64,000 bases of DNA, taken from IMG/VR virus record IMGVR_UViG_3300016480_000004; one strand, 5' to 3'. The notes beneath the pieces are model-generated. The model made no database searches, was not told the DNA's origin, and worked only from the letters and a program-made list of their open reading frames with translations. Below, piece after piece: positions 1-64,000 of this stretch (positions are counted from its first letter, which is position 1; each line of letters opens with the position of its first letter). Origin of the DNA: a virus. Taxonomy: Duplodnaviria; Heunggongvirae; Uroviricota; Caudoviricetes; Crassvirales. The position numbers and the translations under genes were made by a program.

Positions 1-3000
1 CTTAGTCTGCCAGATAATATTGAAATCAGCCATATCCCACTTACCATTTTGGAAGTTATCAAAGGCTCTCTGCATATCATCTGTCCACTGACCAGACATA
101 TCAAGAATAGCTCTGTAAGAACTTAATGACCTATAAGCCTGAGCATCTGCTACATTTACTTCTCTAAACTTGTTTAAGATTAAATCTCTGTCTCTCTTTA
201 GCATCTCACCTTTCTTGACTCTTTCATCAAGTACAGTTGCAATATCATCAAGTACAGAAGATACAATCTCATCATCCTTTAGATAAATAGTTCTCTCTTC
301 TTTTCTACCATACTTAGAGTTGGTATTAAGTCTGAGAGCAGGAGCATGAACTTCCTTATATCTCTTTTGAAAGTCTTCTACATTCGTATAGAAAGCAAGG
401 TCAGTTGTAGTGAGTTCAATGATTTGTGATGTGGCAAACTTACTATTCCAGAAGTATTCTCTCAACTTAGCTTTGGCATTATTTCTAATAACCAAGTTTC
501 TGTTGATACTATCTACTTCTTTGGGAGTAATCTCACCTCTTACCATCTTCTCTCTCAATAAGTCCTTGATACTTTCAAAAAGAGTAGTTGCCCTTCTATC
601 ATCCACTGGATTATTATTGTTGTAATCCCTTAAAAGAATGTCCATCTCTGTAGTCCACATTCCTTCAAGAGCCTTCTTTGCATTATTCAAAGAAGTTGCT
701 GTATTCCTGTTATAAGAGCTTTGACCAGCATTTACACCAATTACTCCAAGATATTTGTACTTACCATTAGGCAGTTCTTCAAGTAAACCAGCTTTAGACC
801 ATTCTTTGTAAGTCTGTTCAAACTCATTGTCAAGAGCTTCTCTTACTGACTCTCTGATGAACCCTCTTAGCTCAGCACCAGTTCCTTCATTCTGGATTCT
901 CTGGAACCTATCAAGAAAAGTCTCACCATTGTCATATCTTACATCATTCAGAGCTGTAAGGAACTTAAATTCAGCACCACCAATACTCTTAATAGTACCA
1001 TCCTTCCCCCTTACTATATCATAGTTTGCAATAGGAGCAACATTTGGATTACCCTTTTGATATTCAATGTCTCTTTGATTTACAAGAGCTATTCTATCTA
1101 CCTCTTGATTAACCAAATCAACCATCCTATCAAGGATAATATCATCATACTTCATATACTCACCATCTTCTCCAATAATGCTATGATTGTCATACTTCCT
1201 GAATCTAATGAACTCAGCAGAAGGACTATCTGAAAGAATTGGCACATGGTAATTAGCCCATTGAATATCAGATTTACTGTTATCTGGGTCTCCAAAGTAT
1301 TCTGTAAGTAATACTAAGGTGTAATCCAAATCATCCCAGTTCTGATATGCAACCTTATCTGAGTTAAGTAGAACCTTATGGCTCAATCCTCTTCTCATTT
1401 CAGGGTTATTTACCAGTTGTTCAATCCAGTCATTTCTCCATCTACCATCCTTATAGAACCATTCATATTGTCCAAATTCATTTTCAATAAACTCTTTGAA
1501 TCTTGCTTCATTACCCATAACATTCTTAAGCTGTTTAATCAACTTGCCAAGATAGTTAGGAGTAATATGGCTATAGTATGACTTATCATTTTCTCTCACA
1601 CTACTTTCAATGGCATCTTCTGTTACTTCTGCAAGCATCATAGCTATACTATTATAAGCAGAACCAAAGGTATTTATCAAATCCCCTCTTTTTTCAGTTC
1701 CATCTTCAAGAGTCTCAGATTTAACCTGACCTTTCTTTACACCACTGAATATGATATTTAATTGAGGAAGAAGCAACATAATTGGGTCTGTTGCAGTACC
1801 ACCTTCATATTGCTTTATGTTAGTAAGAGCATCCAATAATACACCCTGATTAGCATTGATACCAATCATATTAAGGAGCTTATTCAGTGTCTTCCATATC
1901 CTTTCATCCTGTAGAAGTTCCAACCTTTGTTCTGTACTAAGATTGGTAAATCTGTTATTGAGAGCCTCAGTCCATTTAAGACCATTCTCTGCATTTTCAA
2001 GATTCAAGTCTCCACTCTTATCATAGATACTATCATCATCAAGCAGATTACCAGTCTCATAGTTATCCCTCCATTCATCAAGCAGATAATAGACACCCTC
2101 AGGCTTATTGATAGCAATAGTTTCCATCTTGAAAGTACCATCAGCCTGTAGTTTCTTCTTCTGAATCCAGTAAGGCACAAAGTCCTTTCTGAAATCCTGA
2201 TAGAACTGACTGAATAGTTTGGGTTCAGCCTGTAGTTTCTTGACTACTTGCTTAGTCCAAGGCTTAGTATTACCCAGAGTCTCCAGAAGTGGTAACATAT
2301 CATCAGATGTAATCATATTTCTGAGCTTATCTATAAGGGTTGCATGAACATAGTCTGCATCAAGAAATCTCAGATTTCCTAAATCATCCTTATCATACTT
2401 TCCTCTGTAGTCAAGTTGGGGTATCTCTCTAATTACCTTTCTAACCTCCTGACTTAGAGATTCATGAGAACTTACTTCTCTATAATTAGTCATCCATCCA
2501 TCCTTGAAAGCCTCATCCTTTACAAAATCATCAGCCTGTGTATCTACTGCACTATCCCCCTCAGGAGTATCATTATTAAGGTTGGCATCTTTAGGGGCAA
2601 TATAATTAGGGTCAATTCTAATCCCCTCTGTGGCTATTAGTATAGTACTTGCTTCCTCAGCCAAAGGTTTGAAGTTATCTACCACCTTCTGATAAGCATT
2701 AGTTTTATATAATGCCTTCTTCTTTGCAGCTTCATACTTCTGTTCATCACTATATCTCTCAGAACCCTTCATACTATTGATTGTATTTAGTTCTGATTGT
2801 ATCCTATTCTCCTCAGAGTCAAGTATATAGTTATTGAAATAATCCTTTACTCTACTAAATAAGCCAGCAGGTATATATAACTTGATTATCTTGAATCTAT
2901 CAAGAGTTCCTAACTCTTCTTTCAATTCATTGACAGCAAGTACATCACCTTCTTTTTCAGCATCAGCAATTCTCTTATTAAGAGTATCATTGTGTTCTTG

Positions 3001-4197
3001 CAGTGCTGTATCTACTTCATTGCTAAAGAATCTTGCAATCAGACTAACCCTATCTCTTCTTGTTCTCGGGTCAAAGTCCAAATCTACTTTAGCTTGTTCT
3101 TCTACACTTGAAATCCTTGGAGTTTCAAATGAAGATGAAAGTGCTTTATCAAGCATCTCTATAGCTTCTTGTAAAGGAGTCTCATTAAGAATTTCAGCCA
3201 AAGCTCTTGCTTGGCTTACTCTTGTATTAGCAAATTGGTCAGTAAGAGTCTTACCTGCTGACTTGGCTCTAAGCTCATTTATTAACTCAGGGTTTTGTCT
3301 TGCCCATTCTTGCCATAGTGGTAAATAGCCTTCAGTATAAGAGAAATCTTCAAGCTCTTCTCTTGATAGATTGAACTTTCCAGTATCTACCCATTCCTTA
3401 CTAAATACTATATTAGCAGGGATAGAACCAGCTTTCAGGAACATATCTATCATTTCTAACCCTGTATAGCCATTAAGAGATACCTTATCAGTATTTCTGT
3501 AGGCTACCTTAAACTGTTTATCAGGATTTTGACTTGCAGTTTCATAGAGTTTCTTGATGCTTGTAATAATCTGTTCAGGAGATATGCTTCTAAGACTGTT
3601 ATTCTCCTTTACTCTAAGGTCTTTAGTAGGTAAAGCATAGGCATTACCTTGCAACCCCTCTCCTTGACTATATATAGCACCAAATTGTTCTCTTGCAACT
3701 TTGGCAGCTCCCGCACCATGTCTACCTTCAGGATTACTGCCAAATACAAATATAGTATTAGAATCTGGAGTAATATTTCCAGTATAACTACCTACTGAAG
3801 TTCTATATAATTTAGAGCCTTTAGAAGGAGCCTGACCTTTTCCGCTCTTCTTGATAACAGCCTGATAGACATCCTCAATAGTTCTGCCTCCTACATCTAC
3901 ACCATCAATTATAGTACCCTTAGCAAATTTGGCAACTAAAGCACTAAATCTTTTATCTCCTTTGGTAGAGACTTCATAAGAATTAGAAGCAGTTCTTGCC
4001 CATCCTAAATAAGAACCTTTTCTTAGTTCTGCCCTAAAGTTATTTAGTTCAGAAGCAGTAGGATAAGTGTCCCAGTCCTTATTATTCTTGTCCTGCCAAA
4101 GCTCAACAAGTCCCTTGACTGATTCTATAGTTTCACCTTGTAATTTAGCAGCCAATTCTTCTATTGTGGAATTAGTTGTGATACATCTTTTACTCAT
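1..4197 (-). CDS. Giant hypothetical protein, partial (N-terminus at 4197, continues past the window start, at least 1399 aa)
   Basis: Manual reverse-strand translation from ATG at 4197 to position 1 shows no in-frame stop. It is missing from the ORF track only because it is truncated by the window edge. The N-terminal region has a Gly-rich Rossmann-like loop FVFGSNPEGRHGAGAAKVAREQFG (macro/LOG-like?). Confidence 0.6.
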   Translation of the reverse strand, partial: MSKRCITTNSTIEELAAKLQGETIESVKGLVELWQDKNNKDWDTYPTASELNNFRAELRKGSYLGWARTASNSYEVSTKGDKRFSALVAKFAKGTIIDGVDVGGRTIEDVYQAVIKKSGKGQAPSKGSKLYRTSVGSYTGNITPDSNTIFVFGSNPEGRHGAGAAKVAREQFGAIYSQGEGLQGNAYALPTKDLRVKENNSLRSISPEQIITSIKKLYETASQNPDKQFKVAYRNTDKVSLNGYTGLEMIDMFLKAGSIPANIVFSKEWVDTGKFNLSREELEDFSYTEGYLPLWQEWARQNPELINELRAKSAGKTLTDQFANTRVSQARALAEILNETPLQEAIEMLDKALSSSFETPRISSVEEQAKVDLDFDPRTRRDRVSLIARFFSNEVDTALQEHNDTLNKRIADAEKEGDVLAVNELKEELGTLDRFKIIKLYIPAGLFSRVKDYFNNYILDSEENRIQSELNTINSMKGSERYSDEQKYEAAKKKALYKTNAYQKVVDNFKPLAEEASTILIATEGIRIDPNYIAPKDANLNNDTPEGDSAVDTQADDFVKDEAFKDGWMTNYREVSSHESLSQEVRKVIREIPQLDYRGKYDKDDLGNLRFLDADYVHATLIDKLRNMITSDDMLPLLETLGNTKPWTKQVVKKLQAEPKLFSQFYQDFRKDFVPYWIQKKKLQADGTFKMETIAINKPEGVYYLLDEWRDNYETGNLLDDDSIYDKSGDLNLENAENGLKWTEALNNRFTNLSTEQRLELLQDERIWKTLNKLLNMIGINANQGVLLDALTNIKQYEGGTATDPIMLLLPQLNIIFSGVKKGQVKSETLEDGTEKRGDLINTFGSAYNSIAMMLAEVTEDAIESSVRENDKSYYSHITPNYLGKLIKQLKNVMGNEARFKEFIENEFGQYEWFYKDGRWRNDWIEQLVNNPEMRRGLSHKVLLNSDKVAYQNWDDLDYTLVLLTEYFGDPDNSKSDIQWANYHVPILSDSPSAEFIRFRKYDNHSIIGEDGEYMKYDDIILDRMVDLVNQEVDRIALVNQRDIEYQKGNPNVAPIANYDIVRGKDGTIKSIGGAEFKFLTALNDVRYDNGETFLDRFQRIQNEGTGAELRGFIRESVREALDNEFEQTYKEWSKAGLLEELPNGKYKYLGVIGVNAGQSSYNRNTATSLNNAKKALEGMWTTEMDILLRDYNNNNPVDDRRATTLFESIKDLLREKMVRGEITPKEVDSINRNLVIRNNAKAKLREYFWNSKFATSQIIELTTTDLAFYTNVEDFQKRYKEVHAPALRLNTNSKYGRKEERTIYLKDDEIVSSVLDDIATVLDERVKKGEMLKRDRDLILNKFREVNVADAQAYRSLSSYRAILDMSGQWTDDMQRAFDNFQNGKWDMADFNIIWQTK

Positions 4198-4321
4198 CTT
4201 GTTATAGATTTATAATTAAATTTATGTGCAAATATAAAGGTTGTTTTCTTAATATGCAAGTTATTAAGGGTTTTCTTTTTGAGAGGTAAACCAAACTCTT
4301 TAAAAATAAGAAAGAGGGGAC

Positions 4322-4594
4322 TTATTGCCCCTCTTCTCCTAATTTATTCCAAAATTCATCCTCAAGTAGTAAAATAGGTTGCTCTATACTTACTCCATGA
4401 GCTAAAGCTCCAGCAACATCAAGTAAAGCAATAGTAAGTCTTTGGGAGTCTGTAAACTCCCATTTATTAGACTTACATTGCTCTCTTATACTTATTAATT
4501 CCTTTCTAATCTCCTTAGCAAAGCTTAGATTGCAAGTACACATTCCAAAGGATTCTAATAGTTCTTCATTACTCAACAACATATTTAACACCAT
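4322..4594 (-). CDS. Hypothetical protein
   Basis: ORF track. Overlaps the start of the next gene. Confidence 0.3.
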   Translation of the reverse strand: MVLNMLLSNEELLESFGMCTCNLSFAKEIRKELISIREQCKSNKWEFTDSQRLTIALLDVAGALAHGVSIEQPILLLEDEFWNKLGEEGQ

Positions 4595-5195
4595 TGAAGA
4601 TAAGCTGTTTAATTGTATTAATATTAACCAGTCTTTCGCCAGTTTCTTTTGGACCTCTTACAACATCCATATCCATACATTTGTACTTACCATCCCTTGA
4701 TACAAACTGCATCTTGTAGCCTCTTAGTACCCTATCTTCACCTTCAATAAAATCCTTAATAGGGTTATTCTGAATGTGTTCCAGAGCTTCTTTATAAGCT
4801 GTAGCCATTGACTTTTTGGCTTTCTTAGCCTTATCAATTAGAGCTATAGCCTCTTGTCTTTGTGCTTCCCTCTCAGCTTCATACTGCTTCTTGATTTTAG
4901 CTTTATCCTGCTTTTGGAACACAACAGTAAATACCTCAGAAGATTTGATACCCTCAAATATTGTCCTTATACCCGGAGTACCATCTTTCTTATCTTCTTT
5001 AGTTACTTTTACTTCTTTGTCATACTGGTCAGAAGTATTAAGCAGGTCTTGAACATAACCATAACCTAATGTTACTGACTTTCCACTCTCTGTATGTTTG
5101 AATTTGATTGTATCTTTACCAATCTCTTCAACAATGTAATGTGACTCTTCTGAGAATACATCACCTACTGCTATCTCTTTAATATTGATTTTCAT
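4569..5195 (-). CDS. Hypothetical protein (K/E-rich)
   Basis: ORF track. Confidence 0.45.
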   Translation of the reverse strand: MKINIKEIAVGDVFSEESHYIVEEIGKDTIKFKHTESGKSVTLGYGYVQDLLNTSDQYDKEVKVTKEDKKDGTPGIRTIFEGIKSSEVFTVVFQKQDKAKIKKQYEAEREAQRQEAIALIDKAKKAKKSMATAYKEALEHIQNNPIKDFIEGEDRVLRGYKMQFVSRDGKYKCMDMDVVRGPKETGERLVNINTIKQLIFNGVKYVVE

Positions 5196-5206
5196 TGTTC
5201 TTGATT

Positions 5207-5974
5207 TTAATCTATTACTTCTTTTGAATAAGCAGTATATACTGCACTTAATTCTACATCATCCTTTACAGAATCCATAGTAGCCTTATACATAGCCTTT
5301 GTTCTTGTTCCTCCTCTACTTAATGCAGCAGCTTCTATTACTTGAGAAGTTTTACCACTATTCTTGAAGGGAACACTCACACCATTTGTCATAGCAGAAA
5401 GCTTTTTATACCATTCAACATACATAGGGTTAATAGTCATAGTATCAAATTTGATACCCAATTCACTGGCTTTCTGAGCTTCTTCCCTCCAATCAATTTG
5501 GGCATTCTTTACAATATTTCTGTAACTATACCCCACCTCATGAGGTGCTGCATCAGCAATCAATAATACTGCTTTAGTAGAACCTTGTCTCCATGTAGTT
5601 TCCTCAGTGATTTTCTTAATGACTAATTCATAGAACTCATCACCATCTCCACCACTTGTATTTTGAGCCTCATTGATAAACTTGATGATTTCATTTTCAT
5701 CATTGGTCAGACCTAATACTTGATAAGCATTACCAAAGTTATCCTTACTATCCATATCATAATAGTCACCAAATGCTACTATACCAATCCTTAAATCAGG
5801 ATTAGAACTAAACAGTTTGGGAACTAACTCCTTCACATGGGTCTTAACTGCATTAATATAAGTTGACATAGAGCCAGTTGTATCAAATGCAATTACCATG
5901 TCAAGCATACCATCAGTAGTAGATGATTCTACTACTTTAGGCAGCTCTTTTGTCTTAATTAAATTTGTTCTCAT
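5207..5974 (-). CDS. vWA (von Willebrand factor A)-like domain protein
   Basis: MIDAS-like D-T-T-G-S motif (AFDTTGSM) and IGIVAFGDYYD. Confidence 0.55.
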   Translation of the reverse strand: MRTNLIKTKELPKVVESSTTDGMLDMVIAFDTTGSMSTYINAVKTHVKELVPKLFSSNPDLRIGIVAFGDYYDMDSKDNFGNAYQVLGLTNDENEIIKFINEAQNTSGGDGDEFYELVIKKITEETTWRQGSTKAVLLIADAAPHEVGYSYRNIVKNAQIDWREEAQKASELGIKFDTMTINPMYVEWYKKLSAMTNGVSVPFKNSGKTSQVIEAAALSRGGTRTKAMYKATMDSVKDDVELSAVYTAYSKEVID

Positions 5975-6216
5975 TAAATGAACTTTTCAAGATTTGACAT
6001 AAACTCTTGAGCCTCTTTCTGAGTTTCAGATATGAAACCTATTTCATCCTCAAGGAGTTTTACCTTTTGTTTTTTACTGTTAATATCTGACTGCATTTCT
6101 GCATTCAATTTTGAAGCATCTTCATGTGCTTTCTTAAACATTGATTTTACTCCAGTCAGCCTTTCCTTAAATGAAGGCTCCGCAATTACTGCTTGTTTCT
6201 TACTTCCAAATGCCAT
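5974..6216 (-). CDS. Hypothetical coiled-coil protein
   Basis: ORF track. Confidence 0.4.
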   Translation of the reverse strand: MAFGSKKQAVIAEPSFKERLTGVKSMFKKAHEDASKLNAEMQSDINSKKQKVKLLEDEIGFISETQKEAQEFMSNLEKFI

Positions 6217-6234
6217 TGTTTCTTTTTCCTTAAG

Positions 6235-7092
6235 TTATACAATATAGTTTCTTTTAATAAATTCTTTATGTAGAGGTTGTGCCAGTTCTCTTGCTTGAGG
6301 GTGAGCACTGCCTGCATCTCTCAACTTAAAGAAATGCTCCCAATCACTTATAAAACCCGTCATTACTAACTCTGTCTTAAGTGCATTAGGCAACACTGCT
6401 CTTGCTTGTTGGGAAACCCAACCATCCTCTAACAATTTTAAGTATCTTATTTCATTGTCATACAAACCACACAAGAAATTAATTTCAATATCAGTTAAGA
6501 TTCCATTAGCATTATACATAAGTTTAGGATTATTTTCATAATCCCTTATATTAACATTAGTACACCACTGAGGGAGTATATAAGTAACACCCTGAAACTT
6601 ATCCTTAGAATAGTTACAATACCTTGTACTCTCTTGAGCAAAACTAAATACTCTATGCCTTACAAACTCATGACTTACCCCTCTATCACAAATAAACTTA
6701 ACTGTGATTCTCTTCTTATGATACTCTGTAGGATTACATTGATACTTTAATAAATCTAACCAATCATTCTCAACTAATACTCTATAGTTAGTAGTAATAT
6801 AATACAAATCAGTAGAGGAAACAAATGTTATTTCACTATATTTATTATTAGCTAATTCCCACAATCTCCCATCTTCAAGGTCTAGTTCTACTAATAGATA
6901 TACAGTACCATGCTCCAACATAGCACCATGACCTGACTTAATCATTCGTTCCACAAACTCTTTAGCAGAAGTTTCTGTTATCTTATCCTCAGATTTATAA
7001 CATACTCTTCCTGCCCTTTCAATCTGTTTGTAAACCCCTTCAAGACCTTCTTGTTGGTCCCAAATTTCAAAACTTGGTTTAATTAATTTCAT
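6235..7092 (-). CDS. thyX: Flavin-dependent thymidylate synthase
   Basis: ThyX signature RHR-x7-S (RHRVFSFAQES). Confidence 0.7.
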   Translation of the reverse strand: MKLIKPSFEIWDQQEGLEGVYKQIERAGRVCYKSEDKITETSAKEFVERMIKSGHGAMLEHGTVYLLVELDLEDGRLWELANNKYSEITFVSSTDLYYITTNYRVLVENDWLDLLKYQCNPTEYHKKRITVKFICDRGVSHEFVRHRVFSFAQESTRYCNYSKDKFQGVTYILPQWCTNVNIRDYENNPKLMYNANGILTDIEINFLCGLYDNEIRYLKLLEDGWVSQQARAVLPNALKTELVMTGFISDWEHFFKLRDAGSAHPQARELAQPLHKEFIKRNYIV

Positions 7093-7319
7093 TCTTCCAA
7101 TATTACAATTTCATCAAAATCAACTTTCTTAGGAAAGTCCTGTCTTCTCACCTTCTCTTCAAGGGCTTCCTTAATTTGTTCCTCCTCTGCATCTGGGGAT
7201 AATTCAACCTCATCATAATATGATATGGTTACACTCACAAACCTCCTATGTTTTACATCAAGAGATTGATTCCAAGGTGCTCTGGGGTCTTCATCAGCCC
7301 CTAATGGTGCATTGTTCAT
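7089..7319 (-). CDS. Hypothetical protein
   Basis: ORF track. Start overlaps the upstream stop by 4 nt. Confidence 0.4.
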   Translation of the reverse strand: MNNAPLGADEDPRAPWNQSLDVKHRRFVSVTISYYDEVELSPDAEEEQIKEALEEKVRRQDFPKKVDFDEIVILEE

Positions 7320-7531
7320 TCTCTTTTCCTTTTTTTAAGTTTCTTAATATTTATCTCTAAATTATTCTCCTTTATCAGTCGAGCTGCAATAACACTTTCA
7401 AGTTTTAATGGGATACTAATATGTCTTCCTTTTTCATTAAGGTAGATAGCATGGTCTCCATTATGTCTGTCATAATAGAAACTATTAGCTACTACCACCC
7501 TAACAAACTCTCTATGTGTAAATTGTTTCAT
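7316..7531 (-). CDS. HicA-like (YcfA family) mRNA interferase toxin-like protein
   Basis: Matches the HicA pattern: ...NSFYYDRHNGDHAIY...GRHISIPLK...IAARLIKE. Confidence 0.45.
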   Translation of the reverse strand: MKQFTHREFVRVVVANSFYYDRHNGDHAIYLNEKGRHISIPLKLESVIAARLIKENNLEINIKKLKKRKRE

Positions 7532-7532
7532 T

Positions 7533-7844
7533 TCATGATATTACTTCTTCATAAGTTACCACTTGTTCAGCTATAAGAGCATTACAAGGGGGTACAATCA
7601 CTTGTTCAATTCTTGTTACTTTATACAGATGTGAACTCCCATTATATATACCATTACCCTTCAAGAGCATTTCTGCTTGTTTAGGATTAGTAGCCTTACA
7701 CACTGCACATCCTTTACCTATACCAGTAACTTCATATTCTATAACCCAGAGTTGCATTGCTCCATCAGGAGCACACTCCATATCTACCCTATCTCTATTA
7801 GGGAGTACATTATTTGGGGCACAATAAATTCCTTGTACTGCCAT
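7533..7844 (-). CDS. Hypothetical protein (possible antitoxin partner of the HicA-like gene)
   Basis: Lies directly upstream of the HicA-like gene with a 1-nt gap. Confidence 0.35.
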   Translation of the reverse strand: MAVQGIYCAPNNVLPNRDRVDMECAPDGAMQLWVIEYEVTGIGKGCAVCKATNPKQAEMLLKGNGIYNGSSHLYKVTRIEQVIVPPCNALIAEQVVTYEEVIS

Positions 7845-7896
7845 ACTATTTATTTATATCTATACATACTTTTTACTTTATTCACTCTACCCACGG

Positions 7897-8160
7897 CTAT
7901 AATCCTAAATCAATTTGTCTAATCCTCTCCTTACAAATATGGATAATCTTCTCATAATCTAATTTCCTGCTATCAGTATTTTTAATTCTGAGTACCCTCT
8001 TCACTATATCAGCATCCCAAGGATTAAGCTTATACTCTAGCCATATATCCCAAGGCTGTATCCTATGTTTAGAATAGTCTGATTGACCCACATTATAACT
8101 CCTTACATCCTCTTTAAGGATACTACTTTCAGGGATTCTTTCCCTATTATCTTCAATCAT
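7897..8160 (-). CDS. Hypothetical protein
   Basis: ORF track. Confidence 0.4.
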   Translation of the reverse strand: MIEDNRERIPESSILKEDVRSYNVGQSDYSKHRIQPWDIWLEYKLNPWDADIVKRVLRIKNTDSRKLDYEKIIHICKERIRQIDLGL

Positions 8161-8477
8161 ATCTTATTAGTCCTCCATTCTTTTAATGTTACAAACTGTT
8201 TAAAGAAATCCTTTCTTTCCCTAATAAAAATATCTCCAGTCTTAAGACTAATATAGGCTATAGATTCAAACCACTTCCTGCTTGTAATATCTTTCATTTG
8301 ACATACATACAAAGGTTTATATTGCCCTCCAGTCTTCTTATGGACCCAAATCCTTTCCTTATCTACTTTATTCTGGTATTTGATAAGGAATCCTACTCCT
8401 ATAAAACAAAGGAGTAGGATTAATCCAAGTATAATTTGTTCTGTCATATTAATGTACCCAGTGGTCATGGGCATCAC
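8157..8477 (-). CDS. Small membrane protein
   Basis: N-terminal hydrophobic helix ILGLILLLCFIGVGFLI. Confidence 0.4.
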   Translation of the reverse strand: MMPMTTGYINMTEQIILGLILLLCFIGVGFLIKYQNKVDKERIWVHKKTGGQYKPLYVCQMKDITSRKWFESIAYISLKTGDIFIRERKDFFKQFVTLKEWRTNKI

Positions 8478-8708
8478 CCTCAGCAGGAAGTTCTACTTTC
8501 CTACAGAAGAATGCTCCAGCCTTTTTCATACAATCTTTCAAAACCTCTGTCATTTCATCTGCTATCTCTTCTGGAACCTCTATATTCCATTCATCATGTG
8601 CTGGAATACAGAATTTAACCTTGAAAACAAGGTTATGTTCAAGAATATACTGCCATAGAAATACAGAAGCTACCTTAAACATCAGTGCTCCAGTCAATTT
8701 TGTTATCT

Positions 8709-9287
8709 CTAAGGCTCTTTATCCTTAGATTCAATAGGTTCTTCTTCCCTATTGTTCAGACTATATCTTAAAACATTTTTACAAAACATCTTGAGTTCTT
8801 CTAAAGTTGCAGAGTTTTTCATAGAATTTGCCTTTTTTGATATAATTTGTATATTTCCTTTTATATACCCTTTACTATTATCTATTCTATCTAAAGATGG
8901 AGAATATTCATAGTCTTCTTTAGTTCCTATAACAAGGGGAACTTCCAAAATAGGGCATAGGTTAGGTATTACTATACAATCCTCTGTCAAATCAAAGGTT
9001 AATCCTCTTTCCTCTGCTCTCCTTTTTGCTTGAGCTATCATATTTTTCTTGTATCTCCTTATAAATTCTTTTCTTCTATTCCACAAATACTGTTCTCTTA
9101 GTTCAGGAAAGACTTTCATTTTAATAGTCTTCCTATCCCAATTAGATAGATTTGTGGAACACTCTTTACAGAATAATTGTTTCTTAGGAGTACTTCCAAT
9201 ATGTTTTCTAACTCCAAACTCATTACCACAATTTAAACATTTTCTTATTTCTTTACTCATAAAGGTTATTTTAATAATCCAATGCAA
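8709..9287 (-). CDS. HNH homing endonuclease with N-terminal zinc finger
   Basis: CxxC...CxxC at the N-terminus. HNH-like SLDRIDNSKGYIKGNIQIISKKANSMK at the C-terminus. Confidence 0.55.
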   Translation of the reverse strand: MHWIIKITFMSKEIRKCLNCGNEFGVRKHIGSTPKKQLFCKECSTNLSNWDRKTIKMKVFPELREQYLWNRRKEFIRRYKKNMIAQAKRRAEERGLTFDLTEDCIVIPNLCPILEVPLVIGTKEDYEYSPSLDRIDNSKGYIKGNIQIISKKANSMKNSATLEELKMFCKNVLRYSLNNREEEPIESKDKEP

Positions 9288-9435
9288 ATATAGGTATTTT
9301 AATTGATATTTCCAAATGTTTTCCCTGCTTTCGTGTTACTTTACCATCCCATAGGGACTCCATGTATTAGTCGTTGCACCTTACAAATATTACTATTTGT
9401 CTTGGCTCAGTATTCCCATCTCAGGGTTCACTGAA

Positions 9436-11544
9436 TTAACAGGGTTTATTCAGGGCACACAATTCACCCTGACAGGGGTAGTTAATTGCCTGTTTCTCAG
9501 ATGCAGATTTCCTTTTGAAGAAATGCTTCACAGGTAATACATAGACATCTGCTATACTTACATAAGCTTCTTTGGGAACTTCCTTCCCTGCATTCTTAGT
9601 AGTATAGGTATAAACACCTACCATTCCCTTGAGACTTTCTCCATCAGCAAACCTCTTATAAATCTGCTGTTTAACAGCTTTAGGAAGTGTCTTGTTCTCC
9701 TTACCTTTGTAGGGCTTATATTCAGCCCAGAACTCTTGAGTAAATCTTCTCTTCATAGACATGAGCATATCATAATCATATATAAGAGCCTTATGTTGTG
9801 TTAATGGATTAAGTATAATAAAACCATTATCCATGACAAACTTCCTCTGTCTATCCTGATAGGTCTTAATACCAATGAAACCCTTCATATAGTTATTATA
9901 TATTCTCTTTGACTCCTGCTCACTTTTACCCGAGTGAGATTTAATTGTGTTCCAGTCTCCACCATAATTGATAGGAAACTCTACCTGAGATTTAACATCA
10001 TTCCTAAGTCCATGAAACTTCTTCTTTATCTGCTCAATAGGGCAATCACCTATAATATCGGGGAAAGCCATCTTTGCAACCAGTGAATGTACATCACCAC
10101 AACCATTATTGAACAATTCAATCATGGCAGGGTCATTAGTTACATCTGCAATAATTCTTGATTCCTGCCCACTATAGTCACAAGAAATCCACTTCATTCC
10201 CTTACTTGCTACAAAGCAAGCCCTTGTCTCTGGGTCTGCTGGAAAGTTCTGAAAATTAAGATATTCAATCTTATTTGCCTTATCCTTACCACCTGAACTG
10301 AGCCTTCCTGTATCTGTTCCAAGCTGATTAAAGTTGGTATGTACTCTACCACTCTTTTCATTTATCTGGTCAATTACACTCTGACCATAGGTAGAAGTGA
10401 CCTTCTTAGCTGCCTTATATTGTAAATAAAGGTAGGCAATAGTGGACTTATCTTGTTGAGGCTCTATTACTTCTGCACCAACACTATCTTTCCATTCACC
10501 TGTCTCCTTATCTTTAGCTAACAAATCAAAACCAAGATGCTTGAATAATGGGATAACCTGTTTAGGGCTATCCCAATTAATCAAACAGATAGGTTTATTA
10601 TTAAAACCACTCCATAAGTCACCTTGAAGGTCTTCCTTTATGTACTTAGTACTCAACCTTGTATCCACAGGCACTTTCCATGCTTCAAAGTACCCTCTTA
10701 TAGGACCTTTAATATCCGCCTCTGGACATCTTTCACCTTGCATCTTGTCTCTGGCTCTCTGCAAATCCTTTGGGTCTGCCCAACCTTCTACTTGTAAATA
10801 GTGGTAGGAATAAGGCTCACCTTTTGAAGCAGCAATTACCCAATCACTAAGAGCATCCTCAAATACTTTGGCATTAAAGTTGTCAAGAATCATCTTGTAT
10901 TTCCATTTCTCAATGTCCAACTTAACACCACAATATTCAGTATAGGCTACCCAATTTACAGACTTATTTTCATAGATGATAGCAGTTTGAAGGTTCCTCT
11001 TTTCAAGTTCCTTCATCTGTTCATCCATGATTCTTTCCAGATACTTTACATCATTTGCACCATACTCAATAACATCTTCTGAAAGACCCGCCCACATCAC
11101 TTTCCCACGAACAGTCTTATCCAATTCAACACCAAGATACCTTTCTCCTGCTGCTTTAAGACCCATTCCGTGAATACCAGAGGGATAACCTAACCACATA
11201 AGTTTCTCTGCCAAGAAGCCATCAAAGCATTCTTTTACAACTATCTTTTGGTGTAACAAAAACTTTAAGTCAAACTTAATATTCCAACCAATAAATAATC
11301 TGTCAGATTCCAAGAACTCTTTAAAGAACCCTATACTTACAGTAGTTATATCAATTACTACTTGAAACTCATAACACCCCAACTGGAGCATTATGAGTTC
11401 TTTTGTATAAGGGTCAAACCCTCTGGTTTCAGTATCTAAGCCAACCTTCTTTAAAGGCTTGAGTTTGTGCAATGCAGCTTGTGGAGATATTATCTCATAC
11501 TTATCAGATTCAGGTAGTATTTGTTGTGTACATACATAAATCAT
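9436..11544 (-). CDS. DNA polymerase, family A (3'-5' exonuclease + polymerase domains)
   Basis: Pol A motifs: DYSGQESRIIA (motif A, DYSQIELR-like), FPINYG, and an N-terminal DEDDy exonuclease region (YGANDVKYL). Confidence 0.85.
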   Translation of the reverse strand: MIYVCTQQILPESDKYEIISPQAALHKLKPLKKVGLDTETRGFDPYTKELIMLQLGCYEFQVVIDITTVSIGFFKEFLESDRLFIGWNIKFDLKFLLHQKIVVKECFDGFLAEKLMWLGYPSGIHGMGLKAAGERYLGVELDKTVRGKVMWAGLSEDVIEYGANDVKYLERIMDEQMKELEKRNLQTAIIYENKSVNWVAYTEYCGVKLDIEKWKYKMILDNFNAKVFEDALSDWVIAASKGEPYSYHYLQVEGWADPKDLQRARDKMQGERCPEADIKGPIRGYFEAWKVPVDTRLSTKYIKEDLQGDLWSGFNNKPICLINWDSPKQVIPLFKHLGFDLLAKDKETGEWKDSVGAEVIEPQQDKSTIAYLYLQYKAAKKVTSTYGQSVIDQINEKSGRVHTNFNQLGTDTGRLSSGGKDKANKIEYLNFQNFPADPETRACFVASKGMKWISCDYSGQESRIIADVTNDPAMIELFNNGCGDVHSLVAKMAFPDIIGDCPIEQIKKKFHGLRNDVKSQVEFPINYGGDWNTIKSHSGKSEQESKRIYNNYMKGFIGIKTYQDRQRKFVMDNGFIILNPLTQHKALIYDYDMLMSMKRRFTQEFWAEYKPYKGKENKTLPKAVKQQIYKRFADGESLKGMVGVYTYTTKNAGKEVPKEAYVSIADVYVLPVKHFFKRKSASEKQAINYPCQGELCALNKPC

Positions 11545-11858
11545 ATATTTACTATTACATCAATCAACTCTTGCTCTTCTTTTAATGGGGCTTCAAAGGT
11601 AATAGCATAACCTACTCCCATTACATGGTCTATAGATTTGACTACTGCCTCAGCTTCTTTAAGATATTCTCCCTCAACTATCATTGGACCACCTGATGGG
11701 TCTATGAACTTTTTCTTCTTATCTGTCAAACCACTCCTCATAGTATATGTGGAAGTCTTCAACATATAAGTGTGTGATTCACTACCATCTAGTTTACCTA
11801 ATCTCCTAAGATAATTGTGTTCTTCTCCTCTTGATTTTAACTCTATTAAGTCTTTCAT
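11541..11858 (-). CDS. Hypothetical protein
   Basis: ORF track. Coupled to the polymerase (4-nt overlap). Confidence 0.45.
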   Translation of the reverse strand: MKDLIELKSRGEEHNYLRRLGKLDGSESHTYMLKTSTYTMRSGLTDKKKKFIDPSGGPMIVEGEYLKEAEAVVKSIDHVMGVGYAITFEAPLKEEQELIDVIVNI

Positions 11859-12370
11859 ATCATTGAATATGCTACTAATTCGTCAAAATTTAGTACATAC
11901 CTATACTTCTGAAAGAAAGTACTACCTAAGATTCCATGTAGGTTAATACCATACTCCTGTTTAATAATTCCAAATGCCTGACTTAAGTCTACTACTTGGA
12001 AATCATCCTCATGGCTTTGACTTCTATAGTCCACATTCATTCTGATATAACCTCTATCCTCTTTAACAGTACCCTCAATCCCCATTCCAAAGCCTGTCTC
12101 TCCAGTCTCTACATAAGATAACCCTTCAAGAGCAGCTTCATTAATTGAAGAATAAGATGCACCAGTATCAAGAAGGAAGTTTAGTTTCTTACCATTGTTC
12201 ATAAATGTGACAATTGGTAATTCAATCAAATCCATAGACTCCCTAAATGAGATTCTCCCTACTTTAGGGTCTATCTTCCTTCTATTCATTATTAGATTAA
12301 CAACTCCAGCAATAATGGCTACACAAGCCAGTACCACTATCATTGCTACAATTTTCCATACAAACTCCAT
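11855..12370 (-). CDS. Membrane-anchored retropepsin-like aspartic protease
   Basis: N-terminal TM helix plus the D-T-G-A active-site motif (LLDTGAS). Confidence 0.55.
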   Translation of the reverse strand: MEFVWKIVAMIVVLACVAIIAGVVNLIMNRRKIDPKVGRISFRESMDLIELPIVTFMNNGKKLNFLLDTGASYSSINEAALEGLSYVETGETGFGMGIEGTVKEDRGYIRMNVDYRSQSHEDDFQVVDLSQAFGIIKQEYGINLHGILGSTFFQKYRYVLNFDELVAYSMI

Positions 12371-12393
12371 GTTTCGTGTTTTTTTTTTAGTGA

Positions 12394-12909
12394 TTACTTT
12401 CCTGTCTGCCCAATACCGCCTCTACTATTTGCTCCAAGGGTTTCTACAGGCTCCAGAAGTAGAGTTGATGTTAATAGCCATTTTAATTTCTGCCATGCAG
12501 TAGCAAATTGAGAAGGCACAACTTCAAATTGACATACCCTTGTTCCTTTAGGAATGGTAATAGTTTTAAATGCAAGTAATTCTACTCTCCATTCATCTTC
12601 ATCACCACTATAGGTATTATCCATAATAGCTGCACTGTTTGCTATTTGCACACTCCATTTAGGCGGAGTACTACTTCTACTCCAAATAGTAGCCCTCATT
12701 CCTTTAGGGAGTTTCATTGCTACTCCCAACTTGAATATACCTAACTCTCCTTTCTTCAAGACTACATCTTCTGCCAAGAATAAATCATAGCAATCTGACA
12801 TACCCTCTCCACTCCTTACAGGAAAACAACCTTTTGTTATTTCTTTTACTTTTATTTTCATTTTATAAACATTTACTATAACCACAATCTTTACAGTGAA
12901 TACAACCAC
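12394..12909 (-). CDS. dut: dUTP pyrophosphatase (trimeric dUTPase)
   Basis: dUTPase motifs RSG...G..IMDNTYSGDEDEW (motif 3-like) and beta-rich ~150-aa core. Confidence 0.7.
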   Translation of the reverse strand: MVVFTVKIVVIVNVYKMKIKVKEITKGCFPVRSGEGMSDCYDLFLAEDVVLKKGELGIFKLGVAMKLPKGMRATIWSRSSTPPKWSVQIANSAAIMDNTYSGDEDEWRVELLAFKTITIPKGTRVCQFEVVPSQFATAWQKLKWLLTSTLLLEPVETLGANSRGGIGQTGK

Positions 12910-15466
12910 CTTCTCTTAATAATGTTCCACCACAATCAGGACATATCTCACCCTTGATTTCTTCATTAGGGATATACTTACTAAGTACTCTACACATGGC
13001 TGAACTGAATGAAGTGATATTGTCATTGACCTTCTTTGCAGTCTTGACTATATACTTAATATCTACCCCATGTCTTAGTAACATAGATGAATACAAAGTA
13101 GCTGCATTCTCTTCAACATTCTCATTAGCTAACTCAAGATTGTCTATATGAAAGACATCTGATGTAAAACTATAGTGCATCTTACTTACTTTAGTTATAA
13201 CACCTTTATGAGTTTTAAAGCTGATGGGATTCCTTGGTCTGAATGCAAAGACTTCATAGGGTTTATCCTCTAACATACCCACCAATATAATAAACTGTTC
13301 CCCTTTTGCCTTAATCAAATAAGTATCAGCTTCAAGTTCTTTAGGTCTTTTAGGAGCTTGTCTTCCTTCAATAGTTTTAGGTTTCTCAACTTGAGTCAAT
13401 ATACCTTCCCTACATCCATCCCTATAAATAGTGATACCTTTCAGTCCTTGTTTCCAAGCCTCAATATAGATGTCAGCAATCTCTTCTTCTGTAGTTTCTT
13501 TAGCCAGATTAACTGTACTACTGATACTATGAGTGATATATTTCTGAACTACTCCTTGGAATTTAACTCTTTGTCTCCAATCAATTTCAGATGCAGTAGA
13601 ACCATAATAAGGACTTTCTTTCCAGACTTCCTTCCATACTCCTAAACCCCATTCATTGATTTCTGACTCACTATAGTTCATAGTTTCTATTGCCCATCTC
13701 TTCAAGTTAGGATGAACTACCGTAAATAAGGTGTACTTTTCACCTACTTTATCTACATAGTCTACTCTATCACTTTCAGACATACACTTCCTCTTTCTTT
13801 GATAGAAAGGCATGAATATAGGCTCAATACCACTGCTTGTACCAGCCATGATACTTACAGTACCTGTAGGAGCTACAGTAGACCAACTTATGTTTCTTCT
13901 ACCATTTCTAATCATCTTAACTATTTGGTCAGGATAATTATCATAGATAAAATTATACCACTCATTATGCCCATTATAAACAGGCATTTCCCCTGTGAGT
14001 TCACATACTTCATCACCTTCAAAGAATAGTTCTTTATGTTTATCCCAAGCAGGAAATGCGCCTCTCTCAATAGCCATATCAATATTACTATCAAGCTGAC
14101 CTTTGAACATAACTTTCATTAATTGTTCAACCTGACTAATACCTTCATCAGAGTCATACTTTAATCCTAACATAGCTATTGCATCAGCAAGACCAGTGAA
14201 ACCTAAACCAGCTCTTCTTCCTTGAATTGCAGTCTCTTTGATTCTACTCCATAGCTTAAATTCAGTATCATCAGTATCATTCTTCACTGTATCAATAATC
14301 CTATCAACAGCTTCAATCTCCAAATCAACTAAATCATCAGCTAATCTCATGGCTTCATAAGAGTGCATATAGAGTAACTCTTCATCAATATGAGCCTTAT
14401 CTGTAAATGGGTTTACAATATAACTTGCCAAGTTGATATGAATCAATCTACAGCTATCAAATGGACCCATTGGTATCTCTCCACAAGGATTGGTTCCAAC
14501 CATTTTGAAGTCAGGATATACACCATCAGGAGAATAGTTGTGCATTGCTCCTTCAAACATAATCCCTGGTTCAGCAGTATTCCAAGCACAGTGCATAAGA
14601 GTATTCCATAATTCTCTTGCTCTCACTTTCTTTATCCAGAACACTTCATTATCCCTTTTATGGTCCTCCAAATAAGTAAGCTTATTGTATTCAATATCAA
14701 GATAGTCTTTAGAGAAATAAGATAATTTTTGATTTATAGGAAACCTTAATAGATAATCCTTATCATTCTCCACAGCTCTCATAAACTCATCAGTAACCTT
14801 CACTGATATATTAGCCCCAGTTACTTTGGTTAAGTCCTGCTTCTTTGTTATAAACTCTTCAATATCTGGGTGATTAATACTCATACTTAGCATAAGAGCA
14901 CCCCTTCTTCCATTCTGAGCCACTTCATTGGTTATATCTGAACATACATCCATGAAAGATGCTGCACCTGTTGAAGACTTTGCTGCATTATTAACCTTAG
15001 CTCCTCTTGGTCTAAGCTGAGATAAATCATAACCCACTCCACCTCTTCTCTTCATAAGTTGAGCTTGCTGGCTTCTTGTCTTCATTATCTCTGCATAACT
15101 ATCTTTAGGACTGCCTATTACAAAGCAATTGCTAAGACTTACTAATGCTCCAGTACCACAACCAGACATAACTGAACCCCCGGGTATAATATACTTGAAG
15201 TCCTTGAATAACTGATAGATAGCTTCTTCATCAAGGTGTGGTCTTTGATAACCATAATTTGATAAGGACAATCTACCTTCCTGACTCCATCTATAGTTCT
15301 CCTCCACTCTTGCAAATTCCTTAGCTAATCTTTTGTGTGTATCATCAGGGGTTTGTTCCCCTTCTGTTGCATACTTATTCCTCCAAGTTGAAGCTGCCAG
15401 TTCATCTCCTTTAAAATATTCTAACTCTGTCATGCTGGTATTAAATTCTTTATTTCCATAATACAA
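12863..15466 (-). CDS. Ribonucleotide reductase, probable class II (NrdJ-like) with C-terminal zinc ribbon
   Basis: Active-site NPCGEI motif and C-terminal CPDCGG...CIHCKDCG zinc ribbon. No nrdB or nrdG partner nearby. Confidence 0.75.
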   Translation of the reverse strand: MYYGNKEFNTSMTELEYFKGDELAASTWRNKYATEGEQTPDDTHKRLAKEFARVEENYRWSQEGRLSLSNYGYQRPHLDEEAIYQLFKDFKYIIPGGSVMSGCGTGALVSLSNCFVIGSPKDSYAEIMKTRSQQAQLMKRRGGVGYDLSQLRPRGAKVNNAAKSSTGAASFMDVCSDITNEVAQNGRRGALMLSMSINHPDIEEFITKKQDLTKVTGANISVKVTDEFMRAVENDKDYLLRFPINQKLSYFSKDYLDIEYNKLTYLEDHKRDNEVFWIKKVRARELWNTLMHCAWNTAEPGIMFEGAMHNYSPDGVYPDFKMVGTNPCGEIPMGPFDSCRLIHINLASYIVNPFTDKAHIDEELLYMHSYEAMRLADDLVDLEIEAVDRIIDTVKNDTDDTEFKLWSRIKETAIQGRRAGLGFTGLADAIAMLGLKYDSDEGISQVEQLMKVMFKGQLDSNIDMAIERGAFPAWDKHKELFFEGDEVCELTGEMPVYNGHNEWYNFIYDNYPDQIVKMIRNGRRNISWSTVAPTGTVSIMAGTSSGIEPIFMPFYQRKRKCMSESDRVDYVDKVGEKYTLFTVVHPNLKRWAIETMNYSESEINEWGLGVWKEVWKESPYYGSTASEIDWRQRVKFQGVVQKYITHSISSTVNLAKETTEEEIADIYIEAWKQGLKGITIYRDGCREGILTQVEKPKTIEGRQAPKRPKELEADTYLIKAKGEQFIILVGMLEDKPYEVFAFRPRNPISFKTHKGVITKVSKMHYSFTSDVFHIDNLELANENVEENAATLYSSMLLRHGVDIKYIVKTAKKVNDNITSFSSAMCRVLSKYIPNEEIKGEICPDCGGTLLREGGCIHCKDCGYSKCL

Positions 15467-16473
15467 TCATTTTCCATTACTTCCTTACTATATTTCAGGT
15501 TAGGATTAGTAAGATAATAATTTAGGTCTGTAAGAATCTTCCTCCAATCCCTGTAAATCTTACCTGTTTCATCCTTTAAATCTACTATACTAAAGTTCCC
15601 ATAGAATTTCCACACAATAGGAGCAATTGTTCTTCTGTTGATAACAATAAATTGATAATGCTGAATCTTGAACTCACTGAAATAAGGGTCCCTCTTGATA
15701 CACTCTTGAAGAATGTATGTATATAGCTTAGCTTGAATATCATATCTCCAATGAGCAAAGGAGTCTTGAAAGTTCTCCTCAGGATACCCAGTAGTCTTTA
15801 AGTCTATTGGATAGATAATCTTATTATGATGGTCCACAATAAGCTCATCAAACATACATCTTACTGGTATTCCATTCCATTCAGCTTTAAATTTCAATTG
15901 AAACACCTTCTCAATATCTGTTCTCCAGGGGTCTATATAAAAGAAGTCCTTGGTTATTGAGTTGGTTCTTAATTCATCAACACAAAGAGACACATCATTA
16001 CAATCCTTTTGAGATAATATGGTCTTGTCTCCTGCCAGTGCAAGTAGTGAGTAATACTCATTGCAGCTCTCTTTTACCTTCTTTATTCTGGTAGCTTTAT
16101 AAGAGTCTCCTGCATAATATCCATTGGCTACAGCCACACTACTAATCACTTCATCATCAATAGTATCTACCCTCCTGTGTGTATCTCCATACTTGGAGAA
16201 TAACACTTTGGTGATACTTATCAGGTTATCTGACAGATTAGGAAACTCACATACAATGAATCTTTCAGCAAAGGCTTGTTCTCCATCAGTAAGCATACAA
16301 TCCACTGCACTACCAAATAATAATGCTGGACTATCTACCTTATCAAAGAGAGAACTGATATTCCTCCATCCTTCCCTTTCAAATCTTGATAATGTAGAGT
16401 AACTGATTGCAGGGTCTTTCCTGTACTCTTCTTCTGTTACATTCCAAGATAGTTCTTTAATACTCTTCACCAT
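15430..16473 (-). CDS. PD-(D/E)XK family nuclease (RecB/Cas4-like exonuclease fold)
   Basis: D...IDLKT (E-x-K) motif. Sits in the replication/recombination block. Confidence 0.5.
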   Translation of the reverse strand: MVKSIKELSWNVTEEEYRKDPAISYSTLSRFEREGWRNISSLFDKVDSPALLFGSAVDCMLTDGEQAFAERFIVCEFPNLSDNLISITKVLFSKYGDTHRRVDTIDDEVISSVAVANGYYAGDSYKATRIKKVKESCNEYYSLLALAGDKTILSQKDCNDVSLCVDELRTNSITKDFFYIDPWRTDIEKVFQLKFKAEWNGIPVRCMFDELIVDHHNKIIYPIDLKTTGYPEENFQDSFAHWRYDIQAKLYTYILQECIKRDPYFSEFKIQHYQFIVINRRTIAPIVWKFYGNFSIVDLKDETGKIYRDWRKILTDLNYYLTNPNLKYSKEVMENDCIMEIKNLIPA

Positions 16474-16759
16474 AGTATTCCTCCTCTATGTCTTCTCCCC
16501 ATTCATTACTGGGAACTTCAAGCTGGGCTAAATACACATCCACCTCAGCCTTTAAATTACTTAACTCTGTCAAGTCCACCTCAAGGTACTCTTGTTTAGG
16601 ATTTTCACTCTTGATATTCTTCCTTGTCTTGAATATTGCTGAATCCACTAAGTCCTTGAGTGACTCAAAATCTCTGCTCTGAATGAACTGTTCACCTAAA
16701 TTTACATCACTCTCGGGTAAACTGCCCAACAATTTCCTCATTCTTTCTATTGGCTTCAT
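16457..16759 (-). CDS. Hypothetical acidic protein
   Basis: ORF track. C-terminal EEEYYGEEY. Confidence 0.4.
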   Translation of the reverse strand: MKPIERMRKLLGSLPESDVNLGEQFIQSRDFESLKDLVDSAIFKTRKNIKSENPKQEYLEVDLTELSNLKAEVDVYLAQLEVPSNEWGEDIEEEYYGEEY

Positions 16760-17186
16760 CTTTAATAATTTGAATAAATTCTAAGAGTTGTTTCTTAGTA
16801 AAGACCTCAAAGATAAGATAATTTTCTTTATCTGGCAAATTCTCTATATGCCATCTAAATAACTTGAACTTATAAGGGAACACATCATTGACCTGTCCTT
16901 TCACTTCAATAATTATCTTTAAGCCTTGGTACTCCATGTAGAAATCTGGGGTATAAGTAATATTAATTAGCTTCTTGAGGTTTAGTATTGTAGCATTAGC
17001 TTTATTACGGGTGTAAAAAGGTACAGTAGGTCTAAATCCTTCCCAGATTGTATAAGTATGGGTTTCATATTCAGGCTCAAACCCATGTTGAAGTAAGGTC
17101 TTATAAGCCATTGCCTCAATTTTTGATTTAAACTTTATGTTACCATACTCTTCTGGAGTGGCATTCCTAATTCTCCTGTTTTCCAC
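16707..17186 (-). CDS. T7 endonuclease I-like Holliday junction resolvase
   Basis: YTPDFYMEYQGLKIIIEVKG matches the T7 gene 3 core YTPDFLLPNGIFVETKG (PD...E-x-K). Confidence 0.65.
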   Translation of the reverse strand: MENRRIRNATPEEYGNIKFKSKIEAMAYKTLLQHGFEPEYETHTYTIWEGFRPTVPFYTRNKANATILNLKKLINITYTPDFYMEYQGLKIIIEVKGQVNDVFPYKFKLFRWHIENLPDKENYLIFEVFTKKQLLEFIQIIKDEANRKNEEIVGQFTRE

Positions 17187-17706
17187 CTCTCTTAAATAAT
17201 TGTTTCATAGGGTCTTTCAAGGTATGCTTAGCTGCAAGAGCATCATCCAATGTCCTGAATGCAGCAAAATTCTTGAAGTTCTTGATTTTATTCAAGTCCT
17301 TGACCTTTATTATCTCTCCACTGAGACAACTAATGACATAAATCTCCTTACTGTTCTCAATATGGTTATCATATTTTTCATCAAGTACAATAGCTATTTC
17401 TCTCAACAGAATTGAGATTACAGCAGCAGGATAGATTGTGTATAGATTACCAAGGTACTTCCTCAGATTATCTACATTCCATTGAATCCTCTTTGCAAGA
17501 TGTTCCAAATAGAAATTAGGGTCTACAGGAGTTCCTTGCTCTTCTACTTCCTTGACTACACCTTTTTCAATAAGGAAGGGAATACTTTCCTCACAGACAG
17601 TTACAGTATAAAATGGTATGAAACCATAAGCACTGTTCATCCCAAGGGCAAGTGTCTTACCCATTTCTATTTCCTTACCAGTTTCCACAAAAATAAGTTT
17701 CTTCAT
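17167..17706 (-). CDS. Hypothetical protein (probable true start at ATG 17706; the ORF-track extension to 17748 reads through an A15 leader)
   Basis: The track ORF begins at TTG. An internal ATG (MKKLIFVETG...) lies directly after A15. Confidence 0.45.
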   Translation of the reverse strand: MKKLIFVETGKEIEMGKTLALGMNSAYGFIPFYTVTVCEESIPFLIEKGVVKEVEEQGTPVDPNFYLEHLAKRIQWNVDNLRKYLGNLYTIYPAAVISILLREIAIVLDEKYDNHIENSKEIYVISCLSGEIIKVKDLNKIKNFKNFAAFRTLDDALAAKHTLKDPMKQLFKRGGKQEN

Positions 17707-17729
17707 ACTTTTTTTTTTTTTTTCGTAAA

Positions 17730-18395
17730 TTAATACTCTGAGAACCAAATAATTGGCTCTCCATATTTTTCTTTAGTTAATTTGCTTACTTCTTGAAATA
17801 CAGTAGATGGCATCCTTTCTTCTTGTCTTGCATAGTATGCAGGATGCTTCTCTTCCAGTATTATATTGGTATCCTTATTGATATAAGGCTTAAGTGTCTT
17901 AGCCTGTTCACCAAATAGAACATATATAATACCAGTCTGCCACTCTGATAGACTCTTTAGTAACTTGGTCATGAAAGGTCTCCACATCATTGTATGGCTA
18001 CCTACCTTATTCATTTCACAAGTCAGTGCAGAATTAATCATTAATACTCCTTGCTTAGCCCAACTCTCTAAAGTGGGGTCAAAGATAATACTATTATGTG
18101 GAACTTCAAAATTAATGCAAGCCTCTTTAACTATTTCAAGAGAAGGAGATAATTTAGTCCCCTCCTTGTTTCCAAACAGGACACCAGTAGCCACATCCTT
18201 TTGTGGATATGGGTCTTGTCCTATCATTACAACTTTAAGGTTGTTGTAAGGGCACAGATTAAAAGCCTTAAATATATCAGGATATGCAGGACAAAGTAAA
18301 TCTCTTTTAATTAAACTTACCTGTCCTACTACCTTATTTAATTCTTTTGTATCTATAACCCTTACCCATCCACCAAAATATTCCTCAAATGTCAT
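17730..18395 (-). CDS. ung: Uracil-DNA glycosylase (family 1-like)
   Basis: GQDPYP (GQDPYH-like water-activating motif) and VLMINSALT. Confidence 0.7.
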   Translation of the reverse strand: MTFEEYFGGWVRVIDTKELNKVVGQVSLIKRDLLCPAYPDIFKAFNLCPYNNLKVVMIGQDPYPQKDVATGVLFGNKEGTKLSPSLEIVKEACINFEVPHNSIIFDPTLESWAKQGVLMINSALTCEMNKVGSHTMMWRPFMTKLLKSLSEWQTGIIYVLFGEQAKTLKPYINKDTNIILEEKHPAYYARQEERMPSTVFQEVSKLTKEKYGEPIIWFSEY

Positions 18396-19201
18396 AATAT
18401 ATAGGTCATTTGTACAACCTCATCAAGGTGCTCCAGAAGGTAATCATTCATAGCCTCATTATTGAATGTAGAAGGAGTGGGTTTTTTAGGTTTTACTATG
18501 AACCTACCAGTTACATCAGCTACTACTATCTCAGGTATAGGCGAGGTATAACCACCAGTAATCCTACCATATTCATTTCTTATAGGTATAGTAATCTCCT
18601 GATAAGTAACTCCTTCAATATTAGCTCTATCTATCCTAATACCCTCCTGTACAAATGCAGGAATGACAGTCTTAATGATACCTTTCTCAACTATACCATT
18701 ACTAACAAAGACCTTTGGATTCACATAGATTCTACCAGTTTTGTAGTGTAGAGTTCTATCTTCCATAACTCCATGAAGTGTGTACAGTATTAATATGTTA
18801 TAATCTTTGTCAAGAATATAACCATTACCACCATAATATACCTCACCAGTATTAGTTGTAATCTTCATAAGCCTATCTCTAGTATCATTCATCAGGAATG
18901 TCTTGAAGATTGCATTTGCGGTTCTTCTTGTCTGAGCATAACTATTCTCAAATAAAGTAACAGCCACTTCCTTTAAACTATTAGGATAATTGTAGTTACT
19001 CAATAATCCTTCCTCAACTCTATATTTGCACATTAGTGGAACATCAATTTCTGGTCCACTAATATCCACTCTTAAAAATAGAGTGAACACATTATTGTTT
19101 TCAAGTACAAGATGGGGTTTAATATAGTCTGGGAATTCAATAGCACCTCTATTAAGAAATATACCATGAAGTTGCCTGTTTAATTGTACACTTATTGCCA
19201 T
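18392..19201 (-). CDS. Hypothetical protein, translationally coupled to the E1-like gene (TAATG overlap)
   Basis: Its ATG overlaps the E1 stop by 1 nt. Beta-rich sequence. Confidence 0.45.
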   Translation of the reverse strand: MAISVQLNRQLHGIFLNRGAIEFPDYIKPHLVLENNNVFTLFLRVDISGPEIDVPLMCKYRVEEGLLSNYNYPNSLKEVAVTLFENSYAQTRRTANAIFKTFLMNDTRDRLMKITTNTGEVYYGGNGYILDKDYNILILYTLHGVMEDRTLHYKTGRIYVNPKVFVSNGIVEKGIIKTVIPAFVQEGIRIDRANIEGVTYQEITIPIRNEYGRITGGYTSPIPEIVVADVTGRFIVKPKKPTPSTFNNEAMNDYLLEHLDEVVQMTYIL

Positions 19202-20109
19202 TACATTTCTACTTTAAAGTACATTGTATCAGCAGAATATTGAGTCATAAAAGGCACATCCCTATCTATAATAGGATTACATTCATTAGCCACGAAGTTT
19301 ACAAACAGATTGACCATTACTGATGCAATCATATTTGCCATAAAGGTTGTCTGTTTGTAGCTACAGATAGTTTCATCTGCTACTGCATCACTGAATAACC
19401 ATTTACTTCTGTACTCTCTCATAGCTCTTAAATCATTGCCTTGAATAGCAAATACTTGATATTCTTCTGCTGCCAATCTACCATCAATAAATAAACATTT
19501 TCCTCTCTCTTCCCCAGCTTTGGACATTAGTCTATCTTCCCAAGCATTAAAGAATAGTTCTCTTGCTTCCATATTATCAAAACCACAAATCATAATATCT
19601 GTAGCTTCACTTTCAGTAGTAAACCTTTCCTGATAGGAAATGGAGTTATAAAAGTTTGCATACTGTTGCATCATACTATTGAGAGCATAAACTTTTTCCT
19701 GTCCCAAATTATGATTACCATATAATTGACCAGACATATTAGCCTGTTCAACTATGTCTGGGTCATATAAATATAATATAGCAGGTTTTAATCTTGCAAG
19801 TAGGAAACCAACATAACTTCCAATACCTCCTACACCAGCTAAGGTAATAATTTTAGATTGAATGGCACTATACCAGATAGCTCCACTGAATCTACTTGTA
19901 GTTTCATCTACAAGTAAACTACCTGAATTAGGTGGAATTACTACTTCCTCAGCAGCTAATGCAGCTTCAAGTAATGCTTCTCCTTGTTCATCTATCTCTA
20001 ATGGAGCATCCTCAGTATTCTGAGCATCATGCAGCAAATCAGACCAATCCAAAGGTTCATCAACTATTTGGTTTCTATCACTTTCTAATACTTCTTCTTC
20101 CATAATCAA
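19201..20109 (-). CDS. E1-like ubiquitin-activating/ThiF-MoeB family adenylyltransferase
   Basis: Rossmann nucleotide loop LAGVGGIGSYVGFLLARL, YDPDIVEQANMSGQ (matches DFDVVELSNLNRQ), D..DN..AR motif (GFDNMEAR), and a conserved Cys region (ETICSYK). Confidence 0.75.
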   Translation of the reverse strand: MIMEEEVLESDRNQIVDEPLDWSDLLHDAQNTEDAPLEIDEQGEALLEAALAAEEVVIPPNSGSLLVDETTSRFSGAIWYSAIQSKIITLAGVGGIGSYVGFLLARLKPAILYLYDPDIVEQANMSGQLYGNHNLGQEKVYALNSMMQQYANFYNSISYQERFTTESEATDIMICGFDNMEARELFFNAWEDRLMSKAGEERGKCLFIDGRLAAEEYQVFAIQGNDLRAMREYRSKWLFSDAVADETICSYKQTTFMANMIASVMVNLFVNFVANECNPIIDRDVPFMTQYSADTMYFKVEM

Positions 20110-21347
20110 ATAATATAATCATCCATTAATTTGATATAAACACTTAACCAAGGGTTCTTTGGTAATTTCTCAAGTTCTTCCCTCACATCATGTGCCAATA
20201 ATGCAGCCATAGTGGAATCATCATTACTAATAACTGCCATGACATCTCCATCATAGGTATAATTAATAAGATAATCTACATAGGTTGATGCAAAGTATTC
20301 AAACACTTTGACACTTCCGAACCTCTTTCTATAAAGATTCTCCATAGAATTAGCCCACTTCTTGACATCAACTGCACTTTCATTTGAAATGATAATACTT
20401 GATGTAACAAGCTGTCTTACAATAGACTGGACTATATCTTTATCCACTGTTATAATACCATAAGGAATGTCAAAATTCTCTTCCTCAGGCTCTTCAAATG
20501 GTAGCTCACTTTGTTTACCAGATGTTTCCTTAACTTCTTTAGCTTTATACCAGCCTCTTCCTTCTTCCCCATAGTATTCGTCTTTGTACATAGGAAATGT
20601 ACTCACTACCTCCTTGATTGGAGCAATATTGTTACCATAGTTACCATATTGAGGACAACTACTTTTATATAAAGGAACAGTTTTCTTTTTAGACTCTTTG
20701 ATTTCCTTGAGTCTCTCCATCATTTCAGTCTCAAAGTTATCAGTTGCATCTTCAAATACTATATCCAGATTAAACCATTCAAGTTTTTCTTCTTCAATGT
20801 CAAAAGTCTCTACTCCCTCTCTTACTTCCTCATTCCAAGTAGGATAAGTATATTTCTCAGATACAGTCTGTACACATTTGTACTTCCTTGTAATACCAGC
20901 AGTATATTTACCTGCATTATTAACAATCAAAGATACAAAGTGAGCCATATCATTACCTTCTGCACTTAGAGTGGATGTATCAGTACCACTAAAGAATGTA
21001 GCCATATTATTATGACTATGGATTAATCCTTGGTATATCCCCTCTTCCAATAATTCAGGATGGTCTACCATATATGTAGCCATATCAGGAGATACATTGA
21101 ACTCAGTATATGCACTTGTACCAATGTCCATTTGGAACAAATCTACACATCTGATAGTTAGGGACTTATCTTCAAAAGCTCCCTCAACTTTATAGAACAA
21201 GATACCTGACCATTCTACATCCCAGATGTTCTTGCATAAAAACCTTATCTTTTTCTCAACCTCTGCTGGAATGACAATCTTAAATATATCTTGTCTGTGG
21301 ACTAACTCCAGTACTGGTTTCACTTCTTTCTTCTCTTCCATATCCAT
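20106..21347 (-). CDS. JAMM/MPN+ (JAB) metalloprotease domain protein with a C-terminal extension
   Basis: Exact JAMM motif H-x-H-x7-S-x2-D (HSHNNMATFFSGTD) with an upstream Glu (PAEVEKK). ATGA overlap with the E1 gene. Confidence 0.75.
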   Translation of the reverse strand: MDMEEKKEVKPVLELVHRQDIFKIVIPAEVEKKIRFLCKNIWDVEWSGILFYKVEGAFEDKSLTIRCVDLFQMDIGTSAYTEFNVSPDMATYMVDHPELLEEGIYQGLIHSHNNMATFFSGTDTSTLSAEGNDMAHFVSLIVNNAGKYTAGITRKYKCVQTVSEKYTYPTWNEEVREGVETFDIEEEKLEWFNLDIVFEDATDNFETEMMERLKEIKESKKKTVPLYKSSCPQYGNYGNNIAPIKEVVSTFPMYKDEYYGEEGRGWYKAKEVKETSGKQSELPFEEPEEENFDIPYGIITVDKDIVQSIVRQLVTSSIIISNESAVDVKKWANSMENLYRKRFGSVKVFEYFASTYVDYLINYTYDGDVMAVISNDDSTMAALLAHDVREELEKLPKNPWLSVYIKLMDDYII

Positions 21348-22614
21348 AATTTAATATTCTTAATATACTACATACTATAGTTTCAATATACTGTAGATTT
21401 AGTATCCTTGTTCTATTGAGAGATTCCTCCTCTGAGGATAATACTCCATCAATAGTCAAGGTAATCTCCCTACCTTTGAATGTACAGATTTTCTCTCCTA
21501 TATATCGCTGGTAGTCATTACTACTACCCCTTCTGGATGCTCTTGGTATATAGACTTTACCATTGGTTATGATACATTCATTAATAACACCTAAACTAAC
21601 AAGGTCAGTATAACTAATGTCAAAAGTATGTTTGTTATACTCAGTATTATACCAGCTAATAAATTCATTACTGATAAGAACTACTGTATCAATGAAAGAC
21701 ATTCCTAACCCATAACTTCCATTACTATAGTTGAATCTAAGCTTCTTAGTCTTCAGAAGGTATTCAATGAATGGTTTGAATTGTTCTTTTCCAAATACAT
21801 TGTTGTAATGAACTGTTCCTACAAGAGCCTGCATAGAGAATTTATCTCTAGCATCTCCCATCTCTGGTGCAGGAATATTCTCAAGTCTGCGGTGTGGGAC
21901 CCCATCAATAGATTCCACTCTTACATATCTATCAAGCTCCAGACACAATAACTGCCAAATGGCTTCATCATATCCTATAGCTAATGTAGATAAGGTTGAA
22001 TTAATAGGTCCTCTACCAGTACAGGGTGTTTGGAAATTCTCAAAGTTACCTCTTGGAATAGAAGCTACATGACTGTGCATATATCCATACTGGAATTGAT
22101 TCAGAGGATAATTAGACCTGTTCACTCCAAAATAACCCTTACCCTTTCCCTGCCAATTGAATGGAACTTTAAGCCATAAATCCCTAATATCCACATACTT
22201 ATCATATTCATTTGTAATCCTTACTGTAGGAAAATAAATAAGAATGAATAAGTCATTGAACCTACTATTAGCAATCTTCTCCTTTATTATTGGCAAGAAA
22301 TATTTAGCTAATGCAGAGTCACTTACAGCAGTTTCATTATTAGCACCTTCTGCTGTCCAAAAGAGATTTATTATATCTCGGTCTTCCTTATTCATATTTT
22401 GATAAGCAGAAGAGTCTACTATATTACTCCATTCCAGGAGTGTTCCTAAGGGGGTCTCACTAAGATATGTATATAATTCATCCTCAGTAAGAAAACCTTG
22501 CATCTCTACTCTCCCCTCACCAAAGAAGTCTTGAAAGAATTGTAGGATTTGATTTGGTTTTTCCATGATACTACTATGTAGTTCATGAACTTGTTTCTTT
22601 ATCTCTTCGGTCAT
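21280..22614 (-). CDS. Hypothetical protein; first gene of the E1/JAMM operon (weak E2/UBC-like H..H...C segment)
   Basis: Its 3' end overlaps the JAMM ORF. The segment MHSHVASIPRGNFENFQTPCTG loosely resembles a UBC HPN...C core. Confidence 0.35.
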   Translation of the reverse strand: MTEEIKKQVHELHSSIMEKPNQILQFFQDFFGEGRVEMQGFLTEDELYTYLSETPLGTLLEWSNIVDSSAYQNMNKEDRDIINLFWTAEGANNETAVSDSALAKYFLPIIKEKIANSRFNDLFILIYFPTVRITNEYDKYVDIRDLWLKVPFNWQGKGKGYFGVNRSNYPLNQFQYGYMHSHVASIPRGNFENFQTPCTGRGPINSTLSTLAIGYDEAIWQLLCLELDRYVRVESIDGVPHRRLENIPAPEMGDARDKFSMQALVGTVHYNNVFGKEQFKPFIEYLLKTKKLRFNYSNGSYGLGMSFIDTVVLISNEFISWYNTEYNKHTFDISYTDLVSLGVINECIITNGKVYIPRASRRGSSNDYQRYIGEKICTFKGREITLTIDGVLSSEEESLNRTRILNLQYIETIVCSILRILNYGYGREERSETSTGVSPQTRYI

Positions 22615-22619
22615 TGCAT

Positions 22620-22670
22620 GATAAAAAAAAAATGAGGGGGAAGGCTTATTCAGCCTCCTCCCTCACTGGT
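22620..22670 (-). terminator. Rho-independent terminator (minus strand) between the 226-aa gene and the E1/JAMM operon
   Basis: GC-rich stem GAGGGGGAAGGC / GCCTCCTCCCTC with a 7-nt loop, followed on the minus strand by a T10 run. Confidence 0.55.
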
Positions 22671-22675
22671 TTTAC

Positions 22676-23356
22676 TTAGTCAACAAAATCAAACATCTGG
22701 TTGATTTCCTCCCTTGACATCCCTTCAGGTGCTTTATAGGTAGTACCTTTCAGTACAGCCATAGCCCTGTCATAAGTGCCTTCTTCAATAGCATCACTGC
22801 CATAAAGGTCTTCCAACAGAACTTCCAATGCACCTGCAACATTACCCTCAGAAGTTGTAGTCACCTCAGGTTTCTCTTCCTTTACTGGTTCTTTTGCTAC
22901 TTCTTTCTTTGCAGATTTTTCTTTCACAACCTCTTTCTTCTCCTCTTTTACAGGAGCACCTTCACCCAACAGGCCAATCAAGTCCTGAGTTTTACACATG
23001 GTGAAGTTCTTTCCAAATCTCTTTACACACTCATCCTGCAAGCCTCTTGCCTTGATTGCATTGTAGGCTTCTGCCCTTGACATTGCACCAGACTTGATTT
23101 TCTTCTCAGGTGCAGTCAGCAGGAATGTCAAATCATTTACTACTTGTCCTTTGTAAGGAATATTGGTAGGAAGGATAGAAGCATCATCTTTCAATTCTGC
23201 TCTCAAATGACCTTCAAAGAATGTCATTCCTTCATATTCAATACCTGCTTCTCTCATTTCTCTTTTCAACTCACCCAGTGTAGTTGCAGCAGATGCCTGA
23301 ATAACTTTTTGAGACTGAGTTTTGTTGTTGATGATGGTTACTTTTCTAAATTCCAT
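22676..23356 (-). CDS. Hypothetical protein with a predicted N-terminal beta-grasp-like ~90-aa domain, a K/E-rich linker, and a C-terminal domain
   Basis: Alternating beta/alpha pattern in residues 1-90 and a low-complexity KE linker. Lies upstream of the E1/JAMM operon. Confidence 0.4.
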   Translation of the reverse strand: MEFRKVTIINNKTQSQKVIQASAATTLGELKREMREAGIEYEGMTFFEGHLRAELKDDASILPTNIPYKGQVVNDLTFLLTAPEKKIKSGAMSRAEAYNAIKARGLQDECVKRFGKNFTMCKTQDLIGLLGEGAPVKEEKKEVVKEKSAKKEVAKEPVKEEKPEVTTTSEGNVAGALEVLLEDLYGSDAIEEGTYDRAMAVLKGTTYKAPEGMSREEINQMFDFVD

Positions 23357-23381
23357 GATTTTTTTTTTTAGTGATAAAACA

Positions 23382-24377
23382 TTACCTATTAAATAGGCTT
23401 AAAATTATTTCTCTGAATTGTTCTTTGTCTCCTATTGTTTTATAGAGGTCTGAGACATCTTTTCCTCCCTCAAAATGAGGCAATACTATGTTAGTGAACC
23501 CAGTGGATACTGATAGTTTCTCTCCATCTATGAGACCAGCTTTATCATTATCCAATAAGATAAATACTTTCTTGTATCTTCTTTTAAGTTCATTAACAGC
23601 AGTATCACTGATACCATAACCCTCTCCTTGAATGGCTATAGCTGGTATTCCAGTGTTTGCCCATAGACATAAAGCATCTTTCATTGAGGAACAAATACAT
23701 ATCCTATCCCCAAATTCAGGCACTTTAGTCCATAAGCTAATTACTGACCTATCATGCCTATTGGACCACTTATATCCCTTCTGATTAAATGGTTGATATA
23801 TCTTTAAAGTGACTTTCCCTTCCTTATATTCTACATAAGCATAAGCATATCTATCTGCTGGAAAGACCATTCTGGACTCTCCTTTTATGATTATCTTATA
23901 GGATATAGGATAAATGTCAGCATATTTCAACCACTCTAAAGTGATACCAAATGAAGCCCAATACTCAAGGTCATACTCTCTCCATTCCCTTGTCTTACAT
24001 TGTAAATCAAGGTTAGAACTATATTCCTTATTAGTGACAATCTTAGGTTTACCTAATGTACTATAGCCATTAGTCTTAGTAATCTTGGATAAGTCCCCCC
24101 AAACATGTGCAAGCACATCATTGTAACTCTCCCCCCAATACTTACCTAATAAATCAAATGTTCCCCCTCTATCTTTTGTAGCCAAGTCTGTCCAATGTAT
24201 CTTCTGACCATCTATGCTATAAAAACCAAAGGATGGATGGTTATCAGGTCTTAATGGACTTGATATAATACAGGGGACATTACTTACCCCAAAATAATGG
24301 TTCAGAATATCTAATTCTGATACCTTTGATAAAATCTCTTCTAATCTGATATTAGGTTTACCTATACTAATAGCCAT
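23382..24377 (-). CDS. DNA primase (zinc-binding + TOPRIM)
   Basis: Zinc-finger region C..RPDNHPSF (DnaG-like CPFH..TPSF). TOPRIM motifs ...QGEG and LLDNDKAG. Confidence 0.7.
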   Translation of the reverse strand: MAISIGKPNIRLEEILSKVSELDILNHYFGVSNVPCIISSPLRPDNHPSFGFYSIDGQKIHWTDLATKDRGGTFDLLGKYWGESYNDVLAHVWGDLSKITKTNGYSTLGKPKIVTNKEYSSNLDLQCKTREWREYDLEYWASFGITLEWLKYADIYPISYKIIIKGESRMVFPADRYAYAYVEYKEGKVTLKIYQPFNQKGYKWSNRHDRSVISLWTKVPEFGDRICICSSMKDALCLWANTGIPAIAIQGEGYGISDTAVNELKRRYKKVFILLDNDKAGLIDGEKLSVSTGFTNIVLPHFEGGKDVSDLYKTIGDKEQFREIILSLFNR

Positions 24378-24397
24378 AGTTCTAAATCTTTATGTTA

Positions 24398-25312
24398 TTA
24401 ACCCCAAGGAGTTGCTGTAGGAGCTGTTGCTGCTCCTAATGGGTCATTGTCAGGTGCAGCAAATGAAGTAGCTTCTACTGTATTTTCATGCAAAGGTTGA
24501 GTAGAAAACTCAGTGCCCGGAGCACCCCCATTACTTTGGAAATCAGCAATGGCAGCATCAATCTTACTGTAATCTGTCACAGCATTCTTAGCAAACTTCC
24601 TTGTAAATACAGCCTGATACTGTCTTGTACCATTCTCATTATCTACAGTTCTGATACCTACTGCACCTTTAACTGTATATGCAGCAGCAAGAGTAACAAG
24701 CTCTTTAAGCTCTTTTACATCACCCTTGAATAGAGCTGCCATATCAAGAGAAACCTCACTGTCAGAGGGGTCTTCCTTCATAATCCACTTACCATCTTTA
24801 TAGTTGGCAGGATTAGGAATATTCAACCACTGAATAAGGAAGTCAATCAAGAATTCCTCACCTTGCCATGCAGGTCTGTAATCTGCACTGATATTGGCTG
24901 GTCCAGAAGCGTATTGTGGAATAGACTTGGACTGTAGTTCTTCTTTGGTAGCCCATGCAGTTCTACCAAACTTATCAATAATCTGGCATTTACCACTTGT
25001 CTGACCTATCTTAAAGTCCTTAGTCAGCATAAAGCTGATAGGAATAAGCAATTCAATGCCCTTATTCAACTTAGCATCAGGAGCAGTCTTTGCATAAAAT
25101 ACTACCCTTACCTGTTCCTTACCTTCCTCAGTTCTGCCAACATATTCAGGGGCATTCTCAATCTCTCTACCTGTGAGAGCCTCTAATTCTTCCTTAGTAG
25201 GATTTACAGCTACAATATTGAATGCAGCCATACCTTTGTACATCTTGAAAGAACCTTCAACTGATTCTTTACCTACTTTAACAGCCATGAAACTTTTGTT
25301 TAAATTCTTCAT
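24398..25312 (-). CDS. Hypothetical protein (possible ssDNA-binding or annealing protein)
   Basis: Position between primase and helicase. No diagnostic motif. Confidence 0.4.
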   Translation of the reverse strand: MKNLNKSFMAVKVGKESVEGSFKMYKGMAAFNIVAVNPTKEELEALTGREIENAPEYVGRTEEGKEQVRVVFYAKTAPDAKLNKGIELLIPISFMLTKDFKIGQTSGKCQIIDKFGRTAWATKEELQSKSIPQYASGPANISADYRPAWQGEEFLIDFLIQWLNIPNPANYKDGKWIMKEDPSDSEVSLDMAALFKGDVKELKELVTLAAAYTVKGAVGIRTVDNENGTRQYQAVFTRKFAKNAVTDYSKIDAAIADFQSNGGAPGTEFSTQPLHENTVEATSFAAPDNDPLGAATAPTATPWG

Positions 25313-25336
25313 CTTAAATTACTGATTTTTACGTGA

Positions 25337-25705
25337 TTAATCTTTGAAAGGCATTTCATCTGCTAATTCTCCAAATGGATTTGCAGGTGCTACCTCTTCT
25401 GCCAATGCAACTGCCTCAGATGCGGGTACTTCTACCTCTTCTGAAACTTCTCCTTCTGGAGCTTCTTCTGTTGCTTCTGCTACTGCCATGATACCAGCAA
25501 GAACTTCCTCAGAAGTGAAACCACCAGTCATAGTCTTGATAGGAGCTTCAAAGCCTTCAATAGTTTCACTGATTACACTCAATTCTTCCTGTGCTTTCTC
25601 AATTTTCTCTACTAGTTTGTCCCTTTTGGTTCTCAAACTCTTAGTGTTCTGGGCTGTCCTTTTAACAATTGCCAGTTCAAACCTTGATAATTCTTTTCTT
25701 TCCAT
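25337..25705 (-). CDS. Hypothetical acidic protein (SSB-like acidic C-terminal tail ...DEMPF)
   Basis: Acidic C-terminus ending in an aromatic residue. Coiled-coil N-terminus. Confidence 0.4.
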   Translation of the reverse strand: MERKELSRFELAIVKRTAQNTKSLRTKRDKLVEKIEKAQEELSVISETIEGFEAPIKTMTGGFTSEEVLAGIMAVAEATEEAPEGEVSEEVEVPASEAVALAEEVAPANPFGELADEMPFKD

Positions 25706-25717
25706 GTTTTCTTTTTT

Positions 25718-26332
25718 TTATACAAATTTCCATATATAATTACCAGCACTTTTCCTTCTACCATAACAGCATTCTCCAATATTAGAACCATTGACTCCTG
25801 TAATTTTAGAAGCCTCAGTTATACTATTATAAGAGTTTATTAATACTCCAGATTTATCATACTGTTCTACTGGTTTCCTAACTGAATCTAAAAATTTCCT
25901 TGTTTTTACAATAACTTTCTTAGATAAAGTATCTTTAAGTTTAAGAATCTGTTCCTCACTTTTAGGAACTCCTAAATGAGCATTTTTCATCTTCATCTTT
26001 GTTTCCTCAGTGTGTTTGAACCCACTTAAACTTTCTCCTCCAATAGTACAATTATACCCATCTTCAAAAGAATTAAACTTCCTAATATAATAAACTTCAA
26101 GTTCATTAAGTATCTTCTTTGCTATCACTTCATCTATGTAATCTCCTTTATGGAGAACTTCATAAATAAAATTTTCTGGCTTATATCTGTGCCTTGCATT
26201 ATCTATTTTCTTCCCTCCATAACTGCAATTTAAGTTATAAAAGAATTGCTTCCTTACAGCTTCATCTATAGTTTGTCCTATATAACTTTTACCAGAAGGA
26301 GAAATATATCTGTAAATAATGCCAGTAATCAT
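25718..26332 (-). CDS. GIY-YIG homing endonuclease
   Basis: N-terminal GIIYRY...SYIGQT (GIY-x10-YIG). Confidence 0.65.
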   Translation of the reverse strand: MITGIIYRYISPSGKSYIGQTIDEAVRKQFFYNLNCSYGGKKIDNARHRYKPENFIYEVLHKGDYIDEVIAKKILNELEVYYIRKFNSFEDGYNCTIGGESLSGFKHTEETKMKMKNAHLGVPKSEEQILKLKDTLSKKVIVKTRKFLDSVRKPVEQYDKSGVLINSYNSITEASKITGVNGSNIGECCYGRRKSAGNYIWKFV

Positions 26333-26346
26333 ATAAATATTTGTAT

Positions 26347-26640
26347 TTAATTTATAAAAATTGTTTGTCTTTGCCCTATTTCATTGGGCTTACTTTGCAG
26401 TTTATTTATGGTGTATTTCTTTTCATAATACTCTAATGCTTCCATTAAATACGATTGAACCATGCCCATCCCCATGATAGTCTGTATAAAAGTTATAGAC
26501 AACTTAGGGTCTTTACCGTGTTCAGTGCAATAATCTAATAGAAGATTGACAGCATCTTCTCTAGTCAGTCCACCAAAGGCTACAAGCCTACTAACCCTGA
26601 CTACTTCATCTCTATCCATAGTATTCCTGTGCTTTCTCAA
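26347..26640 (-). CDS. Hypothetical protein
   Basis: ORF track. Confidence 0.4.
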   Translation of the reverse strand: MRKHRNTMDRDEVVRVSRLVAFGGLTREDAVNLLLDYCTEHGKDPKLSITFIQTIMGMGMVQSYLMEALEYYEKKYTINKLQSKPNEIGQRQTIFIN

Positions 26641-27319
26641 CTACAAGACCCAAGTCATTGGGAATATACAGAGGAAACATGCCAACAGGACTCTTTGCAG
26701 GATATACTCCATCATCATTGGTAACAAATTCTCTGATGGACTTCTTCTCCTTTGAATCAAAAGAAGACTTACCATAAAGAACCACTTCAAACTTACCCTC
26801 AGGAGTAATATATGAATCAACCATGTTACCAGTACTCTTATATTTGTAAGAGATACTATCACCATTCTTGTCTTTATACTCTTCATAATGAGCAAGACAA
26901 ATCATGTTCTTGTTTTCTGGCACAAGATTGATTGCATCAAATATTAACCCCATTCCATAACCAATCTGTTTAGGAGTGTCCCAGCCACCTTTCATTGCAT
27001 TCTTCATATAGAAATCCTGACTGACATAATTCATATCATCAAGTACTATATTAGTGAAAGGAGAATTAGGACTGGCTAACATCTCAATGATTTGAGCAAC
27101 TTCTTTTGCATCATTGGTTATAATTCTGTTACCTTTACCAATCTCCTTAATAGTAGTAACTTGATACTTACTTCCACCTCCTCTAAAAGGTAAAGGTTTA
27201 TTTACACAACTTATCAAATAAGTCACTTTAGGGTCCAACCCTTTCAATCCAAGCTCTGGTATCTCCCCAATAGAGGTTGATTTACCAAAGCCTGATTTAG
27301 CTAAAATCAATGCTTTCAT
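26612..27319 (-). CDS. P-loop NTPase (RecA-fold Sak4-like ATPase or a dNMP kinase)
   Basis: Walker A AKSGFGKST and Walker B-like IVLDDMN. Confidence 0.5.
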   Translation of the reverse strand: MKALILAKSGFGKSTSIGEIPELGLKGLDPKVTYLISCVNKPLPFRGGGSKYQVTTIKEIGKGNRIITNDAKEVAQIIEMLASPNSPFTNIVLDDMNYVSQDFYMKNAMKGGWDTPKQIGYGMGLIFDAINLVPENKNMICLAHYEEYKDKNGDSISYKYKSTGNMVDSYITPEGKFEVVLYGKSSFDSKEKKSIREFVTNDDGVYPAKSPVGMFPLYIPNDLGLVVEKAQEYYG

Positions 27320-27335
27320 TCTTTTTATTTAAAAT

Positions 27336-28556
27336 TTAGTCTGCAAAGGTAATCAATTTAACTAACCTATGCAAATTCATCTTCCACTTTCTTACTTTGG
27401 CTTTTCTTATAGAGACATTCATGAAAGTATAGTTAGTCCTCCTCCTTACAACTGTCTCAATATACTCAAGACATTTTTCCAGTTCAGGCTTATTATTGGG
27501 TAGTGGAAGCTCAGTAAAGGTACTTACTGCCCCATCAAAGAATAATGGACATATTTGACCTCCTGCTCCATTATCTCTATCCTCAATAACTTGCATAAAC
27601 CTTATATTGTTTTTGAATTTGGTAACATCATAACCTTCATATTCCCTTAGACCATATTTAAATGGACTATATAAACCAAGCACCAGATTTGCATCTCTGG
27701 TAGTAGTCTTACAATCTGCAAGACCATCGGATGAAGGCATCATCTTATTCAACTTCTGATTCTCAATTCCTTCCTGAGCCTGAGCCTGATGTTGGATTGC
27801 AGTAACATTAAAATCAAACTGGTCTCTTTGAGAGATGAAATACTTACTCATCTTCTCAATAGTCTGCATTTTGTTCATACCACTTTCTGACATCAGATTT
27901 GAATAGTTGTCTAAGATTACTTCTACATATTCATCCTTATCATCTGGTTCATAATAGTCTACAACATCCCTTTCCTCCTCAAGTCCAGCTTCATTCTTCA
28001 TGATAACCTTCTTGAAGTGAAACTTTCCCCTACTCAAAGCAAAATTCCTACAATACTTATTAATACCTGTAGGATTTCTTTCAGAGTCAATATAGATTAT
28101 AGTCTCCTTAAACTTCTGAATATATGTCATATATCTTTCAGATGCAAGTAAGTCTAATATCTCTTGAGAAACTGGTCTATCAGCAGAAGTACTCTTCAAG
28201 TCAGTTGGACTTATTCTTATTCTATCAAGCCTAAATAATAGGTGACATAAGAATTCATAGAACTTTTCTTCCTTACCCATTTCAAGTGTAAAATAGAGTA
28301 TCTTCAACCTTAGTTGGTCAGGGTGCTCAATTGCATAGAAGAAGGGTTCATAAACAAGCATATAGTCAGCAAGTTTTGATTTACCAACCTTTTGATTTGC
28401 AGTAATAATGTTATACCTTCTCTTCTCTATTCCAGGGAGCCACACTCTTAATCTTGGAAAGGACAATGGAATACAATTTATCTTGCCATCCAATATCCTC
28501 TGCCTTCGGAGTATTAACTTCTCCAGTGCCCTATCAAATGAATCCTTCTCTTCCAT
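27336..28556 (-). CDS. DnaB-like replicative helicase (SF4, RecA-like C-terminal domain)
   Basis: H1/Walker A ITANQKVGKSK and the DnaB-like motif LYFTLEM. Confidence 0.65.
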   Translation of the reverse strand: MEEKDSFDRALEKLILRRQRILDGKINCIPLSFPRLRVWLPGIEKRRYNIITANQKVGKSKLADYMLVYEPFFYAIEHPDQLRLKILYFTLEMGKEEKFYEFLCHLLFRLDRIRISPTDLKSTSADRPVSQEILDLLASERYMTYIQKFKETIIYIDSERNPTGINKYCRNFALSRGKFHFKKVIMKNEAGLEEERDVVDYYEPDDKDEYVEVILDNYSNLMSESGMNKMQTIEKMSKYFISQRDQFDFNVTAIQHQAQAQEGIENQKLNKMMPSSDGLADCKTTTRDANLVLGLYSPFKYGLREYEGYDVTKFKNNIRFMQVIEDRDNGAGGQICPLFFDGAVSTFTELPLPNNKPELEKCLEYIETVVRRRTNYTFMNVSIRKAKVRKWKMNLHRLVKLITFAD

Positions 28557-28559
28557 AGC

Positions 28560-29177
28560 TTAAACCAATGTAGTTGTCCAATTATTAGTGAGGTCACTTT
28601 CCTGACCAGCATTCTCAATGTAGTTAGCCAGTTCTGAGATAGGGACTTTAGTACCATCCTTTACCTCTTCTTTCCAAATGAAATATTGAAGTAATCTCAT
28701 GAACTTATACTCTCCATTGAAGCCAGAAACATAGGCTTGAGTTGCATTAATGATTTGTTCATCAGTGTAATCATTCCCATACTTCTTAAAGAAAGTCTGT
28801 AACTTCCTCTTAATGTCAGTTTTATTTCCTCTCCAATACTGGTTGTTAAAGTTCTTTCCTTCTGGATAAATGGATTGAAGTTGAGGTACTAATGCTTCAA
28901 TTCTTTGATTGAAGTCATCAGTCCCCACAGACTTATCAGAGTCAAGAATAATGTTATTTACCACATTATTCCCTGTAGAAGTAACAAATAACCCTACAGG
29001 AAGATGTGTTTCCTTATCATAACTTGTACTAATAAGTCCTTTCTTCTTCAACTCACTTTCAGCAGCATTGAAATCTACATTGTTTTGAATAGCTATCATA
29101 AGTAAGACCTCTCCAAGAGAAACCCCACTCTTTTTAATAACCTTGTCATTCAATGAGATTGTCATACTACCATCCAA
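28560..29177 (-). CDS. Hypothetical protein
   Basis: ORF track. Confidence 0.45.
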   Translation of the reverse strand: MDGSMTISLNDKVIKKSGVSLGEVLLMIAIQNNVDFNAAESELKKKGLISTSYDKETHLPVGLFVTSTGNNVVNNIILDSDKSVGTDDFNQRIEALVPQLQSIYPEGKNFNNQYWRGNKTDIKRKLQTFFKKYGNDYTDEQIINATQAYVSGFNGEYKFMRLLQYFIWKEEVKDGTKVPISELANYIENAGQESDLTNNWTTTLV

Positions 29178-29571
29178 TCAGCAATTCAACATGAGCTTCC
29201 TCAACATTCACGGTATGTTCACAAGCCTCCACAGATTCATTCACAAGTGCAGCACAGTTCAAGAAATATTTCTCAATTTCTTTGTAAACCTTTGCAGCAG
29301 TAGCAAATGCTTTACCTTTTGCTCTGGATTCTGCAATCCTCTTACCTACTTCTCCATCAAAGGCATCTTCTTCATTGCACCTTGCAACAGCTCTTACCTT
29401 GAATTTACCATTGCGATTTACAAGTGGAAGATTAGCCCACATATAAGGATAAATATCTTCATATACAGGGTGTTTCACCAACTGCATATCACACTCCAGG
29501 ACACAAACTACTACCTTCTTCTCAGGATTTACAATGTAGTTTGTTTTAGTAATTTTAACTCTGTTTCTCAT
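29167..29571 (-). CDS. Hypothetical protein
   Basis: ORF track. Confidence 0.45.
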   Translation of the reverse strand: MRNRVKITKTNYIVNPEKKVVVCVLECDMQLVKHPVYEDIYPYMWANLPLVNRNGKFKVRAVARCNEEDAFDGEVGKRIAESRAKGKAFATAAKVYKEIEKYFLNCAALVNESVEACEHTVNVEEAHVELLIGW

Positions 29572-30743
29572 ACTTTTATTTCACTTAAATTTGTTTTTTC
29601 AACCAACTCTGGATTATAGTCCTCAAGCATCTTTTCAACCAACTCTTCTTCCCTTGTACCACTAAAGTATGGGATAATAATGATGGGGTCTTTGTGCCTG
29701 AGTATTCTACCCAATCTTTGCTTGATGATAATATCACTGCTGTTCAGATTAGCATATAAACCAACTCTGCAATCTACAAGGTTCATGCCTTCATTCAACA
29801 TATTACATGCTGTAATGTGGTCCAACTTCTTGTGATTAAACATATCAAGCACTATAGAGGATTCCTTGTTCTTACTGTTAATACAGTTTTCCCCTAATAT
29901 TTCTGTCTGTTCAATCGAGCTACAGAATGTAAGTACCCTCTCTGATTTCAGCTTCTCCAGAAGAGATAAGATAATAGGGTTCTTTAATTGTGAAAGAAAT
30001 TTGAGCCTTTGACCTGCAAGGAATAACCACTTCGTCTTTACTCCTTCATTTCTTGTTCTCATGTATTGTCTCTTCCAGAACTCTATCTTGCTTCCTAACT
30101 CTATCACATACTGATATTCAGTACACTTAATATGCACCTGAATAGATTTATCCCTTAAGTAAGACCATCTATCTTTATATAGACATTCTTTGATAATCTT
30201 AGCTTTGGGGTGTTCAATCATAGTATGTACAGCATGTGTATTATCAAGTTCAAGAGGGATAAGGAACACTCTTGGGTCAGGAAGGATTTCATTGTCTATA
30301 GCCTCCTTCATCTTCACTGTATAACATTGAAAATCAGGAAACAACTGACTTAGTTCCCACTTCATATCTCTGGTTACTGTAGCTGAAAGCATGATAGAAT
30401 GGTATATAGTCATAGTATGCACAAATTCCCTGCATCTTTCTGACATGTGCTGTACTTCATCAAAGATTACACAGTCCCAATCCTCTTCTACATGTTTATT
30501 CAATCCTACATAAGTACTGAAATACACTCTTTCAAGCCAAGATTCTAATCCCCATTTGATAAACTCCTCTTTCCAGTTGTTTATTAGGACTAATCTTGGT
30601 ATTACTATAAGTATGCTACTGGGATTATCCCTTAAAGCCAAATCAATACCTATCTTAGATTTACCAAAGGAAGTAGGTAACTCACAGAGTATAGAATCAC
30701 TCTTTATATTCATTATCTCTTCCCGAGCCTGTTCTCTATCCAT
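29568..30743 (-). CDS. SF2 helicase (DExH-box)
   Basis: Walker A-like SFGKSKIG, the DExH motif FDEVQHM, and helicase motif III-like ATVT. Confidence 0.55.
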   Translation of the reverse strand: MDREQAREEIMNIKSDSILCELPTSFGKSKIGIDLALRDNPSSILIVIPRLVLINNWKEEFIKWGLESWLERVYFSTYVGLNKHVEEDWDCVIFDEVQHMSERCREFVHTMTIYHSIMLSATVTRDMKWELSQLFPDFQCYTVKMKEAIDNEILPDPRVFLIPLELDNTHAVHTMIEHPKAKIIKECLYKDRWSYLRDKSIQVHIKCTEYQYVIELGSKIEFWKRQYMRTRNEGVKTKWLFLAGQRLKFLSQLKNPIILSLLEKLKSERVLTFCSSIEQTEILGENCINSKNKESSIVLDMFNHKKLDHITACNMLNEGMNLVDCRVGLYANLNSSDIIIKQRLGRILRHKDPIIIIPYFSGTREEELVEKMLEDYNPELVEKTNLSEIKV

Positions 30744-31209
30744 ATCTCTTTACTATATTCTTTAGTTTTTCTACATATTGCGGGTCTTCCGCATAACCTA
30801 TATTAATCAAAAATTGATAGTAATCATCCGGGGGTTTGTATCTGTATTGTATGTAATTGATATAGGCAACCACACTCTCACTCCAATGGTCAAACTTATA
30901 ATAATCCCCATTGTAACTACTATAGAGTCCAAATAAGTTATTGTACTCTTTGCAGACCTTAGACTGGAAATGACCTGTCTCAAGGATAGCCTGAGCATAT
31001 ACAATGTTTTTATGTTTAATATTATAATACTCTAAAGCTTCCATAAGATAATCATCAGGAGCTTCTGATAGTAAGAACTCTGGTTGTTCCAATCTCAACA
31101 CATCCACCTTGTCAGGTTCCTTGTGCCCCTCTTGATAGTCCATATAGTATAAACCATATAGACCACCAATTAGTAAGAGCATAAGGATATTATATACCCT
31201 TTGGTTCAT
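30736..31209 (-). CDS. Peptidoglycan hydrolase (FlgJ-type N-acetylglucosaminidase domain); endolysin candidate with an N-terminal signal/anchor
   Basis: AILETGHFQSKVCKEYNNLFGL matches the glucosaminidase family core. N-terminal hydrophobic segment. Confidence 0.55.
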   Translation of the reverse strand: MNQRVYNILMLLLIGGLYGLYYMDYQEGHKEPDKVDVLRLEQPEFLLSEAPDDYLMEALEYYNIKHKNIVYAQAILETGHFQSKVCKEYNNLFGLYSSYNGDYYKFDHWSESVVAYINYIQYRYKPPDDYYQFLINIGYAEDPQYVEKLKNIVKRYG

Positions 31210-31267
31210 AACATTTGTTTTACATTTGATTCAATATTGTCATTGTAATATATTCCAAGTTCACTTA

Positions 31268-31594
31268 TTATACTTTAATGTTTAAGAAGTTCTTAATTAT
31301 AATCAAAACTTTTCCTACGTAGGTTTCACCTCTCAGACTTAATAAACACTTTTCATCAAACCTTTCTGGTTTACCACAGGACTTAACAATGTACACTATA
31401 ATAAAGACTACAAATAGCATAATATTAAAGGAAGGAATCAGTTCAAGAAGAAGGATGATAATAAGTACCCACATAGGTATTTTTATATCAAACTCTTCCT
31501 CAACCTCAAGACCATCATAGCATACACAATGAGTATCTTTTAATATCCCCACTATAATAATAGTGAAGAATATTCCTATAATTATCCAAAACAT
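31268..31594 (-). CDS. Multi-pass small membrane protein (holin candidate)
   Basis: Several hydrophobic helices, adjacent to the hydrolase. Confidence 0.4.
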   Translation of the reverse strand: MFWIIIGIFFTIIIVGILKDTHCVCYDGLEVEEEFDIKIPMWVLIIILLLELIPSFNIMLFVVFIIVYIVKSCGKPERFDEKCLLSLRGETYVGKVLIIIKNFLNIKV

Positions 31595-31595
31595 A

Positions 31596-32381
31596 TTAGT
31601 TACCTATATTTTTAAATAAAGTAGGAACTTGACCATAAACAGGAAGCTTACCATCCCATTTCTCAATCCACATTTGTTCCAAAATTGCAGGAGTTAAAGC
31701 TTTTGTTTTCAACTCATTAGCTTTAAACTCTGCTTCTGCTGCTACAATTATTTTCTTAGCTTGAGCTTCTGTAATTTTTACTTCATTTTCAACTTGCATA
31801 GCCTCTTGTATAGCTCTATTTTTATTATTAACAGCTTCTACAATAGTAGGAGGATATTTTAATCCTGATGTTAATTGCTCTAGTTGAAAATTCTCTTTTT
31901 TAAGTGCAGTAGTTAAATGAGTTTCAATAGCTTTTTCAATAGAATCTCTATTACTTACAATATAATCTGTAGTAAAGTTATTAAGTTGAATTCTAAAAGC
32001 ATCTCTTACGTAATTAAAAAGAGTTCCTGTAATTATAGACTTTAACTCTCTTCTGTATTTCTTGAATACCTCTGGGGACTTTCCATCTATAATTTTTAAT
32101 GAAACTGTAGGGTCTACTGTAAATTCAGAACCATCTTTAGCATTAATAGTAAAAGCTGGATAGTCCACAGTTTGGACATAAGTTTCATACTCATAAATTT
32201 CAGTAGTAAAGGGATTATAGAATACTCTACCTGTAACCAAAGCTACATCAGAAACTCCTTTAGAATCTCCATATAGATTAACTTTCATACCTTCACAACC
32301 TGCATCAATTCTTTCACAGGAGGATAGACTTATCATCCCCATAAAGGCTATTAATAGCCCAATTAAAAATTTACTTTTCAT
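31596..32381 (-). CDS. Lipoprotein (lipobox ...SLSSC)
   Basis: Signal peptide plus Cys, MKSKFLIGLLIAFMGMISLSSC. Confidence 0.5.
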   Translation of the reverse strand: MKSKFLIGLLIAFMGMISLSSCERIDAGCEGMKVNLYGDSKGVSDVALVTGRVFYNPFTTEIYEYETYVQTVDYPAFTINAKDGSEFTVDPTVSLKIIDGKSPEVFKKYRRELKSIITGTLFNYVRDAFRIQLNNFTTDYIVSNRDSIEKAIETHLTTALKKENFQLEQLTSGLKYPPTIVEAVNNKNRAIQEAMQVENEVKITEAQAKKIIVAAEAEFKANELKTKALTPAILEQMWIEKWDGKLPVYGQVPTLFKNIGN

Positions 32382-32574
32382 GTTTTCTTTCTTTTTTTTT
32401 TTTTAATTTTATTGTTGTAAAACACTTAGTTTTGTAGGAAACTAAGGCAGTAATAATGATTAAGAAGAATCCTACAACATTCTCAATTGTATTTGCTTGG
32501 GACATCATATGAAAAGATACATTGATAAATCCCATTAGCATAACAAACCATACAGCTATTTTCAGTATATTCAT
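32371..32574 (-). CDS. Small membrane protein
   Basis: Two hydrophobic helices and a basic C-terminus. Confidence 0.35.
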   Translation of the reverse strand: MNILKIAVWFVMLMGFINVSFHMMSQANTIENVVGFFLIIITALVSYKTKCFTTIKLKKKKERKHEK

Positions 32575-33398
32575 TCTTTGAATTTTTGTTTTGTATATTC
32601 TTCTATGTCTGTTATCTTGACTATATAATCATAGTAAACATAAGTATTATACCATCTTCCCTTTGGACTTTCATAGTCAAGAACTTTATAAGAACACCCT
32701 TTACCGATTACTGTAGCTCTTGTGAATTGCAACAAGTGTTCCAATTGAGCTTTAGTGTAAAAACCAAACCTTCTTACATCAGTATCTCTGCTACTGTCAA
32801 ATTTATCTCTATGCACTGACCAAACAGGCAACAACATATAGTTTCCTTTAACAGATACCCAAAGTTTTCCAATAAATAATGGTCCAGTAGTAGAAGCTCT
32901 ATGGAAGAGAGATGTAGTAGTAATAGGCTTGAACTGCTCTAAGACATCCATTCTGATATGGTTATTATTCCATCTGATGTGTTTAGGACTAAAGGCTTGT
33001 TTCTTTAGGGAGCACTTCTTGTAGTTCAAGATACCATTAGTAACATAAAAGCCTGATGCCCATTTATAACCTTTCATTCTTTCTTCTTCATAATCAAGAA
33101 AGGAATCAAAGATTTTTTTAATGGGTCTATTCTGTTTATGTTTCTTCATCTCTACCACAAACTCTGAGAAGACGTTATTCACTGGTCTACCAACTCTTGC
33201 CATTAGGAAGTCTCTTACTTCCTTATAGGGGGAATATCCCCCTCTGCTGGTTTGACCCCAATAACCATTCTTATCAGACTGTACTCTCATAGGTAAATGA
33301 CCTACATCCATTCTATTCATAGAAGCTCTCATAATCTTCTTATGTAGTCTGGACCTCCTACCTTTACCATCACCTTTCATCTTAAATTCATAGCTCAT
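32571..33398 (-). CDS. Hypothetical protein
   Basis: ORF track. Confidence 0.45.
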   Translation of the reverse strand: MSYEFKMKGDGKGRRSRLHKKIMRASMNRMDVGHLPMRVQSDKNGYWGQTSRGGYSPYKEVRDFLMARVGRPVNNVFSEFVVEMKKHKQNRPIKKIFDSFLDYEEERMKGYKWASGFYVTNGILNYKKCSLKKQAFSPKHIRWNNNHIRMDVLEQFKPITTTSLFHRASTTGPLFIGKLWVSVKGNYMLLPVWSVHRDKFDSSRDTDVRRFGFYTKAQLEHLLQFTRATVIGKGCSYKVLDYESPKGRWYNTYVYYDYIVKITDIEEYTKQKFKE

Positions 33399-33586
33399 AT
33401 TTCCAATAGTTTTATGTAAGTTCTTCCACCATCCTTATCATACCACAGTAATAGTATATACTTGTTATAGCTTATAACTAAGTCAAAATAAGGGTGGTAT
33501 CTAACAAAAGTCTTTATTAGTAAGATAATACCAAACAATCCTACTATAATTGATACAAATAACATACTGCCTACACTATAAATGAT

Positions 33587-33964
33587 TTAATTATCCAATA
33601 TAGTATAGGTGAAACTTACTCCACCAAGTCCTTCTACAATCCTCTTGAGATGAGCTTCAAGCCTCTGTTTTTTAGTAAGTCTCTCCCAATCTCTGGGTTT
33701 AACAAAGTAAGGAGCTTCTTTTCCTACCATGTACTCATAAGCATCCATACTAAGATTGAGAGATTGACCAGCAGGTTTACACTTTCTGGTCTTTATAGTA
33801 ATGGTCTCAGCATCTTTCTTACCCTTTTTAAGACCTTCTACTCTCATAGAGAAAGCATCATAACCTGTGCCTACTTTTTCTTCCTCAAGAGCTTTAGCCT
33901 GCTCTTGGCTATACATAATGCTGCCTTGCAACACTATGGATAGGCTTACTTTAATCTCATTCAT
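33587..33964 (-). CDS. Hypothetical protein
   Basis: ORF track. Confidence 0.45.
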   Translation of the reverse strand: MNEIKVSLSIVLQGSIMYSQEQAKALEEEKVGTGYDAFSMRVEGLKKGKKDAETITIKTRKCKPAGQSLNLSMDAYEYMVGKEAPYFVKPRDWERLTKKQRLEAHLKRIVEGLGGVSFTYTILDN

Positions 33965-34010
33965 TCTTTATACTCAAATTTGAAACCGTACTTACAAGGG
34001 ACTGATTTCA

Positions 34011-34400
34011 TTATTCATCTGAATCTTTATCACCAAGCATAGCTCCCATAAGAAGCATACTCAACATGGCTTCTGGACCTTCACCTGCTAAATTTTTAGC
34101 TGCAATATTTACAACAATCTTTTGCTGTTCTCCTGCAATAAATTTCTGCAAGTCCATAGGCAGAGTACCAAGTAGGTAAGTAATTACCATAGCCTTACTT
34201 TGGTTATCTTTTAATCTTTCCAATTCAATCAGGCAGTTATCCAATACATCTTCTGCATTAGTATCACCTGTCTCTTTACCAAGGTCAATTACACCTTCCC
34301 TCAAACTATCCATAACTTTTTTAGGAAGTGGGTTGTTAAGACCTAATTTCTCTCTCATGTTTTCTGCAAAGCTCTTAGCTTCACTCTTTTCATTTTTCAT
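34011..34400 (-). CDS. Hypothetical protein
   Basis: ORF track. Confidence 0.45.
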   Translation of the reverse strand: MKNEKSEAKSFAENMREKLGLNNPLPKKVMDSLREGVIDLGKETGDTNAEDVLDNCLIELERLKDNQSKAMVITYLLGTLPMDLQKFIAGEQQKIVVNIAAKNLAGEGPEAMLSMLLMGAMLGDKDSDE

Positions 34401-34451
34401 TGTTTTTTCTTTTAGTAAAACATTTATTTATTATCACATGACTGTACATAA

Positions 34452-34492
34452 AAAGAAAAGGCTACCAGTAATCAAACTGATAGCCTTTAAAA
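34452..34492 (-). terminator. Rho-independent terminator (minus strand) downstream of the Rsr / tRNA-like unit
   Basis: Hairpin GGCTACCAG...CTGATAGCC followed on the minus strand by TTTTCTTTTT. Confidence 0.5.
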
Positions 34493-34622
34493 GATAGAAT
34501 ATTCTACAACACCTTTGAAATTGTGTCCCTAAGGACATAAGTTGATTAAGAATCTACTCCTTTCTTACTTGCTAAATTTAATTTTCATATGAAGTAAGTG
34601 TTGTATATCACTAATCTTTGTG

Positions 34623-34780
34623 TGGAGGAAGCAGGATTCAAACCTGCAATAGAACTTATGCTACACCCTTGTGGAGTTCCTACTTACTATTATATAGGTT
34701 ATTCAAATTATAAGTTTGATGCATTAAATATATGTATAACGTTAATACATATATGCGTCTACCAATTCCGCCATTCCTCC
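34623..34780 (-). ncRNA. tRNA-like element (158 nt) with a 7-bp acceptor stem, Leu-type D-arm, T-arm, 10-bp 'anticodon' stem and ~85-nt insertion; Y-RNA-like candidate
   Basis: Minus strand: GGAGGAA-TG-GCG-GAATTGGTAGA-CGC ... GCAGG-TTTGAAT-CCTGC-TTCCTCC-A. Perfect 7-bp acceptor pairing. No canonical 5-bp/7-nt anticodon arm. Confidence 0.5.
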
Positions 34781-34940
34781 AATATTATTTATATTATTTA
34801 AAATTATTGTTTTACGAACAATAAAACGGTTACATATTCGAAGTAACACTCTATCTACGCAAGCAGATTTTCGCCACACTTTCTTAGGGTGTCTATGTAG
34901 TCTTACCTTTTCAGAGATAAATTTATCTCACCTACTGTTG

Positions 34941-35049
34941 TGAAAGTGGCAGGACTCGAACCTGCATTACACGAACCACTGGATTTCTAATCCTGTAAAG
35001 GGCAGAGTCGTGTACTCCCTTGTTGCGTCTACCATTCCGCCACACTTCC
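34941..35049 (-). ncRNA. tRNA-like element (109 nt) sharing the same D-arm and T-arm as the 34623..34780 element; Y-RNA-like candidate
   Basis: Minus strand: GGAAGTG-TG-GCG-GAATGGTAGA-CGC ... GCAGG-TTCGAGT-CCTGC-CACTTTC-A. Acceptor 6 WC + 1 GU. No canonical anticodon arm. Confidence 0.5.
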
Positions 35050-35284
35050 AAATCCAGCTTTTTCATTTTTAAGAGTTGAAAACTGGTTAAAGTATCTCTT
35101 TAAGATATGCCATAGAACATTTAACAGATTATCGTAGATAATTTAAAAGATTATTGATGTAAATCTGTAATACACTAATGGCATTATAAGTTAATGTTGT
35201 AAGAACAACTAACAGACTGTTTTTGGTAAACTATATCCATATTAGCTTGAAGTAAGTCTATTATACACTATACAACATTATATT

Positions 35285-36703
35285 TTACTGTTCCTCAAAC
35301 TTATTCTGTAAGCCTTCTAAAGCTGCAATATAAGTTAGGAAATTCTCTGACCAACCTGAAATCTCAGCAGTCCATCTTCCTCTATAATTCACTCCCTTTG
35401 TATTGGCTGATACATCACAAATATAATTGTAAGTACCAAATGGCTCAGGAAGGATAGACTTATTATAGTGGTAATCTATATCCTGTGAATCTGAGAAAAT
35501 GATGATTCTATTAAAGTGAACACCTTTAAATTTGTCTTTACACCAGTCTAAACATTGTTTAGTGAATATGCCTCCACCACCAATATTATGTCTTGTGTCC
35601 AGTATTTGCTTGAATACACCAAATCCCTTTTGAGGATATTTGATATGTTCAGATGCTTGTTTTCTTGAACTATCACTACCTGCTGTAGCCACAAGTTCAT
35701 AGTCCTCACACTGATTAATAGCTAACATAGCCATTGCGCATGCTTGGTCCATTCTACTGAACTGTGATTGACCAGAAGTAAGACTACCCATAGAACCACT
35801 GACATCTACTATAAACAAGGTTTTACCTGGGAGTTTAGGTAGATTCTTATATGATTCCAACATAGCATCTTCAATATCCCTACTGAACTCAGGGTTCATT
35901 CTTTCAGCTTTCAAAAAGTCAAGAGGCAATAGCATTGATGATTTAAGTTTTGTCAATCCCTCAACAATAACTCTTTTAGCAACATCCGATTTTCTCATGT
36001 TAGCTATATTTCTCAACATAGCCAGACCGCCAATCTTATTCTCAAAGATTAATTTAGTCCAAGTCTCTTTCCTATCTTCACCAGCAGATAATAATACTTC
36101 CCATGTTTCAGGAGGAGTAAGAGTTCTGTCAGCTACTTTCTTGAATAACTTGGTTTCATAATCATTGTTTGGCTTAGGTCTGCATAAGAACATAACATCT
36201 CTCAGCTTAATAGCTGCATTTCTGTCATATTTAGCCAACTTGTACTCATTGAAGTTATGAAAGGCATTAGCTAATCCTTTCTTAGCTTGGTTACAGATAG
36301 GCTTTTTACCGCCCTTCCAATATAATGCCAAGAAATCTGTCAGCATATCAGCCCTTGTAATAATCTTAGGCAATAGGTCAGCTACAAATAACTTATGTTC
36401 AGGATATTTACACATTTCCACTGCTATAAACAGTGGTATATGTCTCAGCTTCTGCATTAATCTTGCTTCAAGAGCAATATTATACACATCAATGGCAGGA
36501 CACAAATATATTAGCCTCTTGATTTCTTCTGCCACCTTAAGACCATCCATATATGCAACATCTTCCCAAAGAAGATTAGCTAATACTGCCCTTCTCAATA
36601 ATGCTACATTACTCTGTTTAGCTGCCAATGCACCTGAACCCCCAGCCAATCTTTCCTCATCCAACTTTGAAGTTGGTTTCACTAATGGATTTAACTTTCC
36701 CAT
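35285..36703 (-). CDS. rsr: Ro60/Rsr orthologue (TROVE domain + vWA domain with MIDAS)
   Basis: TROVE-like segments (GGLAMLRNIANM vs Ro60 TALLRNLGKM; KYDRNAAIKLRDVMFLCRPKP vs [21 protein letters not shown]) and a vWA MIDAS LFIVDVSGSMGS (Ro60 FLLAVDVSASM). Confidence 0.7.
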   Translation of the reverse strand: MGKLNPLVKPTSKLDEERLAGGSGALAAKQSNVALLRRAVLANLLWEDVAYMDGLKVAEEIKRLIYLCPAIDVYNIALEARLMQKLRHIPLFIAVEMCKYPEHKLFVADLLPKIITRADMLTDFLALYWKGGKKPICNQAKKGLANAFHNFNEYKLAKYDRNAAIKLRDVMFLCRPKPNNDYETKLFKKVADRTLTPPETWEVLLSAGEDRKETWTKLIFENKIGGLAMLRNIANMRKSDVAKRVIVEGLTKLKSSMLLPLDFLKAERMNPEFSRDIEDAMLESYKNLPKLPGKTLFIVDVSGSMGSLTSGQSQFSRMDQACAMAMLAINQCEDYELVATAGSDSSRKQASEHIKYPQKGFGVFKQILDTRHNIGGGGIFTKQCLDWCKDKFKGVHFNRIIIFSDSQDIDYHYNKSILPEPFGTYNYICDVSANTKGVNYRGRWTAEISGWSENFLTYIAALEGLQNKFEEQ

Positions 36704-36794
36704 AGAATTGTTTCTTTATTTAATTGACACTGCAAAGATATGTCAAAGGTTTCATATATACAAATATATTTCCACCTTTAACATTCTTTTTGTT

Positions 36795-37205
36795 TTATTC
36801 CTCTGTACTTGAAGCCTTATCTGCTTCTGAATTACAGAAAGCTATATAGCCCTCAACATCGAAGTTTCCTTCTTCATCCAAGAAATCTTTCAAGCCACTA
36901 TATGCTTCCTCACATACTGTGAACTGAGTTTCCTCAAATGTATCTCCTCTATACTTATGTAGGTCTATTGAACCCGATGTAAGAGGTAATTCCATTCCCC
37001 ATGATGGCATAGGATAGAACATTAAAGCATGGTTCGAGAGGTACATTACTTTGTTCTCTTCATCTTTGGCTACCCAAATGTTCTCTGGTTGTCCACCTAG
37101 CATGGTAATTCTTACTTTACCATGTGGTAGTTCACCAATAGGCTTGTCCCTTTTGATTGTTGATTTAATTAATTTCATTCTTTTCTTTTTTTTTTTATCA
37201 GACAT
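36795..37205 (-). CDS. Hypothetical protein (N-terminal K5 encoded by an A-tract; alternative start at 37178)
   Basis: ORF track. The poly-A at 37183-37199 encodes KKKKK if the upstream ATG is used. Confidence 0.4.
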   Translation of the reverse strand: MSDKKKKKRMKLIKSTIKRDKPIGELPHGKVRITMLGGQPENIWVAKDEENKVMYLSNHALMFYPMPSWGMELPLTSGSIDLHKYRGDTFEETQFTVCEEAYSGLKDFLDEEGNFDVEGYIAFCNSEADKASSTEE

Positions 37206-37262
37206 CTAAGTCTGGGTGTTTATAAATTAAGAACCTACAAATTGATTTCAAGATGTTCAGGA

Positions 37263-37472
37263 CTATTCTACTATTTCCCAATCAGTCAACCATGACTCAT
37301 CTTGTCTGTATCTCCAAAAATCTTCATACATACAATGTGCGTTAACTATCACACCATCTTCAAGTTGATAATCACCATTAGGAAGTTGAGCTATACATTC
37401 ATCAGAGCTGAAATACCTATGCCTTACTTTCTTACCTTCGGACATAGCTTTAATTGCTTCTTCTTTTGTCAT
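37263..37472 (-). CDS. Hypothetical protein
   Basis: ORF track. Confidence 0.4.
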   Translation of the reverse strand: MTKEEAIKAMSEGKKVRHRYFSSDECIAQLPNGDYQLEDGVIVNAHCMYEDFWRYRQDESWLTDWEIVE

Positions 37473-37981
37473 ATCTTTTCAAGTTTAGTTTCAACAAAAA
37501 TGGGTTCAATATCTTTCCATTCAGTGATATTATTACTATCTACTGGCTTACCCCCATTGAATGTACATATAGTTATATGTGGAATCTTGTTAGCACACAA
37601 ATTCTTTGGTATGTTACATCTGAATGCCATAGCTTTATCTGATACACCAATACCATTAACCTCTAAAGGCTGATTTAAGTTACCATGTAATACTAATGTA
37701 GTACCAAGAGTATCTTCCAGTAGAAAGTTGCTTGTTCTTTGAGACCAATGTAATAATGTGCAATGGTCTAAATACCAATCCTCAGGAAGTGTTCCCTTTA
37801 TAATATCATTATTGAAATCATAGCCATGTGCCCACAACCATTCTTTCAATTTAGTCTTACTCTCTTCTGTGAGAAATAAGCCATAGTATTCAAAATCTTC
37901 CATATAATTATTTATTAAGAATTTACCTCTTGAGCATTTCTTGTGATTTACAAGGTAGAAATGTCTGACAGCCCCTAACAC
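37469..37981 (-). CDS. 2H phosphoesterase superfamily protein (LigT-like 2',3'-cyclic phosphodiesterase / RNA ligase)
   Basis: Two H-x-T-x motifs about 70 aa apart (LDHCTLL and PHITICTF). Confidence 0.5.
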   Translation of the reverse strand: MLGAVRHFYLVNHKKCSRGKFLINNYMEDFEYYGLFLTEESKTKLKEWLWAHGYDFNNDIIKGTLPEDWYLDHCTLLHWSQRTSNFLLEDTLGTTLVLHGNLNQPLEVNGIGVSDKAMAFRCNIPKNLCANKIPHITICTFNGGKPVDSNNITEWKDIEPIFVETKLEKI

Positions 37982-38144
37982 CCTTTATAGCTTACCTATT
38001 AGCATCCTGTGTTTTCTGTATTTATTGTATTGCAGCCCCCACCAGACCAAAACCATTTACAATATCTAATGTAAAAAGGGGAGCCAGTTATCTCAGTCCA
38101 TAAAAGGTTTGCCCAGACACTTACCTCTCCCCATCACATGTGTG

Positions 38145-38215
38145 TACCCCCAAGAAGACTCGAACCCGGATCTAAAGTTTAGGAAACTTTTGTTCTATCC
38201 ATTGAACTTGAGGGC
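38145..38215 (-). tRNA. tRNA-Arg(CCT)-like, minus strand, with a defective T-stem (possible pseudo-tRNA)
   Basis: Minus strand: acceptor GCCCTCA/TGGGGGT, D-stem TTC/GAA, anticodon arm AAAGT-TTCCTAA-ACTTT (CCT), T-loop TTCGAGT, but the T-stem has only about 3 pairs. Confidence 0.35.
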
Positions 38216-38278
38216 AGTTGAGTAGCTGTGTTTCACAACATGAGCTACTTCTTAATTAACCTTATATAAAACACATTC

Positions 38279-39025
38279 CTAAAATAAACACCATATCTCA
38301 ACACCAAGCATTTTAGCTGCTTCCTTAGCATCCTTAGCATTCTTGAAGTACACAATACCTGCATATTGTACAGTCTTGTGTTCATAGATTGCAATACCAT
38401 TAGTGAGGTCAACCTGAGCAATTACTGATGAACCACCCATAGATGATTTACCAATGAAGTAACCCGTCTTACCTGCACTCATTTCCCATGAACCATTAAG
38501 ATATTTGGCTATGATAGCCAGTTTACCATTAGTCCGTACTTTACTGGCATCACTACGAGGTATAGTGAGACCAAAAGTTCCCTTTTCTACACATGACCTC
38601 ATGTATTCATACCCAAATAGTTCACTCTTTGTATAAGCATTCAATGCTAATGTGCGGAGAATTGGATTACCACTGTTGTACCATTCTCTTGCTTGTTCAA
38701 CAGTTACTGAAATGTTTCTTGCTTCCATGCTATTTCTTTGTTTATCAATATCAAAATCACTACCATTGAGAGGTAATGTACATTTAACTTCTACACCATT
38801 TAATTTATATGGTTCAATAGTTTTAAGAGTGATGCCATTCTGCACCTGAGCTGTACATCTATTCCAACTCACTACTTGTATAGAAGTAGAATATCTGTTA
38901 TCATCAATAATATCACCAGCTTGGATTCTGTCGTAAGGACACAGAAACATATATTGTTTCATCCCTCGAAGCTCTGAATTACTCAACTTTTTGTTTGTAA
39001 AAACTACGTAAATTGTCCTTACCAT
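38279..39025 (-). CDS. Hypothetical protein
   Basis: ORF track. Confidence 0.45.
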   Translation of the reverse strand: MVRTIYVVFTNKKLSNSELRGMKQYMFLCPYDRIQAGDIIDDNRYSTSIQVVSWNRCTAQVQNGITLKTIEPYKLNGVEVKCTLPLNGSDFDIDKQRNSMEARNISVTVEQAREWYNSGNPILRTLALNAYTKSELFGYEYMRSCVEKGTFGLTIPRSDASKVRTNGKLAIIAKYLNGSWEMSAGKTGYFIGKSSMGGSSVIAQVDLTNGIAIYEHKTVQYAGIVYFKNAKDAKEAAKMLGVEIWCLF

Positions 39026-39033
39026 GGTTCGTT

Positions 39034-39261
39034 TTATTTAAATTCGTCAGAATCATTGAGATACTTAGATATTGTAAGCATCTCAAGTTCCTCCTTGTTA
39101 ATAGTTTTATAACACATAAATATAAGTACAGCTATAAGCATTATGCCATAAAAGAAATATCCTTGGTCATAAATACTATCTATACCTATTATAAACATCA
39201 TGATTACAAGGGTAGTCATATATAATAACATACCCTTGATAATTAGTTTAAAGGTTCTCAT
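39034..39261 (-). CDS. Small membrane protein
   Basis: Two hydrophobic helices. Confidence 0.35.
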   Translation of the reverse strand: MRTFKLIIKGMLLYMTTLVIMMFIIGIDSIYDQGYFFYGIMLIAVLIFMCYKTINKEELEMLTISKYLNDSDEFK

Positions 39262-39727
39262 ATTCTAATCTTGGTTTGTTGTTTATGATTATAAACTGAT
39301 GCTTGTGAAGCATGTCATTGAGAGCATCAATATAATACTGTTGTTTATAAGTCTTACACTGGGACTGAATGGATAATTCCCACATATCTAAGACAGTATT
39401 ATATAATGATTCAGTCATCTCCACCTCTAAAGAAAACATATTGCAATCTTCATCCGTATAGTATAAGAAGTAGGATGTTTTACCATTAGTATCTGTTATA
39501 CTCTGCATCGCTTCAATATGCTTAGGACTAAATGATACAGTATCAGATTGTAATGACTCAATATGATTGTACTCTTTATCTATTATCTCTGTTGAAGGAG
39601 TATCTTCTGGGATATAGTTGAAATACTTGTATATACCAAAAGATAGTGTTATTGATATGATAACACATATCATCTTAGTTCCTTTCTTCATTCTCCTACT
39701 CCTTTCTGGTCTTTCATGAATAACCAT
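39248..39727 (-). CDS. Membrane-anchored hypothetical protein
   Basis: N-terminal TM helix. Confidence 0.4.
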   Translation of the reverse strand: MVIHERPERSRRMKKGTKMICVIISITLSFGIYKYFNYIPEDTPSTEIIDKEYNHIESLQSDTVSFSPKHIEAMQSITDTNGKTSYFLYYTDEDCNMFSLEVEMTESLYNTVLDMWELSIQSQCKTYKQQYYIDALNDMLHKHQFIIINNKPRLEYENL

Positions 39728-39788
39728 GCAAAGAATGCAATGACTGATATTACAGTCACTACATTCTCAGTATTTACCATGTCTTCCA

Positions 39789-40058
39789 TTATCTTTTTCT
39801 TTTATATTTAGTGAACTCTTTTCTTGCAATATCACCTTTCTTAAAGGTCTGCATTGTGATGCTATTGTCTGATGTAATTATTATTGACCATTCAAAAGCA
39901 TGTGTCCCAAACAGTGAAACTGTTCTACCTAAAGCGTCTGTAATTGTAGCTCTCAATGTGGAGTCACAATTCTCTCTTTTAAATTTTTTAGCCATGTGTT
40001 TATAAGTTAATTTGTTAATAATTGAAGCACATACTGGACTTGAACCAGTGACCTTCAC
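39789..40058 (-). CDS. Hypothetical protein
   Basis: ORF track. Confidence 0.4.
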   Translation of the reverse strand: MKVTGSSPVCASIINKLTYKHMAKKFKRENCDSTLRATITDALGRTVSLFGTHAFEWSIIITSDNSITMQTFKKGDIARKEFTKYKRKR

Positions 40059-40116
40059 ATAATAATTACCTTTAATTAATTATTATGTTATGCTCTAACC
40101 ACTGAGCTAATGTGCC
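40025..40116 (-). ncRNA. tRNA-like element (92 nt) with a canonical acceptor, D-arm (TAGCTCAGTGGTTAGAGCA) and T-arm, but a 10-bp AT stem with a 10-nt loop in place of the anticodon arm
   Basis: Minus strand: GGCACAT-TA-GCTC-AGTGGTTA-GAGC ... CATAATAATT/AATTATTATG stem ... ACTGG-TTCAAGT-CCAGT-ATGTGCT-T. Its 3' end overlaps the 39789..40058 CDS. Confidence 0.45.
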
Positions 40117-40879
40117 TTTGATTCCTGAGTTTATCTATTTGCAGAGGCGTATTCCTTAAATAGGCTGACGGTCTTTTTATTGTTCCTTTACTCGGGTAAT
40201 AGTTATAAGTCCCTCAGACTTGGCTACTAAGATATACCACCTGTTATAGTGTGTAATAAATTACTTTTCTACTCAGTGGACTCACTATTCAGCATTGCTT
40301 TCACTTATAATATTTCATCTTTCAGGTGGATGTTTTGTTAAGTCCCCTAAGTGGTCAACACATGAAACAGCATCACTCAAATCTTATTCTATTTCCTATA
40401 TTAGTCATTTCTTAACACATTTTAATGGCATGTGTCCTGTCAAATGCTACTATTATTCACATTTGATTGCCTAAATTAGCCCATTGGTATGTACATTATA
40501 TGTATATTTAGAGCATGAGATATGCTCAGTTAAACAATAAGATAATCTGTCCATAAAGATTAGAACAGTAAATATAGCTATTCTATTACTCCTCTTTTGT
40601 TCTTGATATGTCTTTGAATATGGCATAATATGGGAGGATTTGTTACAGACTAACACTCACTCTTCCACACTTTCACACTATCAACAAACATAGAAAGAAA
40701 GAGGATAGAAAGGACATTTAAGATACTATCCTTCATGCACTCTTTTATAATCTTCAAAGCATAAAGAAAGACTACCTAAAGCATACAACTTACTACATCT
40801 GAGCATTAAATCTACTCAACTACTATCTATACTCCAGAAGAGATATGTGATAATATGAGTAGATTGTATCTAACCAGGC

Positions 40880-41072
40880 ACTATTAATGCTCAGAGAAAT
40901 AGTATTGATGCTTGATTAGTGCATTTAAACTAACCTGCATCTGCCTTAAACTTACTATTATATGATACTTAATCTTTCAAAGGGTTTCATATAATAAAAT
41001 AAGTAGCACTCATACCTAATCTTTCAAGGGGTTTGAGAATACTATTAATGCTTAGAAGATACTATTAATGCT
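40880..41072. repeat. Direct repeats in a ~1-kb non-coding region: ACTATTAATGCT x3 (40880, 41041, 41061) and TAATCTTTCAA(A/G)GGGTTT x2 (40970, 41018)
   Basis: Exact 12-mer repeats and a 19-20-mer pair read directly from the sequence. Iteron-like. Confidence 0.6.
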
Positions 41073-41108
41073 CAAAAGAAAACAGAAAGAGGGCAAAGCC
41101 CTCCTTCA

Positions 41109-41429
41109 TTAGAATGTTGCCAGCACTGGTGCACTGCCTGTGCCTTCTTCATGCAGCAACCAGAATGTGCTACCATCAGGTGCTTCAACCTCGCTTACCA
41201 TTGGGTGTGCAGGAATACCCTTCACTGCAACTGCCCCTGTCTTAGAGCCGAAGGTGAAGAACAGTTTGTTGGTCTTAGGATTCTGTTTTACTTGAATCTT
41301 GTCTACTCGTTGAGCTGCTTTAAACTGTTCAACTGTCAATGTCTCGTGGAATGTTAATTGATTGTCCATAATGTAAAATGTTAAATTGTTAATGAATAAA
41401 TTGTTTGACCAACGGGGGTAGAACCCCAC
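41109..41429 (-). CDS. Hypothetical protein (likely start at the internal Met, MDNQ...)
   Basis: ORF track. Confidence 0.4.
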   Translation of the reverse strand: MGFYPRWSNNLFINNLTFYIMDNQLTFHETLTVEQFKAAQRVDKIQVKQNPKTNKLFFTFGSKTGAVAVKGIPAHPMVSEVEAPDGSTFWLLHEEGTGSAPVLATF

Positions 41430-41485
41430 TGGCTAAGTGATGGGGGAGGTGGGGTTGGTGTATATCTCACTCATGACTATGAATC

Positions 41486-41540
41486 AAAAAAAAAAAATTA
41501 AATTATTTGGATATTATCTATTATATACTTATCTTTGACC
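41486..41540 (+). promoter_or_regulatory. Promoter P1: A12 tract, then TTTG (41506) - N20 - TATCTTTG (41530-41537), for gene 41554
   Basis: Matches the Bacteroidota sigma-AB-type consensus TTTG-N19-21-TAnnTTTG. Upstream A-tract (UP-like). Confidence 0.55.
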
Positions 41541-41553
41541 AAAAATTAAAAGT

Positions 41554-41859
41554 ATGAAAAAGAAGAGTTATAATTTATTTGGGAGTACTTGGATAGTACA
41601 GTTTGTAGATGAAGTAGTTGATGAAAATGGTAGGTGGATATTTGGGGAAACAGAGAGTCCTTCAAGGGTAATAACTATTAGCACAAAGAAGCCTGATGGT
41701 AGTAAACTTTCAAAGGATGAAATTGAACTTACTGCCCTACATGAAATAGTACATTCTATATTCCAAACTGGACAATATATGAGTTGTGATAATGATGAAC
41801 CATTAGTAGAATGGACTGCAAGATGTTTAAAAGCCTTAAAAGAACAGCATATTATATAG
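41554..41859 (+). CDS. Small HExxH zinc-metallopeptidase-like protein
   Basis: HEIVH motif. Confidence 0.45.
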   Translation: MKKKSYNLFGSTWIVQFVDEVVDENGRWIFGETESPSRVITISTKKPDGSKLSKDEIELTALHEIVHSIFQTGQYMSCDNDEPLVEWTARCLKALKEQHII

Positions 41860-42237
41860 TCAATAGTTAAACTTTTATAAATAATAATCCAAGATTTTGA
41901 TATGTCATTTATTTTTTGTATGTTTGCACCATAATAATGAGACTACCTATTAGTAGATACATTGGTTCAGCCAACATGGGAAAGTAAAGGATACCATTAG
42001 AAGGGCACAGGTAATGAACCCTTGAGATAACAAAAAGAGTGAAAACTAATAATATATAAACGGGTGTATCTGCTGGTCTATAGGAGTAAGAATCTGGTCA
42101 ATCCAGTCTAATGCAGTGAGAAATGTCTGTAGGGTCTCTTATTATATGAAACTAAAGTTTTACTCCTTATTTACTTTAACTAATTAAGGATAAAATAGGA
42201 GGGAGGGATAACTATACCCAATTTAAAATGAAATAAT

Positions 42238-42387
42238 ATGAAGACAATTAAGAAGATTAAGATTGAAACTATAAATGTAGTTCAATGTGATGGTGCTGTA
42301 TGTATATCTATGAATCATAATGATGATAGGTATTATGCACAAGGAGTTAGTTCAAGAATATTAAATGTAAAGAGATATAAGGTATGA
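42238..42387 (+). CDS. Small ORF (49 aa), overlaps the start of the next gene
   Basis: Manual translation MKTIKKIKIETINVVQCDG...; below the ORF-track size cut-off. Confidence 0.25.
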   Translation: MKTIKKIKIETINVVQCDGAVCISMNHNDDRYYAQGVSSRILNVKRYKV

Positions 42388-42797
42388 ATAAGCTAAAAAG
42401 TAGTTTACTTTGGCTATGGCAATTACCACAGAATTTATGTGGTATAATCTATAGGTCTATATCTGAAGATAATAGAATAAGTGTTGTAGAGACTTATGAC
42501 TCAAGAAGTGTAGGTGCTAAAGTATATTTACAAAAAGCTAATGGTGGCATATCTCTTGGGAAATATATCTTTATTAATCAAGATTACATTGACGAAGAGA
42601 TAGTTATAAAACATGAATGTGGTCATGTAAAACAGAGTAAGATACTTGGTCCTTTATATTTATTGGTTATTGGTATTCCCTCTATACTACATGCTTGGCT
42701 TAATAATTATATTGGGTGTTGTTGGAAGAATGGAGAATATAATTATTATCATTTTTATACTGAAAAATGGGCTAATAAGCTAATGGGTATTGAGTGA
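42384..42797 (+). CDS. HExxH zinc-metallopeptidase-like protein (ImmA/IrrE-like?) with a C-terminal hydrophobic segment
   Basis: HECGH motif. Confidence 0.45.
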   Translation: MNKLKSSLLWLWQLPQNLCGIIYRSISEDNRISVVETYDSRSVGAKVYLQKANGGISLGKYIFINQDYIDEEIVIKHECGHVKQSKILGPLYLLVIGIPSILHAWLNNYIGCCWKNGEYNYYHFYTEKWANKLMGIE

Positions 42798-42865
42798 AGA
42801 TAATTATTCAGCTTATTATCTCAATTCACTTCTGGAGTATTTTCATACTATCTTGAAAATAATTA

Positions 42866-42908
42866 GTGAAAAATTTGCATATATCAAATATTTGACTTAT
42901 CTTTGTAT
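42866..42908 (+). promoter_or_regulatory. Promoter P3: TTTG (42874-77) - N20 - TATCTTTG (42898-42905), driving the tRNA array
   Basis: Same motif and exact 20-nt spacing as P1, P2 and P4. Confidence 0.55.
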
Positions 42909-42930
42909 CATAATTAGAAGATGAGAACAT

Positions 42931-43002
42931 TGTTCCATAGTATAATGGTTATTACACCTGATTTTGGCTCAAGTAATGTAGGTTCAATTCCTGCTGGAAC
43001 AA
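42931..43002 (+). tRNA. tRNA-Gln(TTG)
   Basis: Acceptor TGTTCCA/TGGAACA, T-arm GTAGG-TTCAATT-CCTGC, anticodon loop TTTTGGC. One C-A mismatch in the anticodon stem. Confidence 0.55.
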
Positions 43003-43010
43003 CTATAAAT

Positions 43011-43081
43011 GCCCTGTTGGTGTAATGGAAGCACAAGACTCTTCTAAAGTTTTAGATAAGGTTCGAGTCCTTAATGGGGTA
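43011..43081 (+). tRNA. tRNA-Arg(TCT)
   Basis: D-stem GTGT/GCAC, anticodon arm AGACT-CTTCTAA-AGTTT, T-arm TAAGG-TTCGAGT-CCTTA. Acceptor has 3 GU pairs. Confidence 0.5.
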
Positions 43082-43163
43082 CTTTTGAAGGTGGAATTTT
43101 TTTTTTGTTTCATGATTGTTAAATATTGGACTATCTGGTCTGTGAAGATAGGATAGTCAAAAT

Positions 43164-43236
43164 GGTGGGTTAGTATAGTGGTTAGTACACAAGGTTTTCA
43201 ACCTTGCAGAGAGGGGTTCAAATCCCCTACCCATTA
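43164..43236 (+). tRNA. tRNA-Glu(TTC)
   Basis: D-arm GTAT-AGTGGTTA-GTAC, anticodon arm CAAGG-TTTTCAA-CCTTG, T-arm AGGGG-TTCAAAT-CCCCT. Confidence 0.65.
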
Positions 43237-43241
43237 CAAAT

Positions 43242-43315
43242 AGTCTATTGGTGTAGAGGTTTAACATGTCACACTGTCAATGTGGAGATGGAGGGTTCAA
43301 TTCCCTCATAGACTG
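43242..43315 (+). tRNA. tRNA-Asp(GTC)
   Basis: Perfect acceptor AGTCTAT/ATAGACT, anticodon loop CTGTCAA, T-arm GAGGG-TTCAATT-CCCTC. Confidence 0.65.
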
Positions 43316-43427
43316 CAAAGTAACTATGCAAGAAGTTACTGTTAAGTAACTTGCAATACTTAACACCCTTGATTCTGAAAAATTTTTGAATGCATTAAGA
43401 AAATATAATCAATGTCAATCAAGGTTT

Positions 43428-43500
43428 AGCGAGTTAGAGAAGTAGAGTTCTCATCTCCTGCATAAGGGGAAGACCATTGGTGCAAATCCAATACTCGCAA
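43428..43500 (+). pseudogene. Degenerate tRNA-like sequence (CAT-containing anticodon loop TGCATAA with G33; T-loop TGCAAAT; A1-A72 mismatch)
   Basis: Cloverleaf can be drawn, but the conserved U33 and T54-psi55 positions are not matched. Confidence 0.3.
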
Positions 43501-43504
43501 CTAT

Positions 43505-43596
43505 GGAAGAATAAGCCTAATTGCTAAGGCAGTAGTCTTGAAAACTACTAGTAGTCATTTAAAAGTGATGTGTGAGTTGGAGTCTCACTTCTTCCT
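43505..43596 (+). tRNA. tRNA-Ser(TGA), type II (long variable arm)
   Basis: Perfect acceptor GGAAGAA/TTCTTCC, anticodon arm GTAGT-CTTGAAA-ACTAC, T-arm GTGAG-TTGGAGT-CTCAC. Confidence 0.55.
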
Positions 43597-43600
43597 CAAT

Positions 43601-43687
43601 GGGGGATTAACCCTAATGGTAAGGGAGCAGTTTGCTAAACTGTCAGTAGTCTTAAAGGATGTATAGGTTCAAATCCTATATCCTCCG
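43601..43687 (+). tRNA. tRNA-Ser(GCT), type II
   Basis: Acceptor GGGGGAT/ATCCTCC (1 GU), anticodon arm GCAGT-TTGCTAA-ACTGT, T-arm ATAGG-TTCAAAT-CCTAT. Confidence 0.55.
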
Positions 43688-43693
43688 CAATAT

Positions 43694-43767
43694 AGAGTAG
43701 TTGGGTAATTGGTCAACCCCCTGCATTTGGGATGCAGAAATTGGAAGTTCGAGTCTTCTCTACTCTA
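43694..43767 (+). tRNA. tRNA-Pro(TGG)
   Basis: Perfect acceptor AGAGTAG/CTACTCT, D-stem GGGT/ACCC, anticodon arm CTGCA-TTTGGGA-TGCAG. Confidence 0.65.
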
Positions 43768-43773
43768 CAAATG

Positions 43774-43846
43774 GGTCATGTAGTGTAAATGGATAACACA
43801 CCACTTTTGCAAAGTGGAGTTGGGGTTCAAGTCCCACATGTATCCA
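43774..43846 (+). tRNA. tRNA-Ala(TGC)-like; anticodon arm clear, acceptor and T-stem not resolved
   Basis: CCACT-TTTGCAA-AGTGG anticodon arm and a GGGGTTCAAGTCCC T-loop region, but no clean acceptor pairing could be drawn by hand. Confidence 0.3.
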
Positions 43847-43918
43847 CTGTTTCGTGTTTTCATAATGTTTGTTTTTTTTTTTTTTACAGGTTTTGGGCAC
43901 ACCTTAAGTGCCCTATAC

Positions 43919-43992
43919 TGCTCCTTAGTTCAGTGGTTTAGAATAGCACTTTTACAAAGTGAAGGTCATTAGTTCGATTCTAATAGGAGCAA
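43919..43992 (+). tRNA. tRNA-Val(TAC)
   Basis: Perfect acceptor TGCTCCT/AGGAGCA, anticodon loop TTTACAA, T-arm ATTAG-TTCGATT-CTAAT. Confidence 0.6.
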
Positions 43993-44001
43993 CATTTAAT
44001 T

Positions 44002-44072
44002 GGGAGTATAGCTCGAAGGTCGAGCACTTGACTGTTAATCAATAGGTGAAAGTTCGATTCTTTCTATTCCCG
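44002..44072 (+). tRNA. tRNA-Asn(GTT)
   Basis: Acceptor GGGAGTA/TATTCCC, D-stem GCTC/GAGC, anticodon loop CTGTTAA, T-arm GAAAG-TTCGATT-CTTTC. Confidence 0.65.
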
Positions 44073-44093
44073 CAGATTTAAAGAGTAAAAGTC

Positions 44094-44426
44094 ATGAAAG
44101 AAATTAGAAGTAAAAGGATTGTTGAGGATAGAAGTAAGGTGAAAGCAGTTCACTTTAAATATCCTGAAATGATGAATGAAAATGCTCAGAAAGAGATTAA
44201 GAATGATTATAATGAATTATTATCTCTTGAAGAGAAACTCTATAATGCAAGAGAGGTTGTTAGAGAGTGTGAAAAGAAACTTGCAGAAAAGAAAAAGAAG
44301 TTTGAAGAAAAGACTTTGTTATGTACATTAGAGTTTGAAACAAGGGAGAAAGAAGTAGTAAATTATAAATCTCAGGTTCTATTCAAAGGTATGGGTAATG
44401 ATACCTTAGGTCATTATAGTACATAA
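44094..44426 (+). CDS. Hypothetical coiled-coil protein embedded in the tRNA array
   Basis: ORF track. Confidence 0.4.
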   Translation: MKEIRSKRIVEDRSKVKAVHFKYPEMMNENAQKEIKNDYNELLSLEEKLYNAREVVRECEKKLAEKKKKFEEKTLLCTLEFETREKEVVNYKSQVLFKGMGNDTLGHYST

Positions 44427-44429
44427 TAT

Positions 44430-44500
44430 GTATCCTTAGTTTAATGGTAGAATGATGGTCTCCAAAACCATAGGTAGTAGTTCGATTCTATTAGGGTATG
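44430..44500 (+). tRNA. tRNA-Trp(CCA)
   Basis: Anticodon arm ATGGT-CTCCAAA-ACCAT (canonical Trp loop), T-arm AGTAG-TTCGATT-CTATT. Acceptor has 2 GU pairs. Confidence 0.55.
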
Positions 44501-44583
44501 CTACATTGAGTTGTATCTCCTCTGCCTGATAAGCAGTTGAAAGAGTAATTGGTCACATGTGGGTTCAATTCCCACCTTCTCAA
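44501..44583 (+). tRNA. tRNA-like, unresolved (Ile-GAT-like anticodon hairpin plus a good T-arm GTGGG-TTCAATT-CCCAC, poor acceptor)
   Basis: T-arm and a CTGATAA loop hairpin are present, but a standard cloverleaf with a paired acceptor could not be drawn. Confidence 0.25.
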
Positions 44584-44590
44584 CTTATAT

Positions 44591-44663
44591 TCTGATATAC
44601 TTCAACAGGTAGAAGGCTGCTCTCATAAGGCAGTAGTTATAGGTTCAAGTCCTATTATCAGAA
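44591..44663 (+). tRNA. tRNA-Met(CAT)
   Basis: Perfect acceptor TCTGATA/TATCAGA, D-stem CTTC/GAAG, anticodon arm CTGCT-CTCATAA-GGCAG. Confidence 0.6.
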
Positions 44664-44664
44664 C

Positions 44665-44734
44665 TGTGTAGTGCTATAGGTATAGAGGATAGACTGTGAA
44701 TCTATTTTATAGGGTTCGATTCCCTACTACACCC
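44665..44734 (+). tRNA. tRNA-His(GTG)
   Basis: Anticodon arm ATAGA-CTGTGAA-TCTAT, T-arm TAGGG-TTCGATT-CCCTA. Acceptor has 6 bp plus a 1:72 mismatch. Short D-loop. Confidence 0.5.
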
Positions 44735-44749
44735 TTTTATTTTAAAAAA

Positions 44750-44823
44750 GCTGAGGTAGCATAATTGGTAAATGCAGATGGCTTATATCCATCAGACAGT
44801 GGGTTCAAATCCTACTCTCAGTA
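44750..44823 (+). tRNA. tRNA-Ile(TAT) (AUA decoder)
   Basis: D-stem GCAT/ATGC, anticodon arm GATGG-CTTATAT-CCATC, T-arm GTGGG-TTCAAAT-CCTAC. Confidence 0.55.
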
Positions 44824-44928
44824 CTATATGCAGAGGTAGACAGGGAAGTTTAATTGAAAAAGATTACTGAGTAGCCAAGAGTTGTAGGTGCACAAGACTT
44901 TTGAAGAGTAAAAGTAATTGAAGTAGAG

Positions 44929-45001
44929 TATATTTCTGGTGTGGTCTGTCAAAGCAAGGCAGGTACAACCTTGTACAGTGGTTCAACTCCACTCCTCTGA
45001 G
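44929..45001 (+). pseudogene. tRNA 3'-half-like fragment (T-arm AGTGG-TTCAACT-CCACT + CCTCTGA); no matching 5' acceptor found
   Basis: Only the T-arm and 3' acceptor strand are recognisable. Upstream sequence 44824-44976 forms other hairpins. Confidence 0.25.
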
Positions 45002-45005
45002 CTAC

Positions 45006-45078
45006 CTCCAGTTGTCTGAATGGTTGAGGTCCCAGTCTGCAAAACTGTGGTATGGGAGTTCAAGTCTCCCACTGGAGT
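45006..45078 (+). tRNA. tRNA-Cys(GCA)
   Basis: Perfect acceptor CTCCAGT/ACTGGAG, anticodon loop CTGCAAA, T-arm GGGAG-TTCAAGT-CTCCC. Confidence 0.55.
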
Positions 45079-45088
45079 CTTATTAAAT

Positions 45089-45161
45089 GCCTCTATAGCT
45101 GAATGGTTAAAGCTGCTCCCTCTTAAGGAGAAGATTCTAAGTTCGATTCTTAGTGGAGGTA
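45089..45161 (+). tRNA. tRNA-Lys(CTT)
   Basis: Anticodon loop CTCTTAA, T-arm CTAAG-TTCGATT-CTTAG. Confidence 0.6.
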
Positions 45162-45166
45162 CATAC

Positions 45167-45238
45167 TCCCCTATAGCAGACAGGTGTAGGCAATAGACTT
45201 TTAATCTATGAGGTGAGGTTCAATTCCTCATGGGGGAA
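45167..45238 (+). tRNA. tRNA-Lys(TTT)
   Basis: Anticodon arm ATAGA-CTTTTAA-TCTAT, T-arm TGAGG-TTCAATT-CCTCA. Confidence 0.55.
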
Positions 45239-45248
45239 CAAATATAAT

Positions 45249-45343
45249 GGGTACATAACATCAGCAGACTGTAAATCTGCCCTCCTTTATCAAATTGATG
45301 TAATGGACTTTGGAGTAGGGGAGTTCGAGTCTCTCTGTGCCCA
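45249..45343 (+). tRNA. tRNA-Tyr(GTA)-like, atypical (95 nt)
   Basis: Acceptor GGGTACA/TGTGCCC, T-arm GGGAG-TTCGAGT-CTCTC, and an anticodon arm GCAGA-CTGTAAA-TCTGC identical to E. coli tRNA-Tyr. It sits only 8 nt after the acceptor, with no room for a D-arm, and is followed by ~38 extra nt. Confidence 0.3.
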
Positions 45344-45352
45344 CTTATTAAT

Positions 45353-45425
45353 GGAAATTTAGCAAAGGTGGTATATGCGGGGGACTGAAAATCCTTAGAT
45401 AATGGTTCAACTCCATTAGTTTCCA
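45353..45425 (+). tRNA. tRNA-Phe(GAA)
   Basis: Acceptor GGAAATT/AGTTTCC, anticodon loop CTGAAAA, T-arm AATGG-TTCAACT-CCATT. Confidence 0.65.
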
Positions 45426-45439
45426 CAAAACAATGAATT

Positions 45440-45607
45440 ATGGATAAGGTTTTATATAATTGGTTAGAAAAACAATTCTATCATGATAATCACAAGAGGT
45501 ATCACAAGTACTTTAAGGAGTGGATAGATAATGTAACTGATTCTCAAATTCAATATTTTGAGAAGCAAAGAATAAATGTTCTAACTGGGGCTATGATTCA
45601 ACACTAA
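45440..45607 (+). CDS. Small ORF (55 aa) inside the tRNA array
   Basis: Manual translation MDKVLYNWLEKQFYHDNHKRYHKYFKEWIDNVTDSQIQYFEKQRINVLTGAMIQH. Confidence 0.3.
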   Translation: MDKVLYNWLEKQFYHDNHKRYHKYFKEWIDNVTDSQIQYFEKQRINVLTGAMIQH

Positions 45608-45608
45608 T

Positions 45609-45683
45609 GCCCTCATGGTGAAATGGTTAAGACACGTCTGATTTAGGCTCAGAAGGCTGTAGGTTCGACTCCTACTGAGGGTA
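45609..45683 (+). tRNA. tRNA-Leu(TAG), class-I-like (short 5-nt variable loop, 12-nt D-loop, G37, A73)
   Basis: Acceptor GCCCTCA/TGAGGGT, anticodon arm TCTGA-TTTAGGC-TCAGA, T-arm GTAGG-TTCGACT-CCTAC. Confidence 0.5.
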
Positions 45684-45684
45684 C

Positions 45685-45745
45685 AAAAAAAAAAAAATAT
45701 GCAGATTTACTTGCATATATAAATTATAATACATATCTTTGTAAC
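45685..45745 (+). promoter_or_regulatory. Promoter P2: A13 tract, then TTG (45711-13) - N20 - TATCTTTG (45734-41), for gene 45763
   Basis: Same motif and spacing as P1, P3 and P4. Confidence 0.55.
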
Positions 45746-45762
45746 ATCAAAATTAAAACAGT

Positions 45763-46212
45763 ATGATAGATACATTTGGAGATAATCTATTAGAAGGTTT
45801 TAAACATGAGTCTCCTTCATATGAAGGAAATCAATTTAAAGACTTTCTATGTGTGCTTGAAGGATTCAAGACTAAGTTTAAGAATCTTCACTGGTCAGCA
45901 TATAGTAATTCAATCCATGTAAGGGTTGATGAACTTATTGATAAAATATCTGATTATCAAGACATTCTTGCAGAAGAAATTCAAGGTATTCAGGGACAGT
46001 TTGAACCAAACTTCCTTAAGGGAACTAACTTTAATTTCACTTGTCCTCATGAAACAATTGGTAATCTGATAAGTAGAACTGATACTTTTTATTCTAAATT
46101 ACCTCAGTCTTCTGACTTTGCTGGAGTTAGAAGTGAGTGTGAAGCCTTCATTACTAATCTTCACAAGTATAGGTACTTGTTTGATTTATGTAGAAGAGGT
46201 GCAATGGATTAA
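45763..46212 (+). CDS. Hypothetical protein embedded in the tRNA array
   Basis: ORF track. Confidence 0.45.
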   Translation: MIDTFGDNLLEGFKHESPSYEGNQFKDFLCVLEGFKTKFKNLHWSAYSNSIHVRVDELIDKISDYQDILAEEIQGIQGQFEPNFLKGTNFNFTCPHETIGNLISRTDTFYSKLPQSSDFAGVRSECEAFITNLHKYRYLFDLCRRGAMD

Positions 46213-46215
46213 GAT

Positions 46216-46290
46216 AGCCCCATAGTCCAATGGTCAAGAGACAGTAGATTTAAGCTCTACCCAGTGAGGGTTCGACTCCCTCTGGGGTTA
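46216..46290 (+). tRNA. tRNA-Leu(TAA), class-I-like (short variable loop, 12-nt D-loop, G37)
   Basis: Acceptor AGCCCCA/TGGGGTT, anticodon arm GTAGA-TTTAAGC-TCTAC, T-arm GAGGG-TTCGACT-CCCTC. Confidence 0.5.
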
Positions 46291-46294
46291 CTAT

Positions 46295-46366
46295 GCTTCT
46301 TTAGTATAAAGGTTATTACTCCTCTCTTGTAAAGAGGAAATGTAAGTTCGATTCTTACAAGAAGCT
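46295..46366 (+). tRNA. tRNA-Thr(TGT)
   Basis: Perfect acceptor GCTTCTT/AAGAAGC, anticodon arm CCTCT-CTTGTAA-AGAGG, T-arm GTAAG-TTCGATT-CTTAC. Confidence 0.65.
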
Positions 46367-46371
46367 CAAAT

Positions 46372-46443
46372 GCAGGTGTAGCACAATGGTCAGTGTGAGA
46401 GCCTTCCAAGCTCAGGATGAGAGTTCGATTCTCTCCACCTGCT
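46372..46443 (+). tRNA. tRNA-Gly(TCC)
   Basis: Perfect acceptor GCAGGTG/CACCTGC, D-arm GCAC-AATGGTCA-GTGT, anticodon loop CTTCCAA, T-arm GAGAG-TTCGATT-CTCTC. Confidence 0.65.
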
Positions 46444-46449
46444 CTAAAT

Positions 46450-46536
46450 CGCGAGGTAGTGTAATGGCAACATGTGTGGCTCATAACCACAAGAAGCAGT
46501 AATACTGTGTTGGAAGTTCGAGTCTTCCCTTCGCAA
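46450..46536 (+). tRNA. tRNA-Met-like (CAT) with an unpaired C1-A72 and a ~20-nt variable arm (87 nt)
   Basis: Anticodon arm TGTGG-CTCATAA-CCACA, T-arm GGAAG-TTCGAGT-CTTCC, acceptor CGCGAGG/CTTCGCA with a 1:72 C-A mismatch (an initiator-like trait). Long variable region with a CAGT/ACTG stem. Confidence 0.45.
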
Positions 46537-46555
46537 CTAAGTTAAAGTAAATAAT

Positions 46556-46708
46556 ATGAAAGAGGAGAAGACAATCACTTGTATTATAGGCTCTACAGTT
46601 AGAGAAGTAATCAAGCAAGCTCAAGAGCTTGAAATTAAAAAAGAGGATATAGTAAACATGTTTCCTTTAGGAGGACAGATTTACTTGATATTTTATAAGT
46701 AAAAATAG
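46556..46708 (+). CDS. Small ORF (50 aa)
   Basis: Manual translation MKEEKTITCIIGSTVREVIKQAQELEIKKEDIVNMFPLGGQIYLIFYK. Confidence 0.3.
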
Positions 46709-46716
46709 CTGGCATT

Positions 46717-46965
46717 ATGGAAGAGAAGAAGACAAAAGAACCTCAGTACAATGAACCTAAGATGATGTTACATCTTGCTATTTATAGTGCTGTTGGTAAA
46801 TACAAGAGTATTAAAAGAGCTATCAAAAAAGGGTATGTAACCTCTTGGGGAGAGGAAGTCCCAAAGAGACCTTTCAATAATAGAAAGAGGACCCGTGGTA
46901 GGGAGTTACAGATTACTAAAGAGAAGATTTATGGAGAACTTAAGTATAGAAATCAAGCCAGTTGA
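46717..46965 (+). CDS. Hypothetical basic protein
   Basis: ORF track. Confidence 0.45.
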   Translation: MEEKKTKEPQYNEPKMMLHLAIYSAVGKYKSIKRAIKKGYVTSWGEEVPKRPFNNRKRTRGRELQITKEKIYGELKYRNQAS

Positions 46966-47164
46966 GCTTGAAACTCCCAAGGAAGAATATAACAATATAC
47001 CAATTGTATATTGTAAGCATTGTCTATCATTAGCAATAAGAAACTCAGATGGCATAGATTACTGTGACAAGTGTGGTGGAACTGAAACTGGTGAGGCACA
47101 CATACATGAATGGGAGAAAATGTATGAGCAAAAGTATGGTGGAAAATATCTAACAGAAAAATAA
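46895..47164 (+). CDS. Hypothetical zinc-ribbon protein (CxxC...CxxC)
   Basis: CKHC...CDKCGG. Confidence 0.45.
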   Translation: MVGSYRLLKRRFMENLSIEIKPVELETPKEEYNNIPIVYCKHCLSLAIRNSDGIDYCDKCGGTETGEAHIHEWEKMYEQKYGGKYLTEK

Positions 47165-47165
47165 A

Positions 47166-47495
47166 ATGGAAGAGAAGAATAAAATGAAAGTTGTAAAGGG
47201 AGGCAAAGATACTCCAGAAGTGAGAAAACTAAGTTATGAGGAACTGGAGAATACTGCACATCAGTTGTCTGAACAAAGCAGACAGTTATATATGCAGAAT
47301 CAGAAGTTAAGTCAGGCTTTACAAGAAGCTAATCTTGCTAACTTCTATGAAAGATTGAAGTGGCTATGGACAGTAATTACTTCTACTACACCTTATATCT
47401 CAGAGGAGTTCAAGCAGAAGTGTGGTGAAGAGTTTGAAGTACTAATGACTCAACCTGAACAGGAACCTGAGGAAGAAGTAAAGGAAGGAGAATAA
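47166..47495 (+). CDS. Hypothetical protein
   Basis: ORF track. Confidence 0.45.
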   Translation: MEEKNKMKVVKGGKDTPEVRKLSYEELENTAHQLSEQSRQLYMQNQKLSQALQEANLANFYERLKWLWTVITSTTPYISEEFKQKCGEEFEVLMTQPEQEPEEEVKEGE

Positions 47496-47498
47496 ACT

Positions 47499-47882
47499 AT
47501 GGCTAAGCAAGTGGATTCAATAGTTAGGATTCCTTGCAAGGTAGATGGTAAGTTCTTTAGATATTGGTTCGAGTTTCTTACGCCTTTTCATAACTTGACT
47601 GAGAGAGAAATGGATGTCATTACTTCATTTGTGAAGCAAAGATATGAACTCAGCAAGGTCATTAAAGATAATGAGATACTTGATAAGGTTACTATGAGTG
47701 AAGATACTAAGAAGAAAGTAAGGGAGGAGTGTGATATATCTCTTCCCCACTTTCAAGTCATCATGGGTAAGTTAAGAAAGAATAAGGTCATCATTGATGG
47801 GAAGATAAACCCAAGATACATTCCATCCGTAGATGAAGAGAATGGTTCATTCAAGATGATGTTATTATTTGATTTCTCATGA
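47499..47882 (+). CDS. Hypothetical protein (terminase small subunit candidate by position)
   Basis: ORF track. Position upstream of the large terminase. Confidence 0.35.
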   Translation: MAKQVDSIVRIPCKVDGKFFRYWFEFLTPFHNLTEREMDVITSFVKQRYELSKVIKDNEILDKVTMSEDTKKKVREECDISLPHFQVIMGKLRKNKVIIDGKINPRYIPSVDEENGSFKMMLLFDFS

Positions 47883-48163
47883 TATACTCAGAAGCAATAA
47901 AACAGGTATCCATAGAACTTGGATTACCACCACAAGTGGTGAAGGAAGCCTATGAGTCCTATTGGGCTTTTATTAGGAATAACATCAAAGCCTTGCCTCT
48001 AAAGGAAGACCTAAGTAAAGAGGAGTTTGATAAGTTGAGAACCAATTTCAATATCCCATCAATAGGTAAACTTAGTTGTACTTATGATAGGATGATAGGA
48101 GTTAAGAAAAGATTTGAACATATAAGAAAGTTAAGAGATGATTACAACAATCAAGAAGGTTAA
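47879..48163 (+). CDS. Hypothetical protein
   Basis: ORF track. Confidence 0.4.
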   Translation: MIYSEAIKQVSIELGLPPQVVKEAYESYWAFIRNNIKALPLKEDLSKEEFDKLRTNFNIPSIGKLSCTYDRMIGVKKRFEHIRKLRDDYNNQEG

Positions 48164-48548
48164 ACCCATGTTTAATAACATGGTAGTCACTTTAAATAAA
48201 TATCCTACTGACCTAAAGACTATTGGGGGTATTATAGATAGTACCAGAGCTGGTTCAGTGAAAGAATATCAGACAGTAGTAGCTGTTGGACCAATGGTAA
48301 GAGGTATTGAAGTGGGAGATATAGTTTATATCAATCCAAAAAGATATGCAGTAATGCAGCATAAACCTGGCTCATTGCAGGATGGTGTTATTAAAGATAA
48401 TCCTGTGGTAGGATATAAGTTTGACATCATGGAGATTGATGGAGTTGAGCACATGATGATTCAAGATGGAGATGTAAAATTTGTAGCAGAGATTGAGGAA
48501 TTTGAAGAAAATCCTACTATTGTTACAGGACCACAACTTATAGTATAA
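48138..48548 (+). CDS. GroES/cpn10-like co-chaperonin (T4 gp31 analogue)
   Basis: Cpn10 pattern: ...TIGGIID...VVAVGPM...GDIVYIN... (GGI / AVG / GD-V). Confidence 0.55.
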   Translation: MITTIKKVKPMFNNMVVTLNKYPTDLKTIGGIIDSTRAGSVKEYQTVVAVGPMVRGIEVGDIVYINPKRYAVMQHKPGSLQDGVIKDNPVVGYKFDIMEIDGVEHMMIQDGDVKFVAEIEEFEENPTIVTGPQLIV

Positions 48549-48557
48549 ATATAAGCC

Positions 48558-48596
48558 TGAGCCTATCAAAGGCTTGGGCTTTTTTAGTTTTAAACA
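48558..48596 (+). terminator. Rho-independent terminator after the GroES-like gene
   Basis: Hairpin GAGCC-TATCAAA-GGCTT(GGGC) followed by TTTTTT. Confidence 0.5.
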
Positions 48597-48598
48597 GT

Positions 48599-49126
48599 AT
48601 GAGATTATTCAAAAGAGACGGATATAATCTGGTTATATCTGATGAAGCCTATGCTTTAAAGGCATTCAGACAGATATGGAACAGGGATAAATCTCTCTCA
48701 AAAGAGAGAGCTATTACAGAGCTTGGATATTGTTACTTTATGGAGGACTCCAGAAGTGACTACAAGTATATAATAGATGAGCAGGAAAGAAAAGAAGCTA
48801 TTAAGCAGGGTGAAGGTATGAAAGATAACTGGGAACCTGATACTACTGTGAAAGAAGCTCAAGCACTATATGCAAGTTTTAAGACTACTTCTGAGCTATT
48901 ACTTGATGATACAAGGATGCTTGTTGATAAGTATAGAATGAAGTTAAGGAGTATGGACCTAACTGAACTTGATATAAAAGAGACTAAGGAATTAGGTGCT
49001 ATTATTAAACTTATACCATCAATGGTTAAGGACTTGGATGAAGCTGAAAGAGCTATTGCTAAGGAATTATCACAGAATGATAGGGTAAGAGGGGCACAGG
49101 AAAAAGCAATATATGAGGACTTATAG
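48599..49126 (+). CDS. Hypothetical protein
   Basis: ORF track. Confidence 0.45.
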   Translation: MRLFKRDGYNLVISDEAYALKAFRQIWNRDKSLSKERAITELGYCYFMEDSRSDYKYIIDEQERKEAIKQGEGMKDNWEPDTTVKEAQALYASFKTTSELLLDDTRMLVDKYRMKLRSMDLTELDIKETKELGAIIKLIPSMVKDLDEAERAIAKELSQNDRVRGAQEKAIYEDL

Positions 49127-49128
49127 TT

Positions 49129-49449
49129 ATGGAAATAAATGATATAGTAGAAGGACTTAATGTATATTATGAAGGTTTCCCTAACAGAAGAAAGGGATAC
49201 TTTGTATTACATAAAATAGTAGATACTAACCCTGTAGTTAAGTCACAGAAGACTTATAGAATGCAAGTGTGGTTTGTAAATAAGAGGGAAAAGATACCTG
49301 CATTTGGTGCTCAGCACTCTAATAGAATTGTTACTGATGCAGAAGAGACTAAAGTCTTATCTCTCCTAACCACTTCTATTACTAAGTCTCTTCTGGAGTA
49401 TATTAATACACAAGATTTTAAAGAGTTATGCAATGATTCAAATGAATAA
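49129..49449 (+). CDS. Hypothetical protein
   Basis: ORF track. Confidence 0.45.
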   Translation: MEINDIVEGLNVYYEGFPNRRKGYFVLHKIVDTNPVVKSQKTYRMQVWFVNKREKIPAFGAQHSNRIVTDAEETKVLSLLTTSITKSLLEYINTQDFKELCNDSNE

Positions 49450-51700
49450 ATACCAAACTGAACTTACTGAGGAGCTAATGAATACCCTTCCTCAGGAGGT
49501 TCAGGAACAGTTACTTGAGACTCTCACTACAGTAGAATTTGTCAAGAGACTTATATCTCCCAACAGACCTTATGCAAGGGACTTACCAAGGGATGAAAAG
49601 GGCAGGATTATAGTAGATATTACTAATCCACACATTATTGAAGATGCTGATTATTTCAGACAACCAGCTCTGCATTTCTTGAAATATGGGTGCTATACAT
49701 TCTTAAAACCTAATAGTAATCCTAACTCTGAGTTCAGAAGATACTGGGATGAAGAAAAGAGAAGATGTTATGAAGGTTATGTGAGGGAGTCAGATGGAGA
49801 ATGGGTTACAGGTTTTAATTATTGGTTTATGAACTACTGTCCTATGATGGTTAATAAACTGATAGAAGGAAGAAAGAAGGCTATCAGAACTGAGGCTTTT
49901 CCTTTCTTCTTTGAAGGTATATATTGGAGATTCCATTACCTATGGCAAGCAAGAGAGGGGGGTAAACATGCTATTGAATTGGCAAAGAGAGGTTGTGCTA
50001 AGTCTTATAGCTTAGCAGCAATTATGAGCCATAATCTTATACTTGGAGAGAGTGAAGAATCAAATAGAAGGGTTATTACAGTACTTACCGCTTATCAAAA
50101 GGAATATCTGAAAGATGATAAGGATGGTACTCTGTCTAAGTTCAAGCCTTCAATTAACTTTAGCTTTGCTAATACTCCTTTCCCACACCTTATGCTAAAG
50201 AACTCTCCTAATGAGATGTCTTGGCAAATGGGTTATAAGGATGAATATGGTGTAGAGAAAGGCTCTCTGAATCAAGTACTTGCTGTGTCTGCAAAGGATG
50301 ATAGTGAGAAGCTGAGAGGTAAGAGAGGTTGGATTCTATTTGAGGAAATGGGTTCTTTCAAGGGATTGCTTTCTCTTTATGATATTACCAGAAAGTCTGT
50401 AGAGGATGGTGACTATACCTTTGCTACTATGTACCTTGTAGGTACTGCTGCTGAGAGTGAGTCTGACTTTAGTTCAGCTAAGACTTTGCTTTATAATCCA
50501 GATGGTTATAATATATTATCTATAGATAATGTATTTGACAGACCAAAGCAAGGTAAACCTAAGTTTGGTTTCTTCTTTCCCTCATATATTAATAGGGCAG
50601 GATGCTATAATAAGGATGGTGTGTCAGATGTAGTTAAGGCTTTAATTGAGATTCTTATTGCAAGATATAAGGCTAAATACAGTGCTGACCCTAAATCAGT
50701 GTTAAGAGTAATTGCTGAGGACCCTATCACACCAGCAGAAGCTATTATTAAAGTTAAGGCAGCATACTTTCCTATTACTGCTCTTACAGAGAGATTAAGT
50801 CAATTAGACCAAGATATACATGCTTATGATGATGTGTATGTAGGTAAGTTGGTGCAGAATAGTAATGGAGTAGAATTTACACCAACCAGTGATGTACCTA
50901 TCAGAAAGTTTGGTGTAGAGAATGATACTCCGGGTGCTGTGGAAATCTTTGAGATGCCAGAGAAAGACAGAAGTGGAAAGGTTCCCCACACAAGATATAT
51001 TATTGGTCATGACCCTGTAGATAATGACCAAGCTGAATCTTCCTCTCTTTCTTCTACCTTTGTTCTTGACTTATGGACTGATAAGATTGTAGCTGAGTAC
51101 ACTGGTAGGCAATCATTTGCAGATGATAACTTTGAGGTAGTAAGGTTACTATGTTTGTTCTATAATGCAAAATGTCTGTATGAATCAAATAAGAAGGGTA
51201 TATTTGCCTATTTTAGTAAGATGAATTGTACTCACTTACTGGCTGATACTCCAGAGTTTTTAAGGGATAAACAGTTAATTAAGTATAGTTCATTTGGTTC
51301 TAATGCTAAGGGTGTAAATGCCTCAGCAGCTATCAATGCTTATGCCAATAATCTTATAAGAGACTGGTTGATGAAGCCTGTTACTGTTATACAGAATATT
51401 GATGGGGAGGATGTAGAAGTAACTATCTATAACCTTAACTTCTTAAGAAACAGAGCATTAATTGAGGAACTAATTGCATTTAACCCAGAGATAAATGTGG
51501 ATAGAATTAGGGCATTAGGTATGGTTATGTTATATAGAGAGGAGACGATGGTCCTATATCAAGGAAACCCTTCAAGAGACTCAGAGGAAGTACCAAAGGA
51601 TTATTTAGGGAATGATAAGTTCTTTACTGAAAATTATAGGGCAGTACAAGTCCCTTTCCAGAAACCCAGTAAATTTAGTACAGAAGATGCAATTAAATAA
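49433..51700 (+). CDS. terL: Terminase large subunit
   Basis: ATPase Walker B-like GWILFEEMG, RNase-H-like nuclease motif I YIIGHDPVDND. Size (755 aa) and position directly upstream of the portal gene. Confidence 0.7.
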   Translation: MIQMNKYQTELTEELMNTLPQEVQEQLLETLTTVEFVKRLISPNRPYARDLPRDEKGRIIVDITNPHIIEDADYFRQPALHFLKYGCYTFLKPNSNPNSEFRRYWDEEKRRCYEGYVRESDGEWVTGFNYWFMNYCPMMVNKLIEGRKKAIRTEAFPFFFEGIYWRFHYLWQAREGGKHAIELAKRGCAKSYSLAAIMSHNLILGESEESNRRVITVLTAYQKEYLKDDKDGTLSKFKPSINFSFANTPFPHLMLKNSPNEMSWQMGYKDEYGVEKGSLNQVLAVSAKDDSEKLRGKRGWILFEEMGSFKGLLSLYDITRKSVEDGDYTFATMYLVGTAAESESDFSSAKTLLYNPDGYNILSIDNVFDRPKQGKPKFGFFFPSYINRAGCYNKDGVSDVVKALIEILIARYKAKYSADPKSVLRVIAEDPITPAEAIIKVKAAYFPITALTERLSQLDQDIHAYDDVYVGKLVQNSNGVEFTPTSDVPIRKFGVENDTPGAVEIFEMPEKDRSGKVPHTRYIIGHDPVDNDQAESSSLSSTFVLDLWTDKIVAEYTGRQSFADDNFEVVRLLCLFYNAKCLYESNKKGIFAYFSKMNCTHLLADTPEFLRDKQLIKYSSFGSNAKGVNASAAINAYANNLIRDWLMKPVTVIQNIDGEDVEVTIYNLNFLRNRALIEELIAFNPEINVDRIRALGMVMLYREETMVLYQGNPSRDSEEVPKDYLGNDKFFTENYRAVQVPFQKPSKFSTEDAIK

Positions 51701-51773
51701 ACAAATCACTTATGTGCTTGACTAAATGGACTTTTTTACTTACTTTTGTCACAAAATTAAATGATGGAAGACT

Positions 51774-54194
51774 ATGGCAGATTTTTTAAACTTTCCCAGA
51801 CAGATGCTTCCTTTCTCTAAGAAGACTAAGCAATGGAGAAAGGATTGTCTGTTGTGGGCTAATCAGAAGACATTCTTCAATTATAGCTTGGTTAGGAAGT
51901 CAGTAATCCATAAAAAGATAAACTATGACTTGCTTAATGGTAGGCTACACATGTCAGACTTAGAACTGGTACTCAATCCAGATGGTATAAAGGCAGCTTA
52001 CATCCCTGATAGGTTACAACATTATCCTATCATGAATAGTAAGTTGAATGTACTTAGAGGTGAGGAAAGTAAGAGAGTATTTGACTTTAAGGTTGTAGTA
52101 ACCAATCCAAATGCTATCTCAGAAATAGAGGATAATAAGAAGAATGAGCTATTACAAAGGCTTCAAGAAATGATAACTGACACCTCAATATCTGAGGATG
52201 AATACAATATCAAACTTGAGAAATTAAATGACTATTATACCTATGAATGGCAGGATATAAAAGAGGTAAGAGCAAATGAACTGCTTAACCATTATATAAA
52301 GGAATATGACATTCCTCTTATATTCAATAGTGGTTTCATGGATGCAATGACGTGTGGTGAGGAAATCTATCAATGTGATATTGTAGGTGGAGAACCAGTC
52401 ATTGAGAGGGTGAACCCATTAAAGATTAGGATATTTAAGTCTGGGTACAGTAATAAGGTGGAAGATGCTGATATGATAATCCTTGAGGATTATTGGTCTC
52501 CAGGTAGAGTAATAGATACATATTATGATGTATTATCTCCAAAGGACATAAAGTACATTGAGACTATGCCTGATTATATAGGTCAGGGAGCTGCTGACCA
52601 GATGGATAATATTGATGAGAGATATGGATTTGTCAATCAAAATATGATTGGTGATGAAATAACTGCTAGAGATGGAACCTATTTTTTTGACCCAGCTAAT
52701 CTATTTACAGAGGGTATAGCAAATTCACTACTTCCTTATGACTTGGCAGGTAATCTTAGAGTACTTAGATTATACTGGAAGTCAAAGAGAAGGATACTTA
52801 AGGTTAAATCTTATGACCCTGAAACTGGTGAGGAAGAATGGAACTTCTACCCTGAGACTTATGTAGTAAATAAGGAAGCAGGGGAAGAAGTACAATCATT
52901 CTGGGTTAATGAAGCATGGGAAGGAACTATGATTGGCAATGAAATATTTGTCAATATGAGACCAAGATTGGTTCAATATAACAGGTTGAGTAATCCTTCA
53001 AGGTGTCACTTTGGTATTGTAGGTTCAATCTATAATTTGAATGATAGCAGACCTTTCAGTTTAGTAGATATGATGAAGCCATATAACTATTTGTATGATG
53101 CTATTCATGACAGATTGAATAAGGCTATTGCTTCAAACTGGGGTTCCATCTTAGAGCTTGACTTATCTAAAGTTCCTAAAGGCTGGGATGTTGGTAAGTG
53201 GATGTACTATGCAAGGGTAAATCATATTGCAGTTATAGATAGTTTCAAGGAAGGTACTATAGGAGCCTCTACAGGTAAGTTGGCAGGTGCTCTTAATAAT
53301 GCTGGAAAGGGAATGATTGAGACTAATATAGGTAACTACATTCAGCAACAGATTAACCTTCTTGAGTTTATTAAGATGGAGATGGCTGAGGTTGCAGGTA
53401 TATCCAAGCAAAGAGAAGGTCAGGTATCTCAAAGAGAGACTGTGGGGGGAGTTGAGAGGGCTACTCTTCAATCAAGTCATATTACTGAGTGGTTATTTAC
53501 TATTCATGATGATGTGAAGAAGAGAGCTTTAGAGTGTTTCTTAGAGACTGCAAAGGTAGCTTTAAAGGGAAGAAACAAGAAGTTCCAGTATATATTATCA
53601 GATACCTCTACTAGAATAATGAATATTGATGGTGATGAGTTTGCTGAGGCTGACTATGGTTTGGTTGTAGATAATAGTAATGGAACTCAAGAGCTTCAAC
53701 AGAAGTTAGATACTTTGGCTCAGGCGGCATTACAGACTCAAACTTTATCATTCTCTACCATTACTAAGCTCTATACATCTTCAAGTTTAGCTGAAAAGCA
53801 AAGACTGATTGAGAAAGACGAAAAGCAGATTAGAGAAAGACAATCACAGGCTCAGAAGGAACAACTTGAAACTCAACAGCAAATAGCTGCTATGCAGCAA
53901 CAACAGAAAGAGGCAGAACTTCTCCAGAAGGAAGAAGCTAATATAAGAGATAATCAGACTAAGATAATAGTAGCTCAGATACAATCAGAAGCAGGACCAG
54001 ATGAAGAAGATGGAATTAGGATTGATGATTATAGTCCAGAAGCTAAAGCTAACTTACAAGAGAAAATTAGAGAATTTGACCTTAAACTACAATTAGATAA
54101 AGAGAAACTCAATCTTGATAAGAAGAAAGCTGAGACTGATGCAAGTATAAAGAGACAAGCTCTAAGAAAGAAAAGTAGTACAATTAATAAATAA
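51774..54194 (+). CDS. Portal protein (inferred)
   Basis: 806-aa protein immediately downstream of terL. Q-rich coiled-coil C-terminus. Synteny only. Confidence 0.5.
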   Translation: MADFLNFPRQMLPFSKKTKQWRKDCLLWANQKTFFNYSLVRKSVIHKKINYDLLNGRLHMSDLELVLNPDGIKAAYIPDRLQHYPIMNSKLNVLRGEESKRVFDFKVVVTNPNAISEIEDNKKNELLQRLQEMITDTSISEDEYNIKLEKLNDYYTYEWQDIKEVRANELLNHYIKEYDIPLIFNSGFMDAMTCGEEIYQCDIVGGEPVIERVNPLKIRIFKSGYSNKVEDADMIILEDYWSPGRVIDTYYDVLSPKDIKYIETMPDYIGQGAADQMDNIDERYGFVNQNMIGDEITARDGTYFFDPANLFTEGIANSLLPYDLAGNLRVLRLYWKSKRRILKVKSYDPETGEEEWNFYPETYVVNKEAGEEVQSFWVNEAWEGTMIGNEIFVNMRPRLVQYNRLSNPSRCHFGIVGSIYNLNDSRPFSLVDMMKPYNYLYDAIHDRLNKAIASNWGSILELDLSKVPKGWDVGKWMYYARVNHIAVIDSFKEGTIGASTGKLAGALNNAGKGMIETNIGNYIQQQINLLEFIKMEMAEVAGISKQREGQVSQRETVGGVERATLQSSHITEWLFTIHDDVKKRALECFLETAKVALKGRNKKFQYILSDTSTRIMNIDGDEFAEADYGLVVDNSNGTQELQQKLDTLAQAALQTQTLSFSTITKLYTSSSLAEKQRLIEKDEKQIRERQSQAQKEQLETQQQIAAMQQQQKEAELLQKEEANIRDNQTKIIVAQIQSEAGPDEEDGIRIDDYSPEAKANLQEKIREFDLKLQLDKEKLNLDKKKAETDASIKRQALRKKSSTINK

Positions 54195-54199
54195 AAGAT

Positions 54200-54487
54200 A
54201 TGAAGACAATAAGAACTTTAGTAATAAGTCCTAATGCCCCTGATACTAACTCAGTATGGCTGTATAGAGGTACAATGAAGTACTTTAACAATGGGGAATG
54301 GGAGACTGTAGGAGGTGATTCAGAACCTTATGTACTCCCTAAGGCTACTACCACTGAAATAGGTGGGGTAAAACAAGCTACTAATGTAGGTGATTTGGCT
54401 ACTGGAGCTGAACTTGCAACAGTGGTTACTAAGGTAAATGCAATTCTGTCTGCATTAAAGGTGGCAGATATAATGGTTAAGGATTAA
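54200..54487 (+). CDS. Hypothetical virion protein
   Basis: ORF track. Confidence 0.4.
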   Translation: MKTIRTLVISPNAPDTNSVWLYRGTMKYFNNGEWETVGGDSEPYVLPKATTTEIGGVKQATNVGDLATGAELATVVTKVNAILSALKVADIMVKD

Positions 54488-54497
54488 ACTAAATACT

Positions 54498-57152
54498 ATG
54501 TTTTTTACACAAGAAGATTATAGAAAGATAGAGAAGTGGCTCCTTGCAAACAGTAGGAAAGATACTGATTTTGTGGGAGCTACAACTCCTCTTAAAGGAA
54601 ATGAAACTGTAGTTCTTGTACAGGATGGTAAGAATGTAAAAACATCAGTAAAGGATATTGTGGACCAATTCTTCTTACTTGGTGTATCAGACTTCTTAAA
54701 TATTACTGACAAATATGGTGAGAGCTACATTTCAATAGACCAAGCAATACAACTTATTCCTTTCAGGAGTAGAAAAGAAGGTCAGGTAATTACTTTCCTT
54801 AATACTGATGGTAATTGGGAAATCTATCAATTCATTGGTAAGTTGAATCAATGGAATAACCCTACTTTATGGAATAATCCTTTGGATTGGGAAAAGTTTA
54901 TAATTGATTCTATTCTCCCTGATGAGGAAGACTTAACTAAGTCAGTACCTAATGCTGAAGGTAACTCTTACCTATCATTAAAGGATAGAAAGTATGAACC
55001 AGCTAATTATAGTGGTTTAGGTAGAGTTATTCTTAGAAGAAGAGTTATAGAGATTGAAGACCCTGTATATGGTACTCAAGAAAAGAATCTACTGCTTCAA
55101 GCAGATTTTAATGAAGAAAATACTGTATATGTAGTAAGATATGACTTCACTCTTGGCGAGGATATTACTGTACCTGCTAATTGTATATTGGAGTTTGATG
55201 GAGGTAGTATTTCGGATGATGGTACTCACACATTGACAGGTAATAATACAATTATTAGCTCTCTACTAACAAAAATATTTGATTTAAATATAGGTTTTGT
55301 TGGTAATTGGGGTATAAATGAATTGTATCCTGAATGGTTTGGTGCTCAAGGTTACACTGCCCCTATAAATAATCAAAATATACAAATAACAGGAATGGAA
55401 AGTTCTGTTAGTGCTTTTAATAAAATTATATCTATATTTAAAACAACCAATATTAGAAATATTAAACTAAATGCTGTATATTTTATAGATGACCAAATTG
55501 TTATAACTGATAGAGCTTTCTCTGAGAATGGAAATTCTGTTAATATAGTTTCTGATAACCCTTCAAACGGGTTTATATGTCAGATGAATGATACAGGAAA
55601 ATATTATATAACAATAAATAATCAGATAGACTCAGGAGGTGTTTTTGAAGCCTTATATAAAAACTTTACTTTTTATTTGGCACGTAATAGTAATGTAAAA
55701 GGTGTATTTCATGCAAGGAATATACTAAGAAGTAAGTTTGAAAACCTAAGATGTTATGGTTCTTTCAGTCGTATGGAAGAAGCTATATATGTTATAGAAT
55801 GTGGTTCTGGTAGTAACAACTTTACTCTATTTTTTGATAATTGTTCTGGCTTTGATACAGTTAAAGGGCATGGGCTTTATTACAAAGTTAGCGATAATGG
55901 TTATTTACCAATATTGCAGACTATAATTGGTTGCAAATTCCAACAATTATTTGGTGGTTGTGGTATTGTTACAGATATTAAAACCTTAGCGCAAGGAACA
56001 TTTAATGGCATAATACAAAATTGTGAACTTGAGGGGAATTCTAAAGGTTCAATGTTTGTCGGTGCTGTAGATGGATTGGTACTTGAAAATGTGTATTATG
56101 AAGGAAGCGTTCCTGCTCCTGTTATTGAAGGTTATTCTTCCGCTCCGTTCACATTAGGTTTATGCTCTGAGCAAAGATTTGTTAGAAATTTAACTATTAA
56201 TGGAATGAATGTTGGTGTTACTGGTGGTCAAAATGCTGATTATGCGATTAGCTTTGGTCATGAAGTAGGCAACCTGGGGGCGGTATTCAAATCAGTTAAT
56301 ATTAAAAATGTAAACTATGTTGGAGAAAACAATATGACATATATCAAAACAGGTACTAATTGTTATATTGAAGACTTATCTAAAGAACAACCAACAGTTG
56401 ATATTAGTAATATTCAAAGTGCAAAAGATGTTATAATTAAAGGAATAGAAAAAGAAATCAAAGTTATAAATACGGAATGTGCTATTTTGTATAGTTACGA
56501 TACGCAATTACATAATATAGAAGGTGACACACATTTCTATGTAACAGAGGGTGTTCTTGAATACAAATATGATACCTCTCACAAGATTGGTCTTTATAAA
56601 GGAATGAGAATCCAACTAAACGGTATTACTTATATCTCTCCTTATGGGGGTAAGTTGTACTATAATACAAAAGGTGATTACCAAGAAGCGAGTTATAATA
56701 TTACAAATGTATTTGGAGCTTGGATGGCTGGCGGAGTTGGTGCTACACTTACTGGTCCTTATTGGGAAGGTGGTTCTGCTGTTATTACTGCAATAAACGG
56801 GACTACTGTAACTGTAGATAAACCTGCATTATTAAATAAAACAGGAGGCATTGTTTCTCAGGGCATTATGATTGATGAAAGAATTTATAGTGCTCTTACT
56901 GGAAAGCCAAATACTGAAAATATGAAAGTTGGTACTATGTCATTTGATGGTGGAAGACCCATTTGGTGGAATGGCACAAGATGGGTAGATAACACGGGTT
57001 TCCCAGTAGGTCTAACAAGAGGAACAACAGCACAAAGACCATCTTTGGGTGAAAGTGATTATGGGTATATGTACTATGACAATGAGCTTATGAAGTATAT
57101 TACTTGGAGTGGACTTACTTGGATGAATATAGATGGTACTCCTTTAACATAA
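54498..57152 (+). CDS. Tail fiber/spike protein with a predicted right-handed beta-helix (depolymerase-like) distal domain
   Basis: Repetitive N/G/V-rich beta-helix-like segments (NGNSVNIVSDN..., GVFHARNIL..., NCSGFDTVKG...). The distal 2/3 lies in the CpG-rich island. Confidence 0.5.
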   Translation: MFFTQEDYRKIEKWLLANSRKDTDFVGATTPLKGNETVVLVQDGKNVKTSVKDIVDQFFLLGVSDFLNITDKYGESYISIDQAIQLIPFRSRKEGQVITFLNTDGNWEIYQFIGKLNQWNNPTLWNNPLDWEKFIIDSILPDEEDLTKSVPNAEGNSYLSLKDRKYEPANYSGLGRVILRRRVIEIEDPVYGTQEKNLLLQADFNEENTVYVVRYDFTLGEDITVPANCILEFDGGSISDDGTHTLTGNNTIISSLLTKIFDLNIGFVGNWGINELYPEWFGAQGYTAPINNQNIQITGMESSVSAFNKIISIFKTTNIRNIKLNAVYFIDDQIVITDRAFSENGNSVNIVSDNPSNGFICQMNDTGKYYITINNQIDSGGVFEALYKNFTFYLARNSNVKGVFHARNILRSKFENLRCYGSFSRMEEAIYVIECGSGSNNFTLFFDNCSGFDTVKGHGLYYKVSDNGYLPILQTIIGCKFQQLFGGCGIVTDIKTLAQGTFNGIIQNCELEGNSKGSMFVGAVDGLVLENVYYEGSVPAPVIEGYSSAPFTLGLCSEQRFVRNLTINGMNVGVTGGQNADYAISFGHEVGNLGAVFKSVNIKNVNYVGENNMTYIKTGTNCYIEDLSKEQPTVDISNIQSAKDVIIKGIEKEIKVINTECAILYSYDTQLHNIEGDTHFYVTEGVLEYKYDTSHKIGLYKGMRIQLNGITYISPYGGKLYYNTKGDYQEASYNITNVFGAWMAGGVGATLTGPYWEGGSAVITAINGTTVTVDKPALLNKTGGIVSQGIMIDERIYSALTGKPNTENMKVGTMSFDGGRPIWWNGTRWVDNTGFPVGLTRGTTAQRPSLGESDYGYMYYDNELMKYITWSGLTWMNIDGTPLT

Positions 57153-60115
57153 ATAATATGAAAGATATACAACAACTAATTAAGAAGAATAGTCAAGAGG
57201 GAAGATATGAAGACATCTTCCCTAAGACTTTTACTGATGCAGTAAAAGATAAAGAATCTGGAAAATCCCTAATTGATATACTATCAAGTTTTAATATGTA
57301 CTTTCTATCTTATAATGGAAGTATAGAACTAACTAGATTACAAGTTCCTATGTCTATTAGGAAGACTGGATTATGGATTACTTATGTTTTATATGATAAA
57401 ACTGTAGTAACTGAATGGTATGCTGGGGAAGCTATAGATGATGATTCTTGGAAGAGTCCCAATAATTGGAGAGGAGGGTCTAATATGCTTGTAGGAGATA
57501 TTAGTATATCTTCTGATGGATATTGGGTGGTAAATGGAGTAGTAACTACTACCAAAGCTCAAGGAGAACAAGGTATTACTCCTATGTTAAGAGTGGGAAG
57601 TAATAATTATTTGCAGGCATCTTACACAAATGGTAGTTCTTGGATAGATGTTTCTACTAATCCTGTTTATACACAGTTTAGAGTAAACAATAATAAGATA
57701 GAACAATCTTTAGATTTAGGTAATATATGGACTGTAGTATCTGATAATATTGCAGCATGGTTTAGGTGGCAAGCGAATGATAATAATTTAGGTAGAATCC
57801 AAATATCAAGAGATAATAATACTTGGGAAAATTTCTCTCCTGAATTTATAAATAGGATGCTGATTAAAGGGTTTGTTGCAAATTTACCACAAAGTGCTGA
57901 ATATGGGGATATATACATGGTAGGTCCTTATTATAATCAAGAAGATAGTGAACATGTAAACCCTTATTATAGGATGTGGGTTATGCAAGATACATGGGTG
58001 GATGCAGGATATTATAATAAAAACACCTATAACTTTAATTATAATATTAAAAAAACTTATCCATCAGTATCAGCAATGGACGCAGATAAGAGTAATCCTA
58101 TTGGTACTAATGGACTTGCTATTCAAATAGGAGATATTGTAACAGTTGTTAATTCAACAACCCCTTCTGAAAATGGTATTTATAGCTATGAAGGAGCTAC
58201 AGATGGTTGGAAATATCAAAGTAGTTTTTATCAATTAGAACAAATAAGAAGTCAAAATACAAATACTGCTCCGAGTAGTAAATTATTTGATGATAAGATT
58301 AACGAATTGGCTGGAGATATTATTCAAGTTGAAACCGATTTGAACTATATGTACCCGTCAGTTGGCACTGCAAAGCGTATATTAGCCGATGCAGGAACTA
58401 TTAAAAGTAGGAGCACATTAAATGAACTTACCAATAAGTTCCTTGACTTACTACCAAACACTAAGTTACTTTTCTGTCCTCACTTGGCTGTTAAATTAAG
58501 GGAGTCTGGCATATATAAGTACGTAACTAAGCTATATGATATAGGTCCTGCAATGTTAGATGGATATCAGACAACTGCGCTTAATCAGCCGTATTTGAGC
58601 GGTAACATTGCACCTAATGAAAAGTATGCCATTAAGAATCCTAATGGTGGAAGTGCTTATATTACACATACACCTATTAGCTTTTCAGCTACCGATAAAT
58701 GGAGTGTAAGTACAATGCTTAATGATTTTTGCAGTTCACTTGCTGATTATGGAGCGTATTGTGGTAACGGGACAACTGCATCTAATATATACCTACGCAA
58801 GTCATCTGCTAACAGACTGCGATTTTTGAGTAATTCCTCTGTCGAATATTTATTTAATGTTAATAATTCACTAATAGGCAAAAACAGTTTGATAACTTTT
58901 GTGTCTTTTGGAAATGGGACACTAAATTTATATTTAAATGGAAAATTATTTCAGTCAATATCAAGTACTGACACTTCTTTTATTTTTTCAATGATTCTAA
59001 ATTCTTATCCAACACTTGGATTAAATGGCGATGTTAAGTATCATGGTATACGAGATATAGCTTTATCTACTACACAGGTACAAGACGAATACAACTACCT
59101 GCGTACTCTCTTTCCAGAAATTGAAAGCGTAGCTATCGGTACGCAAACATGGGCAACTAGCAACTGTGAAATGACCTGTACTCCGCAGGGTAACGTTATA
59201 CAAGAAATGCAGAACGCTGCTAATATTGAGAAAATTACTAATGCTGCTGAAAGAGAGTTTTCAAGTGATACCGGATGGGATAAATTTGGAGGGTGGTCTA
59301 TTTCTAATGGCACTGCAAATTGTAACGCTTCATCATGGTCAGTTTTGAGTAAAAGTTATGCATCTAACCCGTTTGTTTCAGGTAAGTTATACAGAGTGTC
59401 TTTTACTGTTGTATCCAGTATTTCCGGTACTGACCTAAGAGTAATATTGGGTAATAATGCAGTGGTTGATGCAAGCACCCTAGTCGGTGAAAAAATCGTA
59501 TATTTGAAATTTTCAGGGCCTGATACCAGTGTTCTACAGATAGGGTCTGTAGATTTTGTTGGAAGTATAGATAACATATCATTTCAAGAAGTAGGCTGGA
59601 CTGACTCAACAAACATCTATAACTACATCTATGCTAATACGACTGGAACAGCAGAACAAAAAGAATATACTGCTGTTAAGGCTGCTGCTATGTGGCGAAA
59701 TGTAAACAATGATTCTGTGTTAGCTTCTGTGTATGGAAAGAAATTTAACAAGTACGCAAAACGTTTACTTGCTATGGATATTGCATATTACAATGCAGCT
59801 AATCCAACAGCGTTATGGGGGTGGGACATCCCTACACAGGCACAGCTAACAACGTTAGCATCTAACGGAGGTAATGCGTTGAAAGTAGGTGGAACAAACT
59901 ACTGGAACACAGCTAATGGATTTAATTCAACTGGATTAACATTGTTAGGTGGCGGTTACATAGATGCTTCTGGCAATTATGTAGGTAATAAAACTCATGA
60001 AGGTATCTGGGCGAAAGATGCAGATATTGCCCGAGTTGCTTTAGACGCTGACAACTCATTTAACGAAGTTGCTGCTACGACAGAAGGATATTCAATTCGA
60101 TTAATAAAGGTATAA
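57104..60115 (+). CDS. Tail fiber protein with a C-terminal Fibrobacter-succinogenes-major-paralogous-like domain
   Basis: C-terminal ...WGWDIPTQAQLTTLASNGGNALKVGGTNYWNTANGFNSTGLTLLGGGYIDASGNY... pattern. The N-terminal ~380 aa are CpG-poor and the rest CpG-rich. Confidence 0.45.
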   Translation: MEWTYLDEYRWYSFNINNMKDIQQLIKKNSQEGRYEDIFPKTFTDAVKDKESGKSLIDILSSFNMYFLSYNGSIELTRLQVPMSIRKTGLWITYVLYDKTVVTEWYAGEAIDDDSWKSPNNWRGGSNMLVGDISISSDGYWVVNGVVTTTKAQGEQGITPMLRVGSNNYLQASYTNGSSWIDVSTNPVYTQFRVNNNKIEQSLDLGNIWTVVSDNIAAWFRWQANDNNLGRIQISRDNNTWENFSPEFINRMLIKGFVANLPQSAEYGDIYMVGPYYNQEDSEHVNPYYRMWVMQDTWVDAGYYNKNTYNFNYNIKKTYPSVSAMDADKSNPIGTNGLAIQIGDIVTVVNSTTPSENGIYSYEGATDGWKYQSSFYQLEQIRSQNTNTAPSSKLFDDKINELAGDIIQVETDLNYMYPSVGTAKRILADAGTIKSRSTLNELTNKFLDLLPNTKLLFCPHLAVKLRESGIYKYVTKLYDIGPAMLDGYQTTALNQPYLSGNIAPNEKYAIKNPNGGSAYITHTPISFSATDKWSVSTMLNDFCSSLADYGAYCGNGTTASNIYLRKSSANRLRFLSNSSVEYLFNVNNSLIGKNSLITFVSFGNGTLNLYLNGKLFQSISSTDTSFIFSMILNSYPTLGLNGDVKYHGIRDIALSTTQVQDEYNYLRTLFPEIESVAIGTQTWATSNCEMTCTPQGNVIQEMQNAANIEKITNAAEREFSSDTGWDKFGGWSISNGTANCNASSWSVLSKSYASNPFVSGKLYRVSFTVVSSISGTDLRVILGNNAVVDASTLVGEKIVYLKFSGPDTSVLQIGSVDFVGSIDNISFQEVGWTDSTNIYNYIYANTTGTAEQKEYTAVKAAAMWRNVNNDSVLASVYGKKFNKYAKRLLAMDIAYYNAANPTALWGWDIPTQAQLTTLASNGGNALKVGGTNYWNTANGFNSTGLTLLGGGYIDASGNYVGNKTHEGIWAKDADIARVALDADNSFNEVAATTEGYSIRLIKV

Positions 60116-60116
60116 T

Positions 60117-60416
60117 ATGAAAAAGTTAATGTATATATTATTGAGTACTGAACAGTACAAAGTATTGAACGAGCAAATCAGCGATGCGATGGGGTTTGAT
60201 GTTGGTTTTCCTACAGAGAGATATGCGCCTGTTGTGCCTATGTTGGCAAAGGTTAATATTCAATATGCCGAGGTTGGAAAAGACGTAACCGAAACATTTG
60301 ACACTATCCCTGTAATGCCAATCTCCGTGACTGTGCAAGAGCGGTGTGTCGAATTGTTGCAAGGATATGAACTGGTAGAGAGTTATGTTCCATACGTTGA
60401 AGATGTTCAACTATGA
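60117..60416 (+). CDS. Hypothetical protein (tail fiber assembly chaperone candidate; CpG-rich)
   Basis: Small ORF immediately after the fiber gene, within the same compositional island. Confidence 0.35.
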   Translation: MKKLMYILLSTEQYKVLNEQISDAMGFDVGFPTERYAPVVPMLAKVNIQYAEVGKDVTETFDTIPVMPISVTVQERCVELLQGYELVESYVPYVEDVQL

Positions 60417-60553
60417 GCAGAGTTTAACAAGGTGGGTGTGTAATTGCATCCACCATAATACAATAAAATAAACTCTTATTAATTAAGTAATAATTACTAA
60501 TTAAAATGTTTGTATACACTGAGTGTTTTTTAGCATGTTGTAGTTTATGTTTA

Positions 60554-60590
60554 AGAGACGAAAGCAATCACCTTCGTCTCTTTTTATTTT
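60554..60590 (+). terminator. Rho-independent terminator after the tail-fiber block
   Basis: 9-bp stem AGAGACGAA/TTCGTCTCT with a 10-nt loop followed by TTTTTATTTT. A second smaller hairpin + T6 sits at 60515-60531. Confidence 0.6.
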
Positions 60591-60695
60591 ATAGCAAAAC
60601 TTAAACATGAAATATGGGGTAACTGCCGACTATCATACCCAAGTAACAGTATATACAAAATTAACTAGTAATCTTAGTATTAATAATTTATTTAT

Positions 60696-60732
60696 ATTAT
60701 TGTATATATGAGTTATTTTTTGTACGTTTGTA
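60696..60732 (+). promoter_or_regulatory. Promoter P5: TTG (60700-02) - N20 - TACGTTTG (60723-30), for gene 60749
   Basis: TAnnTTTG -7 box with exact 20-nt spacing to TTG. Confidence 0.45.
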
Positions 60733-60748
60733 TTAAAATTAAATAGAA

Positions 60749-61360
60749 ATGAATAAGTTAGTTTATATATTATTAGGTGTTCTTATATTAACTGGTATTA
60801 GTATGTATTGGTTATATAATAGGTATCAAAAATTAACCGCAGAATACTCTATTTCTATTGAGAATATTAAGGCTTATGATGCTGAACTAAGTGGTTTGAG
60901 AGATGATACTAAAGTCTATAAATTAACAATAGAACAGCTTAATTACTTTAATGATTCAATCATTAAGAAGATGAAAGTGGTCCAAAAGGAATTAGGAATA
61001 AAGGATAAGAGATTACAGCAGCTTCAATATGAAGCAAGTCATGCACAAAGAGCTGATACTATTATCCTAAAAGATACTATATTTAGAGACTCTCAATTAA
61101 AGCTGGATACTATAGTTGGAGATAAGTGGTTTAGAACTAATCTTCATCTGGAATTCCCAAGTACTATAGCATTAAAACCTGAGATAGAGTTAGAGAGATA
61201 TACATTCATAAATGGTAAAAGGGAGACTGTGAATCCACCAAAGAAGTTCTTCTTATTTAGGTGGTTCCAGAAGAAACATACAGTAGTAGAAGTGAATGTA
61301 AGGGAAATGAACCCTTATGTTAAAGACAAAACTCAAAGATTTATACAAATAATTAAATAA
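60749..61360 (+). CDS. Membrane-anchored protein (N-terminal TM; spanin/lysis-associated?)
   Basis: N-terminal hydrophobic helix. Confidence 0.4.
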   Translation: MNKLVYILLGVLILTGISMYWLYNRYQKLTAEYSISIENIKAYDAELSGLRDDTKVYKLTIEQLNYFNDSIIKKMKVVQKELGIKDKRLQQLQYEASHAQRADTIILKDTIFRDSQLKLDTIVGDKWFRTNLHLEFPSTIALKPEIELERYTFINGKRETVNPPKKFFLFRWFQKKHTVVEVNVREMNPYVKDKTQRFIQIIK

Positions 61361-61362
61361 TT

Positions 61363-61704
61363 ATGATTGAAAGTGGAATACTTATTACAGCATTGATAGG
61401 TATTGTAACCACATTTACTTCGGGGTTTACTGCATGGCTCTTTGCAAGAAAGAAGTATAATAGTGAGGTTGACAATAACTTGATAAATAATATGAAGGAG
61501 TCTCTGGAGTTCTACACAAGACTTTCTGAGGATAATAACCTCAGGCTTGATAGAGCATTATCAAGAAATGAAGAACTTGAAAAAGAGGTTAAGGAATTAA
61601 GGCAACAGGTGATGGGCTTAATGACAAGTATATGTACAGACCTATCTTGTCAGATAAGAAAGGGGAATTATGAGGATGTGATTAAAACTAAAACTAAGAA
61701 GTAA
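61363..61704 (+). CDS. Small TM + coiled-coil protein (holin/spanin-like)
   Basis: N-terminal TM helix and a C-terminal coiled coil. Confidence 0.4.
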   Translation: MIESGILITALIGIVTTFTSGFTAWLFARKKYNSEVDNNLINNMKESLEFYTRLSEDNNLRLDRALSRNEELEKEVKELRQQVMGLMTSICTDLSCQIRKGNYEDVIKTKTKK

Positions 61705-61779
61705 TTAATATGAAAAGAGTAATTAATCTTGGGAATCTTTCAAGAATAGTTGAAGGAGACCCTAATGAAATAATAGATT

Positions 61780-62241
61780 ATGAAACTAACACTTAAAAGA
61801 ACATTCAAAGGACCTCAATATACCGTAGGTAAACTCTATGTAAATGGAGTTTATGAATGTGATACTCTTGAAGATACTGACAGAGGTCTCCATGAAACAC
61901 AATCTCTTCTGGAGATACAGAGTAAGAAGGTCTATGGACAGACAGCAATTCCTTATGGAACTTACAAGATTGATATGAATACTATAAGTCCTAAATTCAA
62001 GGATAGGTCATGGGCTAAATTCTGTGGAGGAAAGTTACCCAGACTTATAGATGTAAAAGGATATGAGGGGGTACTAATCCATGTTGGTAACAAAGCTGAG
62101 GATACCTTAGGTTGTATCCTTGTGGGAGAGAATAAAATAAAAGGGCAAGTTGTTAATAGTACAGCTACCTTTCAGGAGTTATATTCAGTAATGCTGAAAG
62201 CAAAACTCCTTGGAGAGGAACTAAGTTTAACAATAGAATAG
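61780..62241 (+). CDS. YkuD-like L,D-transpeptidase catalytic-domain-like protein
   Basis: H...G-C-I motif: VLIHVGNKAEDTLGCILVG. Confidence 0.35.
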   Translation: MKLTLKRTFKGPQYTVGKLYVNGVYECDTLEDTDRGLHETQSLLEIQSKKVYGQTAIPYGTYKIDMNTISPKFKDRSWAKFCGGKLPRLIDVKGYEGVLIHVGNKAEDTLGCILVGENKIKGQVVNSTATFQELYSVMLKAKLLGEELSLTIE

Positions 62242-62409
62242 GAGAGATTATTTATGGCAAAGACTTGTAAATCAGGTGGAAAGATGCCACCAAAAGGTGG
62301 GAAGAAACCTACAAAGAAGTAGAAATGGGAAGGGTGTAGTATTATCACTATACCCTTATCCTTTGGCAGTAAATAAGTAATTTATTTATAGAGTTGTAAG
62401 AGTCTTATT

Positions 62410-62450
62410 TACTATGTTGTAGAAGTCATAAACTCCTACTATCTTTGCAT
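62410..62450 (+). promoter_or_regulatory. Promoter P4: TTG (62417-19) - N20 - TATCTTTG (62440-47), for gene 62478
   Basis: Same motif and spacing as P1-P3. Confidence 0.5.
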
Positions 62451-62477
62451 CAGTTTAATAACTAAAGGAGTAGAAAT

Positions 62478-63647
62478 ATGATAGGAGAATTAAGTGAAGA
62501 CCTCATTATGACAGGGGATGAAGTAGATGTAGAGAATCTATTTTCTGATGATGGGGGTGAAGAAGAAACACAGGTAACTCCACCTGCCCAAAAGGGGAAA
62601 GAAGAAAAAGAAATTGAAAAAACTACTGAGGAAGAAGAGATAAGTCCTGATGATTTATTTGATAATCCAGAGAGCGTAGGTAGTGGAAAAGATAATCAAG
62701 AAGACGAGGAAGATACCCAATCTGAAAAGGACAAAGGTACTTCTCCCAAAACTAACTTCTACTCTTCCATTGCCAGTGCCTTGAAAGAAGAAGGTATCTT
62801 CCCTGACCTTGATGATGCTACATTAAGTGGTATCAAGACTCCAGAAGATTTTGCAGAAGCAGTTGAAAAAACTGTTCAAGCAAGGTTAGATGAAAGACAA
62901 AAGAGAATTGATGCTGCATTACAAGCTGATGTAGAACCAGATGAAGTAAGAAGGTATGAACAAACCCTTGCTAATTTGGATTCAATCAAGGAGGAATATA
63001 TAACTGATGAAACTGAAAAGGGTGAAAGATTGAGAAAAAACTTAATCTATCAGGACTTTAGGAACAGAGGTTATAGTGAAGCCAGAGCTAAAAGAGAGGT
63101 TGAGAAATCTTTCAATGCTGGTACAGATATTGAAGATGCAAAAGAGGCATTGGAAAGTAATAGAGAGTACTTTAGCACTCAATATCAGGACCTAATTAAG
63201 GAAGCTCAAGAAGAGGCAAAAGAGGGACAAAGAAAAATTAAAGAAGAGGCTGCACAATTAAAGAAATCAATGCTTGATGACAAGGAAGTATTTACAGGTA
63301 TTACACTTGATAAGACTACAAGACAAAAAGCATTTGAGAATATTACTAAGCCTGTCTTTAAAACAGAAGATGGAGAATATTTGACTGCCATTCAGAAATA
63401 TGAAATGGATAATCCAGTTGAATTTAGAAAGTATCTTTCTGTATTGTTCACTATGACTGATGGCTTCAAGAATATTGATGGTCTTGTAAAAGGTAAAGTA
63501 AAGAAAGAAGTCAAGCAAAGTCTTAGAGAATTAGAACATAAACTCAGTAGCACTGGAAGAAATTCATCAGGTAATCCAAGATATGTTGGAGGAGTTGAGG
63601 AAGATACTGAGTCTTATATTGGAAAGGGCTGGGACCTTGATGTCTAA
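62478..63647 (+). CDS. Acidic, highly charged coiled-coil protein (scaffolding protein candidate)
   Basis: D/E/K-rich low-complexity N-terminus, alpha-helical. Precedes a partial structural ORF. Confidence 0.4.
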   Translation: MIGELSEDLIMTGDEVDVENLFSDDGGEEETQVTPPAQKGKEEKEIEKTTEEEEISPDDLFDNPESVGSGKDNQEDEEDTQSEKDKGTSPKTNFYSSIASALKEEGIFPDLDDATLSGIKTPEDFAEAVEKTVQARLDERQKRIDAALQADVEPDEVRRYEQTLANLDSIKEEYITDETEKGERLRKNLIYQDFRNRGYSEARAKREVEKSFNAGTDIEDAKEALESNREYFSTQYQDLIKEAQEEAKEGQRKIKEEAAQLKKSMLDDKEVFTGITLDKTTRQKAFENITKPVFKTEDGEYLTAIQKYEMDNPVEFRKYLSVLFTMTDGFKNIDGLVKGKVKKEVKQSLRELEHKLSSTGRNSSGNPRYVGGVEEDTESYIGKGWDLDV

Positions 63648-63681
63648 AAACATATTAACTAACAAAAATAATTAACAGATT

Positions 63682-64000
63682 ATGGCTGGTAAATTAGGTA
63701 AATTTCAAATGTTAGGCTTCCAACACTGGAAGGGTCTGACAAGTGACAACCACCTTGGAGCTATCTTCCAACAAGCACCTCAGAAGGCTACAAACCTTAT
63801 GGTGCAACTGTTGGCTTTCTATAGAGGAAAGAGCTTGGATACATTCCTTAATTCATTCCCTACAAGGGAGTTTGAAGATGATAATGAATACTACTGGGAT
63901 GTTATTGGTTCTTCAAGGAGAAACATTCCTCTTGTTGAAGCAAGGGATGAAAATGGTGTTGTAGTTGCTGCTAATGCAGCTAATGTGGGGATTGGTACAT
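63682..64000 (+). CDS. Partial CDS (5' end; continues beyond the window); capsid/structural candidate
   Basis: ATG at 63682 with an open frame to the window end (MAGKLGKFQMLGFQHWKGLTSDN...). Missing from the ORF track because it is truncated. Confidence 0.45.
   Translation, partial: MAGKLGKFQMLGFQHWKGLTSDNHLGAIFQQAPQKATNLMVQLLAFYRGKSLDTFLNSFPTREFEDDNEYYWDVIGSSRRNIPLVEARDENGVVVAANAANVGIGT

What the first reader, a model, noticed from the sequence alone, without database searches (positions are those of the whole stretch)
42931..46536. Large tRNA array (~27 tRNA or tRNA-like genes) with several non-canonical members
By manual folding, about 20 convincing tRNAs were found: Gln-TTG, Arg-TCT, Glu-TTC, Asp-GTC, Ser-TGA, Ser-GCT, Pro-TGG, Val-TAC, Asn-GTT, Trp-CCA, Met-CAT, His-GTG, Ile-TAT, Cys-GCA, Lys-CTT, Lys-TTT, Phe-GAA, Leu-TAG, Leu-TAA, Thr-TGT and Gly-TCC. 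Six more are degenerate or atypical. Notable points:
(i) Both Leu tRNAs have short variable loops (class-I-like) with 12-nt D-loops.
(ii) A Met-like tRNA (46450-46536) combines a C1-A72 mismatch with a ~20-nt variable arm.
(iii) A 95-nt element (45249-45343) has an anticodon arm identical to E. coli tRNA-Tyr but no room for a D-arm.
(iv) tRNA-Ile has anticodon UAU, not the usual lysidine-CAU system, which would help decode AUA in this AT-rich genome.
(v) Small ORFs are interspersed at 44094-44426, 45440-45607 and 45763-46212.
No suppressor (CTA/TCA/TTA) anticodons were found and none is needed: all long ORFs are open in the standard code.
Basis: seen in the sequence. Interest (0 to 1): 0.55.

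Follow-up and report, generated by a model that had tools for sequence, protein, structure and literature searches.

The report
Phage tRNA array with rearranged tRNAs
This is the known tRNA gene cluster of a crAss-like gut phage, but two members dismissed as "degenerate" (isoleucine and tyrosine) belong to large, conserved phage tRNA families that have every normal tRNA part in a swapped order, and standard tRNA finders miss them.

Summary
ARAGORN and Rfam both tRNAs at 42931-46537, covering 19 amino acids plus an initiator-like Met, with no Tyr and no suppressors. The window is a Kehishuvirus (ΦcrAss001-like, about 90% identity), so the array itself is already known.

The new result concerns two unannotated gap elements, 44507-44583 (anticodon GAU) and 45249-45343 (GUA). 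Neither is degenerate.
- Each has a normal acceptor stem, anticodon arm and T arm.
- The "D stem" forms between the segment just after U8-A9 and a segment 3' of the anticodon arm. A D-loop-like A-R-Y-Y-G-G follows that second segment.
- The Tyr type also keeps a variable-arm helix that crosses this stem, which makes a pseudoknot.

Covariation in 33 and 75 distinct relatives supports every helix (97% paired; 0/500 shuffles). The Ile skeleton recurs with Arg anticodons, and there the nucleotide after GG is A in 22/22 cases (the ArgRS A20 determinant), against U in 152/154 Ile. Swapping the two internal segments in silico makes ARAGORN/178 and 68/75; in native order it calls none. The elements sit in tRNA arrays and are distributed complementarily to canonical Tyr and Ile(GAU) genes.

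I conclude they are functional, topologically rearranged tRNAs. Aminoacylation is inferred, not shown.

The parts
42875..42907 (+). Promoter-like motif TTGCATATAT-N13-TATCTTTGTA, 24 nt upstream of the first tRNA
   Evidence: Four copies in the window against 0.07 expected. It contains TAnnTTTG, the Bacteroides -7 consensus (from my own knowledge). Function is inferred.
42931..43003 (+). tRNA-Gln(TTG)
   Evidence: ARAGORN; Rfam 58.2 bits
43011..43082 (+). tRNA-Arg(TCT)
43164..43237 (+). tRNA-Glu(TTC)
43242..43316 (+). tRNA-Asp(GTC)
43317..43426 (+). Conserved structured spacer with three hairpins, function unknown
   Evidence: Conserved in cr126_1 and cr106_1, with a compensatory change (A6). 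Fold z-score -2.5.
43429..43499 (+). Cloverleaf tRNA-like gene with anticodon loop TGCATAA (CAT), D loop without GG and T loop TGCAAAT
   Evidence: Fold z-score -3.5. Acceptor and T stems keep pairing through compensatory changes in two other genera, but the anticodon loop is not conserved. Neither ARAGORN nor Rfam calls it. It shares its D region and T loop with an ARAGORN-called Met tRNA in L443.
43505..43597 (+). tRNA-Ser(TGA), class II
   Evidence: Absent from ΦcrAss001 and tikkala.
43601..43688 (+). tRNA-Ser(GCT), class II
43694..43768 (+). tRNA-Pro(TGG)
43773..43845 (+). tRNA-Ala(TGC) with an irregular acceptor stem
   Evidence: ARAGORN gives 3 unpaired acceptor positions and a 6-nt T loop. 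The Rfam match covers only model positions 4-67. If the G at 43773 is included and one bulge is allowed, an 8-bp stem with G3.U70 forms (read from the sequence). The acceptor-stem sequence is the same in four relatives.
43919..43993 (+). tRNA-Val(TAC)
44002..44073 (+). tRNA-Asn(GTT)
44094..44426 (+). ORF of 110 aa, equivalent to ΦcrAss001 Gp6 (hypothetical)
   Evidence: No Pfam match.
44430..44501 (+). tRNA-Trp(CCA)
44507..44583 (+). Rearranged tRNA-Ile(GAU). Acceptor 44507-13/44576-82; U8 A9 at 44514-15; helix X 44517-19 with 44543-45; anticodon arm 44521-37 (GAT at 44528-30); 5-nt spacer 44538-42; D-loop-like TAATTGGTCACAT at 44546-58; T arm 44559-75; discriminator A at 44583
   Evidence: Model R1 scores 98.4 bits. 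Structure supported in 33 relatives: 97.3% of cells paired, helix X 100% paired with CG/AU/UA swaps. RNAalifold predicts the same structure independently. Not called by ARAGORN or Rfam. It replaces the canonical tRNA-Ile(GAT) of ΦcrAss001 in the same slot.
44591..44664 (+). tRNA-Met(CAT), elongator type
44666..44734 (+). tRNA-His(GTG), 69 nt, short D arm
   Evidence: Rfam 36 bits. It differs from the 77-nt His gene of tikkala and ΦcrAss001.
44750..44824 (+). tRNA-Ile(TAT)
44825..45005 (+). 181-nt insertion with a T-arm-like 3' end, unresolved
   Evidence: Absent from tikkala. No match in the phage records or in the fetched loci. Only a weak tRNA-Sec match, E = 4.6. Fold z-score +0.8.
45006..45079 (+). 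tRNA-Cys(GCA)
45089..45162 (+). tRNA-Lys(CTT)
45167..45239 (+). tRNA-Lys(TTT)
45249..45343 (+). Rearranged, pseudoknotted tRNA-Tyr(GUA). Acceptor 45249-55/45336-42; U8 A9 at 45256-57; helix X 45258-63 with 45296-301; anticodon arm 45264-80 (GTA at 45271-73); helix Y (variable-arm-like) 45282-85 with 45312-15; D-loop-like AATGGACT at 45302-09; T arm 45319-35; discriminator A at 45343
   Evidence: 75 distinct relatives: 97.2% of cells paired; helix X 94.7% paired with 3 covarying pairs; helix Y 100% paired with 3 covarying pairs. 100% identical in four Kehishuvirus genomes. Unannotated in 31 GenBank records. It is the only Tyr decoder in the window.
45353..45426 (+). tRNA-Phe(GAA)
45440..45607 (+). 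ORF of 55 aa, hypothetical
   Evidence: No Pfam match.
45609..45684 (+). tRNA-Leu(TAG), class-I-like (5-nt variable loop), A73
   Evidence: The ΦcrAss001 homologue is a 90-nt class II gene.
45711..45743 (+). Second copy of the promoter-like motif
45763..46212 (+). ORF of 149 aa, annotated as DpsA-like in relatives (ΦcrAss001 Gp7)
   Evidence: Only a sub-threshold Pfam DUF5856 match.
46216..46291 (+). tRNA-Leu(TAA), class-I-like, A73
46295..46367 (+). tRNA-Thr(TGT)
46372..46444 (+). tRNA-Gly(TCC)
46450..46537 (+). Initiator-like tRNA-Met(CAT) with C1xA72, G2-C71, C3-G70, loop CTCATAA, and a roughly 20-nt variable arm
   Evidence: Identical in tikkala and ΦcrAss001. Tikkala annotates it tRNA-fMet. 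Similar long-arm initiator-like genes recur in other phage loci.

Best explanation
The region is the tRNA operon of a Kehishuvirus (ΦcrAss001-like crAss phage). It lies on one strand and has at least two phage or host-type promoters. It supplies a nearly complete decoder set tuned to the phage's A/T-rich codons.

Two of its members, Ile(GAU) at 44507-44583 and Tyr(GUA) at 45249-45343, are tRNAs with a rearranged core.
- The strand that normally forms the 3' half of the D stem directly follows U8-A9 and runs into the anticodon stem.
- The strand that normally forms the 5' half of the D stem, together with the D loop (A14, R15, G18 G19, position 20), lies after the anticodon arm and leads into the T stem.
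- The anticodon arm is therefore nested inside the 'D stem'.
- The stack of D stem on anticodon stem and the D-loop/T-loop elbow can still form, so an L-shape is preserved with a different chain connectivity.
- In the Tyr type the class-II variable-arm helix is kept and crosses the D stem, giving a pseudoknot.

I infer that host IleRS and TyrRS charge these RNAs and that they decode AUY and UAY. Related Arg versions would likewise be charged by ArgRS.

The helices, the conserved core nucleotides, the isotype-specific identity nucleotides and the complementary distribution are shown here. Transcription, processing, charging and ribosomal use are inferred.

The advantage of this topology is unknown. 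My leading guess is escape from nucleases that recognise tRNA architecture, whether host defence nucleases or the phage's own.
For: **Helices**
- Ile family: 19 pairs, 97.3% of cells paired, 15 pairs with double changes, 0/500 shuffles as good, slid controls 36-45%. RNAalifold predicts the identical structure.
- Tyr family: 27 pairs, 97.2% paired, 22 pairs with double changes. Both X and Y are supported.

**Core nucleotides**
- U8, A9, 'A14', G18 G19, the T loop TTCRA, A73 and C74 are invariant or nearly so, including columns that the search patterns did not fix.
- The '15/48' pair covaries: A-U 104, G-C 35.

**Identity nucleotides**
- Position after GG: A in 22/22 Arg-anticodon members and U in 152/154 Ile members.
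- Discriminator: A in 154/154 Ile members.
- These match the bacterial Arg (A20, A/G73) and Ile (A73, U20) determinants listed in PMC9976931.
- The Tyr type keeps A73 and a variable-arm helix.

**All canonical parts are present**
- Swapping the two internal segments makes ARAGORN/178 (with the expected anticodons) and 68/75. Native order gives 0/178 and 0/75.

**Context**
- The elements are on the same strand as the nearest canonical tRNA in 114/114 and 66/66 cases, with median gaps of 42 and 106 nt.

**Complementary distribution in 143 distinct arrays**
- Tyr: both types 5, rearranged only 46, canonical only 50, neither 42 (p = 9e-8).
- Ile-GAU: 6, 70, 40, 27 (p = 1.5e-11).
- ΦcrAss001 and cr112_1 hold a canonical Ile(GAT) in the very slot where this window holds the rearranged one.

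**Need**
- Tyr is 5.1% of the window's codons, and no other Tyr tRNA is present.
Against: - There is no expression, processing or aminoacylation data.
- The window's Ile copy has two U.U mismatches in its acceptor stem (5-68 and 6-67). A mismatch at 6-67 is, however, common in the family (10/33).
- G1-C72 is rare in the Ile family.
- The Tyr pseudoknot requires linkers of 10 and 2-5 nt to span the core, and I could not model this in 3D.
- The families were collected with sequence patterns, which forces some of the invariance and biases the locus sample.
- Covariation proves the pairings but not the order of segments in the mature RNA.
Confidence: 0.75

Rival explanations
1. The two elements are tRNA mimics, for example decoys or inhibitors for tRNA-targeting defence nucleases or for tRNA-modifying or tRNA-binding proteins. 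On this reading they are not substrates for aminoacylation and translation.
For: - They escape tRNA models: ARAGORN/235 and Rfam shows nothing even at E <= 10.
- The chain topology is unusual.
- Mismatches at acceptor pair 6-67 are frequent.
- Phage tRNAs are known players in conflicts with PtuAB, AriB and P2-OLD (PMC12445682).
- In Streptomyces phages the Ile element sits next to an RlaP-family RNA-repair nucleotidyltransferase.
Against: - A decoy would not need isotype-matched identity nucleotides outside the anticodon (A20 with Arg anticodons, U20 and A73 with Ile).
- A decoy would not need a conserved A73-C74 end.
- A decoy would not be expected to alternate with the canonical isoacceptor in the same slot.
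- The Tyr element is the only candidate Tyr decoder in an otherwise complete set.
Confidence: 0.15
2. The genes are internally permuted, and the transcript is cut and religated into a canonical cloverleaf order. This would be analogous to the circularly permuted tRNA genes of Cyanidioschyzon.
For: An in-silico swap of the two internal segments yields canonical tRNAs in 178/178 and 68/75 cases. Covariation cannot distinguish the two orders.
Against: - There is no extra sequence. The Ile type is 77 nt, the length of a mature tRNA.
- An internal swap needs three breaks and three ligations, and no known pathway does this.
- There are no intron-like or bulge-helix-bulge features.
- The native order already allows the same stacked helices and the same elbow.
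Confidence: 0.03
3. The elements are decaying tRNA pseudogenes or chance tRNA-like sequences in the spacers.
For: The tRNA finders do not call them.
Against: - There are hundreds of distinct relatives in unrelated phages, with compensatory changes in every helix.
- The Bacteroides crAss-like phage copy and the Streptomyces phage copies are 80-86% identical.
- The Tyr element is 100% conserved in four genomes whose flanking sequences differ.
Confidence: 0.02

Closest known systems
tRNA array of Bacteroides phage ΦcrAss001 and other Kehishuvirus genomes (Steigviridae)
   Same: About 90% nucleotide identity and the same gene order, including the DpsA-like ORF, Gp6 and the initiator-like Met. The published genome reports 25 tRNAs for 17 amino acids (PMC6235969).
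   Different: - This window carries the rearranged Ile(GAU) where ΦcrAss001 has a canonical one.
- It has a class-I-like Leu(TAG) where ΦcrAss001 has a class II gene.
- It has an extra Ser(TGA), the CAT element, Cys, and a 181-nt insertion.
- It lacks the ferredoxin-thioredoxin-reductase ORF, the HNH ORF and Gly(GCC).
Canonical cloverleaf tRNA (Rfam RF00005)
   Same: It shares the 7-bp acceptor stem, discriminator, U8, the 5-bp anticodon stem with a 7-nt loop (U33, R37), the 5-bp T stem with a TTCRA loop, the G18G19-type motif and the overall length.
   Different: The two strands of the D stem lie on either side of the anticodon arm, and the D loop lies between the anticodon arm and the T arm. 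The RF00005 model and ARAGORN do not detect the elements.
D-armless mitochondrial tRNAs, such as metazoan mt-tRNA-Ser(AGY/GCU) and nematode mt-tRNAs (PMC7609411, PMC4013460)
   Same: There is no D hairpin between the acceptor and anticodon stems, only a short 5' connector.
   Different: The mitochondrial tRNAs have lost the D stem and the G18G19 elbow contact and are shortened. Here both are retained in a new position and the total length is normal. The hosts here are bacteria with standard aaRS, EF-Tu and ribosomes.
Circularly permuted tRNA genes (Cyanidioschyzon merolae) and split tRNAs of Archaea
   Same: tRNA segments are encoded in a non-canonical order.
   Different: In those cases the 5' and 3' halves are exchanged and processing restores a canonical mature tRNA. 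Here two internal segments are exchanged, both termini are normal, and no restoring pathway is known.
Pseudoknotted tRNA-like structures of plant RNA viruses, and the tRNA-like domain of tmRNA
   Same: They mimic the L-shape with a non-cloverleaf connectivity. Some use a pseudoknot and are aminoacylated.
   Different: Those are 3'-terminal domains of larger RNAs, with the pseudoknot in the acceptor arm. They are not stand-alone decoders with a canonical anticodon loop sitting in tRNA operons.
allo-tRNAs and tRNA-Sec (8/4 and 9/3 or 9/4 acceptor/T configurations; PMC5389517)
   Same: They are non-canonical tRNAs discovered by metagenome mining, some of them in phages.
   Different: They change helix lengths within a normal cloverleaf order. 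Here the helix lengths are normal (7/5) and the order is changed.

Membership tests
tRNA (cloverleaf, RF00005) - tested on elements 44507-44583 and 45249-45343 | 7-bp acceptor stem closed by a discriminator, with a 3' end able to take CCA | tested here: met
   The acceptor helices covary: 7/7 pairs show double changes in both families. A73 is invariant and C74 is invariant in the Ile-family alignment and nearly so in the Tyr-family alignment. The window's Ile copy has 5 of 7 pairs.
tRNA (cloverleaf, RF00005) - tested on elements 44507-44583 and 45249-45343 | Anticodon arm: 5-bp stem and a 7-nt loop with U33 and a purine at 37 | tested here: met
   The loops are CTGATAA and CTGTAAA. The stems covary. 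In the Ile type, pair 27-43 is U.U.
tRNA (cloverleaf, RF00005) - tested on elements 44507-44583 and 45249-45343 | T arm with a TΨC-type loop | tested here: met
   5-bp stems that covary, with the loop TTCRAnY.
tRNA (cloverleaf, RF00005) - tested on elements 44507-44583 and 45249-45343 | D hairpin (10-25) lying between position 9 and the anticodon arm | tested here: not met
   Only 7-8 nt separate the acceptor and anticodon stems. The partner strand and the D-loop motif lie 3' of the anticodon arm.
tRNA (cloverleaf, RF00005) - tested on elements 44507-44583 and 45249-45343 | Detection by the family model at its gathering score | tested here: not met
   There is no RF00005 match even at E <= 10. 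ARAGORN/139 and 0/96.
tRNA (cloverleaf, RF00005) - tested on elements 44507-44583 and 45249-45343 | Aminoacylation and use on the ribosome | not testable with these tools
   Only indirect evidence: identity nucleotides and the complementary distribution.
Kehishuvirus / ΦcrAss001 tRNA array | Nucleotide similarity and synteny with the annotated array | tested here: met
   90-92% identity over about 70% of 42500-47000, with the same order of tRNAs and ORFs.
D-armless mitochondrial-type tRNA | Loss of the D stem and of the G18G19/T-loop contact, with shortened length | tested here: not met
   Helix X covaries, the TA-R-N(1-3)-GG motif is present in 80/84 independently anchored hits, and the length is 77 nt.
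Bacterial initiator tRNA (element 46450-46537) | C1xA72 mismatch with G2-C71 and C3-G70 (formylation determinants) | tested here: met
   CGCGAGG...CTTCGCA-A.
Bacterial initiator tRNA (element 46450-46537) | Three consecutive G-C pairs at 29-41, 30-40 and 31-39; a short variable loop | tested here: not met
   The stem is TGTGG/CCACA, so 29-41 is U-A, and the variable arm is about 20 nt.
Class II bacterial tRNA-Leu (elements 45609-45684 and 46216-46291) | Long variable arm | tested here: not met
   The variable loops are 5 nt. A73 and a 3-bp D stem with a large D loop are present. E. coli LeuRS does not need the long arm (PMC9976931).

The most novel reading that the evidence does not exclude
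Phages of very different hosts (Bacteroides crAss-like phages, Streptomyces phages, jumbo phages, and many metagenomic contigs) carry a previously unrecognised structural class of functional tRNAs. In this class the D-stem 5' strand plus the D loop has been transposed to the 3' side of the anticodon arm. It occurs for Ile(GAU/UAU), for Arg(UCU/ACG/UCG/CCU), and, as a pseudoknot with a retained variable arm, for Tyr(GUA). Current tRNA finders do not see these genes, so phage tRNA repertoires are systematically under-counted. The topology may have been selected because it defeats nucleases or other factors that recognise the canonical tRNA core.
Probability: 0.55. Interest if true: 0.9.

Novelty: new variant of a known kind. 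Interest (0 to 1): 0.8.

Why it matters
If these RNAs are charged and used, the cloverleaf chain order is not required for a tRNA to work with bacterial RNase P, CCA-adding enzyme, aaRS, EF-Tu and ribosomes. Only the three-dimensional arrangement of the helices and the elbow would matter.

That would have several consequences.
- It gives a natural test set for how IleRS, ArgRS and TyrRS read the core, for example A20 presented from a different strand.
- It explains 'missing' isoacceptors in phage tRNA sets, such as Tyr in ΦcrAss001.
- It shows that tRNA annotation of phage genomes and viromes misses a whole class: 0 of 235 instances called here, and none annotated as Tyr in 31 GenBank records.
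- It offers new orthogonal tRNA scaffolds.
- It opens a testable link between tRNA architecture and the phage-host conflict over tRNA cleavage.

The array itself, taken alone, is ordinary and already described.

Tried and rejected
- **Alternative fold for the Tyr element.** I considered an ordinary long variable arm with an inner hairpin ATCA-AAT-TGAT and a single-stranded 5' linker. I rejected it because the AACAAAT segment is nearly invariant and the hairpin breaks whenever X3' begins with C, G or A, whereas X pairs 12-51 and 13-50 covary with the 5' linker.
- **Loose pattern scans.** Only L087 and L070 were useful.
- **Rfam at E <= 10**. It gave no family for any gap element. The tmRNA hit at 44559-44575 is just the T arm, and the 'Plastid-ycf2' hits are reverse-strand tRNAs.
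- **Sigma-70 promoter scan**. It found no more sites than in shuffles and does not suit Bacteroides or phage promoters. A repeated motif found by eye was confirmed instead.
- **The 181-nt insertion (44825-45005) and the minus-strand element (34941-35049).** Neither has relatives anywhere I could search. They are left unresolved.
- **Theta or HDV-like ribozymes next to the tRNAs** (lead from 10.1101/2023.06.13.544163). There is no Rfam HDV-type hit in the spacers, and I did not pursue it further.
- **Streptomyces-phage nucleotidyltransferase next to the Ile element.** It is RlaP-like but has no counterpart in this window, so it is not part of the feature.
- **Literature.** Nine full-text searches and two reviews of tRNA structure and identity (PMC7609411, PMC9976931) gave no description of this architecture. 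Subscription journals are not covered, so this is absence of evidence only.

Full report
**1. What is at the coordinates**

ARAGORN finds 23 tRNA genes, all on the + strand, between 42931 and 46537. The Rfam tRNA model passes its gathering score at the same 23 places. They serve 19 amino acids plus an initiator-like Met. There is no Tyr gene and no CTA, TCA or TTA anticodon.

- Both Leu genes are 76 nt with 5-nt variable loops, 3-bp D stems with large loops, and A73.
- The gene at 46450-46537 has C1xA72, G2-C71 and C3-G70, plus a variable arm of about 20 nt.

The three small ORFs exist. None has a Pfam match above threshold.

Four spacers hold further elements that neither tool reports even at E <= 10: 43429-43499, 44507-44583, 44825-45005 and 45249-45343.

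**2. Where the window comes from**

The region is 90-92% identical to Bacteroides phages PhiCrAssBcn and to Kehishuvirus 'tikkala', and it is syntenic with ΦcrAss001 and cr112_1. The ΦcrAss001 paper reports 25 tRNA genes for 17 amino acids, found with ARAGORN. It also reports a phage G+C of 34.7% against 42.5% for the host (PMC6235969). So the array as such is known.

Codon use in 37 long ORFs of the window fits the anticodon set.
- ATA is 35% of Ile codons.
- AGA is 67% of Arg codons.
- TTA is 34% of Leu codons.
- Tyr is 5.1% of all codons, 81% of them TAT.

**3. The GAU element (44507-44583)**

A blastn search with this stretch gave an unexpected result. About 77 Streptomyces phages (Stanwilliamsviridae) carry an 80-86% identical 73-82-nt stretch. 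In the records listed it is unannotated, except one that calls it tRNA-Leu.

A pattern scan of IMG/VR found it in 67 contigs. Thirty-three distinct copies align without a single gap (A4). The structure I read from them has four parts:
- a 7-bp acceptor stem;
- a 3-bp helix X (columns 11-13 with 37-39) that encloses the anticodon arm;
- a 4-bp anticodon stem plus a U.U pair;
- a 5-bp T stem.

This structure is 97.3% paired. Fifteen of 19 pairs show changes on both sides, 0 of 500 shuffles do as well, and slid controls give 36-45% pairing. Helix X is 100% paired and swaps between CG, AU and UA. RNAalifold, given only the alignment, returns exactly the same structure.

After X3' comes T-A-A-Y-Y-G-G-T-N-N-C-A-Y and then the T stem. 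Read with canonical numbering, X3' corresponds to positions 10-13. The following A-R-Y-Y-G-G-U corresponds to A14, R15, 16, 17, G18, G19 and 20. X5' corresponds to 22-25 and runs through one nucleotide ('26') into the anticodon stem. U8 and A9 are invariant.

The stack of helix X (3 pairs plus a U.U), one nucleotide, and a 5-layer anticodon stem has the same 10 layers as a D stem, position 26 and an anticodon stem. Total length to the discriminator is 77 nt. This geometric reading is my inference from textbook tRNA structure.

**4. The GUA element (45249-45343)**

The element is 100% identical in the window, tikkala, ΦcrAss001 and cr112_1, although the flanks differ; ΦcrAss001 has a 57-nt insertion right after it. 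Nothing is annotated at this place in 31 GenBank records.

A scan of metagenome contigs returned 114 loci, giving 75 distinct sequences (A5). Five helices are supported: 97.2% of cells paired, 22 of 27 pairs with double changes, and 0/500 shuffles as good on cells paired, cells with double changes, further pair types and the covariation score (19/500 for the count of pairs with double changes).
- Helix X (45258-63 with 45296-301) is 94.7% paired. Its two columns that the search pattern left free (12-51 and 13-50) covary with the 5' linker.
- Helix Y (45282-85 with 45312-15) is 100% paired, with three covarying pairs. Y starts right after the anticodon stem and ends three nucleotides before the T stem, where the long variable arm of a bacterial tRNA-Tyr sits.

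The order along the chain is X5', Y5', X3', Y3', so the two helices cross and the core is a pseudoknot. X3' is again followed by A-R-T-G-G-A-C-T.

**5. It is a class, not two oddities**

A generalised descriptor run over all 609 fetched loci (5 Mb) finds 178 distinct sequences with the Ile-type skeleton.

| Anticodon | Distinct sequences |
|---|---|
| GAT | 86 |
| TAT | 68 |
| Arg (TCT 12, ACG 7, TCG 2, CCT 1) | 22 |
| CAT | 2 |

- **Position after GG.** It is A in 22/22 Arg members and T in 152/154 Ile members.
- **Discriminator.** It is A in 154/154 Ile members and mostly G or A in Arg members.
- **Match to known determinants.** These are the bacterial identity determinants listed by Giegé and Eriani (Arg: A20, A/G73; Ile: A73, U20/D20; PMC9976931). 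The relocated segment therefore behaves as the D loop, and the RNAs look built for the cognate synthetases.
- **Levitt-like pair.** The nucleotide at '15' and the one just before the T stem covary like a Levitt pair: A-U 104, G-C 35, G-G 10, others 5.
- **Independent anchor.** A scan anchored only on the 5' half still found the TA-R-N(1-3)-GG motif in 80 of 84 hits.
- **Model separation.** A covariance model of the Ile family separates members (45-106 bits) from canonical tRNAs (32 bits or less).

The simplest summary is an experiment in silico. Exchanging the two internal segments, [X5' + anticodon arm + spacer] and [X3' + D loop], makes ARAGORN/178 as Ile, Arg or Met tRNAs with the expected anticodons, and 68/75 as tRNA-Tyr. 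In native order it/178 and 0/75.

**6. Context and distribution**

Every instance lies on the same strand as the nearest canonical tRNA (114/114 and 66/66), at median distances of 42 and 106 nt.

In 143 distinct arrays with at least 10 canonical tRNAs, the rearranged and canonical genes for the same anticodon avoid each other.

| Anticodon | Both | Rearranged only | Canonical only | Neither | Fisher p |
|---|---|---|---|---|---|
| Tyr (GUA) | 5 | 46 | 50 | 42 | 9e-8 |
| Ile (GAU) | 6 | 70 | 40 | 27 | 1.5e-11 |

Within Kehishuvirus the exchange is visible at one site. Between tRNA-Trp and tRNA-Met, ΦcrAss001 and cr112_1 have a canonical tRNA-Ile(GAT). This window and tikkala have the rearranged one, with conserved flanks (A2).

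The Ile pattern occurs only 6 times in one genome from each of 185,579 bacterial and archaeal species. At least two of those contigs are jumbo-phage contigs also present in IMG/VR. The class therefore looks phage-restricted. The locus sample is biased, because loci were fetched for containing one of the types, so these counts are comparative and not frequencies.

**7.

- **(i) Class-I-like Leu.** This is real and variable within the genus. ΦcrAss001 Leu(TAG) is a 90-nt class II gene, the window and tikkala have the 76-nt form, and cr112_1 is a chimera. It is not rare in phages: 80 of 243 distinct ARAGORN Leu genes in my loci are 79 nt or shorter, against 5/140 for Ser and 6/92 for Tyr. E. coli LeuRS needs A73 and the elbow contacts but not the long arm (PMC9976931), so charging is plausible.
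- **(ii) Initiator-like Met with a long variable arm.** It is identical in three Kehishuvirus genomes. Similar genes (CGCGGG...CCCGCA-A, loop CUCAUAA) recur in unrelated phage loci. It meets the formylation determinants but has only two of the three G-C pairs in the anticodon stem.
- **(iv) Ile(UAU).** Confirmed, and a common phage trait: canonical Ile(TAT) genes are present in 25 of the 83 loci that carry the rearranged Ile type, and 68 of the 178 rearranged sequences themselves have the TAT anticodon.
- **(v) The ORFs.** They correspond to ΦcrAss001 Gp6, a hypothetical protein, and the 'DpsA-like' Gp7.
- **The CAT element (43429-43499).** It is conserved in two other genera, with compensatory changes in the acceptor and T stems, but its anticodon loop varies and its elbow is non-canonical. 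Its role is open.
- **tRNA-Ala.** It has an irregular acceptor stem. G3.U70 forms only if a bulge is allowed.
- **The 181-nt insertion (44825-45005).** It has no relatives and stays unexplained.

**8. How it most likely works**

Shown here:
- the helices;
- the conserved core and identity nucleotides;
- the operon context;
- the complementary distribution.

Inferred:
- the array is transcribed from promoters such as the repeated TTGCATATAT-N13-TATCTTTGTA motif at 42875 and 45711;
- the transcript is cut by host RNase P and 3' nucleases;
- CCA is added (the genes encode A73-C74 but usually not CCA);
- the rearranged Ile and Tyr RNAs fold into an L-shape, in which helix X stacks on the anticodon stem and the relocated GG meets the T loop;
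- they are charged by host IleRS and TyrRS and then decode AUY and UAY.

Why this topology persists is unknown. Phage tRNAs are known to rescue cells from tRNA nucleases: tRNA-Tyr from retron-Eco7 PtuAB, tRNA-Lys from PARIS AriB and tRNA-Thr from P2-OLD. They can also resist cleavage through structural changes in the anticodon stem (PMC12445682). Escape from a nuclease or other factor that reads the canonical core is therefore my favoured but untested idea, at roughly one chance in three. Neutral spread of a once-arisen rearrangement that works well enough is the alternative.

**9. Rivals**

- **Non-translational mimic or decoy.** This remains possible (0.15), but it does not explain the isotype-matched position 20 and discriminator, or the slot-for-slot exchange with canonical genes.
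- **RNA-level reordering into a cloverleaf.** This is unlikely (0.03), because there is no spare sequence and no known pathway.
- **Pseudogene or chance.** This is excluded by the covariation.

**10. Novelty and limits**

The closest known things are canonical tRNAs, D-armless mitochondrial tRNAs, permuted tRNA genes, allo-tRNAs and viral tRNA-like structures. None has this arrangement.

Nine full-text searches and two specialist reviews gave no description of it. That library lacks most subscription journals, so prior description cannot be excluded.

No tool here gives RNA 3D models, expression data or charging data. tRNAscan-SE and R-scape were not available. Some invariant columns were fixed by the search patterns, although the key covarying columns, U8/A9, A73/C74, position 20 and the 5' partner strands were not.

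I rate the array itself as already known. I rate the rearranged tRNAs as a new variant of a known kind, with high interest.

Noticed in passing
window 40025-40116 (- strand): tRNA-like gene with canonical acceptor, D and T arms, in which the anticodon arm is replaced by a 12-bp A/T hairpin with an 8-nt loop (ARAGORN 'Ile-aat', 93 nt; Rfam 48 bits; fold z-score -4.2). Homologues in other Kehishuvirus contigs (L189, L114) keep the tRNA body but carry a different, longer insert at the same place.
   Followed up: partly
window 38145-38215 (- strand): Rfam tRNA hit (33 bits) that ARAGORN does not call. The anticodon loop TTCCTAA would make it Arg(CCU), and AGG is 29% of the phage's Arg codons. The T stem is imperfect. 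It is conserved at 81-92% in relatives.
   Followed up: partly
window 34941-35049 (- strand), within an ORF-poor stretch 34400-35285: 109-nt tRNA-like element (Rfam 40 bits) with good acceptor, D and T arms but no recognisable anticodon loop. It has no relatives in the phage records or in any fetched locus.
   Followed up: partly
window 42875-42907, 45711-45743, 60700-60732 (+) and 36731-36763 (-): Repeated promoter-like motif TTGCATATAT-N13-TATCTTTGTA, with 4 copies against 0.07 expected. It contains a Bacteroides-type TAnnTTTG. Two copies head the two halves of the tRNA array.
   Followed up: partly
window 43317-43426: A spacer of about 110 nt after tRNA-Asp with three hairpins. It is conserved across three crAss-like genera (Kehishuvirus, Kolpuevirus, Mahstovirus) with at least one compensatory change. 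No Rfam family matches.
   Followed up: partly
window 39500-42500: GC skew and gene orientation switch here, from the - strand block to the + strand block. The tRNA array opens the + strand block, as in ΦcrAss001's two oppositely oriented genome halves.
   Followed up: no
L002:960-1481 and L003:973-1494 (Streptomyces phages EGole and Genie2): In Streptomyces phages the rearranged Ile gene lies directly downstream of a 173-aa nucleotidyltransferase of the RlaP family (PF10127, 'RNA repair pathway DNA polymerase beta family'). This hints at a tRNA-repair context.
   Followed up: partly
fetched phage loci (5 Mb), e.g. L367, L386, L343, L467: Initiator-like CAT tRNAs with C1xA72 and a long variable arm recur in unrelated phages (among 23 distinct CAT tRNAs of 80 nt or more). 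One third of the phage tRNA-Leu genes in the sample are class-I-like.
   Followed up: partly
L005:3276-3351 (cr112_1): The Leu(TAG) gene is a chimera. Its 5' half matches the ΦcrAss001 class II gene and its 3' half matches this window's class-I-like gene, which leaves a mismatched acceptor stem. This is evidence of recombination between tRNA cassettes inside the array.
   Followed up: no
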